A stretch of 64,000 bases of DNA, taken from Candidatus Binatia bacterium. GTDB taxonomy: Bacteria > Desulfobacterota > Binatia > UBA9968 > JAJDTQ01. The stretch spans positions 3,648,001 to 3,712,000 of the forward strand of contig OY762897.2 of NCBI GenBank assembly GCA_963666515.2, given 5' to 3'. Positions within the stretch are counted from its first letter, which is position 1, and each line of letters starts with the position of its first letter. Under the pieces are notes generated by a model that worked only from the letters and a program-made list of their open reading frames with translations, had not been told where the DNA came from and did no database searches. Made by a program: the position numbers and the translations under genes. Below, piece by piece: positions 1 through 64,000 of the stretch.

Positions 1-2018
1 AACTGGAGCTTGGTGATGCCCGGTATGCGTTCCATCTTCCCCCGGAGATCGTCGATGACCTCGGCGGTCTTTCGGGTGCGGTCGTCGTGAAGCTCCAGTG
101 TGAGCTGTCCCACGTTGCTTCCCTTCACCACCCGGTTCGCGTCCAGGAAGGCGGTGCCGACGGTCGTGGACAGGGACTTCAACTCGCTGTCAGGCAGACC
201 CAGCGCGACGTTTTCGGCCTGAACGGCCACGGCCTCGGTGTCTTCCAGCTTGGCGTTGGCGGAAGTCTCGAAGTTCACGAAGAACTGGCTCGACTCGAAC
301 TCGCGAAAGAGCACGAAGGGCACCCGGTACTGCGCCGCCACGGCCAGCAGCACGCTGGCCGCCACGATCACGCTCACCGCCACGTAACGCCAGCGGATCG
401 CAAGTCCCAAGACCGTTTCGTAGACGCGGCGCAGGCCGGTCAGCCACAGGCGCTGGCCGCGCACGTGCAGGCGGCGGAGACCGGTCAGCCGCTCCCGACG
501 GCGCAGCCGCGTAAGCCACAGACGCTCGTTGCGGCGCAACTTGCCGGCATAGCCGGGCGTGATGACGTCCGAGAGATGCGAGGGCAGGATGAACAGCACC
601 TCCAGCAGCGAGAGCAGCAGCGCGAAGGTCACCACGATGGGGAGAGGCTCCAGGAAGACCCCCATGGTCCCCGGCAGCAGCAGGAACGGGACGAACGCGG
701 CGACGGTGGTGAGCACCGTGGTGACCACCGGCCAGGCGACCTCGTAGGTGCCCTGGAGGGCCGCCTCCTTGGGGGACAGGCCCCCCTCGACGTAGCGGTA
801 CACGTTTTCGGTCACGATGACGGCGTCGTCCACCAGCAGGCCCAGGACCAGGATCAGGCCGAAGGCGGAGATCATGTTGAGGCTGACGCCGAAAACCGAC
901 ATCAGGACCAGGCAACCCAGCACCGCGAACGGAATCCCGAGGGAGGTCATCAGGGCGATCCGGCCGTGGACGAAGATGCAGAGCGTCGTGAGCACGATGG
1001 TCAGGCCGATGGCGCCGCTCTCGCCCAGGGTGCCCAGACGGTTTCGGATGTACACCGAGAAGTCGTTGAAGAGCCCGATGGAAACGGTCCCCGGCAAGGT
1101 CTTGCGGAACTCCGCCACGGCGCCGCGGACGCGTTTCGCCACGCTGATGGTGTCGCCGCTCCGCTCCTTGATGACCACGAGGTTGAGCGACGGCTTGCCG
1201 TCGAAACGCGCCAGCACCGTCGGGTCCTCGAAGGACTCGCGCACGCCGGCGACGTCCCCCACCGTGAGGGCGTGTCCGGTGTCGGTGGAACGGAGGATCA
1301 TGCGTTCCACGTCGGCCACGCCTCCGGCCACCCCCAGGGTCCGCACCAGGATCTCGCCGCGGGCGGTCTTGAGCGCGCCGCCGGGCACGTTGCGGTTCTG
1401 GTTGTCCACCGCGGCGCGAATCTCCTCCAGGCTCAGCCCGTACTGGTCCAGCCGCTCCGGCTCGACCTCGATGAGGATCCGGCTCTCGCGGATGCCGAAG
1501 ATCGACACGGTGGCGACGCCGTCCACGCGCCGGAGTTGATCCCGCAGGTCCTTGGCGATCTCCCGCAACTCCTGCTCCGGTATGTCGCCGCTCAGGGAGA
1601 CGGTGATGACCGGGAACGTGGACAGGACCTCGGTCACCCGGGGCTCGTCCGCTTCCTCCGGCAGGCCGGCCACCCGGTCCAGGGCCGCGCGCACGTCTCC
1701 CAGGGCGCGGCTCATCTCCGTGTCCGACTGCATCTGGAGGCGGATTTCGGACTCGCCCTCGCGGGAGCTGGAGAGCATCTCGTTGAGGCCGTCCACGTTG
1801 CGGACCCGGTCCTCGATCCGGGCGGTGATGAGCTCCTCCACCTCCTCGGGGGAGGCGCCCGCGTAGCGCGTGTCGATGCGGATCACCCGCCGGGAAAAGT
1901 CGGGGAACAGCTCTCGCGTGAGCCGGAGGAAGGACACCACGCCGGCGGTGACGATGAGCAGCACCAGCAGATTGACGACGACCGGGTTCTTGATGGAGAA
2001 CTCGATGATCTTCTTCAT
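1..2018 (-). CDS. RND efflux permease subunit (AcrB/AcrD/AcrF family), 3' end outside window
   Basis: Manual translation from ATG 2018: MKKIIEFSIKNPVVVNLL..RELFPDF..YAGASPEEVEELIT. Contains the AcrB TM4 motif GLLVDDAVIVTEN. ATGA overlap with the adaptor gene. Confidence 0.93.
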   Translation of the reverse strand, partial: MKKIIEFSIKNPVVVNLLVLLIVTAGVVSFLRLTRELFPDFSRRVIRIDTRYAGASPEEVEELITARIEDRVRNVDGLNEMLSSSREGESEIRLQMQSDTEMSRALGDVRAALDRVAGLPEEADEPRVTEVLSTFPVITVSLSGDIPEQELREIAKDLRDQLRRVDGVATVSIFGIRESRILIEVEPERLDQYGLSLEEIRAAVDNQNRNVPGGALKTARGEILVRTLGVAGGVADVERMILRSTDTGHALTVGDVAGVRESFEDPTVLARFDGKPSLNLVVIKERSGDTISVAKRVRGAVAEFRKTLPGTVSIGLFNDFSVYIRNRLGTLGESGAIGLTIVLTTLCIFVHGRIALMTSLGIPFAVLGCLVLMSVFGVSLNMISAFGLILVLGLLVDDAVIVTENVYRYVEGGLSPKEAALQGTYEVAWPVVTTVLTTVAAFVPFLLLPGTMGVFLEPLPIVVTFALLLSLLEVLFILPSHLSDVITPGYAGKLRRNERLWLTRLRRRERLTGLRRLHVRGQRLWLTGLRRVYETVLGLAIRWRYVAVSVIVAASVLLAVAAQYRVPFVLFREFESSQFFVNFETSANAKLEDTEAVAVQAENVALGLPDSELKSLSTTVGTAFLDANRVVKGSNVGQLTLELHDDRTRKTAEVIDDLRGKMERIPGITKLQ

Positions 2019-3268
2019 GAGGCCAGATCCCGGCGCGTGACCACGCGGATGCGGGCGCCGTCCAGCAGCAGGCGCTGTCCCGCGGTCACGAGGAGGTCGC
2101 CCGGCTCAAGGCCCGCGGCAACCAGGTAGCGCGGCCCGAACCGTCCGGCAAGGAGCACCGCGCGCCGCGCGGCGAGGCCCGAATCCGGGTCGGCCACGAA
2201 GACGGCCGGCTTCCCGTCCTCGAAGACGACGCTCTCCCGGGGGATCAGGATCGCCCCGGGATAGTCGCGGACCGGGATGACGGCCCGGGCGAACATGCCG
2301 GGAAGGAGCTTGCGGGCGGGAAGGTTGGGGATCAGTATCTCCACCGGAAAAGAGCGGGTCCGCTGGTCCGCCTGCGGGCCGATGTTGGCCACGCGTCCGC
2401 TGAATGCTTCTTCCAACCCCTGCACCCGGACGTCGGCCGCGACCTGATCGCCGAGGCGGTGGATGTCCCCGGCCGGGATGCGTACGTCGAGCTTCACCGT
2501 CTCGATGTCAGCCAGTTGAAAGAGCAACTGTCCGGGAGCGACGCGCTCCCCCAGCGTCACGCTCTTGCGGGCGATGACGCCGGCGAAGGGCGCGCGGATC
2601 TCGGCGTCGCTCAGGGTTTCCCGCGCCTGCTCCAGTTGAACGTCGGCCAGGGCCAGGTCCGCCCGGGCGATAGCGTGCAGCGCTTCCGTCTCCTGCTCGC
2701 CGCTCCGGGCCGACTCCAACTCCTCCTCGATGCGCCGCCAGGCCAGCTCCTGCCGCTCCGCCTCCTGGCTGGAAACCAGCCCCTGCTTCAGAAGCTTCTC
2801 GAGCCGCGCGTGCTCGGCGCGCGCCAGCCGCAACTGTTCACGGTTGAGCCGCACCAGCTTGCGCTGCCGTTCGATGTCCACCGCGGCCTTGCGCACCCTC
2901 GCCCTTGCGCTGGCCACCTGCGCCGCGGCTTTGCGGACGGCGATCTCGAAGTCCGTGGTATCCACCTGCGCGAGCAACTCGCCGGTCCGCACCACGCTGC
3001 CGAGATCGATGCCCGCGGGAATCGCCACGATCCGCCCGCTGATCTCGGCGCTTACCGGACCCTCGCGCACCGCGGAGATGGTCCCCAGCGCCTCGATCCG
3101 GTGCACGAAGTCCGCGGCCACCACCGCGGCCACCTCCACCGGCACAGGCGCGGCCTGCGGTTCGACCAGAGGCTTCTTCTCGACGTCGCTGATCACGTAC
3201 ACGCCCACCGCGGTGACCGCGCTCACCAGCAGGATCAGCAATATCGACACGGCGATGCGGATCTTCAT
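2015..3268 (-). CDS. RND periplasmic adaptor (membrane fusion protein)
   Basis: Start MKIRIAVSILL (ATG 3268, overlaps the TetR stop). N-terminal TM, lipoyl halves (SAEISGRI; IRAPFAGVI), coiled coil, LLPGMFAR. Confidence 0.92.
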   Translation of the reverse strand: MKIRIAVSILLILLVSAVTAVGVYVISDVEKKPLVEPQAAPVPVEVAAVVAADFVHRIEALGTISAVREGPVSAEISGRIVAIPAGIDLGSVVRTGELLAQVDTTDFEIAVRKAAAQVASARARVRKAAVDIERQRKLVRLNREQLRLARAEHARLEKLLKQGLVSSQEAERQELAWRRIEEELESARSGEQETEALHAIARADLALADVQLEQARETLSDAEIRAPFAGVIARKSVTLGERVAPGQLLFQLADIETVKLDVRIPAGDIHRLGDQVAADVRVQGLEEAFSGRVANIGPQADQRTRSFPVEILIPNLPARKLLPGMFARAVIPVRDYPGAILIPRESVVFEDGKPAVFVADPDSGLAARRAVLLAGRFGPRYLVAAGLEPGDLLVTAGQRLLLDGARIRVVTRRDLAS

Positions 3269-3864
3269 TCCAGGCTCCTCATCACCGCCCGTGTCAGGGC
3301 TTCCGTCATCTCGTCCAGGTCGAAGGCCTCCTGGTCGTAGAGCCAGTGCAGCGCCAGCCCGTCGACGCAGGCGAGGATGTGCTCGGCAGCGAGCCTGGGA
3401 TGGTCGCAGTGGAAGAAACCGCCGGCGACGCCGGCCTCGACCACCAGCACCAGGTCGTCGATGGAGGACTTGTAGGCGTCCCGCAACTGCATGCGCAGGA
3501 GGCTCTGCTGCTCGGCCCGGCCGGCCTCGGCCCAGACGTCGCAGAAGACGTAGAAGAAGGGCTCCCATTCACGGAAGCTGGCGAGCGCCGCGGCCAGGAA
3601 GCCCCCGATGATCCGGGGCGGCTCCTCGATCCCGTGCAGCTTCTCCGCGTAGTATTCCTTGAGCTTCGCCAGCATGTAGCCGTGAAGCGACTGAAGGAGC
3701 TGGTGCTTGCTCTCGAAGTACTCGTAGATGGTCCCCTTGCCGATCCCGGCCTCGACCGCGACTTCCTCCATCTTCGAGCGATGGAAGCCCTTGCGGGCAA
3801 AGACCGTCATGGCCGCTTCCAGGATCTCGGCGCGCTTGCGCTCCTTGTCGACAACGATAGGCAT
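3265..3864 (-). CDS. TetR/AcrR family transcriptional regulator
   Basis: HTH ILEAAMTVFARKGFHRSKMEEVAVEAGIGKGTIYEYFESK. Confidence 0.95.
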   Translation of the reverse strand: MPIVVDKERKRAEILEAAMTVFARKGFHRSKMEEVAVEAGIGKGTIYEYFESKHQLLQSLHGYMLAKLKEYYAEKLHGIEEPPRIIGGFLAAALASFREWEPFFYVFCDVWAEAGRAEQQSLLRMQLRDAYKSSIDDLVLVVEAGVAGGFFHCDHPRLAAEHILACVDGLALHWLYDQEAFDLDEMTEALTRAVMRSLE

Positions 3865-3870
3865 TTTCGG

Positions 3871-3890
3871 TTGACCGGCCAGCCGGTCAA
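3871..3890. promoter_or_regulatory. Probable TetR operator (perfect 9-bp inverted repeat)
   Basis: TTGACCGGC-CA-GCCGGTCAA, lying between the -10 box and the TetR ATG. Confidence 0.8.
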
Positions 3891-3893
3891 TTA

Positions 3894-3922
3894 AAACTAC
3901 GCATTGAATGCAAGCAAGTCAA
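3894..3922 (-). promoter_or_regulatory. Sigma70-type promoter of the TetR-RND operon
   Basis: TTGACT-N17-TAGTTT on the minus strand. Confidence 0.7.
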
Positions 3923-3947
3923 TAGGGTCCTTCAACGCACGACTACT

Positions 3948-4802
3948 TCACTGTTCGTCTGCGGCGGGTTCGGAGTCCGGCGCCTTCCGGTCCCCTTCGG
4001 GAATGATCAGGAGCCGGCGGTAAGCGCCCTGGCCAAGGCTCTTGGTGGTGACCCAGGGGTCGTCCTTCAGCGCCAGATGAACGACGCGCCGGTCACGGGC
4101 GCTGAGGGCGTCGATCCCCTGGGTCTTGCGGCTGCGCTTGGCCTTCTCGCCCATGCGCAACGCCATGTCCTCCAGGGACCTCACGCGCCTCCCGCGGTAG
4201 TCTTCCGCGTCGACAACGGGCTGGGGTCCGTCCGAGCCGACCTTGTCGGCCACGATACGGCTCACGATGTGCTGGAGCGCCTCCAGGGTCTGACCCCGCC
4301 GTCCGATCAGCAGGGCGCCGCTGTCGCCTTGTATGTCGAGGACGAACTCCGTCGAGCCGGTGCCGGGCTTGACCGCCACCTTCGCGGACACGCCCATGAG
4401 GCGGAGTATCTCGGAGAGCACATCCACGCCCACCTTGCGGGCCTCCGCCAGGCGCTCTTCGGCCTCCGCGGGGTCTTCGGGAGCCTCTTCTTCGGGAGCG
4501 AGTCCTTCGGACGAGGGCTCCTCGGACGCGTCCTCCGCGAAGACCGCCTCTTCCGCGGCCGGCGCCGCGGCTTCCTTCGCCGGCGCCTCGGCGTCGGCCG
4601 GCCCTTCCTCCGGCGCGACCGCGACGGCCTCCCGGACGGTGGCCCGGACCCGTGCGTTCTGGCGGCCGAAACCCAGCACGCCCACCTTTTCCTCCGCCAG
4701 GATGTCCAGGGATACCTTGTCCCGCTCCACCCCAAGCAGGTTCAGCGCCTTGGTGATGGCTTCGTCAAGGGTCTCTCCTTCCGTCTCGACTTGCTTCATC
4801 AC
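3948..4802 (-). CDS. jag: RNA-binding protein Jag/EloR (Jag_N, KH, R3H)
   Basis: KH motif LLIGRRGQTLEALQ, R3H motif RRVVHLAL, position downstream of yidC. Confidence 0.93.
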   Translation of the reverse strand: MMKQVETEGETLDEAITKALNLLGVERDKVSLDILAEEKVGVLGFGRQNARVRATVREAVAVAPEEGPADAEAPAKEAAAPAAEEAVFAEDASEEPSSEGLAPEEEAPEDPAEAEERLAEARKVGVDVLSEILRLMGVSAKVAVKPGTGSTEFVLDIQGDSGALLIGRRGQTLEALQHIVSRIVADKVGSDGPQPVVDAEDYRGRRVRSLEDMALRMGEKAKRSRKTQGIDALSARDRRVVHLALKDDPWVTTKSLGQGAYRRLLIIPEGDRKAPDSEPAADEQ

Positions 4803-4853
4803 AAACCTCTCCTCCGCGGAGCGCCACGGGCCGGCGCCGTCGGGCGCAGTCCG

Positions 4854-6500
4854 TCAACGCTCTTTTCGGTTGATCAAGTATTGTTGAAGGATGCTCAGCA
4901 GATTGTTGACGAACCAGTAGATCGTGAGCCCCGACGGGAAGCTCACGAAGATCACGGTAAAGATCAGCGGCATGAGCATCATCATGCGCCGCTGGTTGGC
5001 GTCGCCGATGGCCGGCGACATCCACTGCTGGATGAACATGCTCGCGCCCATGAGCAGCACCAGCACGGGAATGCCGACGTCGAAGCCGAAGGCCGAGAAC
5101 GGGAGCGACTCCCAGTCCGGACGCGACAGGTCCTTGATCCACAGGAAGCTCGCGTGACGCAACTCGATGGGCGTCAGCAGCGCGTTGTAGAAGCCGATGA
5201 AGAAGGGGAACTGCAGGAGCATGGGCAGACAGCTCCCGAACGGATTCACCTTGTTCCGCTTGTAGAGGTCCATCATCTCCTTGTTCAGCCGCTGCTTGTC
5301 TTCGCCGAACTTGTCCTTGAGCCGCTGCATCTGCGGCTGGAGCTTCTGCATCCGTTTCATGGAGACGAAGCTCTTCTGGGTCAGCGGCCACAGCAGCAGC
5401 TTGATGATGAGCGTGAGCAGGATGATGTCGAGACCGTAGTTCCCGGTGTACGTCTGAAAGAAATGCAGCGCCTGGAGCATCGGCACCGAGATGAAGGCGA
5501 AGTAGCCGAAGTCGATGGACTCCTCGAGGCCGCGGTCGAAGGACTCCAGCAGGCTCAGCACCTTGGGTCCCATGAAGAGCCGGTAGCGGGCAGCGGGCTC
5601 CCCGCTCGAAAGGACCCGGCCGCGGGTTTCCATCACGAAGCCCCGGTCCCGGCCGGTAGCGGGCGCCACGGTCGCGTCGGCCTCCAATCCGTCCGCGGGG
5701 ATGAGCGCGGAAACGAAGTAGGTGTATCCGAAAGCCGTCCACGTCAGCGGCGCGTTCAGGTTGAGCCGGGTTTCGATGTCGTCCGGCCATTCGCGGGTGA
5801 CCTCCCCCTCGCGCAGCGCGATCACTCCCTCGAACAGGGCATCCTTCTTGACGCCCTTGGACTCGCCGCTGGTGGTGAACAGCAACACGGCGCCCTGCCC
5901 CGACCCGCCGATCGACACGCCGACCTCCACGGCATGGCTGGAACCGTTGAAGGTGAACTCCTTGACCACGCGGCGGCCCGACGGCGTCGAGCCGGCGAAG
6001 GTGAGCCTCCCGTCACGGCCCGCCCCGAGGTTCAGGTCGCCGCCCCGGACCTGGTAGACGATGCCCTGATCGGTGCCGGAGGGCGTGTCGTCCAGGCGGA
6101 GCCCCAGGGGATATTCCATCCCCGGTCCCTGGGAAACCATCTCGATCAACGGGCTGCCGGCCTCCACCCCGGCACGGTAGCGCTTCAGGCGAAAGCTCTT
6201 GATGCGGGCTCCCTGGTTGGTGAACCGCGCGATGTAGTCGGGGGTCTCCACGGTAACGTCCCGCACCGGGACGGCCGGGACCTTCCGGGCAGTCGCGACC
6301 GCAGGCGCCGCCGGGGCCGCGGCGGGCGCCGGCTGCTGAACCGGGGCCACCGCCGGAGCCGGGGCCGCCTTCCCTGGCCTGGAGGCCGTTTCCTCTTTCG
6401 CGGGGGGCTGCACCGGCGGATAGAACCGCCTCATGTACTCCTGGTACAGGATGATGATGAGGATCGAGACGATGACTGCTATGAAGGCTCGCTTTTCCAT
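4854..6500 (-). CDS. yidC: Membrane protein insertase YidC
   Basis: GNYGLDIILLT, SMKRMQKLQP, NPFGSCLPMLLQFP, PSGLTIYW. Confidence 0.97.
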   Translation of the reverse strand: MEKRAFIAVIVSILIIILYQEYMRRFYPPVQPPAKEETASRPGKAAPAPAVAPVQQPAPAAAPAAPAVATARKVPAVPVRDVTVETPDYIARFTNQGARIKSFRLKRYRAGVEAGSPLIEMVSQGPGMEYPLGLRLDDTPSGTDQGIVYQVRGGDLNLGAGRDGRLTFAGSTPSGRRVVKEFTFNGSSHAVEVGVSIGGSGQGAVLLFTTSGESKGVKKDALFEGVIALREGEVTREWPDDIETRLNLNAPLTWTAFGYTYFVSALIPADGLEADATVAPATGRDRGFVMETRGRVLSSGEPAARYRLFMGPKVLSLLESFDRGLEESIDFGYFAFISVPMLQALHFFQTYTGNYGLDIILLTLIIKLLLWPLTQKSFVSMKRMQKLQPQMQRLKDKFGEDKQRLNKEMMDLYKRNKVNPFGSCLPMLLQFPFFIGFYNALLTPIELRHASFLWIKDLSRPDWESLPFSAFGFDVGIPVLVLLMGASMFIQQWMSPAIGDANQRRMMMLMPLIFTVIFVSFPSGLTIYWFVNNLLSILQQYLINRKER

Positions 6501-6506
6501 GGATAC

Positions 6507-6728
6507 TTACGGGACCGGGTCGTACCCGCCGTCGGTGAGCGGATTGCAACGCAGAAGCCGCCAGGCGCCGAGGCCAAGCCCCTTCACGACGCCGTGACGG
6601 CGCACCGCCTGCAACGCGTAGGCGGAGCAGGTCGGATAGTACCGGCAGCAGCGCGGCAGCAGCGGCGAAAGAAAGCGCTGGTAGGCCCTGATGGGGATCT
6701 GCACGGCGGTACGGGCGATGGTGTTCAT
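6507..6728 (-). CDS. yidD: Membrane protein insertion efficiency factor YidD
   Basis: [28 protein letters not shown]. Confidence 0.96.
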
Positions 6729-6732
6729 GGGA

Positions 6733-7107
6733 TCATCGGGGCTGCATGCCGGGGTGGCGCTGGAGGCCGGGGCCGATGGCCTTGCGGAGCTCCGCGGTCA
6801 TGGCCGCGTGACTCAACTCTCCCGCTCCTCTGCGGGCTATGACGACCGTATCCTGGTGGTCGCGGAAACTCTCCCGTCCGCGACGGAAGAACTCGCGCAA
6901 CCCCCGCTTCACGCGGTTGCGCACCACCGCGTTCCCCACCTTGGAGCTGACCGTGACTCCCAGCCGTTTACCCAGATGGTCGTTGTCTCGTCGGATGATG
7001 ATGAAGTGCGGCGTGTGGGACTTCCTGCCCCTGCGTGACAGCAGCAGGAACTCGGAACGTCTGGTCAGGCGGGCTTCCTTGGGGAAACCCTCGCGGACAC
7101 AGGGCAA
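6733..7107 (-). CDS. rnpA: Ribonuclease P protein component
   Basis: [21 protein letters not shown] (RNR motif). Confidence 0.95.
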
Positions 7108-7116
7108 CGGCCTGTC

Positions 7117-7278
7117 CTAGGAACGAGGACCCTTGGGTGGGATGACGACGGTCAACCGCTTTCTTCCCTTGGCCCTCCGGCGCTTCAGCACATTGCGGCC
7201 GCCGGGGGTCTCCATCCGCGCGAAAAAACCGTGGGTTCTCTTTCGCCTGAGATTGCTCGGTTGATAAGTCCGTTTCAT
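7117..7278 (-). CDS. rpmH: 50S ribosomal protein L34 (53 aa, not in the ORF track)
   Basis: Manual translation [53 protein letters not shown]. Confidence 0.97.
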
Positions 7279-7394
7279 TTCCGCACCTTCATTTTTCGGT
7301 CACATCTTTCAAGCATACGCCGGGTGGCTTGTCAATTTGCGTTGGGTGGGGCCAAGTCCGCCGCCCCAACCCGCCGAGTACCGGCCGCCGAGTC

Positions 7395-8390
7395 TCAGTC
7401 CGCCTCCGCCTTCTGGGTGCGGCCCATGAGGTCGCGGACAGCCTGCATGGGGGCTTTGTCCTCGTAGAGGACACCGTACATCTGCTCCACAATGGGCATC
7501 TCGACTCCATGCCGCCGGGCCAGGAGGTGGACGGTGCGGGTGTTGCGGATGCCCTCGGCGACCATCCGGGTTCCCGCGACGATGTCTGCGAGCCGGCGTC
7601 CCTGGCCCAGGTCGAAGCCGACCTTGCGGTTGCGGCTCAGTTGGCCGGTGCAGGTGAGCACGAGGTCGCCGAGGCCCGGAAGTCCGGCGAGCGTCACCGG
7701 ATCGGCGCCCATCTTCACCGCCAGACGGGTCATTTCCGCCAGCCCGCGGGTGATGAGCGCGGCCCGGGCGTTGTGCCCGAGTTCCAGGCCGTCGCTGACT
7801 CCGGCGGCGATGGCGATGACGTTCTTGATCACGCCGCCCATCTGCACTCCCAGGACGTCTGTTGACGTATAGACCCGGAATTCCGGGGAACCGAGGCTTT
7901 GCTGCACCTCGGCCGCGGCGTTGTGGTCGGTGCTCGCCACGGTGATGGCGGCCGGCCGGCCCTGTGCCACCTCCAGGGCGAAAGTGGGGCCGGAGAGGAA
8001 GGTGTGACGTCGGGAGTTGCCCAGCACCTCCGCCAGCACATCGCCCATGGTCATCAGCGTCGACTCCTCGATTCCCTTGGAGCCGCACGCCACGATGACT
8101 TCGGGCGCCACGAACGGCGCGGCCCGGCTCATGACCTCACGCAGGAAATGGGACGGGGTCACACAAATAAGCAGGTCCCGGCCGGATGCCGCGGCTTCCA
8201 GAGAATCGGTGACATCGAGGCGGTCAGGCAGCTTGACGCCGGGCAGGTAGACGGCGTTCTCGCCGGCCTCCCGGATCCGCGCGAGGGTTTCCGCGGAGTG
8301 GCACCACATGGCCACGTCGTCGTGTTTCCTGCACAGCAGCACCGCCAGGGCCGTGCCCCAGCCGCCAGCGCCTATGATGCCGATGGACAT
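7395..8390 (-). CDS. gpsA: NAD(P)H-dependent glycerol-3-phosphate dehydrogenase
   Basis: GAGGWGTALA, SKGIE, SGPTFA, KNVIAIAAG, GDLVLTC..SRN. Confidence 0.96.
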   Translation of the reverse strand: MSIGIIGAGGWGTALAVLLCRKHDDVAMWCHSAETLARIREAGENAVYLPGVKLPDRLDVTDSLEAAASGRDLLICVTPSHFLREVMSRAAPFVAPEVIVACGSKGIEESTLMTMGDVLAEVLGNSRRHTFLSGPTFALEVAQGRPAAITVASTDHNAAAEVQQSLGSPEFRVYTSTDVLGVQMGGVIKNVIAIAAGVSDGLELGHNARAALITRGLAEMTRLAVKMGADPVTLAGLPGLGDLVLTCTGQLSRNRKVGFDLGQGRRLADIVAGTRMVAEGIRNTRTVHLLARRHGVEMPIVEQMYGVLYEDKAPMQAVRDLMGRTQKAEAD

Positions 8391-8455
8391 TCCGGGAATC
8401 CGGAGAGTTTTGGGCCTGACCGAGTCGTCAGGACAAATTCCAGTGTCCTGCCCGG

Positions 8456-10924
<2,469 letters not shown>

Positions 10925-10945
10925 GGCGCGGGAGGGAACTGAGGA

Positions 10946-13453
<2,508 letters not shown>

Positions 13454-13572
13454 TCACGGAGGAGGCTCGGTAGAACACCAAGCATGAAGAATAATAGCAT
13501 TTCCGGGCCGCCAATGCCAACCGGAGCGGGGCTCGGATGGTTCATGGCGGCCTCGTTGGAGGGGGAGCTGTG

Positions 13573-14772
13573 CTACGGCGCGGCGGCGCTCCCGCGGGCT
13601 TCCGAGACGAATATCGCGATGTTGGCGGTTCCGAGGGCGAGGACGACGGCCAGGGCTTGCCACGCGATGACGTAGGAACCGGTAGCGTCCACGATGTAGC
13701 CGAACGTGGGCGTGCCCACCACGGTGCCCAGGGCATTGATGGTGATCATCAGGCCCAGGGCCATGCCGGCACGGGACTGGCCCGCGATCTCACTGATCAG
13801 GGAGTAGGACACGCCCTGGTAGCCGATCATGGTGAACCCGCCGAGGAAGGTCAGGGGGACCAGGATGAACGGCGAGACCCCCTTGCCGATGGCGCTGAAC
13901 GCCGCGCACAAGAGCACCGAGATGACCCCGATGAGCACCAGCACGATCTTGCGCCTGCCGCCGAACAGGCGGTCGCTGACGGCGCCCCAGCCGATACGGC
14001 CGACGACCGCCCCGGACTGGGTGATGGACAGCCATTGGCTGGCGTGGACCGTGGAGAACGCGAGTCTTTCCTTGAGGAACAACGGCAGATAGGTCAGGAG
14101 CGACATCTGGCCCATAAGCAGCAGCGCCGTGCCGCAGCTCAGGGCCAGCAGGCTCCTGATGCGCAGGCGCGGGCGGGCGGCGGCCCCGGAAGGCGATTCG
14201 CCCGCTCGATCAGGGCCGGCGGGCTCGCGCCAGAGGAACCAGAAGGCCGCGCCGAACAGCACGTTGACCGCGCCCAAGCCCGCCAGCGTGGCGCGCCAGC
14301 CGAAGACGACCGCCAGGGGCGCGCCCACGAGGGCGGTCAGGACGCCCCCACCGGGTACGCCGGTCTGCTTGATCCCCATGGCGGTGGCGCGGTGACGCTG
14401 GAACCACATCAGCACCCCCTTGGTGGAAGCGGGGTTGAGGAAGCTGTAGCCCAGGCCGGTGAGGAGGAAGCAGGCGAAGGCCCAGCCGAAGGACCCCGCG
14501 GAGGAAGCGAAGATGACCGCCGTCCCCGCGAACACGTGGCCGATGAGGGTGGCCTTCCTCACCCCCAGCCGGTCGCTGAACCACCCGGCGGTGAACGAGA
14601 AGCCGGCCATGCCGATGTAGAAGGCGGTGAAGAACAACCCGACCTGCGCCCGGGTGAGCCCCAGCTCCTGCTGGTAGAACGGCGCGAAGGTGTTGATGCC
14701 GTACTGGGCCGACGCCCCGATGATGTGGGTGACGGTGACCAGGGCGAGGATGGACAGAGGGAAGGAAGCCAT
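13573..14772 (-). CDS. MFS transporter
   Basis: About 12 hydrophobic segments; motif A GWFSDRLGVR and WGAVSDRLFGGRR. Confidence 0.9.
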   Translation of the reverse strand: MASFPLSILALVTVTHIIGASAQYGINTFAPFYQQELGLTRAQVGLFFTAFYIGMAGFSFTAGWFSDRLGVRKATLIGHVFAGTAVIFASSAGSFGWAFACFLLTGLGYSFLNPASTKGVLMWFQRHRATAMGIKQTGVPGGGVLTALVGAPLAVVFGWRATLAGLGAVNVLFGAAFWFLWREPAGPDRAGESPSGAAARPRLRIRSLLALSCGTALLLMGQMSLLTYLPLFLKERLAFSTVHASQWLSITQSGAVVGRIGWGAVSDRLFGGRRKIVLVLIGVISVLLCAAFSAIGKGVSPFILVPLTFLGGFTMIGYQGVSYSLISEIAGQSRAGMALGLMITINALGTVVGTPTFGYIVDATGSYVIAWQALAVVLALGTANIAIFVSEARGSAAAP

Positions 14773-14821
14773 GATGTCCCGGCGCCGGTGCCGCGCCGGG
14801 GCCTCCCGGCGAGGTGGCCCG

Positions 14822-15274
14822 CTACTCGCCCGCCGCCCCCAGCTCCACCGCGGCCCGCAGCGCCAGCAGATAGCTCTGGGCGCCGAAGCCCGCTATCTGC
14901 CCCACCGCGACGCCGGAGATCAGGGACGTGTGCCGGAACGCTTCGCGCTTGTAGATGTTGGAAAGGTGGACCTCGATGACCGGGAGGTCGCAGGCCCCCA
15001 GGGCGTCACGCACCGCGATGCTCGTGTGGGTGTAGGCGCCGGCGTTGATGATGACGGCGCGGAAACCCTCCGCGCCCGCCTGCTGGATCCAGGTGACCAA
15101 CTCGCCTTCGTGATTGGACTGGCGCGCCTCCACGACGACCCCCAACTCCGCGGCCAGGGAACCCACACGGGCGTCGATGTCCGCGAGGGTGTCGCGGCCG
15201 TATATCTCCGGCTCCCGGGAGCCGAGCAGGTTCAGGTTCGGTCCGTGGAGGACCAGTATCTTGGTGTCAGGCAT
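14822..15274 (-). CDS. aroQ: Type II 3-dehydroquinate dehydratase
   Basis: [33 protein letters not shown]. Start MPDTK at 15274. Confidence 0.96.
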
Positions 15275-16358
15275 GGTTGTCCTTCGACGCCAGTTCGCGG
15301 ACGATCTCGTCGGCCGAGAACCACTGGAAGCGGGTGCGGCCGATGCCGTCGCACAGCACGAACTTGATCTTGCCGGCATGGGATTTCTTGTCCAGGGCCA
15401 TGCCGGCGACCAAATCTTCCAGGGCGATGTCTTCCGGGATGCGCCACGGCAGGCCCGCCCTGCGCACCAGCGCCTCGATGCGGCCCAGCTCCGCGGTGCT
15501 CAGCAGGCCCCGGCCCGCGGACAGAGACGCGGCCTGGATCATGCCGATGGCCACGGCCTCGCCGTGGAGGAAGCGCTCGTAGCCGGTAAAGGACTCCAGC
15601 GCGTGGCCGATGGTGTGGCCGAAGTTGAGGATGGCGCGGCGGTCGTCCTCGCGCTCGTCCTGCTCCACCACCGCGGCCTTGATGCGGCAGGAGCCGGCGA
15701 CCGCGGTCTCGACGGCCGCGGCGTCCAGGCGCATCAGCGAATCCATCTCCGCTTCCAGGAACCCGAAGTAGCCGGCGTCCTCGATGATGCCGTGCTTGAT
15801 CACCTCGGCCATCCCCGCGGCGAATTCGCGCTCCGGCAGCGTGCGTAGCGTCTTCATGTCGATGACCACCAGCCGCGGCTGGTGGAAGGCGCCGATGAGG
15901 TTCTTGCCGTGCTCATGGTTGACCGCGGTCTTGCCGCCCACGCTGGCGTCCACCTGCGCCAGCAGGGTGGTGGGGATCTGCACGTAGCCGATGCCGCGCA
16001 GGAACGTGGCCGCGGCGAACCCGGTGATGTCGCCGATGACGCCCCCGCCCAGGGCGATCAGCGTGGCGCTCCGGTCGAAGCGGCGCTCCACCAGCGCGTC
16101 GTAGATCAGCCCCAGGGACGCCGTGTCCTTGTGGGCCTCTCCCTCCGGGATCAGCACCAGCGCGGTGTCGTAGCCGGCGTCCCCGAGGGACTCCCGGACC
16201 TCCCCGGCGTAGAGGGCCGCCACTGCCGGGTTCGACACGATGCCGACGCGGCCGACGATTCCCTGGGCCTTCATCAACTCGCCCACGCGGGATAGCAGCC
16301 CCTCGCCCAGCTCGATGGGGTACGAGCGCTGTCCCAGATTGACGGTTACGGTCTGCAT
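15267..16358 (-). CDS. aroB: 3-dehydroquinate synthase
   Basis: [35 protein letters not shown]. Start MQTVTV at 16358. Confidence 0.96.
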
Positions 16359-16861
16359 AGCCCCTGTTGAATGCGTTGCACCACCTGGTCCACGGTCAGC
16401 CCGTCCGTGTCCACGGCGATGTCGGCCTCGGCATAGATGCTTTCCCGTTGCGCCGAAAGCTCCTCGATCCGCTGGAGCCGGTCGGGACCCCGCAGCAGCG
16501 GGCGGTCGTCGCTCTCTCCCACGCGGCCGAGAACGGTCCGCGGCGACACCTTGAGCCAGATCAGCAGGCTGCGCTGCTTGAGCAGCCTCAGGTTGTCCGG
16601 GTCCACCACCGCGCCGCCTCCCAGGGCGATGACCTGCTCTGCCCCTTCCAGCACCCCTCCGAGGGCCGCCTTCTCGCGTTCCCTGAAATAACCCTCGCCG
16701 TGGCGGGCAAAGATATCCTGAACGGCATGCCCCTCGCCGGCCTCGATGACGGCGTCCAGATCGACGAACGACCAGTCCAGGGACCGCGCCAAGCTCCGGC
16801 CCACCACGGTCTTGCCGGCGGCCATGAAACCGGTCAGAGCGATGTTCGCGTAATCCGTAAT
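16346..16861 (-). CDS. aroK: Shikimate kinase (start probably non-canonical ATT at 16861)
   Basis: NIALTGFMAAGKT P-loop, GEGYFRERE, ALGGG, RPLL. The conserved beta1 strand lies upstream of the first ATG. Confidence 0.9.
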   Translation of the reverse strand: MTDYANIALTGFMAAGKTVVGRSLARSLDWSFVDLDAVIEAGEGHAVQDIFARHGEGYFREREKAALGGVLEGAEQVIALGGGAVVDPDNLRLLKQRSLLIWLKVSPRTVLGRVGESDDRPLLRGPDRLQRIEELSAQRESIYAEADIAVDTDGLTVDQVVQRIQQGLCRP

Positions 16862-16870
16862 GACGCGGCC

Positions 16871-18067
16871 TCAGAGGCTCTTGATCTGGTCCAGGTAGCC
16901 GTCGTAGTTGCGGGTGATTTCCGCCAGCGAGTCGCCGCCGAACTTCTCCAGGAACGCCCGCGCCAGCTCGAAGGAGACGATGGCCTCGCCGATGACGGCC
17001 GCCGCCGGCGCCGCGCAGGCGTCGGACCGCTCCACCGAGGCGTCCTCGGGTTGCTTGGTGTCCAGGTTGACCGACTGAAGCGGGCTCATCAGAGTCGAAA
17101 TGGGCTTCATGGCCACCCGCACCACCAGCGGCGCGCCGGTGGTGATGCCGCCTTCCAAACCCCCGGAATTGTTGCTGCCGCGGTAGAAATCGGTGGGCTG
17201 CATGCGCGTCCTGGTATCGGAGACCGTGTGCTGCGGGTCGAAGAAGATCTCGTCGTGCACCTCGGACCCTCGCCGCCTCGCCATGTCGAAGCCGCGGCCG
17301 ATCTCCACGCCCTTCATGGCCTGGATGCTCATCAGGCTCTGGGCCAGCCGGCCGTCGAGCTTCCGGTCCCAGTGCACGTGGCTTCCCAGGCCCGGCGGAA
17401 CGCCGGTGGCCACCACCTCGAAGACGCCGCCCAGGGTGTTTCCTTCCTTCTTGCACTCGTCGATGAGCGCGATGGCCCTCTTCTCGGCGTCCGCATCCGC
17501 CATGCGCACCGGCGAGTTCTCGGCCAACTCGAAGATCTCGTCGTAGCTCTTCCCGTTCAGGTCCCCCTCAATGCCGCCGAGGGAGCGCAGGTAGCCCCGC
17601 ACCTTGACCGAGAAGGGCTCGATCAACTGCTTGCAGAAGGAGCCCACCGCCACCCGCGACACGGTCTCGCGGGCGCTGGCCCGCTCCAGGATGTTGCGGA
17701 TGTCCGAGTGGCCGTACTTGAGGACGCCGACGAGGTCGGCGTGCCCCGGCCGCGGCTTCTTGACCGGGATCGCCTGCCCGTCGTCCTCCGCGTACGGAGA
17801 CATCTTCTTCGTCCAGTTCTTCCAGTCCCGGTTGTCGATGCCGAAGGCGACCGGCGATCCCAGGGTCTTGCCCCACCGGAGGCCGGACCGTACCTGCACC
17901 TCGTCCTTCTCGATGAGCATCCGGCCGCCCCGGCCGTAGCCCTGCTGCCGCCGCCAGAGATCGTGGTTGACCTTCTCGATGTCGATGTCGAATCCCGCCG
18001 GCACCCCCTCGATGATGGTGGTGAGGCACGGCCCGTGGGACTCCCCTGCGGTGAAATAGCGCAACAT
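16871..18067 (-). CDS. aroC: Chorismate synthase
   Basis: TAGESHG, RRQQGYGRGGR, PRPGHAD, ERASARET, MKPISTL. Confidence 0.98.
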   Translation of the reverse strand: MLRYFTAGESHGPCLTTIIEGVPAGFDIDIEKVNHDLWRRQQGYGRGGRMLIEKDEVQVRSGLRWGKTLGSPVAFGIDNRDWKNWTKKMSPYAEDDGQAIPVKKPRPGHADLVGVLKYGHSDIRNILERASARETVSRVAVGSFCKQLIEPFSVKVRGYLRSLGGIEGDLNGKSYDEIFELAENSPVRMADADAEKRAIALIDECKKEGNTLGGVFEVVATGVPPGLGSHVHWDRKLDGRLAQSLMSIQAMKGVEIGRGFDMARRRGSEVHDEIFFDPQHTVSDTRTRMQPTDFYRGSNNSGGLEGGITTGAPLVVRVAMKPISTLMSPLQSVNLDTKQPEDASVERSDACAAPAAAVIGEAIVSFELARAFLEKFGGDSLAEITRNYDGYLDQIKSL

Positions 18068-18176
18068 GATTCACATCTTAGCCCAAATCCTGCAGCCGGG
18101 CCAGTGCGGCCGGGGCCGAGCCGGATCGGAGCCTTTTCCTGCGGTGGAAGCGGGCGGGTCCGGTGAAGCGCGCGGG

Positions 18177-18590
18177 TCAGGACTTGACGCCGTGTCCGCG
18201 TGGGGGCGGTGCGCATCCATCGGGGACCAGGAGTTCGACTCCGGAGGTGATCGCATCGTACCACGAAGGGTGATCGGTCTTGAGCCTTTCCAGTTCCGCG
18301 ACGGTGTAGGGAAACAGGTCCATGCCCACGGGGAAACCGAACGGCAGGTAATCGCCGATCCGATCCCGGATAGACCGGTCAGAGTCGGAAATCACCACGC
18401 AGACGTCGACGTCGCTGCCCGGCGCAGGAACGCCGTTCACGCGCGACCCGAACCAGATGATACGCCGCACCTCGGGCCGGGTCTCCGCGAGGCGACGAGC
18501 CCAGCTTCGAACGGCCGCTTCAACGGCCGCCTGATTGCTCGACTTGACGACGAGCGAAGCTGACGAGCTTCTCGGCGCACGGGATGGCAT
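18177..18590 (-). CDS. Minimal nucleotidyltransferase (MNT) of a HEPN/MNT pair
   Basis: FGSRVNG..GSDVD motif. Overlaps the HEPN gene; exact start uncertain. Confidence 0.82.
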   Translation of the reverse strand: MPSRAPRSSSASLVVKSSNQAAVEAAVRSWARRLAETRPEVRRIIWFGSRVNGVPAPGSDVDVCVVISDSDRSIRDRIGDYLPFGFPVGMDLFPYTVAELERLKTDHPSWYDAITSGVELLVPDGCAPPPRGHGVKS

Positions 18591-18924
18591 CGTCGGAGTC
18601 CTTCTTCGTGTAGAAATCGGTAGGCGCGCCGGTGTCGAAACCGTTCGGGTAGCGCGTGGGCAGGTAATGCTTGTCGAGACTCTTGGCGCACTCGACCAGC
18701 TCCTCTCCGGCATCCTCCGCCGTCGTCACCAGACCAAGCAGAGCGGTGACGGTGTGGCCCCACGCATCCGAGCCCCGGCTCATAAGGACCGCCTTGAGCG
18801 ACTTCTCCGCCGCTTGCTGCGCCGCGAAGCATGCCCATTCATGCTCCCCGTGTTCACGGGCGTGGCGGGCGTGCCGCAGATCCGCATCCGCCTGACGGAG
18901 CCAATCCAACTGACGTGCAGGCAT
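18520..18924 (-). CDS. HEPN domain protein
   Basis: WACFAAQQAAEKSLKA, WGH, LDKHYLPTRYP. Confidence 0.9.
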   Translation of the reverse strand: MPARQLDWLRQADADLRHARHAREHGEHEWACFAAQQAAEKSLKAVLMSRGSDAWGHTVTALLGLVTTAEDAGEELVECAKSLDKHYLPTRYPNGFDTGAPTDFYTKKDSDDAIPCAEKLVSFARRQVEQSGGR

Positions 18925-19021
18925 AAGACGTTTGTAGCATCACGGAAAGGATCGGGAAACGGCTGTCACTCATCGCCACGTTGGCCCGGCTGCGCGGGTG
19001 GGTGCGGCGGGCCGGTCGGCG

Positions 19022-19426
19022 CTATTCGGCGGTATCGAGCCTCAGCAGGGCGCGCTTCAGCGCGGCTTCCGCGGCCACCAGCGCTTCGTCGTCGGCGTTG
19101 TCGCGGTCGTCGAGGATGCGCTCGGCTCGAGTGCGGGCGTTCTCGGCGCGGGCGGTGTCGATCTCCTGGGGGAACTCGGCGGCGTCGGCGAGCACGGTGA
19201 CGACGTTGTCCAGCACCTCGGCGTAGCCGCCGGTGAGGGTGATGACGGAGTTGGCGCCGGACTTCTTGTAGCTGAGCTGGCCGATGTCCAGGGTGGTCAT
19301 CAGCGCGGCGTGGTCGGGCAGGATGCCGAGCTGGCCCAGGGGGCCGGGCGCGGTCAGTTCGTCCACCTGCTCTTCGAGGACCAGGCGGACCGGAGTGACG
19401 ACTCTCAGTGAAATGCTGTCGGCCAT
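19022..19426 (-). CDS. atpC: ATP synthase F1 epsilon
   Basis: LRVVTP, GQLGILPDHA, GGYAEV. Confidence 0.96.
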   Translation of the reverse strand: MADSISLRVVTPVRLVLEEQVDELTAPGPLGQLGILPDHAALMTTLDIGQLSYKKSGANSVITLTGGYAEVLDNVVTVLADAAEFPQEIDTARAENARTRAERILDDRDNADDEALVAAEAALKRALLRLDTAE

Positions 19427-19446
19427 GACCTACTCGGCTTGGAACC

Positions 19447-23249
<3,803 letters not shown>

Positions 23250-23289
23250 GGCTCGCTCCCTTGGACGTGCGTGCTGCTCCCCGTCCCGC

Positions 23290-23314
23290 GGGCGGGTTTG
23301 GAACCCGCCCCTGC
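23290..23314 (-). repeat. REP-like hairpin between atpH and atpA
   Basis: Minus strand GCAG-GGGCGGG-TTCCAAA-CCCGCCC, resembling GTAG-family REP elements. Confidence 0.5.
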
Positions 23315-23325
23315 ACGTTCCCTTG

Positions 23326-23862
23326 CTAGTAGGTCCGTTCGATGCTCTTTCTCAAACTCTCAAGCTGCGTGCGCACGCTGCCGTCGTACACCTTGCCGCC
23401 GACCTCGACGACGATGCCGCCGATCAGTGCGGGATCCACTTCCTCGGTGAGGATGGCGGTCTTGCCCGTCATCCGGCCGACCACCTCCGCAAGGCTCGCT
23501 CGCTGCCCTTCCTCCATGGCCTGGGACACGACGACCTTGGCGTTCACCCGTCCCGCGGCGTCGTCCAGCAGGCTGCGGTAGTGGCGCGCGATGGAGGGCA
23601 ACCCGTCGAGGCGGTCCCGCGTCACCAGCAGCGAGAGGAAGTTCGCGGTCAGGTCCGACAGCCCCAGCCGTCCCGCCACCTCGACCACGATGTCCTTGCG
23701 GCGGTCCTGGTCGAAAGCGGGATTTCCCAGCACCTTCCTGAGGTCGGGGTCCTCGTACGCCGCGAGGAAACCGTCGATCTCGGCCCCGACGGCCTCCTCG
23801 CGGCCCGAGGCGAGCTCGAAAACGGCTCTCGCGTAACGGCGGCTCAGCTTTCCTTCGATCAT
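23326..23862 (-). CDS. atpH: ATP synthase delta
   Basis: [21 protein letters not shown]. Confidence 0.95.
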
Positions 23863-23896
23863 CGGTTGTGAACCCGGTTTCCTGGCCGCGCCGGCG

Positions 23897-24439
23897 TCAG
23901 AGCGCCTGTATCTCCCGCGCGAAGCTCTCGACCATGCGGTCCTGGTCCGCGGCTCCCATGTGCTGCCGGATCACCCGCTCCGCGGCAGCCTCCGCCAGGA
24001 GCGCCATCTCCCCGCGAATCTGCTGGCGCGCCATCTTGACCTCCTGCTCGGCCAGGAAGTCGGCGTCGGCCTTGAGCTTCACGGCCGACTCTTCCGCCTC
24101 GGCCACGATGCGCGCCCGTTCACGCTCGCCCTCGGCTCTCAGCCCCTCCCGGATCCGCTCGCACTCTTCGTCAAGGACTTCCAGCAATTCCCGATACTTG
24201 CGAACGTGTCCCTCGGCCTCGCCCTTGGCCTGTTGCGCCGCGGCCACGGCCTCGACGAGGCCCTCGCGGCGCTGCTTCAGGTGCTGTCGGATGAGCGGCA
24301 GGCCGTAGCGTTTGACCAGAAAGGCGAAGATCAGGAAGTTGATGAGCGGAAAGAGCAGTTCCGTGATGGAAGGAGTGTGAGTTCCGCCCGCGGTCGCGGC
24401 CCAGGCCGTGGACACGAAGATGTCGGTCAAAAGGGTCAT
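23897..24439 (-). CDS. atpF: ATP synthase F0 subunit b
   Basis: INFLIF TM segment followed by a charged coiled coil; operon context. Confidence 0.88.
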   Translation of the reverse strand: MTLLTDIFVSTAWAATAGGTHTPSITELLFPLINFLIFAFLVKRYGLPLIRQHLKQRREGLVEAVAAAQQAKGEAEGHVRKYRELLEVLDEECERIREGLRAEGERERARIVAEAEESAVKLKADADFLAEQEVKMARQQIRGEMALLAEAAAERVIRQHMGAADQDRMVESFAREIQAL

Positions 24440-24864
24440 GACAGCTTCCGGCCCAGGACCTTCTCCGCCATCTCCTGCGCCAGCGCGTCGGCGTTGGTGG
24501 AGGCCACGCGGCGGGCCGCTTCCAGTTCCTGCCGCACCTCTTCGCGAATCTCCTGTATCTTCTGGGTGGCGGCGTCACGCCCCTGGGACAGGATGACGTT
24601 GCGCGCCTTGAGGGCTTCCTCGCGGATTTCGCTCTTGATCGCCTCTCCCTCGGCCCTTGCCTGGGCGATGGCGGAGTCGTACCGCTCCTGCAGCGCCTTC
24701 CCTTCCTCGGCCATGGAGCGGGCCTCGGCGTGGGCGCCGTCGGTCCTGCGCTCCCGTTCCGCCATCAGGCGCCCCACGGGCCCGAACAGCACCCGCCGGA
24801 GAATGCTCCAGAGGATCAGGAACAGGACAATTTGGACCACCAAGGAATAGTCTATGCTGATCAT
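24436..24864 (-). CDS. ATP synthase F0 subunit b'
   Basis: QIVLFLIL..LFGPV..ERE TM plus coiled coil; tandem b'/b arrangement. Confidence 0.88.
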   Translation of the reverse strand: MISIDYSLVVQIVLFLILWSILRRVLFGPVGRLMAERERRTDGAHAEARSMAEEGKALQERYDSAIAQARAEGEAIKSEIREEALKARNVILSQGRDAATQKIQEIREEVRQELEAARRVASTNADALAQEMAEKVLGRKLS

Positions 24865-24932
24865 GCTTCGCGTTCGGTGCTGATGACGCCGGACTCGTAC
24901 GGCGGGCCCCGGTCAGGGGAGATTCGGAGATG

Positions 24933-24961
24933 GGTGTAGCATCCACACCATTCCTTGTCAA
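24933..24961 (-). promoter_or_regulatory. Promoter of the atp operon
   Basis: TTGACA-N17-TACACC with an extended TGn motif. Confidence 0.6.
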
Positions 24962-25009
24962 AGACAGCGGGTTACGGGCACTGGAGGGACCATCAGCGCG
25001 CGCCGGTAG

Positions 25010-25873
25010 CTATCCGTTTCCCATCATCATGCCGGTGATGCGATCCAGATCCGCCGCGGAATAATACTCGATTTCCAGCTTGCCCTTGTCGTCGCGGGCA
25101 CGGTGCGTGAGCCGGACCCGGGTCCCCAGGCGGCGCTGCAGCGTCTCCACCAGGTGGGACAGGTCCGGGTCCAGGCGGTTCTCGGTCCGGGTCCGCCTGG
25201 GGGCGTTCAGCCGCTTCACCAGCGCCTCGGTGTCGCGGGTGGACAGGTCCCTGGCCATGACCTCGCGCGCCGCGGAAGCCATCATCGAACGGTCCTTGAG
25301 GCCCAGCAGCGCCCGGGCCTGCCCCGCGGCCAGCTCGCCGCGGGAGACATGCTCCTTGATCGGGTCGGGCAGCGACAGCAGGCGCATGGCATTGGCCACC
25401 GCGGAGCGGCTCCGGCCGACCTTTTCCGCCACCTGCTCCTGGGTCAGGTTGAACCGTTCCTGCAGTTCGACGAAAGCGGCCGCCTCTTCGATGGGGTTCA
25501 GGTCCTCGCGCTGCAGGTTCTCGACGAGGGCCAGCAGGAGCGAGTCTGGATCGGCTGTTTCGTGAACGATAATGGGCACTTCCGAAAGCCCCAGCCGCCT
25601 CGCGGCGCGCAGGCGGCGCTCGCCGGCGATGAGTTCATAGCCGCTGGCGGTGGCGCGCACGACCAGCGGCTGCAGCATCCCGCTGGCCTCGATGGAGCCG
25701 GCCAGCTCGTTTATCTTCTCTTCGTCGAAAACCCGGCGGGGCTGGTCCGGGTTGGGTGCGATCAAGGAAGGGTCCGCCGTGGTGGGGGGAGCCTCCCGAG
25801 GCGCATCTTCGACTATGGGCTCGTTCCGGGGCAGCAGGGCGTCGAGTCCCCGCCCAAGTCTATTCTTCTGCAT
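25010..25873 (-). CDS. parB: Chromosome partitioning protein ParB
   Basis: LGRGLDALL, PNPDQPRR, IAGERR, ENLQREDL, HTH SRSAVAN. Confidence 0.97.
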   Translation of the reverse strand: MQKNRLGRGLDALLPRNEPIVEDAPREAPPTTADPSLIAPNPDQPRRVFDEEKINELAGSIEASGMLQPLVVRATASGYELIAGERRLRAARRLGLSEVPIIVHETADPDSLLLALVENLQREDLNPIEEAAAFVELQERFNLTQEQVAEKVGRSRSAVANAMRLLSLPDPIKEHVSRGELAAGQARALLGLKDRSMMASAAREVMARDLSTRDTEALVKRLNAPRRTRTENRLDPDLSHLVETLQRRLGTRVRLTHRARDDKGKLEIEYYSAADLDRITGMMMGNG

Positions 25874-26660
25874 GACTTCGTTCCTTCCGGCCCATCAACT
25901 CGGCGGCCAGGCTCAGGTAGCTCTGCGCTCCGGTCGAACGGGCATCGTAGAGCAGCGCCGGCCTTCCATGGCTGGGGCTCTCGCTCAGGCGCACGTTTCG
26001 GGGGATGACGGTCTGGAATACGTCGTCGGGGAAATGGTCGCGAACGTCCTGAGCGACCTGGGCCGAGAGATTGCTCCGGCCGTCATACATGCAAAGGACG
26101 ACGCCCTCGAAGTCCAGGTGCTGGTTGTAGGACGTCTGGACACGCTTCATGGTGTCCAGGACCGCGGTGAGGCCTTCGAGGGCATAGTATTCGCACTGAA
26201 GGGGGACCAGAAGCGAATCGGCAGCGGCCAGGGCATTGAGGGTCAGGAGGCCCAGGGAAGGCGGGCAGTCCAGCAGGACGTAATCGAATCTATACCGGAC
26301 GGTCTCCAATGCCTGCCGCAAGCGCCCGATGCGGTTCTCCATCTCGATCATCTGGATTTCCGCGCTCACCAGGTCGCGGTTGGCGGGCAACAGGAACAGC
26401 GAGGGCATTTCCGTGGCGCAGAGCGCCTCGGTGACGAAACAGTTCTCGAGCATCACGTCGTAGATGCTCTTGTTGAGAGACCTGGGGTCGATCCCGAAGC
26501 CTGTCGTACTGTTGCCCTGCGGGTCCATGTCCACGATCAGCGTCTTTTTGGTGGCGACGGCCAGGGACGCGCCGAGGTTCACCGCGGTGGTGGTCTTTCC
26601 GACCCCGCCCTTCTGATTGGCTATGGCGACTATCTTTCCCAAAATCTTGTTATAATTCAA
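25860..26660 (-). CDS. parA: Chromosome partitioning ATPase ParA/Soj
   Basis: NQKGGVGKTTT, DMDPQGN, DCPPSLG, QCEYYALEG. Start may be TTG 26642. Confidence 0.97.
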   Translation of the reverse strand: MNYNKILGKIVAIANQKGGVGKTTTAVNLGASLAVATKKTLIVDMDPQGNSTTGFGIDPRSLNKSIYDVMLENCFVTEALCATEMPSLFLLPANRDLVSAEIQMIEMENRIGRLRQALETVRYRFDYVLLDCPPSLGLLTLNALAAADSLLVPLQCEYYALEGLTAVLDTMKRVQTSYNQHLDFEGVVLCMYDGRSNLSAQVAQDVRDHFPDDVFQTVIPRNVRLSESPSHGRPALLYDARSTGAQSYLSLAAELMGRKERSHAEE

Positions 26661-26722
26661 TGAGTTATGATAAGGCCGTGATCTTGATTTGTAACACGAC
26701 AGGACCCGAAAAGGAAGTCCGG

Positions 26723-26738
26723 TGTTTCACGTGAAACA
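26723..26738. promoter_or_regulatory. parS site 1
   Basis: Perfect consensus palindrome TGTTTCACGTGAAACA between rsmG and parA. Confidence 0.93.
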
Positions 26739-26772
26739 TCGGCACGGGACCTGGATCGAGGAGGGTGGGTCC

Positions 26773-27456
26773 TCAAGTTTTCCCCGGCGTGTACGACTTC
26801 CGGAACATGAGCACGGTCCTGCGCTCGTCACCGAAGGGCAACTCGAAGCTCACCGTTCTCTCGGCCGAGAGCCCATATTCCGGCAGGTCGCCTCGGACAT
26901 CATCCAGGACGGCCGCACCCTTCGGCCCCTGCATCAGGATAGACACGCCTCCCGAAGCAAGCAGGCCGCCGCTGACCCTCAGGAAGCCGCGAATGTCCGA
27001 GAATCCGCGGGTGACGGTCTCCGCAATGGCCGGCAACTCTCCACCGGACAGGTTCTCGATACGGCTCTCGATCACGTGCAAGCCCGTCAGCTTCAGCTCC
27101 CGCGCGACGTGCCTCAGGAAATTTGCCCGCTTCCGGCGCGGCTCCACCAGGTACACGGGTTTGCCGGGAACCGCGAGCTTGATGGGGATACCGGGGAAAC
27201 CGGCGCCACTGCCGATGTCCAGGAGGCTGCCGTCACGACTCAACAAGGGCACGACGGCAAGCGAATCGATGAAGTGGCGCCGCACCACGAGCTCTTCTTC
27301 GTGGATGGCCGTGAGGTTCAGCCGCTCGCTCCAGAACGAAAGCAGGGACAGGTAACGGCTGAACGCCTTCGTTTGGAGCGGTGACAGATCGACGCCAAGG
27401 GATCCGGCGCCCGCGGCCAGAAGCCGCTCGTTTCTGTCTGAATCCGTGGCGGACAC
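26773..27456 (-). CDS. rsmG: 16S rRNA m7G527 methyltransferase
   Basis: LNLTAI, HFIDSL, DIGSGAGFPGIP. Confidence 0.95.
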   Translation of the reverse strand: MSATDSDRNERLLAAGAGSLGVDLSPLQTKAFSRYLSLLSFWSERLNLTAIHEEELVVRRHFIDSLAVVPLLSRDGSLLDIGSGAGFPGIPIKLAVPGKPVYLVEPRRKRANFLRHVARELKLTGLHVIESRIENLSGGELPAIAETVTRGFSDIRGFLRVSGGLLASGGVSILMQGPKGAAVLDDVRGDLPEYGLSAERTVSFELPFGDERRTVLMFRKSYTPGKT

Positions 27457-27475
27457 CTTGGGCGGCGGGACAGGT

Positions 27476-29374
27476 TCAGCCGGCCTTCATCTTGTAGAGG
27501 TACAGGGAAAGCACGGAGATGGCCGCCGGGGTCACCCCCGAGATTCGGTAAGCCTGTCCGAGGGAACGGGGCCGCACGTGGGAAAGCTTCTCCCGGATCT
27601 CGCGCGAGAGCCCGTTGATCTGCCCGTAGTCCAGGTCCTCCGGGAGGGTCACGTTCTCCATCTTCTGGAACCGCTTGAGGCCCTGGGTCTGCCGGTCCAC
27701 GTAACCGCTGTATTTTATGGATACTTCCGTCTGTAGCGCCACATCCGGCGGCGCCTCGGCCAGCTCCGGACAGAACGTAGCCAGGTTCCCGAAAGCGATC
27801 TCCGGCCGGCGGAGCAACTGCGCCAACGACGTGATGTTCCGTACGGGAGCCGTTTCCATGGCGTGGAGTTGGGCCTGGACGGACTTGGACGGATTGACAC
27901 GCGTGTTCTCCAACTTTTGGGTCAACTCGGTGATCTGTTCCTGCTTCCGGGCGGTCCTCGCGTATGCCTCCGGCGTGGCGAGGCCGATACGGCGCCCCAG
28001 CTCGGTAAGGCGCAGGTCCGCGTTGTCCTCCCGGAGCAGCAAGCGGTACTCGGCCCGGGAGGTGAACATCCGGTAGGGCTCGCCATCGGTTCCCTTGGTG
28101 ACCAGGTCGTCGATCAACACGCCGATGTAGGCTTGGTCGCGGGAAAGAACCAGCGGCTCTTCCCCCTTGAGGGCGAGACACGCGTTGATGGCCGCCATCA
28201 GCCCCTGGCTGGCCGCCTCCTCGTACCCGGTGGTCCCGTTGATCTGACCGGCCAGGTAGAGGTTGCCGATGGACTTGGTCTCCAGGGAAGGCTTGAGCTG
28301 AGTCGGCTCCACGTAGTCGTACTCGATGGCATAGCCGGGCCTCATGATCTCCGCCTCTTCAAGGCCTTCGATGCTGTGAACCAGGTCCACCTGGACGTCG
28401 AGAGGGAGGCTCGTGGAGATGCCGTTCGGGTAGACCTCCACAGTGTCATAGCCTTCGGGCTCCAGGAAGATCTGGTGGCGCTGCTTTTCCGCGAAACGCA
28501 CCACCTTGTCCTCGATGGAGGGGCAGTAACGCGGTCCGCGGCTCTTGATGACCCCGGAATACATGGGCGATCGGTGGATGGCCGCCCGGATGATGTCGTG
28601 TGTCCTGGAGTTCGTATAGGTGATGTGGCAGGGGATCTGTCTCTGCTCGATCCGCTCCGTTCCAAAGGAGAACGGTATCGGGTTTTCATCGCCGTACTGG
28701 ACGGAAAGTCTCGAAAAATCAATGGTATGGGCGTTCAACCGCGGGCAGGTCCCGGTCTTGAGCCTTCCGAGCCGGAGCCCCAGTGCGCTCAACGACCCGC
28801 TCAAGCCCTGGGCGGCGAAATCGCCGGCGCGGCCGGCCGAATAGTTGCGGTCGCCGACGTGGATCATGCCCTGAAGGAAGGTCCCGGTGGTCAAGATGGT
28901 CTTCCTGGCCTCGAAGACTTCCCCGATCTGCGATTCGACGCCCGCGACCTTGCCGTCACGGCAGAGGAGCGCCTCGACGCTGGCCTGCTTGAGGGTCAGA
29001 TTCTCGCAGTTCTCCACCACCTGCTTCATCCGCCGGCGGTAAAGGGCCTTGTCGGCCTGCGCCCGGGACGCCCTGACCGCCGGCCCCTTCTTCGTGTTCA
29101 GCATGCGGAACTGGATGCCGGTCTCGTCGATGGCGCGGGCCATCTCGCCCCCGAGGGCGTCGATCTCCTTGACGAGATGCCCCTTCCCTATGCCGCCGAT
29201 GGCCGGATTGCACGACATCTGGCCGATATGGTCGAGGTTCAGCGTCAGCATCAACGTGTCGAAACCCATGCGCGCGGCCGCCAGAGCGGCTTCGATGCCC
29301 GCGTGTCCGGCGCCGACCACGATGACGTCGTATATCCTGCCGTTCCCCTTTTCCGACTGTTTCACGTGAAACAT
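27476..29374 (-). CDS. mnmG: tRNA modification enzyme MnmG (GidA)
   Basis: GAGHAG, MSCNPAIGG, GPRYCPSIEDK, AGQINGTTGYEEAA. Confidence 0.98.
   Translation of the reverse strand: MFHVKQSEKGNGRIYDVIVVGAGHAGIEAALAAARMGFDTLMLTLNLDHIGQMSCNPAIGGIGKGHLVKEIDALGGEMARAIDETGIQFRMLNTKKGPAVRASRAQADKALYRRRMKQVVENCENLTLKQASVEALLCRDGKVAGVESQIGEVFEARKTILTTGTFLQGMIHVGDRNYSAGRAGDFAAQGLSGSLSALGLRLGRLKTGTCPRLNAHTIDFSRLSVQYGDENPIPFSFGTERIEQRQIPCHITYTNSRTHDIIRAAIHRSPMYSGVIKSRGPRYCPSIEDKVVRFAEKQRHQIFLEPEGYDTVEVYPNGISTSLPLDVQVDLVHSIEGLEEAEIMRPGYAIEYDYVEPTQLKPSLETKSIGNLYLAGQINGTTGYEEAASQGLMAAINACLALKGEEPLVLSRDQAYIGVLIDDLVTKGTDGEPYRMFTSRAEYRLLLREDNADLRLTELGRRIGLATPEAYARTARKQEQITELTQKLENTRVNPSKSVQAQLHAMETAPVRNITSLAQLLRRPEIAFGNLATFCPELAEAPPDVALQTEVSIKYSGYVDRQTQGLKRFQKMENVTLPEDLDYGQINGLSREIREKLSHVRPRSLGQAYRISGVTPAAISVLSLYLYKMKAG
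29358..29373. promoter_or_regulatory. parS site 2, overlapping the start of mnmG
   Basis: Perfect TGTTTCACGTGAAACA, read as MFHVK in the mnmG frame. Confidence 0.93.
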
Positions 29375-29451
29375 CCCTCACTGACTTGTGGATCAGAACT
29401 CCAATTGTGCCAAATTCCCCGACGAACTTCCATGCGCCGGAGCAAATGCGG

Positions 29452-30840
29452 TTACTTCCCTATGCAGAACTGGGAGAAGATACGGTCGAGGATATCCTCG
29501 TTGGTCACCGTGCCGATGATTTCCTCCAGGCTGTCTCTAGCCTCCTGCAAGTCCACGGCGACGATATCCGGCGGCAAGCCACGGCCGATGGCCTCGTGCA
29601 CCTCCAGCAGGCTCGCCCGCGCCCGATCCAGTGCGGCCTTGTGGCGCACGTTGGTCACGACGATCTCCGGCTCCTCCGTGGAATCCAGAAAGCAATCGCG
29701 CAAGGCGGCCTTCAACCGATCCAGCCCCTGGTTCGTCAGCGCCGACACCTCGACCTGTTCCAGTCCGGGCAAGCACCCTGAAACGGCCGACCGGTCGATC
29801 CTCTGGGGCAGATCGGACTTGTTGACGACCACAAGCCCCTGTTTCTCCCGCACCATTTCCATCACCGCCATGTCTTCCCTGGTCAGCGAAACGGAGCCGT
29901 CGAGAACGAGCATGCATCCCTGGCTCTCCTCGAGCCGCTTGAAGGTCACGTCGATGCCGATCTGCTCCACGCCCTCGGTCCGGTCCCTGATGCCCGCGGT
30001 GTCCCACAGCACCACCGGCAGGCCCTTCAGGTTGACCGTTTCCTCGATGAAGTCCCGGGTCGTTCCCGGCGTCGCGGTGACGATGGCCCGCTCCACGCCG
30101 AGCAACGCGTTCATCAGGCTCGACTTGCCGACGTTGGGCCGTCCGACGATGCATACCCGGACGCCCTCGCGGATCAACCGGCCCCATGCGTAGCTGTCCA
30201 CGAGCGCCGATATCCTTTCCACGACCCCGGTGACCTTGCGCCCCAGTTCCTCGCGCTGGAGCAGCTCGATCTCTTCCTCCGGGAAGTCGATGGCCGCCTC
30301 CACCTGCACCAGCGTATCCACCAATTGTTCCCGCAGGTCCTGCACCTCCTGCGACAGCCCGCCCTCCATCTGGCCCAACGCCACTCCCGCGGCCTTGTCC
30401 GTACGTGACCGGATCAGGTCCAGCACGGCCTCGGCCTGGGCCAAATCCAACCGTCCGTTCAAGTAGGCCCTCTTGGTGAACTCGCCCGGCTCCGCGTGCC
30501 GCGCCCCGCGCTTCAGCGCCAGACCGAGCACCTGACGGACCACGTACGGGCCGCCGTGACAATGAATCTCGACGGTATCCTCGCCGGTGTAGCTTCTGGG
30601 CTCCTGGAGAAACGCGAACATCACCTCATCCACCACGGCTCCGCTGTCCGGATCCCGAACCCGCCCGTAGGACAATCGGTGCGATTCCCACCCGGTATCC
30701 TTGCGGGCGAGGACCTCGGCCCCGATGCGCCGGGCATCCGGACCGCTCAGGCGCACCACCGCGACGCCTCCCTCGCCGGGAGGCGTCGCCACCGCTGCTA
30801 TGGTATCTGCCCGGTACATCGAGAAGTCCACGGCTTCCAT
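29452..30840 (-). CDS. mnmE: tRNA modification GTPase MnmE (TrmE)
   Basis: DTIAAVAT, GRPNVGKSS, GTTRD, DTAG, NKSD, C-terminal FCIGK. TATAAT at 30852-30857 on the minus strand. Confidence 0.98.
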   Translation of the reverse strand: MEAVDFSMYRADTIAAVATPPGEGGVAVVRLSGPDARRIGAEVLARKDTGWESHRLSYGRVRDPDSGAVVDEVMFAFLQEPRSYTGEDTVEIHCHGGPYVVRQVLGLALKRGARHAEPGEFTKRAYLNGRLDLAQAEAVLDLIRSRTDKAAGVALGQMEGGLSQEVQDLREQLVDTLVQVEAAIDFPEEEIELLQREELGRKVTGVVERISALVDSYAWGRLIREGVRVCIVGRPNVGKSSLMNALLGVERAIVTATPGTTRDFIEETVNLKGLPVVLWDTAGIRDRTEGVEQIGIDVTFKRLEESQGCMLVLDGSVSLTREDMAVMEMVREKQGLVVVNKSDLPQRIDRSAVSGCLPGLEQVEVSALTNQGLDRLKAALRDCFLDSTEEPEIVVTNVRHKAALDRARASLLEVHEAIGRGLPPDIVAVDLQEARDSLEEIIGTVTNEDILDRIFSQFCIGK

Positions 30841-30988
30841 GAGCCAGCGCCATTATAGCCCATCCGTCCCCGTCGTGCGTCCCACTTGGGCGATCCCTGA
30901 CGCGCCGCACCGCCCGCACCTTCTAGCCGGCGCGTATTCGCCTCACCCGAAAAACTGTGTTAGATAAGCAGGTTCGATAGGGAACGCC

Positions 30989-32047
30989 ATGAACCAGACC
31001 ACAGACGACCTGCGAATCGAGACCCTGCGTCCGCTGCTGCCGCCGATGATCCTGGTCAACGAGGAGTTGCCGATCACCGAGCAGGCCACTGCCACGGTAA
31101 CCAGGGCCCGCCAGGAGATCGAAGCGATCCTGAGCGGCGAAGACCGCCGTCTGCTCGTCGTCTCCGGCCCCTGCTCCGTTCACGACTCGGACGCGGCCAT
31201 TGAGTACGCCGGCCGCTTGAAACACGAAGCCGCCCGCCTGGCGGACGACCTGCTGGTGATCATGCGCGTCTACTTCGAGAAGCCGCGCACCACGGTAGGT
31301 TGGAAGGGCCTCATCAACGACCCGGACCTCGACGGCACGTTCAACCTCAACAAGGGGCTGCGGCTCGCCCGGGGTCTGCTGCTGGATCTGGCCAACATGG
31401 GACTGCCCACGGGGTCCGAGTTCCTGGACACCATCACTCCCCAGTTCACCGCCGACTTGGTTTCGTGGGGGGCCATCGGCGCCCGCACCGCGGAAAGCCA
31501 GGTGCATCGGGAGCTGGCTTCCGGACTGTCCATGCCCGTGGGCTTCAAGAACAGCACCGGCGGCTCCATCCAGATCGCCATCGACGGCGTGCGCGCCGCC
31601 GCACACCCGCATCATTTCCTCGGCGTGACCCACCAGGGAATCGCCGCGGTCATCTCGACGCATGGCAACGCGAGCTGCCACGTCGTCCTGCGCGGCTCCA
31701 ACCTCGGCCCCAACTTCGACCGGACCGTGGTCGACGAGACCGCGCAGTCCATGCACGACGCCAACCTGCCGCACCGGGTGCTCGTGGACTGCAGCCACGG
31801 CAACAGCCAGAAGGACTACCGGCGGCAGCCCGAGGTCTGTGCCGACGTCTGCGGGCAGGTCGCCTCCGGCTCCGACAACATCTGCGGCGTCATGATGGAG
31901 AGCCACCTCGTGGCAGGCCGCCAGGACATCAAGCCCGACACCCCGCTCACCTACGGCCAGAGCGTCACCGACGCCTGCATCGACTGGGAAACCACCGTTC
32001 CCATGCTCGAAGACCTGGCCCGCGCTTCTGCGAATCGGCGCTCCTGA
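30989..32047 (+). CDS. DAHP synthase, class I-alpha (AroF/G/H type)
   Basis: GPCSVHD, YFEKPRTTVGWKG, AIGARTAESQVHR, DCSHGNS. Confidence 0.96.
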   Translation: MNQTTDDLRIETLRPLLPPMILVNEELPITEQATATVTRARQEIEAILSGEDRRLLVVSGPCSVHDSDAAIEYAGRLKHEAARLADDLLVIMRVYFEKPRTTVGWKGLINDPDLDGTFNLNKGLRLARGLLLDLANMGLPTGSEFLDTITPQFTADLVSWGAIGARTAESQVHRELASGLSMPVGFKNSTGGSIQIAIDGVRAAAHPHHFLGVTHQGIAAVISTHGNASCHVVLRGSNLGPNFDRTVVDETAQSMHDANLPHRVLVDCSHGNSQKDYRRQPEVCADVCGQVASGSDNICGVMMESHLVAGRQDIKPDTPLTYGQSVTDACIDWETTVPMLEDLARASANRRS

Positions 32048-32091
32048 ACGACCCGAACTTGGCGTCGCGTCCCACCTGATTCTTGACAATC

Positions 32092-34281
32092 TCAGGGGTT
32101 CTCTGCGCTCTCGAGGGCGGCGTCATCGACGCCCAGCGATTCGAGCACGGGACCGAAATACCCCGCGAAGGTGCCCGCGACGGAACCGTCGACGATCAGG
32201 CGCTGGTCAGCGCCGCAATGGATAACGAGGGCGTCCGCCAGGGGGCGTGACAGACGGCTGAACCGGACCTCTTCTTTCAGGTAGGTCCTCGTCTCGCCGT
32301 CGTCGAGCGAGAGTTCCTCCTTCGGAACTTCCCCTACAACGACGCGGTCATCGAACAGGAGCACCCAGCGCGCCCGCCCGTTGCCGGACGACGCGTCGAA
32401 CACCGCGAAGGCCCCGTTCCGGCCGTCGGAAGCGGCGATGAGGCCTGCCGGCGCAGGGAGTTCCTGCTCGCCGATCTGCCGCAGCACAGCCGGCGCTGAC
32501 CCTGGCGGGACGGTCGACAACGTCCCGTGCTTCAGGCGATCACGGAGCCGCGATTCTACCGCCTTCAGGTATCGTGACCACAGCGCAGTGACCTGCTTGC
32601 GCTCCGGGAGCAGCACCGAAGCATTGAGCAGCACGATATGGTCGTGCTCCACCGGCCAGTCGGCCGCGGCCTTCGTCGCCAGAATGTCGACAAAGGATGC
32701 CATCAGTGGTTCGGCAAGAGAGTCTCCGACCAGATCCCGCGGGGGCTCGATCAAGTGTTGCTCACTTTCCGCAACGCGGTCGGATTCGAGGTCGCCATCG
32801 TCGAAGGCGACCGGCATGGCCTTCTCCAACAGCACGCGGTTCACGCCGGCATCGCCGATACGCTTGCGCGCCGCTACGGCGAACGCGCTGCCTTCGATCA
32901 CCTGCCGCGCTTCCCCGATGTCGAGTCGACACCAGTCGCGGGCAAGCATCGCTAGCTGAATGAATCCCTCCTCGATGCGTATCTCCTCGCGGCTGCCGGC
33001 ATCGATCAGATCGATCCGCAGACCCATCGACAGCCCCTTCTCCATGTCCTCGATCGCCTTGCTGGCCTTCGGCTCATTCAATCCACGCATGTCCCGCAGG
33101 ACCGCGCCGAGACACTCGGCGATCGCCTGGCGTTGCGCGGGGCGCAAGGACGCGAAGTCGACGGGCGGCGTCAGCGTGGAGTCCGGTTCACCGTCGTCGG
33201 CAAGTGCGCGCAGCAGTGCCAACTTGGCGAACTCGTCCGGAATCTGTGCGCGCAGAATGCGGTCCAGCAGGAGCTTGCGGTTGTGGTCGACGCCCGGAAC
33301 CAGCTTGTGAATGCGAAGCGCCTCGACGAGCCCCAGCCAGTCGGCGCTTCGATACGTGCGGCCCGGATCGTATGTGCGCGCCACATGCAGATAGACCAGT
33401 GCTACGGAACCTTCCAGCAGTTCCTTCAGCCAGACCTCCGCGTACCTCTTGGCGACGTGTTTGCCCACCCGGGTAAATGCCTCCCCGGCGAGAGTCGACG
33501 CTACCAGTGTGACCGGGTTCGCACCGAGAGCAATGCGAGCAAGCAGCGTCGCGCCGCGTACATAGTGCTGATAGGGCGTATACTTCCGGTAAAGATTACG
33601 CACCTTCTGCACCTGCTCGAGCCGCGTCACGATTTCCCTCACGGTCAGACCCGTGACGTTGACCACCGGCACCTGCCGCGCCACTTGCAGGAGGTCGCCG
33701 ATGGCAGACCGAGCGGCAAGCGCGATGTCGCCGATGCGCGCGTCGAGTTCCGCCTTCTCGGCATCCTGCCCGTACAGACGGGCGACTTCCTCCACAACGC
33801 TGCGGATTTCCTCGAAAATAGCCCGGCCGTCGAGACCGCCGATCTCCCCGTGTCTTTGCCTCACATAGCGCCGGTCGCGGATACCATCCCAGACGCGGTC
33901 GCAGCGGGCTTGGATCATTCTCCCGAGCCGTGCATCCAGCTCCGACAGCGCCGTGTCCGTTTCGGAGCCGTGCGACCGCTGGAGCGCGCTCCAGGCCTGC
34001 TCCACCGGCGACACGCCCTCGGTGCGCCAGCGCTTCTCGACCTCTCTCAGATCGCGCTCACGCAGTTCGTCGATGTGCTGCTCGATCTCCATGACAAGCC
34101 TTCCGTCAACGGCAGCGGATCGCACGAGGCCCGCGGCGAAACCGAGCGCACCGGCGCCGAGCAGGATGAGCGCGATCCCCACTTCTACCGAGAGCAGGAA
34201 AAGGAGAGCGACCCCGGCGACGGTGACGCCGCATCCTGCGACCAACCAGCCGATGGACGCGCTCATTCGGATCAGCCGCAT
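32092..34281 (-). CDS. Hypothetical membrane-anchored protein (about 729 aa)
   Basis: Long ORF; start MRLIRMSASIGW follows the Gfo gene; two N-terminal hydrophobic helices; no family recognised. Confidence 0.75.
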   Translation of the reverse strand: MRLIRMSASIGWLVAGCGVTVAGVALLFLLSVEVGIALILLGAGALGFAAGLVRSAAVDGRLVMEIEQHIDELRERDLREVEKRWRTEGVSPVEQAWSALQRSHGSETDTALSELDARLGRMIQARCDRVWDGIRDRRYVRQRHGEIGGLDGRAIFEEIRSVVEEVARLYGQDAEKAELDARIGDIALAARSAIGDLLQVARQVPVVNVTGLTVREIVTRLEQVQKVRNLYRKYTPYQHYVRGATLLARIALGANPVTLVASTLAGEAFTRVGKHVAKRYAEVWLKELLEGSVALVYLHVARTYDPGRTYRSADWLGLVEALRIHKLVPGVDHNRKLLLDRILRAQIPDEFAKLALLRALADDGEPDSTLTPPVDFASLRPAQRQAIAECLGAVLRDMRGLNEPKASKAIEDMEKGLSMGLRIDLIDAGSREEIRIEEGFIQLAMLARDWCRLDIGEARQVIEGSAFAVAARKRIGDAGVNRVLLEKAMPVAFDDGDLESDRVAESEQHLIEPPRDLVGDSLAEPLMASFVDILATKAAADWPVEHDHIVLLNASVLLPERKQVTALWSRYLKAVESRLRDRLKHGTLSTVPPGSAPAVLRQIGEQELPAPAGLIAASDGRNGAFAVFDASSGNGRARWVLLFDDRVVVGEVPKEELSLDDGETRTYLKEEVRFSRLSRPLADALVIHCGADQRLIVDGSVAGTFAGYFGPVLESLGVDDAALESAENP

Positions 34282-34307
34282 TCGACTACTCGGACGGGCC
34301 TCCAGCC

Positions 34308-35402
34308 CTACAACTCCACGGCCCGCCCCTGCTCCGACGACTCCGTGATGGCGTCGACCAGCCGGTGCAGGTCCACGGCGGTGTTGAAATCCGGCTCGCA
34401 AGCGGTGCCGTTGCGGATGGCGTCGGCGAACCTCACGTACATTTCTCCGACGTTCCTCGGCTCCTTCACCGGGGTCTCCGCCGGCGCCTTTGTGTATTCG
34501 GGCGGCACCGGAAGGTCCTGGAGACCGGAATCTCCTGCCCTGGTTCCCCGTAGACGGACCACCTCGAGCTGCGGCGTGTTGTCCGACGTGGCCACCAGAG
34601 TCCCCTCGCGGCCATATATCTCCATGCCGTATCCGTAGGCTTTCCAAGGTATGGCTGCCACATAGACCGAGGCTACCGCGCCGCTGGCCAACCGCCCGCT
34701 CACCAGGATGTTGTCCGGAGAAGTGACGTCCACGTAGCGTTGTGTGTCGGTCTCCAGCCACTGCCGTGCCTGGGTGCTCACCACCGCGGATACGGAGCTG
34801 AAATCACCCACGATGAACCGTAGCGCGTCGATGGTGTGGCCGTGGGCGATGGTCAAGGCGTTGGCGCCCAGGGACGCGTCCTTTTGCCAGCTCCGGTCCG
34901 AAGGCCAGTTGAGTATGCCGCCCCGGGCCACGCTCACGTGGCACGCCATGACCTCGCCCACGTAGCCGTCCGCCACCAGGTCCCTGGCGTAGACGATGGC
35001 GGGGTTGCCCCTGGCCTGCAGACCCACCATGTGCCCGAGGTCCTTGGCCTCGGCCAAATCACGCATCTCCACGGCCTCGGCCCTGGTCTTTCCCAGCGGC
35101 CACTCGGTGAAGACGTGCTTGCCGGCGTTGAGGGCGTCCATGGTCACCTGGTAGTGGGCCGGAACCCGCAGCACCACCGCCACGGCTTCGATGTCGGGTG
35201 AGGCCAACATCTCGCGGTAGTCATGGAACGCCATCCCGGCGCCATACTTCGCGGCCGATTCCTCGGCGCTCTCCTTGCGGGTGGTGCATACGGCCGTCAA
35301 CTCCACGTCCTGGCTCGCAACGATGGCCGGAAGGTGGCCTCTCGGACCCCATCCGCGGGTGGGGTTGGCGCCGATCACACCGAGTCTGATCTTTTCTGCC
35401 AT
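34308..35402 (-). CDS. Gfo/Idh/MocA family oxidoreductase
   Basis: IRLGVIGA, AGKHVFTEWPL, HGHTID. Confidence 0.93.
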   Translation of the reverse strand: MAEKIRLGVIGANPTRGWGPRGHLPAIVASQDVELTAVCTTRKESAEESAAKYGAGMAFHDYREMLASPDIEAVAVVLRVPAHYQVTMDALNAGKHVFTEWPLGKTRAEAVEMRDLAEAKDLGHMVGLQARGNPAIVYARDLVADGYVGEVMACHVSVARGGILNWPSDRSWQKDASLGANALTIAHGHTIDALRFIVGDFSSVSAVVSTQARQWLETDTQRYVDVTSPDNILVSGRLASGAVASVYVAAIPWKAYGYGMEIYGREGTLVATSDNTPQLEVVRLRGTRAGDSGLQDLPVPPEYTKAPAETPVKEPRNVGEMYVRFADAIRNGTACEPDFNTAVDLHRLVDAITESSEQGRAVEL

Positions 35403-35465
35403 GTTCTTCCTTTCCCGTTAAAACGGCATGTTACAAGCGTAATCCACAGTCCAATAACCGACCCT

Positions 35466-37508
35466 TTAATCTTCGAGCAGCGGCCTGAGCCCCTCCCAGT
35501 CCGTCACCGGCGGAGCGCAGGTGAAGTTCCGGCACACGTACACCGTGGGCTTGCCCCCGACCTGCGATTTGCCCTCCAGCAGCGGGGATATCTCCTCCAG
35601 CCTGGCGTCCGGGCTGACCCACTGAAACGTCTTGTTGGGCAGGTAGCTGTCCTGCACCTGCTGCACGACCCCGCGCGCATCGGCGTCCTCCTTCCCCGCC
35701 ACCATGACGATCTCCGCCGGCATGGACAGGTGGAAGTCCAGGGCTCCGAGCATGGTGGCGAGGCCGAAGGGCTCCTTGGCCATGGCGTCGTAGTGAAGCC
35801 GCAGGACCTTCTCCGCCCGCTCCAGCAGGTCCTGCTCTCCCGTGTAGTGGTGGAGCCGCAGGAGCACCGAGGCCGCCACCGAGTTGCCCGACGGGATGGA
35901 GTGGTCGAAGCCGGGCTTGGTGCGGCTGATGAGCTGCTCGTGGGACTTGCCGGTGTAGAAGAACCCGCCGTTCTCCTGGTCCCAGAACTCGTCCACCATG
36001 GTCCGCGCCAGGGCCTTGGACCGTTCCAGCAGCTCGGCGTCGAAGGTCGCCTCGAACAGGTCCAGCAGGCCGGCGATGAGGAAGGCGTAGTCGTCCAGGT
36101 AGCCCAGCAGCTTGGCCTGCCCGTCCTTGTAGGTGTGCAGCAGCAGCCCGTTGTCGAACATGCGCGTGAAGATGAAATCCACGGTCCTGGCGCCGGCCTC
36201 CCGGATGCGGGCGTCGCCGGTGATGGCGTAGCCGGCGGCCATCCCCGACAGTATCAGGCCGTTCCAGGAGACGATAACCTTCTCGTCGCGGAAGGGCTTG
36301 ACCCGTTTCTCGCGCTCCTCGAAAAGGCGTGCCCTGGAATCGGCCAGCACCGCTTCGATTTCGGTCTGCTCTTTTTTGAAGTACTTGGCCGCCTGCTCGA
36401 CGGTCAGAATCGGGTGCAGGATGTTCTTGCCCTCGAAGTTGCCGAGATCGGAGACGTCGTAGACCCGGCAGAAGATCTCGCCGTGCTCCTTGCCGAGGAG
36501 TTCCAGCACTTCCTCACGGGTCCACACGAAGAACTTGCCTTCCTCGCCCTCGCTGTCCGCATCCTGGGCGGAGTAGAAACCGCCTTCGGGCTGGCACATC
36601 TCCCGCAGCGCGTATTCCAGGGTCTCCACGACGATGCGCTTGAAGAATTCGTCCTTGGTGATGCGGTATGCCTCGGCGTAGACCTGCGCGAGCTGGCCGT
36701 TGTCGTAGAGCATCTTCTCGAAGTGGGGGACGAGCCACTTGTCGTCCACCGAGTAGCGGTGGAAACCGCCGCCGAGCTGGTCGTACATGCCTCCCTCGGC
36801 CATCTTGCGAAGCGTCTCGGTGATCATCTCCAGGTAGCGCCGGTTGCCCGACAGCCGGTAGGAGCGCAGGAACAGGTTGAACACCCCGGCGTTGGGGAAC
36901 TTGGGCGCCCGGCCGAAGCCGCCGTGGGTGGCGTCGTAGGCCGGCGTGAGGCCCTCCGCCCCTCGGGTGACCACCTCCACGCTCAGTTCCTGCCCGGTCT
37001 CGCTGAGCACGCTCATGCGGTCCAGCGCGGCCACGAGCTGGTCGACGTTCCTGGCTACGTCCTGGGGCTTGTTGCGGTACGCCTCCACCACCGCCTTCAG
37101 CACCCTCGGAAAACCCGGCATGCCGTGCCGGTCCTCGGGCGGGTAGTAGGTGCCGCCGAAGAAGGGCTTGCCCTCGGGGGTCAGGAACACGGTCATGGGC
37201 CAGCCGCCCCGCTTGGTGAGCATCTGCACCGCGTTCATGTAGATCTCGTCCAGGTCCGGCCGCTCCTCCCGGTCCACCTTGATGCTGACGAAGTTCTCGT
37301 TCATCAGCGCGGCGATGGCGTCGTTCTCGAAGGACTCGTGCTCCATCACGTGGCACCAGTGGCAGGCCGAGTAGCCGATGCTCAGGAGGATCGGCTTGTC
37401 CTCCGTCCGGGCCTTGGCGAAGGCTTCGTCTCCCCAGGGAAACCAGTCCACCGGGTTGCCGGCGTGTTGAAGCAGATACGGGCTCGTCTCGTTGGCCAGG
37501 CGGTTCAT
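35466..37508 (-). CDS. YyaL/SPATA20-like thioredoxin plus alpha/alpha-barrel protein
   Basis: [39 protein letters not shown]. Confidence 0.95.
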
Positions 37509-37539
37509 CGGCAGGTTCTCCTATCGCGCTTCTTCAACA

Positions 37540-37899
37540 TCAGTACTTCCGCACCACCGCGACCACCACGCCGCGGACCTCCGTTTCTTCCTCCGCGGCC
37601 ACGATGGGGGCGAGCTGCTCGTCGGCGGACCGCAGCACCACTCTCCCGTCCCTACGGTGGTACTGCCTGACCGCGGGCTCGCCACGGACCAGCGCTACCA
37701 CGGTGTCGCCGTCTCGCGCCGCGGGCGTCGACCGCGCCAGGATGAGATCGCCGTCGCGAAGCTGCTCCGCGGCCATGGAATCGCCGCGGACTCGCAGGGC
37801 GAACGTGCCGGGGCTTCGCAGCAGCTCCTTGGGCGCGCCGGGCACATCGTCCATCTCGACCGGCTCGAGCACGCGCCTTTCACTCTTGGTGACGGTCAC
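37540..37899 (-). CDS. Stand-alone LexA-like S24 peptidase domain (no HTH)
   Basis: FALRVRGDSM..DGD..GDTVVAL..VRGVVVAVVRKY. The catalytic Lys position reads Arg (EPAVR). Confidence 0.82.
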   Translation of the reverse strand: MTVTKSERRVLEPVEMDDVPGAPKELLRSPGTFALRVRGDSMAAEQLRDGDLILARSTPAARDGDTVVALVRGEPAVRQYHRRDGRVVLRSADEQLAPIVAAEEETEVRGVVVAVVRKY

Positions 37900-37926
37900 C
37901 GGATCATCCCGGCGTCCTCCAGCCTA

Positions 37927-38229
37927 TCAGCCTTCGGAATCCATGGCACCCTTGGCGACGTCGACCATGGCCTGGGCCTTGAGGGCATTGACGTCGCCGG
38001 CGCCGTAGAACTTCCCGAGGTAGGCCGCCACCTTGCGCAACACCTCGTGATGCGCGGCGGCGCACGCGGCGCGCGCATCGGACGACAGCTCGTTGAACTC
38101 CCGCTCGATGTTGCCGAGCCAGCCCGGCAGGTACTCCGTCTCGATGTCCTGGCCGGTATAGAGGTACCCCTCCAGGGAGCCCACTCTTGCCGCCAAGCCG
38201 TAGACCCGCCTGATGTCGGATGCATCCAT
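37927..38229 (-). CDS. Hypothetical protein (100 aa)
   Basis: Good SD (GGAGG); fills the gap between mltG and the S24 gene. Confidence 0.72.
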   Translation of the reverse strand: MDASDIRRVYGLAARVGSLEGYLYTGQDIETEYLPGWLGNIEREFNELSSDARAACAAAHHEVLRKVAAYLGKFYGAGDVNALKAQAMVDVAKGAMDSEG

Positions 38230-38250
38230 GATCGCGTCCTCCTGTTCCGT

Positions 38251-39261
38251 TCATCGGTTCTTCTGATATTTCCGCACCGCGGCGTTGTGGTCCCGCAGGC
38301 TCTTGGAGAAGTGGTGGCGGCCGTCGTTCCTGGACACGAAGTACAGGTACTCGACATCGGCCGGGTAGAGCGCCGCCTTCATGGCGACCAGGCCCGGATT
38401 GGCGATGGGGCCTGGAGGCAACCCCTTGATGGTGTAGGTGTTGTAGGGGCCGGGTGTCCGCAGGTGCTCGCGGGTCAGGTCGCCGTTGAAATCCTCCAGC
38501 CCGTAGATGACCGTCGGATCGCTCTGTAGCCGCATGCCCCGCTTCAAGCGGTTGTGGAACACCGCGGAAACCAGCGGCATCTCCGCAACCGGGCCGCCTT
38601 CCTTCTCGATGATGGAGGCCAGGGTCACCAGCTCGTGCCGGGTCAGGCCGAGTTCCTTCGCGCGCGCCGCCATCTCGGGAGTGAAGGTGTCCTTGAACTC
38701 GGCGAACATCGTCCTGACGATCTCTTCCTCCGTAGCCAGCGCGCGGAAGTGATAGGTGGTGGGGAAGAGATAGCCCTCCATACTGTCGAGCCCCAACGGG
38801 GAAAGGATGGCGGGGTCGGTCACGGCCGCGGCGAACCTCTCCGGCGTGACCAGTCCTTCCCGTTCGAGACGGCCGCCGATCTGCCGGACCGTAAAACCCT
38901 CGGGAAAGGTGACCTTGTGGACCACGGTCCGGCCGTGGACGAGACTGTCGAGCACCGACCTGGGCGACACCGCCCCCTCGAAGCGGTAGAGGCCGCGCCG
39001 CACCTTCGTATCCAGCCCGCGAAGCCGGGCCCATAGCACGAACAGGCGCGGCCGGGAGACGACCCCCTTTTCGCCAAGCTCGCGGGCCACGGCCGCAAAC
39101 GTGTCGCCGCGCCGCACCTCGATCTCCGCAACCGATGACTGGCCGTGGTACGGCGTCAGGAGAAAAGCGGCCACGTAACCGATGACCGAGAGAGAGGCGA
39201 GCAGAAGGATACCGCCGGCAACGAGGAGGGCGCGACGATTGGAAAGCGGAGAGTCGGGCAC
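38251..39261 (-). CDS. mltG: Endolytic transglycosylase MltG
   Basis: EGYLFPTTY, LASIIEKE, LQSDPTVIY, YNTY..GLPPGPIANPG. Start GTG 39261 or ATG 39294. Confidence 0.95.
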   Translation of the reverse strand: MPDSPLSNRRALLVAGGILLLASLSVIGYVAAFLLTPYHGQSSVAEIEVRRGDTFAAVARELGEKGVVSRPRLFVLWARLRGLDTKVRRGLYRFEGAVSPRSVLDSLVHGRTVVHKVTFPEGFTVRQIGGRLEREGLVTPERFAAAVTDPAILSPLGLDSMEGYLFPTTYHFRALATEEEIVRTMFAEFKDTFTPEMAARAKELGLTRHELVTLASIIEKEGGPVAEMPLVSAVFHNRLKRGMRLQSDPTVIYGLEDFNGDLTREHLRTPGPYNTYTIKGLPPGPIANPGLVAMKAALYPADVEYLYFVSRNDGRHHFSKSLRDHNAAVRKYQKNR

Positions 39262-39263
39262 CG

Positions 39264-39833
39264 TCAGTTGTCGGTTACGTTCACCTTCATCCATCCTTCG
39301 ATCTGCTTCAGAAAGCCGGAGAATGGATCCCTTTTCGGCGAATCCGCAAAGTAGGCCTTGTGCATGTAGTCGAGCGCCCCGGAGAGGTACTCGAACTGCT
39401 CCGACAGCTCCTGGAAGAGCAGGAAACCGGTCCGGTAAAGCGACAGGTCCACTTCCGACACCTTCCAGTAGGACCGGCTGCCCTCCTGAAGATAGTAGTC
39501 CAGGTAGCCGCCGCGCTCCACGTAGGATCGGAAGAACCCGCTCATGAACAAGGTGTAGTCTCCCAGGTACTTGCGCATCCGCCGTTCCTGCATGAGCGGG
39601 TTCTCGCGCGAAACCGTTGCCTCGTCCGCCACCAGCATCTCCACCACGCTGTCGAGCCGCTGGTTTCGGCGCGAGCGCACACGATACAGCCGGTCGCTGC
39701 GGGCGAACTCCGTCAGCACGTCCGCCACGTAGCCCGTCACCTCCGCGTCCCGTATCCCCAGCTCGCCGAAGCATCGCTGGGTCATGTTCAGGAAGAACCC
39801 CTGCAACCGGTCTCTCGAAAGGATCTTTGACAT
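39264..39833 (-). CDS. Hypothetical all-helical protein (about 189 aa)
   Basis: MSKILSRDRL..YVADVLTEF..LGDYTLFMSGFF..YYLQEGSRSY; abuts mltG. Confidence 0.78.
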   Translation of the reverse strand: MSKILSRDRLQGFFLNMTQRCFGELGIRDAEVTGYVADVLTEFARSDRLYRVRSRRNQRLDSVVEMLVADEATVSRENPLMQERRMRKYLGDYTLFMSGFFRSYVERGGYLDYYLQEGSRSYWKVSEVDLSLYRTGFLLFQELSEQFEYLSGALDYMHKAYFADSPKRDPFSGFLKQIEGWMKVNVTDN

Positions 39834-39967
39834 GGCATCACCGTGGCTGCGTATGCCATCAGGAAACGGCGGGGATGTCAAATTGTTTCGCGCGGAGACG
39901 GGTCGGCTGCCGAAGCCATGCCGCTCCTTGCCCTTCATCCCGGCCCACCGGCCCCGCCGGACACGGC

Positions 39968-39997
39968 TTGACACCGCCGGCCCATGCCCCGTAATCT
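39968..39997 (+). promoter_or_regulatory. Putative thiD promoter
   Basis: TTGACA-N18-TAATCT. Confidence 0.55.
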
Positions 39998-40024
39998 GCC
40001 AGGATTCGTTTCGGGAGCACTTCG

Positions 40025-40807
40025 GTGAAGATCTACAAGGCGCTCACCATCGCGGGCTCGGATTCGGGGGCCGGAGCCGGCCTCCAGGCGGACCTCAAGA
40101 CCTTCGCGGCGCTGGGAGTCTACGGCACGTCGGTGGTCACCGCCATCACCGCGCAGAACACCACCGGCGTGACGCGGGTCCTGGAAACGCCGGCGCCCAT
40201 GGTCGCCGCCCAGATCGACGCCGTCATGGACGACATCGGCGCCGACGCGGTCAAGACCGGCATGCTCGCCAACGCCCGCATCATCCGAACCGTGGCCGAC
40301 AAGATCCGGGAACACGGCATCCGGCGGCTGGTGGTGGACCCGGTGATGGTGGCCAAGGGAGGCCACGTGCTTCTCCGCCCGGACGCCGTCCGGACGCTGC
40401 GTACCCGCCTGCTCCCGCTGGCTGCCGTGGTCACGCCCAACCTCCCCGAGGCGCAGGCGCTGACCGGCGTGGAAGGGAACGGTGTGCGCGCCATCCGCGA
40501 GATGGCCAGGCGCATCGTGGGTCTGGGGGCGGCAAGCGTCGTGGTGAAGGGCGGGCATCGAAGGGGAGCCGCCACCGACATCCTCTACGACGGCGCGGCC
40601 TTCCACGAATATCCGGCCCCGCGGATACGGACGAAGAATACCCATGGCACCGGCTGCACGTACTCCGCCGCCCTGGCCTGCGGCCTGGCACGGAACCGCT
40701 CCGTGGAAGCCGCGGCGGCCGAAGCCAAGGCGTTCATCACCCAAGCCATCCGGCAGGCGTACTCCATCGGGGCCGGGCACAGCCCGGTGAATCATTTCCA
40801 CGGATAG
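40025..40807 (+). CDS. thiD: HMP/HMP-P kinase
   Basis: ALTIAGSDSGAGAGLQAD, DPVM, TPNLPEA, NTHGTGCT. Confidence 0.96.
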   Translation: MKIYKALTIAGSDSGAGAGLQADLKTFAALGVYGTSVVTAITAQNTTGVTRVLETPAPMVAAQIDAVMDDIGADAVKTGMLANARIIRTVADKIREHGIRRLVVDPVMVAKGGHVLLRPDAVRTLRTRLLPLAAVVTPNLPEAQALTGVEGNGVRAIREMARRIVGLGAASVVVKGGHRRGAATDILYDGAAFHEYPAPRIRTKNTHGTGCTYSAALACGLARNRSVEAAAAEAKAFITQAIRQAYSIGAGHSPVNHFHG

Positions 40808-40903
40808 ACTGCGCGCCCGGGAAGCGAGGCGCCGTGTAGACTCCGCGACGGCGTTGCTCGCCGGCATGCAATTGAAGTTTTTGGCTGAGACGGCGGTCTG
40901 AAG

Positions 40904-41631
40904 TCAGCCGCGGACGGCGATGATGTACCCTTCGGCGTGGTCTCCGATGACCTCGCAGCGGGACTGGCCCCAGGTGTGGAAATAGAATGCCATGTACGCG
41001 CAAAGCACCGCGTCCAGCCGGTCCTCCAGGGACTTGAGGGCGGAGCCGCGTAGCGCGCGCGGGTCTTCGTGGAGCAGGCGGGACAGCTCCGGCGACGGCA
41101 GCAGGGGAGGGTCCTGGCGGGTCAGGTAGGTCTCGATGGCAGCCTGGAACTCCGACAACCCGGCCTGCCGGACCGAAACCGGGCCTTTCTTGTACTTGAT
41201 GATGCGCGGCCGCTCGAAGAACGCCACTTGCACCAGGTGGGGAAAGATTTCGAGCTGGCGCCGGCCGCTGCGGCCGGGCAGGAACGGGTTCGACGAGAAA
41301 CCCCGGCGCCGGAGCTTGCGGCACAGCCGCACCGGCCGCTCACAGCGGACCCGGTTGGCCGGGTAGGCTCCCGCGTGGTAGCGGCTGAACCGGGCCGAGA
41401 CCATCTTGTCCGCCGGCCGTGACGTCCCGGGCGGGTTCCTGGCGATGATGGCGCGTCGATGCCCAGCCACACGTCGTCTCCGCCACGGGCCTCCACCCAC
41501 TCCACGATCTCATCATCCGTGATCAGCCGGTCCGATCGCACGAGGCGGCAGCCGGCGCCGTCCGACACCAGATGGGCCAGTCCGGTGGGATTGCGGTTGC
41601 CCCAGGCCAGGTCGATGCCGATGAAGTCCAT
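40904..41631 (-). pseudogene. DUF429 (predicted RNase H-like nuclease) gene with a frameshift
   Basis: N-part MDFIGIDLAW..GIDAP continues in another frame as IIARNP..AYPANR..LEIFPH..EDRLDAVLCA. One base is missing near 41452. Confidence 0.82.
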
Positions 41632-41672
41632 GGCCGGGATACGCGTCGGCTACAGGGCAGCCGCCGCCGCGA

Positions 41673-42260
41673 CTAACGGCGGAGCTGGAACGGAGCCTCT
41701 TCCCCCGCCATCAGGCGGCGGATGTTCTCCCGGTGGCGCACCACCACCAGGATCCCGATGACGAGGGTCATCCAAAACGTTTCCACCGGATAGGACAGCG
41801 CCCACGCCGCGAGCGGGGCCGCCACGCCCGCGGCCATGGAAGCCGGCGACACCCGGCGGCTGCCCAGGACCACCAGCACGAAAACCCCCAGCACGGCCAG
41901 GAGGCCCAGGGGCATGGCCGCCAGGTAGACGCCGCCCGCGGTGGCCACGCCCTTGCCGCCCTTGAATCTCAGGAACACCGGATAGAGATGGCCCGCGAAG
42001 GCGGCCAGACCGGCAGCCGCGGCCGCGGCCGCCCCGAGGTCCAGCAGGTGGGCCGCAAGAACCGGCAGGAACCCCTTGGCGACGTCGAAGAAGAGCGTCA
42101 GGAGACCCCTTTTCCACCCCAGCGTCCGGGCCACGTTGGTGGCGCCGATGTTGCCGCTTCCGGCGCTGCGCACGTCCACACCCGCGGACGATCCTACCAG
42201 GAAGCCGGAGGGAACGGATCCCAGGAGATAGGACAGTATCGTCAGGATGATCGGCACCAT
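41673..42260 (-). CDS. plsY: Glycerol-3-phosphate acyltransferase PlsY
   Basis: YLLGSVP, GSGNIGATN, FKGGKGVAT, RHRENIRRL. Confidence 0.96.
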   Translation of the reverse strand: MVPIILTILSYLLGSVPSGFLVGSSAGVDVRSAGSGNIGATNVARTLGWKRGLLTLFFDVAKGFLPVLAAHLLDLGAAAAAAAGLAAFAGHLYPVFLRFKGGKGVATAGGVYLAAMPLGLLAVLGVFVLVVLGSRRVSPASMAAGVAAPLAAWALSYPVETFWMTLVIGILVVVRHRENIRRLMAGEEAPFQLRR

Positions 42261-42307
42261 GATGGCATCCAACCGGCCTGTCGGCCGGCGTTGTTCCCTT
42301 GCCGGAC

Positions 42308-42340
42308 AAAAAAAGGGAGGAAGCCCAAGGCCTCCTCCCT
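42308..42340 (-). terminator. Rho-independent terminator after the cupin gene
   Basis: Minus strand AGGGAGGAGGCC-TTG-GGCTTCCTCCCT followed by a T run. Confidence 0.85.
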
Positions 42341-42359
42341 CGGTCAAAAGGCCTTGCCC

Positions 42360-43457
42360 TTACGCCGCGGGCTTCACGTACACGTTGGGGTCCATGCGCG
42401 ACTCCGCCCCGAGCCTGGTCATGTCGGACTCGAACATTTCGCGGATGTATGCCGGCTGGTCGTAGTACTCGATCTGGTTGCCGCCCGACTTCACGTCCTT
42501 GTCGACCTTGGAGATGTCTCCGTAACCCTCGCCCATGCTGTGCTTGATGCCGCCGAAACGCAACGGCAGGTAGCGCGCGCCGGTGGGGCCCAGGTTGAAG
42601 TGCTGGTGGAACATCATCTCCGGCGGCACGAACACGCTGCCGTCCTGCCAGTCGTAGCGCTTGGGCTCCTCGCCTTCCCACCAGAACAGCGAGAAACCCT
42701 GTCCCTTGATGATGATGACGTTGAAGCCGGGCCCGTGGCGGTGGGCCTTCTTGTAGGTCCCCACCGGGAACTCGGAAATGTGCGCCGCCATGGTGCCGTC
42801 GCACATCTCCAGGAAAACGTTCTTGCCGCCCGCGCCGCGCTCCTTCCACTCCTGGAGGTTGAAGGTGCGGGTGTCGGCGATGAAATTGGTCTCCCAGATG
42901 CGGCCGGGGTGCTGCGTGCCCTGGCTGGAGAAGAAGTCCGGCCGCCCGTCGAAGCGGTCCACGAAGTCGTAGGGGGTGTTGAAGATGAATTCCTCGTTGT
43001 GGAACAGGCTGAAGACGATGGGCATGTTGTTAACCGAGAACAGCCGCGCCGGCTTGTCGCCCTGGCCGTTGAAGTGCTGGTGATGCACGTTCAGCGGGAC
43101 CGAGATGAGGCTCCCTTCCTGCCACTCGAAGGTCTGCTTGGAACCGTTGTCGTTCCAGATGGTGGTGGCGCCGCGGCCCTGTACCACCAGGATCAGCTCC
43201 TCGTAGAGGTGGCGCATGGGGTTCAGGCTCTTGCCCGGCGCGATCTCCACGATGTAGGCCCCGGTGGCGTCGCCCGCTCCCTCCATGTTGAACAGGGTGC
43301 CGTCACCGCCCATGCGGTCCCACCACTTGAGCGGAACCTCCTTCAGGTCCTTGATGAAGAAGGTCTCGACAATTGGAACTCCCTCGCCTTTCTGCCATTT
43401 ATAGAAGAAAGGGATGTTGTCCATCGTGGTCTCGATCTGTTCCGCGGGCTTGGCCAT
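42360..43457 (-). CDS. Bicupin protein (ring-cleaving dioxygenase-like fold)
   Basis: Two cupin motif sets: RHLYEE..PLNVHHQHFN and AHRHGPG..PPEMMFHQHFN. Start MAKPAEQ. Confidence 0.85.
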   Translation of the reverse strand: MAKPAEQIETTMDNIPFFYKWQKGEGVPIVETFFIKDLKEVPLKWWDRMGGDGTLFNMEGAGDATGAYIVEIAPGKSLNPMRHLYEELILVVQGRGATTIWNDNGSKQTFEWQEGSLISVPLNVHHQHFNGQGDKPARLFSVNNMPIVFSLFHNEEFIFNTPYDFVDRFDGRPDFFSSQGTQHPGRIWETNFIADTRTFNLQEWKERGAGGKNVFLEMCDGTMAAHISEFPVGTYKKAHRHGPGFNVIIIKGQGFSLFWWEGEEPKRYDWQDGSVFVPPEMMFHQHFNLGPTGARYLPLRFGGIKHSMGEGYGDISKVDKDVKSGGNQIEYYDQPAYIREMFESDMTRLGAESRMDPNVYVKPAA

Positions 43458-43553
43458 GAGTTCCTCCGAATCTTCACGAAAATTCAAGAAGGTACGTCTT
43501 ACATGAGGCATATCGAAAATACAAGAACCGGCGGGCCGTGGAGGCCCGACCCG

Positions 43554-44354
43554 ATGGCTCGCTTCCGCGCAGCCTGCCTGTGCGCCGCGCTGCTTGCCGC
43601 TGTCGTCGCCGCGATGGCGCCGGAGACCGCAGCCGCGGAGGATTTCTACTTGCGGGCGGGGTTCACCGTCGAGGGGTCGAAAACCGGGCGGTTCATGGAC
43701 AAGGACTGTTCGAGCCAGTCGCCCGCGGCGCTCTATGGCTGCGGCGCCGGTGTCGACGGCGCCCCCCGTAGCTCCCTCGGCGACTTCGAAACCGGGGGAG
43801 GGCTCGATCTCGGGCTCGGATATGCCGCCACGTCCGCCCTGCGGCTCGAAGCCCTCGCCCGGTATCACCCGCGCTTCTCGTTCAAGGGCCGCGCCAACTT
43901 CAATCAGACCGCGGGCAGGCAGGACGTTGCCGCGGACCTGTCCACCCTGACCGGCATGCTCGCGGCCTACGTGGACCTCCCGGCCCTCGGCCTCCCCAGG
44001 ATCGGCCCCTTCAGCCCGTTCGTCGGCGCCGGCGCCGGCCTGTCGCGGGTCCGCATCGGTGAAATGCGCATGCACTTCCCCAGGACCACGACCGTCGTTC
44101 CGGGCGGACGGCGGACCGGCTTCGCCTGGATGGTGACGTCAGGGTTCAGCGTCTCCCTGGGGTCGTTGTGGGAAAACGTGACGCTCGACCTGGCGTGGCG
44201 TTATACCGACTACGGCGTCGTGGAAACCGGCGAGGGCAAGGGCCGGATCGAGTGGCGCGACGGCAGCCGGGAACCGCTGGACCTCGACCTCGCGCCGACC
44301 AAGGCCGATCTGCGGCGCCACGGATTCGCGGCATCCCTGCGCTACGCGTTTTAG
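43554..44354 (+). CDS. Outer-membrane beta-barrel (opacity/porin-like) protein
   Basis: Signal peptide ending AAA|EDFYLRAG, PFVGAGAG, LDLAWRYTDYG, C-terminal LRYAF. Alternative start 43503. Confidence 0.85.
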   Translation: MARFRAACLCAALLAAVVAAMAPETAAAEDFYLRAGFTVEGSKTGRFMDKDCSSQSPAALYGCGAGVDGAPRSSLGDFETGGGLDLGLGYAATSALRLEALARYHPRFSFKGRANFNQTAGRQDVAADLSTLTGMLAAYVDLPALGLPRIGPFSPFVGAGAGLSRVRIGEMRMHFPRTTTVVPGGRRTGFAWMVTSGFSVSLGSLWENVTLDLAWRYTDYGVVETGEGKGRIEWRDGSREPLDLDLAPTKADLRRHGFAASLRYAF

Positions 44355-44396
44355 AGCCCTCACGTCATCGCTGTTTCCATCGCCGGGAGATCTTAC

Positions 44397-45584
44397 ATGT
44401 GGATCAATGAACAACGGGCGAAACGGGTGCTGGCCGGAAGGGACCTCGACGGCCTGATGGCCGCCACCAACATTCCCAACGTCTTCTACCTGAGCGGCGT
44501 GTGGCGCCGGCAGGACATCGCCGCCATCGTCACCCGGGACGCGGTGACCGCGCCCTGGCTGGTGATTCCCCGTTCGGAGGTGGACTACATGGTGGACACG
44601 GTCCCGCCGGCCGGGGTGGCCACCTACGGAACCTTCCACCGCGTCATGGAGGACAACGGGCCGCTCACGCCGCGCGAGCAGCGCATCCGCGAGCTGGGCA
44701 TCGACCTGGAGCCGGTGGAGGACTTCTTCGAGGGCATCGTCCGCACGCTGGAGAACGCAGGCCTCGACCGCAGCCGGCTCGGCTACGACGAGCGGGGACT
44801 GGACCCGGCCCTGGCGGTGCGGCTCCAGGAGCGGCTGCCGCACCTGGAACTGGTGCCGGCCATGTCGGCGTTCCGCGAGATCCGCATGGTCAAGACCGCC
44901 GCCGAGATCGAGCGCATGACCGAGGCGGTACGCATCACCGAGCAGTCCATCTACGAGGCCGCCAACGAGGCCCGTGAGGGCATGACCGAGGCGGAGATGT
45001 GCCTCGCCTTCGACCTGGGCCAGGTGCGGCGCGGCGCCGAGCCCAACATGAACCACGTGGGCTTCGGGCGGAGCGCCGCCCTGGGCATGACCAACGTCCC
45101 GGACGACACGCTCAAGGTCGGCGACATGATCCGCTTCGATGTGGGATGCCTCTACAAGGGCTACTTGACGGACATGTCGCGGACGTTTTCGTTCGGGCCG
45201 CCGGACGACAAATTCTCCAGTTATTACAACGCGGTACTCAAAGGCCAAGATCTGGCCCTCGGCCTCGTCAAGCCGGGCAAGGTCGCTTCCGAGATATTCA
45301 ACGAGACGGTGGCGGAAGTGCGCGAAACCGGCATCCCGCATTACGCCCGCCAGCACGTGGGACACGGCATCGGCCTGGGTCTCGGCGGCTACGACCGCCC
45401 CACCATCTCCCCCGGCGACGACACGCCCCTGGAGGCCGACATGGTGCTGTGCATCGAGACCCCCTACTACGAGATGGGCTGGGGCAGCGTCCAGGTGGAG
45501 GACATGATCGTGGTCACCGAGGACGGCTACCGCCGGCTCACGTCGGTGCCCCGGCACCTCCAGGTGCTGGAGCCCCGTTCGTGA
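44397..45584 (+). CDS. M24 family metallopeptidase (Xaa-Pro peptidase-like)
   Basis: Creatinase_N-like domain, RMVKT..EI, metal ligands FDVG, TDMSRT, HVGHGIG, IETP, VEDM. Confidence 0.92.
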   Translation: MWINEQRAKRVLAGRDLDGLMAATNIPNVFYLSGVWRRQDIAAIVTRDAVTAPWLVIPRSEVDYMVDTVPPAGVATYGTFHRVMEDNGPLTPREQRIRELGIDLEPVEDFFEGIVRTLENAGLDRSRLGYDERGLDPALAVRLQERLPHLELVPAMSAFREIRMVKTAAEIERMTEAVRITEQSIYEAANEAREGMTEAEMCLAFDLGQVRRGAEPNMNHVGFGRSAALGMTNVPDDTLKVGDMIRFDVGCLYKGYLTDMSRTFSFGPPDDKFSSYYNAVLKGQDLALGLVKPGKVASEIFNETVAEVRETGIPHYARQHVGHGIGLGLGGYDRPTISPGDDTPLEADMVLCIETPYYEMGWGSVQVEDMIVVTEDGYRRLTSVPRHLQVLEPRS

Positions 45585-45678
45585 CGGCGGCGGCGACACC
45601 CAGGCCGAGCGCGAGATGCGCGCGTTCATGGAGGGCAATTGTCTCCAGGGCAGCATACACCTTCCAGGGACAACCTTC

Positions 45679-45707
45679 TTGACAATGCAGGAGGTAAAAA
45701 CTAATTT
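45679..45707 (+). promoter_or_regulatory. Promoter of the Fic gene
   Basis: TTGACA-N17-TAATTT. Confidence 0.65.
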
Positions 45708-45739
45708 TAACTCAATTAGCTTTTCATTCACCACAAGCG

Positions 45740-47086
45740 ATGAAAATCCCACCATCCCCACCGGGCTACGAGGACATCCTGTTGAACCTCAAGGACCCCA
45801 CTCAAGTGAGGCGGATGGCGGAGATCCTTGTAAACGGAGGGGTTGGAGCGGCGCATGGCGGGCAATATCGGCACTGGGAAAGCTTGAGACATCTCCGGCC
45901 TCCGGAAGGACTCTCCTCCGAGGAGTGGTGGGCCGCGGTCAAACTCGCACGCCGCCAACTTCGAAGGACCATCCCACTGGAGGACAAGGACGGACGGCCG
46001 TTCGCCTACACCCTCGCGGACCCAGTACTTGAACTCCTCCACGAAATCCATCGCGACACGAGCAGCAGGATTACGACAAGTGACCAGATAGGCAATCCAC
46101 AAACCAGGGAGAGATTCATCGAGAGTTCCCTGATAGAGGAGGCCATCACTTCGAGCCAGCTTGAAGGGGCGTCCACGACGCGCGAGGCCGCGAAGCAGAT
46201 GATCCGCTCCGGCCGAAGTCCGGTGGATCGAAGCGAGAGGATGATCCTCAACAATTATCGGGCCATCCGCCTCATCAAGAACTTCAAGGACGAACCCTTG
46301 ACCCCGGACATCATCTTCCAGATTCACAGGATGCTTGTTGGTGGCACATTGGACACGGTAGCCGGATCAAACTACCTGAGAAGGCCGGGAGACGGCATTG
46401 CGGTCTATCACGACGCTGACGGGACCTTGCTCCACATCCCGCCGCCCGCGAAGGAAATCAGGCGCCGAATGGCTGCCATGTGCGATTTCGCGAACCGGAG
46501 ACAACCTGACGCCTTCCTGCACCCGATACTCAAGGCCATCATCCTGCATTTCTGGCTTGCCTATGACCATCCGTTTGTCGACGGCAACGGCAGGACCGCG
46601 AGGGCGTTGTTTTACTGGTCGGCGCTCTCAGATGATTTCTGGATGTTCGAGTTTCTCTCGATTTCGAGGATAATTCGGAAAGCCCCGGCCCGGTACGGGC
46701 GGTCGTTCCTCTACACCGAGACCGACGAGAATGACCTGACCTACTTCATTCTGGCGCAACTCCAGGTCATACGACGCGCGATGGATATCCTGTACGCTTA
46801 CCTTGACAAGAAGGCTCTGGAAATCCGCACCATTGAGCAGATCATCCGCTCTTCCGTTTCGATAAACCATCGACAACTCGCCCTCCTGGGACATGCCCTG
46901 CGACACCCTGGCGTGCGCTATACGATCGCGGGCCACAAAAAGACCCATGGCGTCACGTACCAGACCGCCAGGACCGACCTCCTCGAACTTGCCTCCCGGG
47001 AACTGCTTGACAAGACCAAGACGGGGCGTTTCTTCAGCTTCACGGCCCCCAACGACTTGGCGAAGAGGCTTCAGGCATGGTCCTAA
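45740..47086 (+). CDS. Fic family protein with C-terminal HTH
   Basis: Canonical HPFVDGNGRTAR motif, inhibitory SSQLEG motif, C-terminal YQTARTDLLEL helix. Confidence 0.94.
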   Translation: MKIPPSPPGYEDILLNLKDPTQVRRMAEILVNGGVGAAHGGQYRHWESLRHLRPPEGLSSEEWWAAVKLARRQLRRTIPLEDKDGRPFAYTLADPVLELLHEIHRDTSSRITTSDQIGNPQTRERFIESSLIEEAITSSQLEGASTTREAAKQMIRSGRSPVDRSERMILNNYRAIRLIKNFKDEPLTPDIIFQIHRMLVGGTLDTVAGSNYLRRPGDGIAVYHDADGTLLHIPPPAKEIRRRMAAMCDFANRRQPDAFLHPILKAIILHFWLAYDHPFVDGNGRTARALFYWSALSDDFWMFEFLSISRIIRKAPARYGRSFLYTETDENDLTYFILAQLQVIRRAMDILYAYLDKKALEIRTIEQIIRSSVSINHRQLALLGHALRHPGVRYTIAGHKKTHGVTYQTARTDLLELASRELLDKTKTGRFFSFTAPNDLAKRLQAWS

Positions 47087-47282
47087 CGCAGACCGGGGGC
47101 GACGGATCGCTGACGCTGGCTCGGCAGGCGCGGGCTACGCACGCGCGCCGACGGCCCTCACGGCATTCACGAATTCCCTCACCCTTCTGGATGGGGCCCG
47201 GAGATTTGAGGTCCGCATACCCAGGCTCACGGGCAGGGCCGGAAAGATCGGCCTGATGACGGTGCCGCGGTAGTCGCGGATA

Positions 47283-47600
47283 GGCACGACGGCCAAGCTG
47301 TGCGTGGTGGAGGATGGAGAACCGTCCATAACCTATCTCGCCCGGGAAAGCTCGCTGCCGGCGGAGCGCGTGGCCTGGGGCATCGTCGACGTGGTCAATG
47401 AGAACATGGCCGGCGCCGCTCGGGTCCACATAGCGGAGCACGGCCGGGACCCCTCCCACTTCGTGCTCGTCGCCACCGGCGGCGGTCCGCTGCATGGGTA
47501 CTATGTCGGCAAGAAACTGGGGGTCCGGCAGGTGCTTTGTCCGTCGGGCGCGGGCGTCGCCTCGGCCATCGGTCTGTTGCGCGCGCCGGGTCGACGAGAT
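47283..47600 (+). pseudogene. Hydantoinase/oxoprolinase A-subunit remnant
   Basis: GTTAKLCVVEDG juxtaposed to AWGIVDVVNENMAGAARVH..GRDP..GGGPLH..AGVASAIGL. In-frame stop just upstream; internal deletion. Confidence 0.78.
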
Positions 47601-47699
47601 CCTGCACGACTACCGCCTCAAGGACCTCGACCGATCGCGTGCTGGAGATTGCCCGTGGTTTCCGTGACGTCGGGGGCCCGGTCGAAACGTAATCCCAAC

Positions 47700-48968
47700 A
47701 TGAGCCACCTCACCGGTCTCTCTTGCATCCGCTGCGGCGCCTCCTTCGGCATCGAGCCCCGCTTCGACGGGTGCCCGCAATGCCGAACCCAGGCACCCGC
47801 CAACCTGACGCCGCGTTACAACCTCGACGACGCCGCCAGGACGCTCTCCACGAAGTCGTTGGGCGATCGCCCCGCCGGCATGACGCGCTACCGCGAACTG
47901 CTGCCTCCGGACGTCCAGGATGCCCCTACCCTGGGCGAAGGGGAGACCCCGCTGCTTCGCTGCCAGCGCTACGGGCGCCGCCTCGGGCTTGACCGGCTCT
48001 ACCTCAAGGACGAATCGCAGAACCCGTCGGGCTCCTTCAAGGACCGGCTGGCCTTCACCGCCCTGGCCATGGCCGGGCGGTTCGGCGCCAAGGCCGTGGG
48101 GGTCAGCTCGACCGGCAACGCCGGCGCCGCGGCCGCGGCCTACGCCGCCCGCGCCGGGCTCCCCTGCATCGTGCTCACCGTGCAGGGCGCGGCCTCCGCC
48201 ATCGTCACCCAGATGCAGGCCTACGGCGCCATGGTGGTGGCCACCCGCACCAAGGCCGACCGCTGGAAGTTGCTGCAAACCGGGGTGGCCGAGTGGGGCT
48301 GGTATCCGACCTCGCCTTATTTCGGCCCGCCGGTGGGCAGCAACCCCTACGGCGTGGACGGCTACAAGACCCTCGCCTACGAGGTCTGCGAGCAGATGGA
48401 TTGGGAGGCGCCCGACTGGTGCGTGCTGCCGGTAGCGTACGGCGATGCGCTGTTCGGCATGTGGAAGGGTTTCGACGAGCTGGCGCGGCTCGGCTTCATT
48501 CACCAGCAGCCGCGCATGGCGGCCGCGGAGATGGCTGGCTGTCTCACGGCGGCGCTGGCTTCCGGCGAGGATGCCATTCCCGAGATCACGGCGCCGTCAC
48601 CCTACGTGGCCGGCTCCATCAGCGTGAACCAGAGCACCTACCAGGCGCTGCACGCGCTACGGGCGTCGGGCGGGATTGCCTGTGTAGCGGAGAACGACGA
48701 ATTGCTCGGCCTGCAACGGGAACTGGCCGCGGACGAGGGCATCTACGCCGAGCCGTCCTCCCTCGCCGCCCTTGCCGCGTTAGGCCGCCTGTGCGAAGAA
48801 GGCCGCATCGGCGGGAACGAAACGGTCATCGTCGTCAACACCGCCAGCGGCCTCAAGGACACCGCCGCCACCGCCGCTGCCGCACCGGAGATCCCCACCG
48901 TGGACGGCGACGCCATGCAATTCCTGGAGACCCTGAAAGATGCCTACGGATATCGTCCGAAGGCATGA
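47700..48968 (+). CDS. Threonine synthase-like PLP-dependent enzyme
   Basis: CxxC..CxxC N-terminus, LGEGETPL, KDESQNPSGSFKDR, SSTGNAG, EPSS, GLKD. Confidence 0.9.
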   Translation: MSHLTGLSCIRCGASFGIEPRFDGCPQCRTQAPANLTPRYNLDDAARTLSTKSLGDRPAGMTRYRELLPPDVQDAPTLGEGETPLLRCQRYGRRLGLDRLYLKDESQNPSGSFKDRLAFTALAMAGRFGAKAVGVSSTGNAGAAAAAYAARAGLPCIVLTVQGAASAIVTQMQAYGAMVVATRTKADRWKLLQTGVAEWGWYPTSPYFGPPVGSNPYGVDGYKTLAYEVCEQMDWEAPDWCVLPVAYGDALFGMWKGFDELARLGFIHQQPRMAAAEMAGCLTAALASGEDAIPEITAPSPYVAGSISVNQSTYQALHALRASGGIACVAENDELLGLQRELAADEGIYAEPSSLAALAALGRLCEEGRIGGNETVIVVNTASGLKDTAATAAAAPEIPTVDGDAMQFLETLKDAYGYRPKA

Positions 48969-48972
48969 CGCC

Positions 48973-49083
48973 CACACCCGTCATTCCGGCGAAAGCCGGA
49001 ATCCAGGGATGGGGGCAGGGCGGTACCGGCAACCCCACCCCCGCCGCTCCTGGATTCCGGCTTTCGCCGGAATGACGGGTGTG
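48973..49083. repeat. Palindromic intergenic REP/MITE-like element
   Basis: 35-bp perfect inverted arms CACACCCGTCATTCCGGCGAAAGCCGGAATCCAGG at 48973-49007 and 49049-49083, each with an internal hairpin. Confidence 0.88.
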
Positions 49084-49130
49084 ACATGTCGTCAGATATC
49101 CGCCTTCAAGGAAGGGGTTGACGGGAATCC

Positions 49131-50135
49131 ATGAAGTTCAGCATCCAGCTTCCCACCTGCACCGAGGGCCTCGTGAACCCGGTCCCGTTCGTGGCGCCGG
49201 ACGACTTCATCCGCATGGCGCAGGAAGCCGAGCGGCTCGGCTACGACGCCGTGTGGGGCAACGACCACGTCACCCCGGCGTCCTACGCGCGGCAGAAATG
49301 GCCGGAGCCGCCCAACTTCTACGAGGTGCTGGTGACCCTGGCCGCGGTCGGCGCCCGCACCACCCGCATCCGGCTGGGCACGGCCGTGCTCGTGCTGCCG
49401 CTGCGCGACCCGGTGCTGCTGGCCAAGCAGGTGAGCACCCTGGACCGCTTCACCAACGGCCGGGTCATCCTGGGCACCGGCATCGGCGCCTACCGGGAGG
49501 AGTTCGACGCCCAGTGGCCGCGGCGGAAGGCCGAGCGGCGCGGCGACCTGCTGGACGAGAGCCTGGCGGCGCTGCAATGCCTGTTCCGGGACACGGACGC
49601 CACCTACGAGAGCCGGCACATCGCCTTCCGGCACATCGCCATGCGCCCCAAGCCGCTGCAGGACCCGCTGCCCATCTTCGTGGGCGGACACAACGAGGCC
49701 ATGATCCGGCGCGCGGCCCGGCTCGGCCAGGGGTGGCTGCCGGGCTGGCGGCCCTTCGAGCAGATCGTCGAGCGCGTGGCATTGCTACGCAGGCTGACGG
49801 AGGAAGCCGGACGGGAACCCAGAGCGGTAGAGGCATGCTCCCAGTTCACCCTGTGCATCGGCAAGACCGTGGAGGAGGCGCGGGCCCGCTACCGCAGCAC
49901 CGGCATGGTCCAGCACCGGGTGTCCCTGGCGCACACCGGCCGAGACCCGGCCCTGGCCGAGACCCACAACCTCATCGGCAGCCCGGCCAGCATCCTGGAG
50001 CAGGTGGCGTTCCTGGACAAGGCCGGCATCGACCACATCTGCGCCTTGCAGTTCCCCTCGGACACGGGCGCGGAGATGCTGGAGCAGATCCAGTGGCTGG
50101 CCGAGGAGGTCATGAAGCCGTTCAACGGAGGTTGA
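49131..50135 (+). CDS. LLM class flavin/F420-dependent oxidoreductase
   Basis: AERLGYDAVWGNDH, TTRIRLGTAV..RDPVLLAKQ, PKPLQDPLPIFVGG. Confidence 0.93.
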   Translation: MKFSIQLPTCTEGLVNPVPFVAPDDFIRMAQEAERLGYDAVWGNDHVTPASYARQKWPEPPNFYEVLVTLAAVGARTTRIRLGTAVLVLPLRDPVLLAKQVSTLDRFTNGRVILGTGIGAYREEFDAQWPRRKAERRGDLLDESLAALQCLFRDTDATYESRHIAFRHIAMRPKPLQDPLPIFVGGHNEAMIRRAARLGQGWLPGWRPFEQIVERVALLRRLTEEAGREPRAVEACSQFTLCIGKTVEEARARYRSTGMVQHRVSLAHTGRDPALAETHNLIGSPASILEQVAFLDKAGIDHICALQFPSDTGAEMLEQIQWLAEEVMKPFNGG

Positions 50136-50305
50136 AGCAGATAGGAGAGGCATGCCGCGCGGACCTTACGCGCCCGTTCAACTGGCCACACGGAGGTTTC
50201 CTGAGCGTCACCCGCGTGAGCGATGCGAGCCTCTTGCCACGCCGGAACCGCGTGTTATGCTTCCCGGATCGGTAGCTGAGCTTCTGTCAAGACTGCGGAG
50301 TTCCT

Positions 50306-51790
50306 TTGGCCACGGCCCACCACGATGTCAAGACGCTCGGTGCGTACTTCACGCCGGAGGTAGTGGCGGATGCCTTGGTGCGATGGGCCGTTCGCGACCC
50401 CGGCGACCTCCTGCTCGATCCATCGAGCGGCGATGGCCGCTTCGTTGCGCGTCATCCGAACAGCGTCGGCATCGAACGGGATCCGGCGTCGGTCGCACAA
50501 GCGTCCGTGCGGGCTCCGAATGCGACACTCGTAAACAGCGATTTCTTCACGTGGGTGTCTGACGACCACCGCCAGTTCGACTGCGCAGCCGGTAATCCTC
50601 CCTTCATTCGGTATCAGCGGTTCAGCGGCCCGACCCGGCAGGCCGCACTCGACTACTGCCGCCGCCTGGGCGTCATCTTCAGCGGCTTGTCGTCATCATG
50701 GGCGCCGTTCATCGTGGCGGCGGCCAGCAAGCTCCGCGCAGGCGGTCGGATCGCTTTCGTCGTACCGGCGGAGATCGGTCATGCGCCCTACGCCACGCCG
50801 CTCATGGACTACCTTCTGGCCAACTTCGGTTCCGTGCACGTGGTCGCCATCAGAGAAAAGATCTTTCCACGGCTCTCGGAGGACTGTTGGCTGCTGTTCG
50901 CAGACAGAGCCGGTTGTCAGGCGGACGGTATCCGTTTGTCGAAGCTCGAACGATTCGACCCCAGTGGCATACCGCCAGCGGTGTCGGAACTGATATCGGT
51001 CGAGGAGTGGCGTGTCGGATGGGGTGGCAGGCTGCGGCCGTTCCTGTTGCCGGCGCGCATCCGGAGCCTCTATCAGCGCATTACGACCGACTCCGGGACC
51101 GTCCGGCTCGGTCGAATCGCGCAGATCGGTATCGGATACGTGAGCGGCGCGAACCACTTCTTTCATCTGCGCCCTTCCGACGTGGAGCGCTTCCGGATAC
51201 CCGACAAATTCCTCGTGCCGTCGATCAGGAACAGCCGATACGTCACCGGCACCGAGATTAACGACGCTGACATCGAGCGGTGGACCGCGAAAAACGAGCC
51301 CGTGTTCCTTTTGCGAATCCCACCCCGCACACAGGTGCCCGCTACGGTCCAGGCGTATCTCGACACCGAGGAAGGGCATCGTGCCAGAGGCTCCTACAAG
51401 TGCCGCAACCGCAAACCATGGTACACCGTTCCCGACGTTCGGCGTCCTGCGTTTGTGCTCACATACATGAGCGGCAGATCCCCGACGCTCGTCGCGAATC
51501 GGAGCAGATGCACCTGCACGAATGCACTCTTGGCAGTCGATCTCCGGCCCGAACTGTTCAACGGTGGTAGCGACTTCTGCGGCCAACGACTGTCAGCAGC
51601 GTGGGGTTCACCCGTCGGGCGGCTGAGTTGCGAGATCGAAGGACATCCACTGGGGGGCGGGATGCTCAAGCTCGAGCCGGGAGAAGCGCGTAATGTGCTC
51701 CTGGCTCCGGACGCGGTGATCCAACAGCCTGATGCCGCGCTGCTCGACGAAGGTATCGAAATGATGCGCCAATGGAGGCACGTCGCGTGA
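50306..51790 (+). CDS. Type II N6-adenine DNA methyltransferase (gamma class)
   Basis: GAYFTP (motif X), LLDPSSGDG (I), GNPPF (IV), then TRD and C-terminal GGGMLKLEP. Confidence 0.92.
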   Translation: MATAHHDVKTLGAYFTPEVVADALVRWAVRDPGDLLLDPSSGDGRFVARHPNSVGIERDPASVAQASVRAPNATLVNSDFFTWVSDDHRQFDCAAGNPPFIRYQRFSGPTRQAALDYCRRLGVIFSGLSSSWAPFIVAAASKLRAGGRIAFVVPAEIGHAPYATPLMDYLLANFGSVHVVAIREKIFPRLSEDCWLLFADRAGCQADGIRLSKLERFDPSGIPPAVSELISVEEWRVGWGGRLRPFLLPARIRSLYQRITTDSGTVRLGRIAQIGIGYVSGANHFFHLRPSDVERFRIPDKFLVPSIRNSRYVTGTEINDADIERWTAKNEPVFLLRIPPRTQVPATVQAYLDTEEGHRARGSYKCRNRKPWYTVPDVRRPAFVLTYMSGRSPTLVANRSRCTCTNALLAVDLRPELFNGGSDFCGQRLSAAWGSPVGRLSCEIEGHPLGGGMLKLEPGEARNVLLAPDAVIQQPDAALLDEGIEMMRQWRHVA

Positions 51791-52680
51791 GTGCCTGCGA
51801 GTGGATATCGCTCAGGTCGGCCCTTGCCCACTTCGTCACGTTCCGCGGGGCGCCACAGAGCCAACGACACATCAAGCCGCTTCATTGGTACGTCGCCTGC
51901 AGGCTCGTCGTAGAAGGTGGATTCCACCCAGACGAGATCATGCCACGCCCGCCGTTCCGGGTGGACGAGAGCCGCAGACAGCCGGTGTTGATCCATGATC
52001 CGAGCCTCGGCGGTGCCGGTGAACGGACTGTCTACGGCGGTCTCAAGACCAAGGACGTAGACGTTGTCGTGACCAAGGAGGGGATCGGGCCGGTGCTCGC
52101 GGTCTCCTGCAAAGGGGCAATCGGTGCGTTCCGGAATCTCACGAATCGGATGGAAGAAGCGGTCGGCGACTGCACCAATCTTCACATCGCCTATCCGCCG
52201 CTCGTGTGCGGTTACTTGTTCATCATGCGGGCAAACCGCGCTGAGGAAATCGGGTTGGTCCGCCAACCGGAGTCATCGCAGCAGCCCGTTCGGCCGGTCG
52301 CGGAGAACGATGTGGCCCTTGACGAACGCGGCCAGCCAGTCGCGGCAGTTCGACGATTCCATGCGGCGCTTCGCGAATTGGCCGACAGACGCGGCATTCG
52401 AGACGACGTGAGCCGTTACGAAGCGATCTCACTCGCGCTCGCTTCGACCCGGCCGGAGGAGGTCGGAGAGATCGTCAACGAGTTCCCCGATCCAGGCAGT
52501 GCGCTACGGTTCGAACGGTTCTTCGAGACGGTATACCGACAATACGACGAACGATTCGTCTACGCCGCTCCCGACCTCAGGAAGGTGACGGCTCGCAAGG
52601 AGTGGGCGAAGGCGTCCGAAGCCTTCAGTACAACAACGCTGACCGACATGGACTACGAACCGAGAAGCCGCGAGTCTTGA
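51787..52680 (+). CDS. Putative type II restriction endonuclease (PaeR7I/XhoI-like)
   Basis: GTGA coupling to the MTase; KDVDVVV..AVSCKG..NLTNRMEEAVG. Confidence 0.72.
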   Translation: MSACEWISLRSALAHFVTFRGAPQSQRHIKPLHWYVACRLVVEGGFHPDEIMPRPPFRVDESRRQPVLIHDPSLGGAGERTVYGGLKTKDVDVVVTKEGIGPVLAVSCKGAIGAFRNLTNRMEEAVGDCTNLHIAYPPLVCGYLFIMRANRAEEIGLVRQPESSQQPVRPVAENDVALDERGQPVAAVRRFHAALRELADRRGIRDDVSRYEAISLALASTRPEEVGEIVNEFPDPGSALRFERFFETVYRQYDERFVYAAPDLRKVTARKEWAKASEAFSTTTLTDMDYEPRSRES

Positions 52681-52714
52681 TCACGACCCGGAACGGCACC
52701 TCCCAAGAGAACAA

Positions 52715-53758
52715 ATGCCCGACATCCAGTTCGACCTCGGCTTCAGTTCGCGAACCGTCGCCGCCTACCCGCTGGCCCGGCGGGTGGCCATCATCAAGAG
52801 CGCGGAGGCGCTCGGCTTCGACCGCCTGTGGCATTCCAACGAAAAGTTCGGCCGCGACATGGTGGCCAACATGACCCTGAGCGCCGCCCACACTGAACGC
52901 ATCGGCATCGGCGCCGCGGTCACCGACCCCTACAGCGTCCACCCCTCCCTTACTGCCGCGGCCATGGCCACGGTGGACGACATCTCCTCCGGCCGCGTCA
53001 TCGTCGGCATCGGCGCCGGCGGCTCCGGCTTTCCCGCCATGGGCATCCAGCGGGAGCATCCGGTGGCGGCCACAGGGGACGCCATCGCCATCATGCGCGG
53101 CATGTGGGCCGGCAAGCCCGCGACCGTGGACGGAAAAGTCGTGAGCGTCCGGAGCGGGGTCCTGGGGTTCAAGGCCCGCGCCGACATCCGCATCGTGATC
53201 GCCACCCGCGGACCCGCGATGTTCCGCTTGGCCGGCCGAGTCGCCGACGGCGCCATGATCGCCACCATGGCTACCCCCGAGGGCGTCGGCATAGCCTGGG
53301 ATTTCGTGCGGCAAGGCGCGCAACAGGCCGGCCGCGACCCGGAAGATATCGAGATCATCTCGCGCGTCGACACCTGCGTGGACCGGGACCGCGATAAAGC
53401 CCGCGCCGGGGTCAAGCAGATGATCGCCTTCCTGTTGTGGAGCAGCTACCCCAACCGCGACTTCGTCACGCAGTTGGGCATGGAGGTTCCGGCCGAGTTG
53501 GAAGCCATAATCGCCAAGCGCGACTACGAACTAATGTTCGAGGCCGGCCCCCTCGTCCCCGAGGAGTTCGTCGACGCCTTCGCCTGGGCCGGCACCCCCG
53601 AGGAAGTCGCCGCCAAAATCACCCGCATCGCCGAAATGGGCATCCGCCGCTTCGGCACCTGGGTGCTCGCACCGCCGGGAGGGGGGATCGAGTCGGTGAT
53701 TCAGCTCATCGCCGAGGAGGTGATGCCGCGGGTGCGGGGAGGCGGGGACGGTGGATGA
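52715..53758 (+). CDS. LLM class oxidoreductase (Mer-like)
   Basis: AEALGFDRLW, TERIGIGAAVTDPY..HP, SSGRVIVGIGAG. Confidence 0.92.
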   Translation: MPDIQFDLGFSSRTVAAYPLARRVAIIKSAEALGFDRLWHSNEKFGRDMVANMTLSAAHTERIGIGAAVTDPYSVHPSLTAAAMATVDDISSGRVIVGIGAGGSGFPAMGIQREHPVAATGDAIAIMRGMWAGKPATVDGKVVSVRSGVLGFKARADIRIVIATRGPAMFRLAGRVADGAMIATMATPEGVGIAWDFVRQGAQQAGRDPEDIEIISRVDTCVDRDRDKARAGVKQMIAFLLWSSYPNRDFVTQLGMEVPAELEAIIAKRDYELMFEAGPLVPEEFVDAFAWAGTPEEVAAKITRIAEMGIRRFGTWVLAPPGGGIESVIQLIAEEVMPRVRGGGDGG

Positions 53759-56540
53759 AACGTTTGCTCACACCGACTACCGCCAACCTGTCGATATAGT
53801 GGAACATTGTCCATGCCTCGCATGGGCCGAACCTATATTGCGGACGCAACCGTATTGTGGAAACTCGCGGCAAGCCACCTCACTTCTATAGGATCAGGAA
53901 TGGTTCCACTCAATTCACCAGAACTCGACCGTCTCGCAAAATTCCTGGCGAAATACAACTTCCGATCTTCCGTCACGCAACTTGCTGGCCTTCTTACGGT
54001 ACCATCACTGCAGGCCAACACAATCCGCATAGAAACCGCCGTTCATCTAGCCGTCGCACATTGCCAAGGGCGCAACAAACCGGGGAAAACGGAGATTGGC
54101 CACTGGTTGAACCGGGAACTTGGCAATACAACGATTGCTCTTCTTGAGGATCCTGCCAACGACGTCTTCGTCACCAATATCGAAACGCCCAACGGCAATC
54201 GCCGTATCTTCGAAGGGATCTGGGAAACCAATGACTACTTCCTCCAGACTGTTCTCGACCTCCTATTGGGAGTCTCCCCGCAAAATGAACTCCAGAGTCT
54301 CATCAATCCCGTATTTGCTCTGCTAAGGCTAAGCGACTGCGTCGCCGAACGGGTCGGACTACAAAGATGGCACGCTGAACACTCCGATCCGAAAACCAAG
54401 ATCGATGTACCTGCTGCAAATGGAATGGCGGAACGAGCTCGCGCAGTAACGTTCTCAGACAACGACCTTGCCTCCTTGGAAATCGACCGTAATCTCTTAG
54501 AACCGTTTATTCTAAAAAGCCACGAAAGACAGATACTCACTACCGAAACGATCGGCAACACATCCCTCGAAAGACGTCCTCTTGTCGACTGTCGTGGCAC
54601 TCTAGTTCTAGCTTTGCCACACGCAGTTAGCCCTGCGATCCGCAGATACGTACTGTCTGAGCTCTTGCGCAAAGATCACCTGCCAAGTTTCGCTCGCGCT
54701 TTGGAAGACTTCCAAGCCCGACAAATTATGATGGAAGGCTTTCAAGAATTGAATACGGACATCGGGCCCCTGGACATCCCCGCGCCGTCTGACGAGAGAC
54801 CGAGACTTACAGACTGGTTATATAAGTATGACACCGACAAATACCTTCACGTAGTCTTGCTCCATGACCGGTTGGACCTGCTGGAGAAGGAAGGCCTGAC
54901 CAGTTTCATGCGATATCCACCACGACGAAGCAGGGCGTTTGACAACCATCTTCATGGGGTTGCCAACTATTGTGCTTCGTTGCCGGATTTTGGCGAAGGT
55001 ACCACACTACTGATATTGGGTGGGCTCGGCCGCGGCTTCGGCCTAAATTTCACAAAATTGCCAAATCGGTGGCATTCTTCTGTTATTCGGATATCGGACT
55101 TCCTCAACCTGGCCAAAACTCCCGATCTTCCGGTGACACACTATCTTAAGTTTCTTCGCCAGAAAGACCACCTGAAGGACGCGGGCGTCCGCTTTATGGA
55201 CGTCGAGGGTGACTTCAACCTCTACGGCTACTGGCATCAATCGGACTATCAGCTATTGCCCGTCGATCTCCCATTGGGTCCAGAGGCTTTAGTTGCCATA
55301 TGGCCTGACTTTGTTTTGTCGTCCCGACAAAAAGCTCGAAGACTTGTTGACGAGCATGTCACTCAAGATACAGAAGGCCACCACTTGCCCGTCAGGCGCT
55401 TTTTCCGCGAGGAGTTTTTCCGATCCCTAGAGGATCGGCCCATTTATGTGAGTATGCCCCATCTACAGGCCGGTGTACTTGCCGGCGTGGTGGAAACAAA
55501 GCACGGTCCATGTTGGTTGTCCGTGGGGGGATCTAGACTTCATAAGGGCGGTAGTCCTTTTGTTTTCAAGATGTGGCGCGGCTTCCTTGAACTATATGAC
55601 AGGCTCGCGGGCCAGCTTGAATCAAGCGGTCTGCCGATGACAACAGGCCCGCTAGAGATCCAACTCAACCTCTCCAACGTGCAAATGCCGGACAGCGACA
55701 GCAGCTCACAAGCCAACGCGACCAGCGAACCCCAGATCGTTGTCGACATCAACCGACGAACGGCGGTGATTGAGTTTTCGCCGAGTATGCTCCAGTCATT
55801 TCAACAACCGGAGAACTTCGGAGAACGATTCGTCCTCAGAAGCATCGCCCAGGCCCTCGTGAGACTCCGTAACGTGGTGGATATGGGTTGTGAAGTCAAG
55901 TTTGTGGAAATGCTCATAGACAACGTACTTGAAAAACCTGATATTCGAGTTCTTCACCTGTTGCCCGTGCATGACTCTGTTGACGGTTTACAACAGAGCA
56001 ATAGTCCACAGGCCATATTTGTAGCTCCCGAGGACCACGCTTTCGCTACCCTCGGGTTGTCCGAAGGCTGCATACCAACTCCGAATTCCACCGCAATCAC
56101 CGAAAAATCTGACTGCAACCGCTTCCTTCGCTCTGTCGTTGACAAAGTCTGGAGAGAAATACGTGACCGCCTGCGACAATTGGACCGTACATCTGTCATT
56201 TGTAAGTTGCTAAACGTGCATGAAGCTATTGGGCACGACAGAGACCATTGGAAGCGTACGGCACGGGCTCTAATTGCACTCTATGCGACCGGGGACGACG
56301 TTTTCGCCGTCGCGCGCGATCGTGAAGCAAAACGGGCCGTTGTCGGACTATCGTCGCGTACACTCCTGGAGATGGCCGTCTGTGAGTGTCCCGAAGTCGA
56401 TGGCCGTAATCTTTCACGCTGGGAACTTGACGATCTCCTGGCCAATACGACGTTAATGCTCGAAGCTGCCACGGGTTCGGACGCTATTGCCTATGACCTA
56501 GTCGAACCTCAAATACACTTACATTCAAATGGTCAATACA

Positions 56541-58205
56541 CCCGTCAGTTGCAAAACGCCCTCTTGAAGAGCCCGCTCAGGCCGTCCTACAAAGGCTCTC
56601 CGGTGTCATACGGCAAATAGCTCAGGCTCACCATCTGTGAAGCTAAGCCACAGCCGCCCGTGAGATAAAATCGAGGGGGGTTGTTGCGACATTTTTTCGA
56701 ACAAAACGAGGTGAGCTCAAGGATGTGGTCTCCGAAACTGATATAATCATCGTTGGTATCATCCCAATACCCGATGAAACGGAGACCACGAAATGAAACT
56801 TAGCAGAACCGCGGTTCGAGGTAAAGCCACGCTGGGCATGGAGGTTCGATTCGAGCCGCAGAAACTGACATCGTATTCGGGGCTCATCCTCTTTCAGTGC
56901 TTCTTTTCCCACCTGGGTCTCAAGGAGCGGCTGGGGCGGTGCTTCCGCCACCTGAAAGCCAATCCGATCTACGGTCACCACGTCGTGTTGCTGCTGCTGG
57001 TGGTGCATCTCATCATCGGACACCGACAGTTGCAAGACTTGGCGTACTACCGGGATGATGAACTGGTCCGGCGGTTGCTTGGGCTGAAACGCTTGCCGGA
57101 CGTGTCTACCGTGAGCCGCTCGCTGAAGAGTGCCGACGCGTGCAGCGTCGACAACGTCCGCGCCGAGTCGAGAACGGTGGTCATCGAGCGCCTGGTGGCC
57201 GAAGGTTTCGCGACTATCACCCTGGACTTCGACGGCTCGGTCTTGAGCACCGGGCGCCACGCCGAGGGCACCGCGGTGGGGTTCAACAAGAAGAAGAAAG
57301 GGGCGCGCAGCTACTACCCCCTGTTTTGCACCGTGGCCCAGACCGACCAGGTGCTCGACGTGCACCATCGGCCGGGAAACGTCCATGACTCCAAGGGCGC
57401 CGATGCCTTCATCCAGGGCTGTGTGTGCACCGTGCGCGCAAGCCTGCCCCGGGCCAGGATCGAGGTGCGCATGGACAGCGCCTTCTTCAGCAGGGATATC
57501 GTCGACCGGCTTCACTCCCTGGGTGTCACCTTCACCGTCTCGGTGCCCTTCGAGCGCTTGGCCGAACTGAAGGGGATGATCGAAGGCAGACAACGATGGC
57601 GGCCCATGGCCAATGGACTCGGCTACTTCGAGACCCGCTGGAAGCCCAAGTCCTGGAACACCCGCTATCGCTTCGTCTTCATCAGAAAACCCGTCCGATA
57701 CCAGGACAAGGAGGAAATCCAACTCGACCTCTTCAAGCCGGTCTCCCATGGGTACGAGTTCAAGGTCATCGTCACCAACAAGAGAATCCGCCCACGCAAC
57801 GTGGCGCTCTTCCACGAAGGACGGGGATCCCAAGAGGGTATCTTCGCCGAGTTGAAGTCCCACTGCCAAATGGGCTACGTGCCCGTCAAAACACGCGTCG
57901 GGAACCAGTTGTACATGTTCGCCAGCATCCTCGCTCACAACCTCACCCGCGAACTCCAGATGCGAATCCACCCCCGTGAGCGTTCCACCACAGCCAAGCG
58001 CCCCGCCCTGTGGTGCTTCCGCGAAATCGGAACCCTGCGCCGTACCCTCATTCAACGAGCCGGACGTATCATTCGCCCCGCCGGCAAGCTCATCCTGTCG
58101 ATGAATACCAATCCGAATCTCGAAGCAGAACTGCGTCACGCCCTCGCAGCCCTCACGCCCCGCGCCTGACTCTTAAATTCAGCCGTGGTTTTTGCAACAA
58201 TCGAG
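56541..58205 (+). mobile_element. IS1380-family insertion sequence (1665 bp)
   Basis: IRL CCCGTCAGTTGCAAAA; IRR reverse complement CTCGATTGTTGCAAAA; flanking direct repeat TACA at 56537-56540 and 58206-58209. Confidence 0.92.
56793..58169 (+). CDS. IS1380 family DDE transposase
   Basis: LTSYSGL, LDFDGS, YYPL, RMDSAFF, RGSQEGIFAELK. Confidence 0.94.
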   Translation: MKLSRTAVRGKATLGMEVRFEPQKLTSYSGLILFQCFFSHLGLKERLGRCFRHLKANPIYGHHVVLLLLVVHLIIGHRQLQDLAYYRDDELVRRLLGLKRLPDVSTVSRSLKSADACSVDNVRAESRTVVIERLVAEGFATITLDFDGSVLSTGRHAEGTAVGFNKKKKGARSYYPLFCTVAQTDQVLDVHHRPGNVHDSKGADAFIQGCVCTVRASLPRARIEVRMDSAFFSRDIVDRLHSLGVTFTVSVPFERLAELKGMIEGRQRWRPMANGLGYFETRWKPKSWNTRYRFVFIRKPVRYQDKEEIQLDLFKPVSHGYEFKVIVTNKRIRPRNVALFHEGRGSQEGIFAELKSHCQMGYVPVKTRVGNQLYMFASILAHNLTRELQMRIHPRERSTTAKRPALWCFREIGTLRRTLIQRAGRIIRPAGKLILSMNTNPNLEAELRHALAALTPRA

Positions 58206-59410
58206 TACACAATGGACAGAAATTTCTACAAGGCAGTCATGAGTCCGTTTTTGGCAGCCTATAATCGAGAAGCATTCGAGACTGCAGCCCAAGACTACAA
58301 CAAGCTGTATCGGAGCGAAGCCTTCGGCAAACGGACGCCGGTGGAAGAAGTATATTCTATGGAGTTGATTGAAGCGTTTCAGACTGAATACAGTTTGCCG
58401 GTAACCGCGGCCGTGGAGGGGTGTTCAGAACTCCTTGATTTAGCGGTTGAGCGCAACAGCATCGTCGTAGAGACAACGCTGGGTACTATCAAAGATCGGC
58501 TAACTTCGGCCCGCGGTCTATCCCATGAGGCAGTGGAGGCCTTTGTTCGTACCTTCAGCTTGACCCATCGTAGGTCTTGGGAAGAGCCGCCGCCAGGCTT
58601 CGAGCCGAAGGACATCTATCCATGGCGGTTTAGTCGGCGACTCTCGTATGTAACCCGGCCTTTACTTGTGTTCGGGAAACAAAACACGGATAAGGTGCTG
58701 TTCGCTGTCGGAGCACTGCGCGTCGGAATCGCCTACTTACTGGACAAGATTGAACAAGGCCATTTTTCGCAGGACTTCTTCAAATCAAAACACATGCGAC
58801 GATATATCGGGAAGGTCAACAACCAGAAGGGTCATGCCTTTGCGCAAGCAGTTTCGGCAGAAATGAGAAAGACCGGATGGTCTACGCGGGTTGAGGTGCA
58901 GATGACGGAACTAGGTGGTCCAGCTCAACTTGGCGATCTGGACGTCCTGGCCTGGAAGGCAAACGGAGAGATTCAGGTCATCGAATGCAAGCGCTTACAG
59001 TTTGCTCGAACGATTGGAGAAGCCGCCAGTGTCTGTAAACGCTTCCGTGGCGAGGCCAAGGATGAGTTGGCCAAGCACGTACGGCGCACCGACTGGATCA
59101 GGGGTAACCCCGCGAGCCTTCGCCATGTAGTCGGTTTCATACCAGATGCTGGCGGCATTGATCACCGCCTCGTAACCAACGTACCTGTTCCCATGACCTA
59201 CTTGACGTCACTACCTATCCAGGCGGACAAAATTGGTCCATTGAAATCCGACCTGTAGAAGTCTGGTCGCTCAGCCATGTGCGATGAAACATAATTTGGT
59301 GCTGCGGTAAACCGCCAACGCAAATGGACTTGGGCAAACCCCAAGCCGATCGTTCCGCGGCAACAGATCGGGGTCCGATTCTCCCCCTTAATTGGGGATT
59401 CAGGCCTGAA

Positions 59411-59821
59411 CTAAACCGGCAGGGTACTTACCTGGACGCGATGAGCCGCGCGGATGAGATCCTTGTCCAGCGTCGCCAAGGGCAACCGCCGGCGCACGGC
59501 GAGCTCGAGATAGGCCGCGTCGTAGGTGGTCAGGCCTTCATTTCGGGCAAGCGTCAGTATTTCCCGGAACGCCCGGCTTTCGGTTTCCGTGTCGGTAACG
59601 ATGGGAGAACGGTCCAGCAGGTCAAGGTAGTCTGCGATCTGTGCAGCGGTTATGCGGTTGAGTCGTTCCGCCCTTGCCAGTACATTGCCAAGCTCCAAAC
59701 GCCAGAGCGCGGGAACCAGCGCTCCCGAGTCTTTCAGGCGGTCCAGCAATTCGTCTGTCTGCGGCGTGAACTCGTCCTCGAAGAGCCAGGCGACGGTAAT
59801 GGAACAGTCCAGCACGAACAT
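59411..59821 (-). CDS. VapC PIN-domain toxin
   Basis: VLDCS, E in WRLEL, LTTYDAAYLELA, LATLD. Confidence 0.93.
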   Translation of the reverse strand: MFVLDCSITVAWLFEDEFTPQTDELLDRLKDSGALVPALWRLELGNVLARAERLNRITAAQIADYLDLLDRSPIVTDTETESRAFREILTLARNEGLTTYDAAYLELAVRRRLPLATLDKDLIRAAHRVQVSTLPV

Positions 59822-59824
59822 CGG

Positions 59825-60064
59825 TTACCGCCGCCCTTCATCGCGCAGCTTCTTCCAGTCCAGGCCTCCGAGCTTCAGACCGGACCGGAGGCTGCGAATG
59901 CCTTCGATCACGCGTTCCGTCGCTATCCGTTGCGCTTCCCCGGCGGCTACGAGGCGAGCTACGGGCACACCGCGCCGGGTGATGAGCACTTCCTCTCCCT
60001 GGGTGACCTTGTCGAGCAGCGACGACAAACGCGTCTTCGCCTCGAACGCGCCGACTTCGATCAT
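59825..60064 (-). CDS. Phd/YefM family antitoxin
   Basis: MIEVGAFEAKTRLSSLLDKV..GEEVLITRRGVPVARLV, with SD upstream of ATG 60064. Confidence 0.93.
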   Translation of the reverse strand: MIEVGAFEAKTRLSSLLDKVTQGEEVLITRRGVPVARLVAAGEAQRIATERVIEGIRSLRSGLKLGGLDWKKLRDEGRR

Positions 60065-60077
60065 GCGTCCTACTCCA

Positions 60078-60091
60078 ATCAACTAGTTGAT
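60078..60091. promoter_or_regulatory. Probable VapBC operator
   Basis: Perfect palindrome ATCAACTAGTTGAT just downstream of a TATACT -10 box (60098-60103, minus strand). Confidence 0.7.
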
Positions 60092-60225
60092 CAGACCAGT
60101 ATAGTCCACGACGGCGATTACGCAACCTCGTGGTTGCGTCTCAAGCCATCCGCCCCCGCGCCCGAAGGAAACACCGAAAGGACCCTTCAGGTAGTTGATC
60201 AACCACTGCTTTCCATGAACTCCGT

Positions 60226-60858
60226 TCAGCAGAAATTCTGTGTGAAATATACCTCGCCGTCCTTCGCAACGGCGACGCCGATGCCTGTCCTGTCGTAAGA
60301 TGCGTTCTGGATATTTTTGCGGTGTTCCTTGCGTTCCATCCAGACCTTCACTGCTTCCTGAGCCAGTCCTTCCGGAGTAAACCAGTCACGCGACACGATC
60401 CTGCCGTTGACCGCTCTATACCTGCCGAACAGCGGCACTGCGGCAAGGTTTTCGCCGAGGCCGTAGGTGTAGTAGGAGCCGTAATCCTTGCGGCAGTCAT
60501 ATCCTCCCTTCTGCGCTCTGTCCGTGGCGTTGCGGCCTTCGGGACTGTTGTGACCGAAGTAGTTCCGGGCCGCCATGTCTTCGCTGTGTGAGCGGGCAAT
60601 CAGCCTGATCTCGTCAATGTGTTCCAATGGTTGCAAACCACGCTTGACGCGTTCGGCATTGACCAATTCGTGTGTCCTTTTTTCCAGTCGGCGCGTGTCT
60701 ATGGAAGGTCTTGCAGTGGTGGTCAGCGGCGGGGTTGCAACTGCGAAGGGTGAACCGGATCGAGGGGATTGGGCCGTCTCCGGCGCGCTCCCACAGCCGA
60801 CGACAAGAACCGTTGCGAGCACCCGGAGAGGCCCATTCAGGTAAACCTGCCTTCTCAT
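60226..60858 (-). CDS. CAP (SCP) domain lipoprotein-like protein
   Basis: Lipobox-like VVGC, VNAER, ARSHSEDM, GENL, WMERKEHRKNI, YFTQNFC. Confidence 0.9.
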   Translation of the reverse strand: MRRQVYLNGPLRVLATVLVVGCGSAPETAQSPRSGSPFAVATPPLTTTARPSIDTRRLEKRTHELVNAERVKRGLQPLEHIDEIRLIARSHSEDMAARNYFGHNSPEGRNATDRAQKGGYDCRKDYGSYYTYGLGENLAAVPLFGRYRAVNGRIVSRDWFTPEGLAQEAVKVWMERKEHRKNIQNASYDRTGIGVAVAKDGEVYFTQNFC

Positions 60859-61946
60859 AGCCCCCGCAACGCCGAAAGGACCATCTCGACCAGAATCCGC
60901 GGCGGCCGGGTCAGGGGGTCGGTGACCGGGATGCCGAGTTTGTCCTGGTAGCGCGCGATGGCGGCGCTGACGTCGGCGTCAGACATGTTCTCGTGGTTGA
61001 TCGTGAGGCCGATGACCTTCGTGTCGGAGAAGGTCTGGATGAGATGGATCTCGTCTGCCGGCTCCGGCATCGCCATGTGCTCGAAGTCGGCACGATGGGG
61101 TCGTGCGGGGGCGTGCTGCAGCACGACGCCGTCGGGGCAGCAGCCGCGGAGGATCAAGGCCGAGGTCGGGTAGGCGGGGTGGCTGAGCGCGCCTTGCCCT
61201 TCGACGATGATCACGTCGGGTTTCTCGGCTTCGAACGCTTCGATGATGGCCGCTTCAAGCTCACCGGCGCAGAACTGTGAAGGAACGGCGTCGAGGGCGA
61301 CCCCGTAGCGGGCTCCCTGGATCAGGCCGGTCTGGCCCGTGCCGATCATGACCGCCTTGATGCCGCGGTCATTGAGCGCCCGGGTGAGGACGGTTGCGGT
61401 GGTCCGCTTGCCGACGGAGCAATCGGTGCCGAGGACGGCGACGCGCAGGCAGGTGACCTCCGCGATACGGCCGCTGAAGGTTCGCAGGCTCTCCTTGGCC
61501 GGGGGCTTTCGGACGTCGATGATCTTTACGTCCCGTGCGACGCTTGCGGCCAAGAACTCCGGGTCTTCGCTCAAGAACTCGTGAAGCCCGTTCACGATGT
61601 TCATTCCCAGGTCGATGGCCTCCAGCAGAATCCTCCGGTCGCGGGACGACAACATGCCGCTCGCGGGAGCCATGCCGAAAATGAAGTAGTCGGGCGTGGC
61701 GCCGGCGCGCGCCAGCGCATCCGCCAGGTCGCGGCAGACGGGAATTCCGTTCGGCGGCTCACCGAGCACCGCGCCGGCGTCGAGCCCGGCCTTCTCGCTG
61801 TCGATGACCGAAAGGATTTCGTATCGCTCGGAGTGACGGACGAGGCCGTTTGCGGTCTTCCCGTCAATGGCGCCGAAGTTCGCCTCGCAGTACACGATGG
61901 CCGTCGCGATTCCTGCCGGGGATTTTGCGATCCTATGAACGGCCAA
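60855..61946 (-). CDS. DUF1611 P-loop protein (DgcN-like)
   Basis: GKTANGLVR, NGLHEFL, GTDCSVGKRTT, TGQTG, VEGQGALSHP. Confidence 0.9.
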   Translation of the reverse strand: MAVHRIAKSPAGIATAIVYCEANFGAIDGKTANGLVRHSERYEILSVIDSEKAGLDAGAVLGEPPNGIPVCRDLADALARAGATPDYFIFGMAPASGMLSSRDRRILLEAIDLGMNIVNGLHEFLSEDPEFLAASVARDVKIIDVRKPPAKESLRTFSGRIAEVTCLRVAVLGTDCSVGKRTTATVLTRALNDRGIKAVMIGTGQTGLIQGARYGVALDAVPSQFCAGELEAAIIEAFEAEKPDVIIVEGQGALSHPAYPTSALILRGCCPDGVVLQHAPARPHRADFEHMAMPEPADEIHLIQTFSDTKVIGLTINHENMSDADVSAAIARYQDKLGIPVTDPLTRPPRILVEMVLSALRGL

Positions 61947-61987
61947 TGGGATAATGTTCCCTTTCCGTTTGATTTCAATACTCAGCG

Positions 61988-62296
61988 CTATCCCTGTTTC
62001 GACGGGGCAGGTTCAAACTCGACCCGTACGCGGTAGCCCAGCACTCGTGCATATTCTTCCACGGTGACAAGCCGCGGGGAAACCTCACTGTTCACGCTTT
62101 CGAGCCTCGATATATTGCTCTTTTTGGTCCCTAGAAGTTCGGCCATTTGCTTTTGGGTTTTGCCTGCGGCCGTACGTATGGCGATCATGTTCCGCTTCAT
62201 GGCAAAAGCTGGGGCGGCTTCATCGTAGGCGGCCTTTACGGCAGTGTTTTTCAGTGCCTTGCGCTTAAAATCCCTGAATGTGGGTCGGTCAGCCAT
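61988..62296 (-). CDS. XRE-family HTH antitoxin (HigA-like)
   Basis: RTAAGKTQKQMAELLGTKKSNISRLES. Confidence 0.9.
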   Translation of the reverse strand: MADRPTFRDFKRKALKNTAVKAAYDEAAPAFAMKRNMIAIRTAAGKTQKQMAELLGTKKSNISRLESVNSEVSPRLVTVEEYARVLGYRVRVEFEPAPSKQG

Positions 62297-62618
62297 TTTC
62301 CGTTACCTCCTCCATACGCTTGCGCGCCAAGGCCAAGTGCTTTTTCGGAATCTTCTGCGTTTTCTTGATGAATGTGTGCAGGATCACAAGTTCCTGCCCC
62401 TTGTGTGTACAAAACAGCGACCGGCTGATCCCTTCGGGGCCTTTGGCCCTGATTTCAAACAAGCCTTCACCTAACGGCGCGGTGTGAGGGCGGCCGATTG
62501 AAGGGCCGAACTCTTCCACCAGTTCGATGATGTGCAGCAGATTTGCCAATATTCCAGCGGGCAGCTCCAATGTCTGGTTCTCGACCTTCTCACTATAAAA
62601 TGTAACCCTCCACGCCAT
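62289..62618 (-). CDS. RelE/ParE (Gp49/HigB-like) toxin
   Basis: GRPHTAPLGEGLFEIRAKG, ILHTFIKKTQKIP; toxin-first gene order. Confidence 0.92.
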   Translation of the reverse strand: MAWRVTFYSEKVENQTLELPAGILANLLHIIELVEEFGPSIGRPHTAPLGEGLFEIRAKGPEGISRSLFCTHKGQELVILHTFIKKTQKIPKKHLALARKRMEEVTENG

Positions 62619-62625
62619 TCAACGA

Positions 62626-62654
62626 AGTTATCAGAAACGATAACCGCTTGGCAA
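62626..62654 (-). promoter_or_regulatory. TA promoter with operator
   Basis: -35 TTGCCA; inverted repeat GTTATC-N6-GATAAC (62627-62644) covering the -10; ATG about 8 nt downstream, so possibly leaderless. Confidence 0.65.
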
Positions 62655-62691
62655 GCTTCTACCCGCTGAGCTGCTCGGTCGCAGGGACACG

Positions 62692-64000
62692 CTATGCCGC
62701 GGCCACCATCCGCCCCCGCGCCCGCATCCACTCCCACCCCGTCAGGGCCAGGCCCACCACCAGGCCGACGACGTTCCACTGGAGCCACGGGGTGACCATG
62801 CCCAAGCTGGCGGCAAGGAAGAGAAGGCGGGTGATGGGGTCGAGGTTCCTGAAGCAGTAGCCCTGCACGGCCATGCCCATGGCGATCATGCTCAACACCG
62901 CGAAGACGATGGTCACGGTGACCTCCACGGCGCCTCCGATGGTGATGAGCGCGGAGTTGGCCACGAACGCGTAGGGGAGCACGAAGGCGGGCAAGGCCAG
63001 CTTCACGGCTTCGATGGACGTGGGCACCACCGGCGACTGGGCGATGGCCGCGGCGGCGTAGCTCGTGGGCGCGGTGGGCGGGGTGATGGCCGAGATGGCG
63101 CAGAAGAAGATCACGAACAGGTGTGCCTGTGGCACGATGGCGTCGGCGTCGAGGCCCATGTTCCTGAGCATGACCACCAGGGCCGGGATGGCGATGCCCA
63201 CCTGCACGATGTAGGCGGACGACAGCGGCAGGCCCATGCCGAGGATGATGGCGGTGATCATCACGAAGACCAGGGCCAGCAGCAGGTGCCCGCCGGCCAG
63301 GTCCACGATGACGCCGGAAAACTTGATGGCGACGCCGGTGAGGTCGAAAATGCCCACCATGATGCCGGAGGTGATGATGGCCACGGCCACCACGGTGGAC
63401 TGGATGCCGCCCTGCACCAGAGCGTCCCAGATGTCCTTCAAGCCCATGCGCGTGGCCTTGCGGAACCAGCTCACGATCACGATGCCGACGATGCAGCGCA
63501 CCACCGCGTAGCCCGGGCTGAACCCGGCCACCAGGAGATAGATCAGGATAATGAGCGGCAGCGCCAGGTGGCCCCGTTGTATGATGGCATTCTTGAGGCT
63601 CGGCAGCTCCTCCCGCGGCACCGTGGGGATCTTCTCCTTGACCGCGTAGATGTGCACCATGATCCCCACGGCGAGGAAGTACAGCACCGCGGGGACCAGG
63701 ATGTACTGCATCACGTTGACGTAGGGAATGCCGGTGTACTCCGACATGAGGAACCCGGCCGACGCCATCACCGGCGGCATGATCAGACCGCCGGTGGACG
63801 CCGACGCTTCCACCGCGCCGGCCATGTAGTCCCGGAAACCGATCTTCTTCATCATCGGGATGCTGAAGGAGCCGGTGATGACCGCGTTGGCCGTGCTGCT
63901 GCCCGAGATGGAGCCCATGAGGCCGCTGGACACCACCGCGATCTTGGCCGGGCCGCCCCGGAACCGCCCGGCCAGGGCGGTGGCGAACTCGATGGTGAAC
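62692..64000 (-). CDS. TRAP transporter fused (4TM/12TM) permease, 5' end outside window
   Basis: GGPAKIAVVSS, SGSSTAN, EASASTGG..MPPVM, LGMGLP, ITPP. Confidence 0.94.
   Translation of the reverse strand, partial: FTIEFATALAGRFRGGPAKIAVVSSGLMGSISGSSTANAVITGSFSIPMMKKIGFRDYMAGAVEASASTGGLIMPPVMASAGFLMSEYTGIPYVNVMQYILVPAVLYFLAVGIMVHIYAVKEKIPTVPREELPSLKNAIIQRGHLALPLIILIYLLVAGFSPGYAVVRCIVGIVIVSWFRKATRMGLKDIWDALVQGGIQSTVVAVAIITSGIMVGIFDLTGVAIKFSGVIVDLAGGHLLLALVFVMITAIILGMGLPLSSAYIVQVGIAIPALVVMLRNMGLDADAIVPQAHLFVIFFCAISAITPPTAPTSYAAAAIAQSPVVPTSIEAVKLALPAFVLPYAFVANSALITIGGAVEVTVTIVFAVLSMIAMGMAVQGYCFRNLDPITRLLFLAASLGMVTPWLQWNVVGLVVGLALTGWEWMRARGRMVAAA

Follow-up and report, generated by a model that had tools for sequence, protein, structure and literature searches.

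The window, a stretch of 64,000 nucleotides from a Candidatus Binatia bacterium, carries two open reading frames on its forward strand, 53807..56620 (937 aa) and 58185..59258 (357 aa). They are the halves of a single gene, and between them lies an insertion sequence (IS) of the IS1380 family (Table 1). The gene is compared below with SeUpx, a tested Upx protein with a solved structure: PDB entry 9WUF is the cryo-EM structure of Salmonella Upx (PMC13099982).

The split gene and its insertion sequence

The sequence-only reading had taken the two frames for one gene split by an IS1380 element and had predicted that removal of the element with one TACA copy would leave an uninterrupted frame of 3690 nt. 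Both predictions are borne out. By arithmetic on the coordinates, excision of 1669 nt brings the second frame into register with the first, and the restored frame from position 53900 spans 3690 nt (1229 codons and a stop). An allele without the interruption occurs in nature: P0004 (1258 aa in its record, 98% identical) was retrieved using the N-terminal half as the sole query. Its junction reads ...HSNGQYTMDRNFYKAV..., exactly the predicted joined sequence. The window differs from P0004 at 16 of 909 residues in the N-terminal part and at none of 350 in the C-terminal part, with no indels. As a protein found through the N-terminal half runs through the predicted junction and matches all 350 residues of the C-terminal part, the two fragments are one split gene. 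The alignment to P0004 reveals no further stops or frameshifts in either fragment. Of the 120 homologues among the matches listed, 115 are single polypeptides of 1012-1260 aa.

The restored protein has 1229 residues when translated from 53900 and 1258 residues from the upstream ATG. In-frame alternatives upstream of 53900 are ATG 53813, which is the P0004 start, and TTG 53807. Position 53900 is the likeliest start codon, because the family consensus opens at this methionine and the sequence AGGA is found 7 nt upstream of the ATG. The methionine corresponds to M30 of P0004 and is at least 90% conserved in an alignment of 107 sequences (A1), which were collected with the N-terminal half as the only query. 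The product of the 5' part matches the NTD, the MD and the initial ~200 aa of the CTD of SeUpx. The second frame as listed starts at a GTG within the right end of the IS.

The IS resembles other members of the IS1380 family in its length of ~1.67 kb, its one transposase frame, its short terminal inverted repeats and its 4-bp target duplication; this size and this duplication are typical of the family. The transposase scores 239.6 bits against the NCBIfam model 'IS1380 family transposase' (NF033539, cut-off 180; model positions 2-418 of 419) and matches Pfam DDE_Tnp_1_4 (PF13701) with E=1.7e-41. That this is a real IS insertion follows from the inverted repeats, the 4-bp duplication and a transposase score that exceeds the family cut-off. 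Bases 56541 and 58210 are the same, so that the duplication could also be the 5-bp TACAC, which leaves the restored sequence unaffected. The left end of the IS occurs once within the window, and no match to the element was found in 72,556 plasmid records. Elsewhere, the transposase has a cluster of 99%-identical proteins with 20 member sequences.

Copies of an IS are a classic source of assembly mis-joins, many relatives of this transposase come from contigs 1.5-3 kb long, as expected of a collapsed repeat, and an intact allele exists elsewhere. The IS could then have been joined wrongly into a gene that is intact in the real genome. Such an artefact is highly improbable: one contig contains both junctions, a perfect 4-bp duplication and complete inverted repeats, which is the signature of transposition, and the 16 residues at which the window allele differs from P0004 show that these are different molecules.

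Table 1. Positions of the interrupted gene, the IS and neighbouring genes, numbered from the first base of the window
Feature	Position	Strand	Remarks
Fic, SoFic-like	45740-47083		neighbour
Eco57I-like type II methyltransferase	50306-51787		neighbour
5' part of Upx-family gene	53900..56540	+	codons 1-880 from ATG 53900; ends with left target duplication copy
Asn codon, N129 (P0004 numbering)	54197..54199	+	aligned with SeUpx Asp127 (phmmer, 9wuf_A)
Left target-site duplication copy	56537..56540	.	TACA
IS1380-family insertion sequence	56541..58205	+	1665 bp, GC 59.2%
Terminal inverted repeats of IS	about 56541-56556 and 58190-58205		imperfect, 12 of 16 end positions match
IS-encoded tail on truncated N fragment	56541..56620	+	26 codons and stop, ..RQLQNALLKSPLRPSYKGSPVSYGK* (translation)
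Transposase gene	56793..58169	+	458 aa, apparently intact; NCBIfam transpos_IS1380, Pfam DDE_Tnp_1_4
Right target-site duplication copy	58206..58209	.	TACA
3' part of Upx-family gene	58210..59258	+	last 349 aa, with PD-(D/E)xK nuclease core; stop codon included
GDLDVLAW	58932..58955	+	second Asp (58941-58943) aligns with SeUpx catalytic D1161
IECKR	58980..58994	+	Glu 58983-58985 and Lys 58989-58991 align with SeUpx catalytic E1176 and K1178
VapC/Phd pair	59414-60082	-	neighbour
Gp49(HigB-like)/HTH pair	61991-62618	-	neighbour

Relationship to the Upx family

The first description of Upx ('uncharacterized PD-(D/E)xK defence protein') is that of Gao et al. (Science 2020, as cited in PMC13601566); in 2026 the protein was characterised as a single-protein defence composed of a large sensor and a PD-(D/E)xK nuclease (PMC13099982, PMC13601566). 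Both halves of the interrupted gene align collinearly to one Upx profile in each of two collections: 1) the PADLOC model 'Upx' (PDLC02221, 1271 positions) is matched by the N-terminal half at positions 41-903 (E=7.1e-116) and by the C-terminal half at 910-1252 (E=1.9e-54); 2) the NCBIfam model 'anti-phage protein Upx' (NF042954, 1240 positions) is matched at 22-887 with 434.5 bits and at 894-1223 with 202.2 bits. P0004 aligns to NF042954 with 651.1 bits (E=2.4e-195, model positions 22-1223 of 1240). When compared directly with the SeUpx sequence (9wuf_A, phmmer), P0004 matches over residues 48-1204 with E=3.4e-113, and the C-terminal part gives E=1.1e-39.

The sequence-only reading described the gene as an orphan that could not be assigned to a named family, and counted a match over the full length to a known defence protein among the results that would refute it. 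Such a match exists, namely Upx. The proposal of a new, unnamed single-gene nuclease defence system, not related to any described family, can draw on two observations. No Pfam domain is found in either half with the Pfam copy used, which does not include PF28173.1, and the 651.1 bits of P0004 fall short of the curated equivalog cut-off of NF042954 (1900 bits), so that the NCBI rule would withhold the name Upx. However, the model seems to have been set up for proteins closely related to the enterobacterial one. Homologues with as little as 16% identity have been counted as Upx and shown to defend (Evans et al. 2026, PMC13601566). An orphan family is refuted by the collinear alignment to the Upx profiles from end to end, by the match to 9wuf_A and by the alignment of the Upx catalytic residues, which are conserved; furthermore, one precomputed Pfam accession, PF28173.1, is present on all 120 homologues among the matches listed. 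The orphan proposal thus retains next to no probability. Its functional part, a single-gene anti-phage system with a large sensor and a nuclease effector, agrees with the characterised Upx family; its claims of novelty and of an unassignable family do not stand. It had also been suggested that automatic annotation would miss the gene, which is plausible because even the intact allele scores below the cut-off and the Pfam copy used lacks a model for the family.

The gene resembles Upx in that it encodes a single polypeptide of ~1230-1270 aa, is homologous from end to end, carries the same C-terminal D...ExK, has no NTPase domain and is situated in a defence-type neighbourhood. It differs from SeUpx in having ~28% identity over 312 aligned C-terminal columns, in the interruption of the window copy by an IS, and in its host, an uncultured high-GC bacterium. 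The MnmG of this host shares 86-87% identity with proteins that carry the label 'Deltaproteobacteria bacterium' MAG. The most probable description of the locus (about 0.9) is a chromosomal Upx-family single-protein anti-phage gene, interrupted by an IS1380 element and most likely inactivated. The family of the gene is already known; what is new here is a member that an IS has, in all likelihood, inactivated.

Nuclease core, 'DxR' site and proposed mode of action

The PD-(D/E)xK core proposed earlier for the C-terminus is present: GHAF, GDLDVLAW and IECKR occur in the C-terminal part (residues 209, 243 and 259, respectively), and the catalytic residues align with those of SeUpx. The P0004 counterparts of D1161, E1176 and K1178 are D1154, E1168 and K1170, and each of these, as well as D1152, is at least 90% conserved (A1, n=107). 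The AF2 model of the C-terminal part (350 aa; pLDDT 91.2, pTM 0.85) was compared with known structures using Foldseek, a check that the sequence-only reading had proposed. The nuclease-bearing 9wuf is the top match (E=2.1e-19, TMq 0.61, 28% identity). Among the weaker matches, with E of 3.8e-3 or worse, are R2 retrotransposon proteins, the Pyrococcus repair endonuclease 2vld, Card1, Hjc and XisH, which have restriction-endonuclease-like folds. The fold model covers the C-terminal part, and the resemblance of the N-terminal 880 aa to the Upx structure rests on sequence. As anticipated from the letters, Pfam finds no NTPase, helicase or methylase domain in the ~1000-1,100 residues preceding the core.

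SeUpx and HpUpx, which together with PbUpx are tested homologues, are reported to defend against phage PhiV-1, and the E1176A mutation abolishes defence (PMC13099982, PMC13601566). In three divergent Upx homologues, toxicity is set off by the large-terminase ATPase domain (Evans et al. 2026, PMC13601566). By homology to Upx proteins that have been tested, the N-terminal and middle region of the intact protein would serve as a large sensor and bind a phage protein, possibly the terminase domain identified by Evans et al. Binding would then license the C-terminal Mg-dependent nuclease, and the resulting degradation of DNA would halt the infection. For the outcome, Evans et al. report that the infected cell dies, whereas Zhou et al. 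(2026, PMC13099982) report that a 3'-5' ssDNA exonuclease action clears phage DNA intermediates directly. Evans et al. compare Upx with Avs1-3 (antiviral STAND NTPases), in which a large sensor domain likewise recognises terminase and activates the effector fused to it, whereas Upx is described there as having neither a STAND NTPase nor sequence or structural homology to Avs (PMC13601566). In the window, no STAND NTPase was found in the Upx gene and no Avs gene among the 19 neighbouring ORFs scanned.

For SeUpx, Zhou et al. (2026, PMC13099982) describe a different mechanism. Asp127 of SeUpx belongs to the 'DxR' motif, the reported N-terminal nuclease site, and this residue is reported as essential for defence from the D127A/R129A mutant. 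The intact protein might accordingly be a dual nuclease whose N-terminal exonuclease is unlocked by the phage ejection protein gp16, giving direct immunity and not terminase-triggered death. The biochemistry and growth curves of SeUpx (PMC13099982) argue for this. The SeUpx residues D122, D127, R129, E147 and D173 correspond here to E124, N129, R131, D149 and D175, of which R131, D149 and D175 are conservative matches. However, asparagine replaces D127, so that the 'DxR' site as reported is not matched in P0004. N129 is invariant in the clade (107 of 107 sequences, A1), and in 66 more diverse sequences the position is N in 43, D in just 16 and another residue in 7. The D122 position is not conserved either (Glu in 9 and Asp in 1 of the 66). 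Furthermore, gp16 failed to trigger SeUpx or HpUpx in the experiments of Evans et al., while terminase did so (PMC13601566). Evans et al. treat the region as a sensor, and the 'DxR' site may therefore not define the family. A dual nuclease of this kind appears rather unlikely for the intact protein, and terminase sensing coupled to the C-terminal nuclease is the preferred reading.

State and surroundings of the interrupted locus

The IS lies between codons 909 and 910 of P0004, near the equivalent of SeUpx residue 906. The insertion point is within the CTD and precedes the nuclease core by ~200 residues. Any product of the sensor part would be a 911-aa fragment followed by a tail of 26 IS-encoded residues and lacking the nuclease, and the nuclease part has neither a start nor a promoter of its own. 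A promoter scan gave nothing above chance (2 sites, 2.7 expected), with no promoter-like site at the right end of the IS. None of the individual domains or partial constructs of SeUpx was reported to be protective (PMC13099982), and judged from these truncation experiments the split by the IS has most likely abolished function.

It is conceivable that both fragments are made and that the locus still functions, either as a two-piece Upx or by way of a free nuclease fragment with another role. The nuclease fragment would then arise through read-through out of the transposase gene, or would start at GTG 58185 or ATG 58212. The transposase gene is co-oriented with the Upx gene and ends 16 nt before GTG 58185, both fragments have remained open, and the isolated CTD of SeUpx is reported to retain partial ssDNA nuclease activity (PMC13099982). 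Such a function is nevertheless very unlikely, given that the cut falls inside the CTD and not at a domain border, that the right end of the IS offers no promoter-like site, that partial SeUpx constructs did not protect, and that nearly all of the listed homologues (115 of 120, at least 1012 aa) are single polypeptides. Loss of function thus remains the preferred reading, and disruption by an IS would fit a costly gene, as had been suggested.

The gene was also said to be richer in AT than its host, and the composition agrees: the two gene parts have a GC content of 52.3%, whereas the window as a whole reaches 64.7% and its bases 1-45000 reach 66.2%. All four neighbours named earlier (restriction-modification, Fic and two toxin-antitoxin modules) are present (Table 1). 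At 7 of 11 homologue loci scanned, a PADLOC model is matched with 200 bits or more by an ORF flanking Upx within ~10 kb, a count made without a background control. The models matched beside the homologues are those of restriction-modification subunits or methyltransferases, GajA, or reverse transcriptases.

The interrupted gene and its restored frame

The window gene is a member of the known Upx defence family that is interrupted by an IS1380-family element. The open reading frames holding its two halves are listed in the table with the other features; the second is in frame with the first once 1669 nt are excised. That a single gene is split here had been proposed from the sequence alone, and the proposal is borne out by a natural uninterrupted allele. 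The N-terminal half alone (911 aa) was used as the query against the protein collection, and 190 proteins were found at E<=1e-3 among 8000 scored candidates, the best 120 of which are listed. The first-ranked match, P0004, is a protein of 1258 aa with 98% identity, which runs through the junction as foretold, reading ...LHSNGQYTMDRNFYKAV... at this point. P0004 differs from the window at 16 of 909 residues of the N part and at none of the 350 residues of the C part, with no indels. The length of the listed homologues is 1012-1260 aa in 115 of 120 and 903-948 aa in the remaining five; the contigs of these five are shorter than 6 kb in four cases and 13.7 kb long in one.

The start at 53900 and the 3690-nt frame put forward earlier look right, because the family consensus begins at M30 of P0004, which corresponds to position 53900 (Met at least 90% conserved in 107 sequences), and AGGA is positioned 7 nt 5' of this ATG. 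The ATG at 53813, the start in the record of P0004, is probably an over-extension.

The ends of the element are imperfect inverted repeats (left end CCCGTCAGTTGCAAAA, reverse complement of the right end CTCGATTGTTGCAAAA), which match at 12 of 16 positions. A 5-bp target duplication is equally possible, as C is next on each side, and the restored sequence is the same either way. The transposase matches NCBIfam NF033539 with 239.6 bits (cut-off 180) over model positions 2-418 of 419, and Pfam DDE_Tnp_1_4 with E=1.7e-41. A 498-aa antisense ORF of the element has no Pfam match and is taken for a shadow ORF of GC-rich DNA. A recent insertion would fit the state of the locus, because the element is the sole lesion in the Upx gene, which is free of further stops and frameshifts, and because the transposase looks intact and is 99% identical to a 20-member protein cluster found elsewhere. 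No match to the element was found by megablast in the plasmid collection and no second copy in the window, where its 25-nt left end is present once. The transposase group is very abundant, with 6062 proteins at E<=1e-50 among 8000 scored candidates, and many of the listed relatives come from contigs 1.5-3 kb long, the pattern that an element disrupting assemblies by its many copies should produce.

Features of the window around the Upx gene, and flanks of Upx homologues (L001-L017) in other genomes
Feature	Position	Strand	Remarks
SoFic-like Fic protein	45740-47083		PADLOC SoFic 133.5 bits; ~7 kb upstream of Upx
LLM-class F420-type oxidoreductase genes, two paralogues	49131-50132, 52715-53755		bracket the methyltransferase and the 302-aa ORF
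Eco57I-like type II methyltransferase	50306-51787		PADLOC MTase_II 288 bits
302-aa ORF	51772-52677		overlaps methyltransferase 3' end; no Pfam, PADLOC or NCBIfam match
Upx N-terminal half, ORF of 937 aa	53807..56620	+
Residue aligned with SeUpx D122			E124 in P0004
Residue aligned with SeUpx D127	54197-54199		N129 in P0004; Asp of the reported N-terminal 'DxR' site
Residue aligned with SeUpx R129			R131 in P0004
Residue aligned with SeUpx E147			D149 in P0004
Residue aligned with SeUpx D173			D175 in P0004
Target duplication TACA	56537-56540, 58206-58209		on both sides of the element
Inserted element, 1665 bp	56541-58205		between the two Upx ORFs
IS1380-family transposase, 458 aa	56793..58169	+	the element's only long ORF with family matches
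Upx C-terminal half, ORF of 357 aa	58185..59258	+
324-aa ORF	59324-60295	+	overlaps VapC/Phd pair; no family match
VapC (PIN) and Phd/YefM antitoxin	59414-60082	-	type II TA
Gp49 (HigB-like) toxin and HTH antitoxin	61991-62618	-	type II TA; GC 53.7%
L002 flanks			type III R-M; Snf2/HKD protein
L003 flanks			two reverse transcriptases (could be group II introns)
L006 and L015 flanks			methyltransferases
L008 flanks	L008:7747-8790 (SoFic)		type I R-M; SoFic gene adjoining Upx
L010 flanks (Nitrospira MAG)	L010:2198-9635		Upx at 2996-6670, between type I R-M hsdS and hsdR
L012 flanks	L012:8619-9830 (SoFic)		GajA; type III R-M; SoFic gene adjoining Upx
L001, L007, L014 and L017 flanks			only weaker PADLOC matches

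Upx family membership and the C-terminal nuclease

The sequence-only reading could not assign the gene to a named family. This does not hold, since both halves match Upx models and a solved structure. In PADLOC PDLC02221 ('Upx', 1271 positions), the N half covers model positions 41-903 (E=7.1e-116) and the C half positions 910-1252 (E=1.9e-54); in NCBIfam NF042954 ('anti-phage protein Upx', 1240 positions), the corresponding ranges are 22-887 (434.5 bits) and 894-1223 (202.2 bits). As these ranges adjoin, the halves meet on both models with nothing lost or overlapping. The uninterrupted allele P0004 scores 651.1 bits against the NCBIfam model (positions 22-1223), well short of the equivalog cut-off of 1900 bits; its homology to Upx is nevertheless beyond doubt. 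Among all PDB chain sequences P0004 has a single match, 9wuf_A (1272 aa), with E=3.4e-113 over residues 48-1204, and the window C part alone matches this chain with E=1.1e-39. Entry 9WUF contains the Upx protein of Salmonella enterica (SeUpx), solved by cryo-EM (PMC13099982). The function guessed earlier, that of a single-gene anti-phage system combining a sensor and a nuclease, was right, the gene being a member of this family.

No family of the local Pfam copy was found in either half; PF28173.1, the accession of which is missing from that copy, is precomputed for all 120 listed homologues. Because of this omission and the score of even the intact allele (651 versus 1900 bits), routine annotation would probably call such genes hypothetical. 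Since the naming rules miss an intact allele, Upx is also probably under-counted in environmental genomes. The family reportedly goes back to Gao et al., Science 2020. Upx has been known as a defence system since 2020, and a solved structure and a reported trigger have been available since 2026. The find is mostly routine: a known defence family, disrupted by an IS, in an uncultured bacterium of high GC content. Worth keeping are the Asn that is invariant at the N-terminal position reported as catalytic, and the natural pair of an interrupted and an uninterrupted allele.

According to Zhou et al. 2026, the C-terminal PD-(D/E)xK core of SeUpx comprises residues 1121-1272, with D1161, E1176 and K1178 in the active site (PMC13099982). 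The SeUpx segment GDIDLLAW is aligned with GDLDVLAW of the window (58932-58955), and VIECK is aligned with VIECK (E at 58983-58985, K at 58989-58991); all three catalytic residues are kept in the window. A C-terminal core of this type had been recognized from the sequence, and it is confirmed by the alignment to the SeUpx active site and by the structural match to 9wuf. Alignment A1 was made from 107 of the 120 homologues on the list, leaving out P0011 and 12 shorter sequences (903-1186 aa); in it, conservation is at least 90% at each of D1152, D1154, E1168, C1169 and K1170. This alignment is unselected for the C-terminal motif, because its members were gathered by the N half only. The AlphaFold2 model of the window C part, computed from a 65-row alignment of the window and 64 of 65 locus segments (L050 was left out), has a mean pLDDT of 91.2 and a pTM of 0.85. 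The sole Foldseek match in the PDB at E<=1e-3 is 9wuf (E=2.1e-19, TMq 0.61, 28% identity, 312 columns). Later matches are weak (E>=3.8e-3); among them are R2 retrotransposon proteins, the Pyrococcus repair endonuclease 2vld, Card1, archaeal Hjc and XisH, which have restriction-endonuclease-like folds.

Genomic surroundings and relatives elsewhere

The gene had been described as richer in AT than its host, and this is the case: the GC content is 52.3% in the two Upx parts and 64.7% in the window, with 59.2% in the IS, 58.3% in the Fic gene and 53.7% in the HigBA-like pair. The neighbours named earlier (R-M, Fic and two TA modules) are likewise found, as the methyltransferase, the SoFic-like gene, VapC/Phd and Gp49/HTH. 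The 302-aa ORF may be the cognate restriction enzyme of the Eco57I-like methyltransferase. In the protein atlas it is matched only by 'hypothetical' clusters (0.97) and, as a weak lead (0.89), by PaeR7I/XhoI-type endonucleases. The 324-aa ORF is probably spurious. The 19 neighbouring ORFs that were scanned include no Avs-like gene, and the window contains no tRNA genes that might serve as island borders. Elsewhere the window is an ordinary stretch of chromosome, which encodes an AcrB-type pump, YidC, Jag, GyrA, GyrB, shikimate-pathway enzymes, the ATP synthase operon, ParAB, RsmG, MnmG and MnmE. The gene set of positions 1-40000 is typical of the region of a chromosomal replication origin, and the defence patch is therefore chromosomal rather than part of a plasmid or prophage. 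The MnmG of the window shares 98-99% identity with unnamed proteins and 86-87% with ones carrying the NCBI label 'MAG: ... Deltaproteobacteria bacterium', which makes the host an uncultured bacterium from the environment.

A scan of genome contigs with A1 resulted in 137 confirmed stretches, of which the best 80 were kept, representing 79 loci. The best of these loci has 55% identity, which means that the representative genomes do not include the species of the window itself. The hosts belong to many phyla, including Binatia, Latescibacterota, Gamma- and Betaproteobacteria, Clostridia, Nitrospira and Acidobacteriota. Of 163 flanking ORFs prepared from 14 loci, the 127 that remained without L018-L020 (11 loci, each ORF at least 180 aa long) were compared with PADLOC models, and in 7 of the 11 loci at least one flanking ORF scored 200 bits or more. 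The flanks are consistent with defence islands, in terms of raw counts rather than a measured enrichment. A SoFic-like gene, ~7 kb from Upx in the window, is directly beside Upx in 2 of the 11 scanned loci (L008 and L012). This proximity may represent a recurring association or just shared membership in defence islands.

In 7 of the 79 loci (a raw count from tblastn with P0004), Upx looks degraded in mid-contig, with frame changes, internal losses or missing N-terminal parts. These loci (L021, L026, L034, L042, L049, L050 and L056) may be further natural knock-outs or assembly errors.

The N-terminal site and the state of the interrupted copy

The two 2026 reports disagree on the trigger and the outcome of Upx defence but concur on its architecture and on its dependence on the C-terminal nuclease. 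Zhou et al. describe SeUpx as a monomer (NTD 1-515, MD 516-714, CTD 715-1272) and a Mg-dependent 3'-5' exonuclease on ssDNA, which defends E. coli against PhiV-1. The defence is abolished by deletion of the NTD or CTD and by mutation of E1176/K1178 or D127/R129. The NTD is taken to be a second, minimal nuclease that is unlocked by phage gp16, and the defence to be direct rather than abortive (all PMC13099982). Evans et al., in contrast, report that SeUpx, HpUpx and PbUpx, the first two of which share 16% identity, have a common trigger in the ATPase domain of diverse large terminases of phages, that gp16 triggers no toxicity, and that E1176A removes defence and toxicity alike. Their AlphaFold 3 models place the unfolded ATPase core of the terminase in an N-terminal sensor via beta-augmentation, and programmed cell death is favoured (all PMC13601566). 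Supplementary Data 5 of that report lists 2093 Upx homologues, and the published Upx tree has 895 representatives (PMC13601566).

The residues of the NTD were paired using the high-confidence part of the 9wuf_A alignment, in P0004 numbering (see table). The Asn aligned with D127 bears on the choice between a gp16-activated dual nuclease and a terminase sensor with one nuclease. At this position (N129) every one of the 107 A1 sequences has Asn. In a broader alignment (n=66), made of P0004 and ORFs from 65 of the 79 fetched loci (at least 1000 aa, with D...ExK near the end), the D127 position is occupied by N in 43 sequences, by D in 16 and by another residue or a gap in 7. The D122 position has 18 different residues, with Glu in 9 sequences and Asp in 1. 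C-terminal conservation in this set was left unused as circular, because the ORFs were picked by the D...ExK pattern. Judged from these alignments, Asn in place of the catalytic Asp in most of the family favours a sensor role over a conserved nuclease in the N-terminal part.

It is possible to combine these observations into a broader picture, to which we give a chance of roughly three in ten and which is thus on the unlikely side. A large and phylogenetically widespread Upx clade would be a pure sensor with a single C-terminal nuclease, and the 'dual-nuclease' model would be peculiar to the enterobacterial branch rather than family-wide. The knock-outs, namely the IS insertion in the window and the degraded copies at 7 of 79 loci, would then record the cost of a terminase-triggered suicide nuclease, for example in conflict with a resident or incoming prophage.

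The IS is positioned between codons 909 and 910 of P0004, near SeUpx residue 906 in the alignments to 9wuf_A, inside the CTD and ~200 residues upstream of the nuclease core. The predicted upstream product has 911 Upx residues followed by 26 IS-encoded ones (stop at 56618-56620) and lacks the nuclease. The downstream 349 residues contain the entire nuclease core but lack an obvious start; the sole candidate codons are GTG at 58185, which falls within the IS end, and ATG at 58212. A consensus promoter scan of 53300-59700 (6.4 kb) gave 2 promoter-like sites versus 2.7 expected by chance, none of them near 58100-58250. We infer that the window copy would be inactive, because none of the partial SeUpx constructs was protective (PMC13099982).

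The window locus and P0004 form a natural interrupted and uninterrupted pair of one defence gene. Strongly conserved family residues are changed in the window allele by E455K (100 of 106 sequences have E) and D888G (94 of 106 have D), and in P0004 by R254S (79 of 106 have R) and G612A (90 of 106 have G). When the 16 differences were scored on family conservation for decay of the interrupted allele, no clear asymmetry between the alleles was seen. All 16 are upstream of the IS (53813-56539), and downstream (58206-59255) there are 0 in 350 residues, where ~6 would be expected at the upstream rate. This skew could be explained by a faster-evolving sensor or by a recombination breakpoint near the insertion site.
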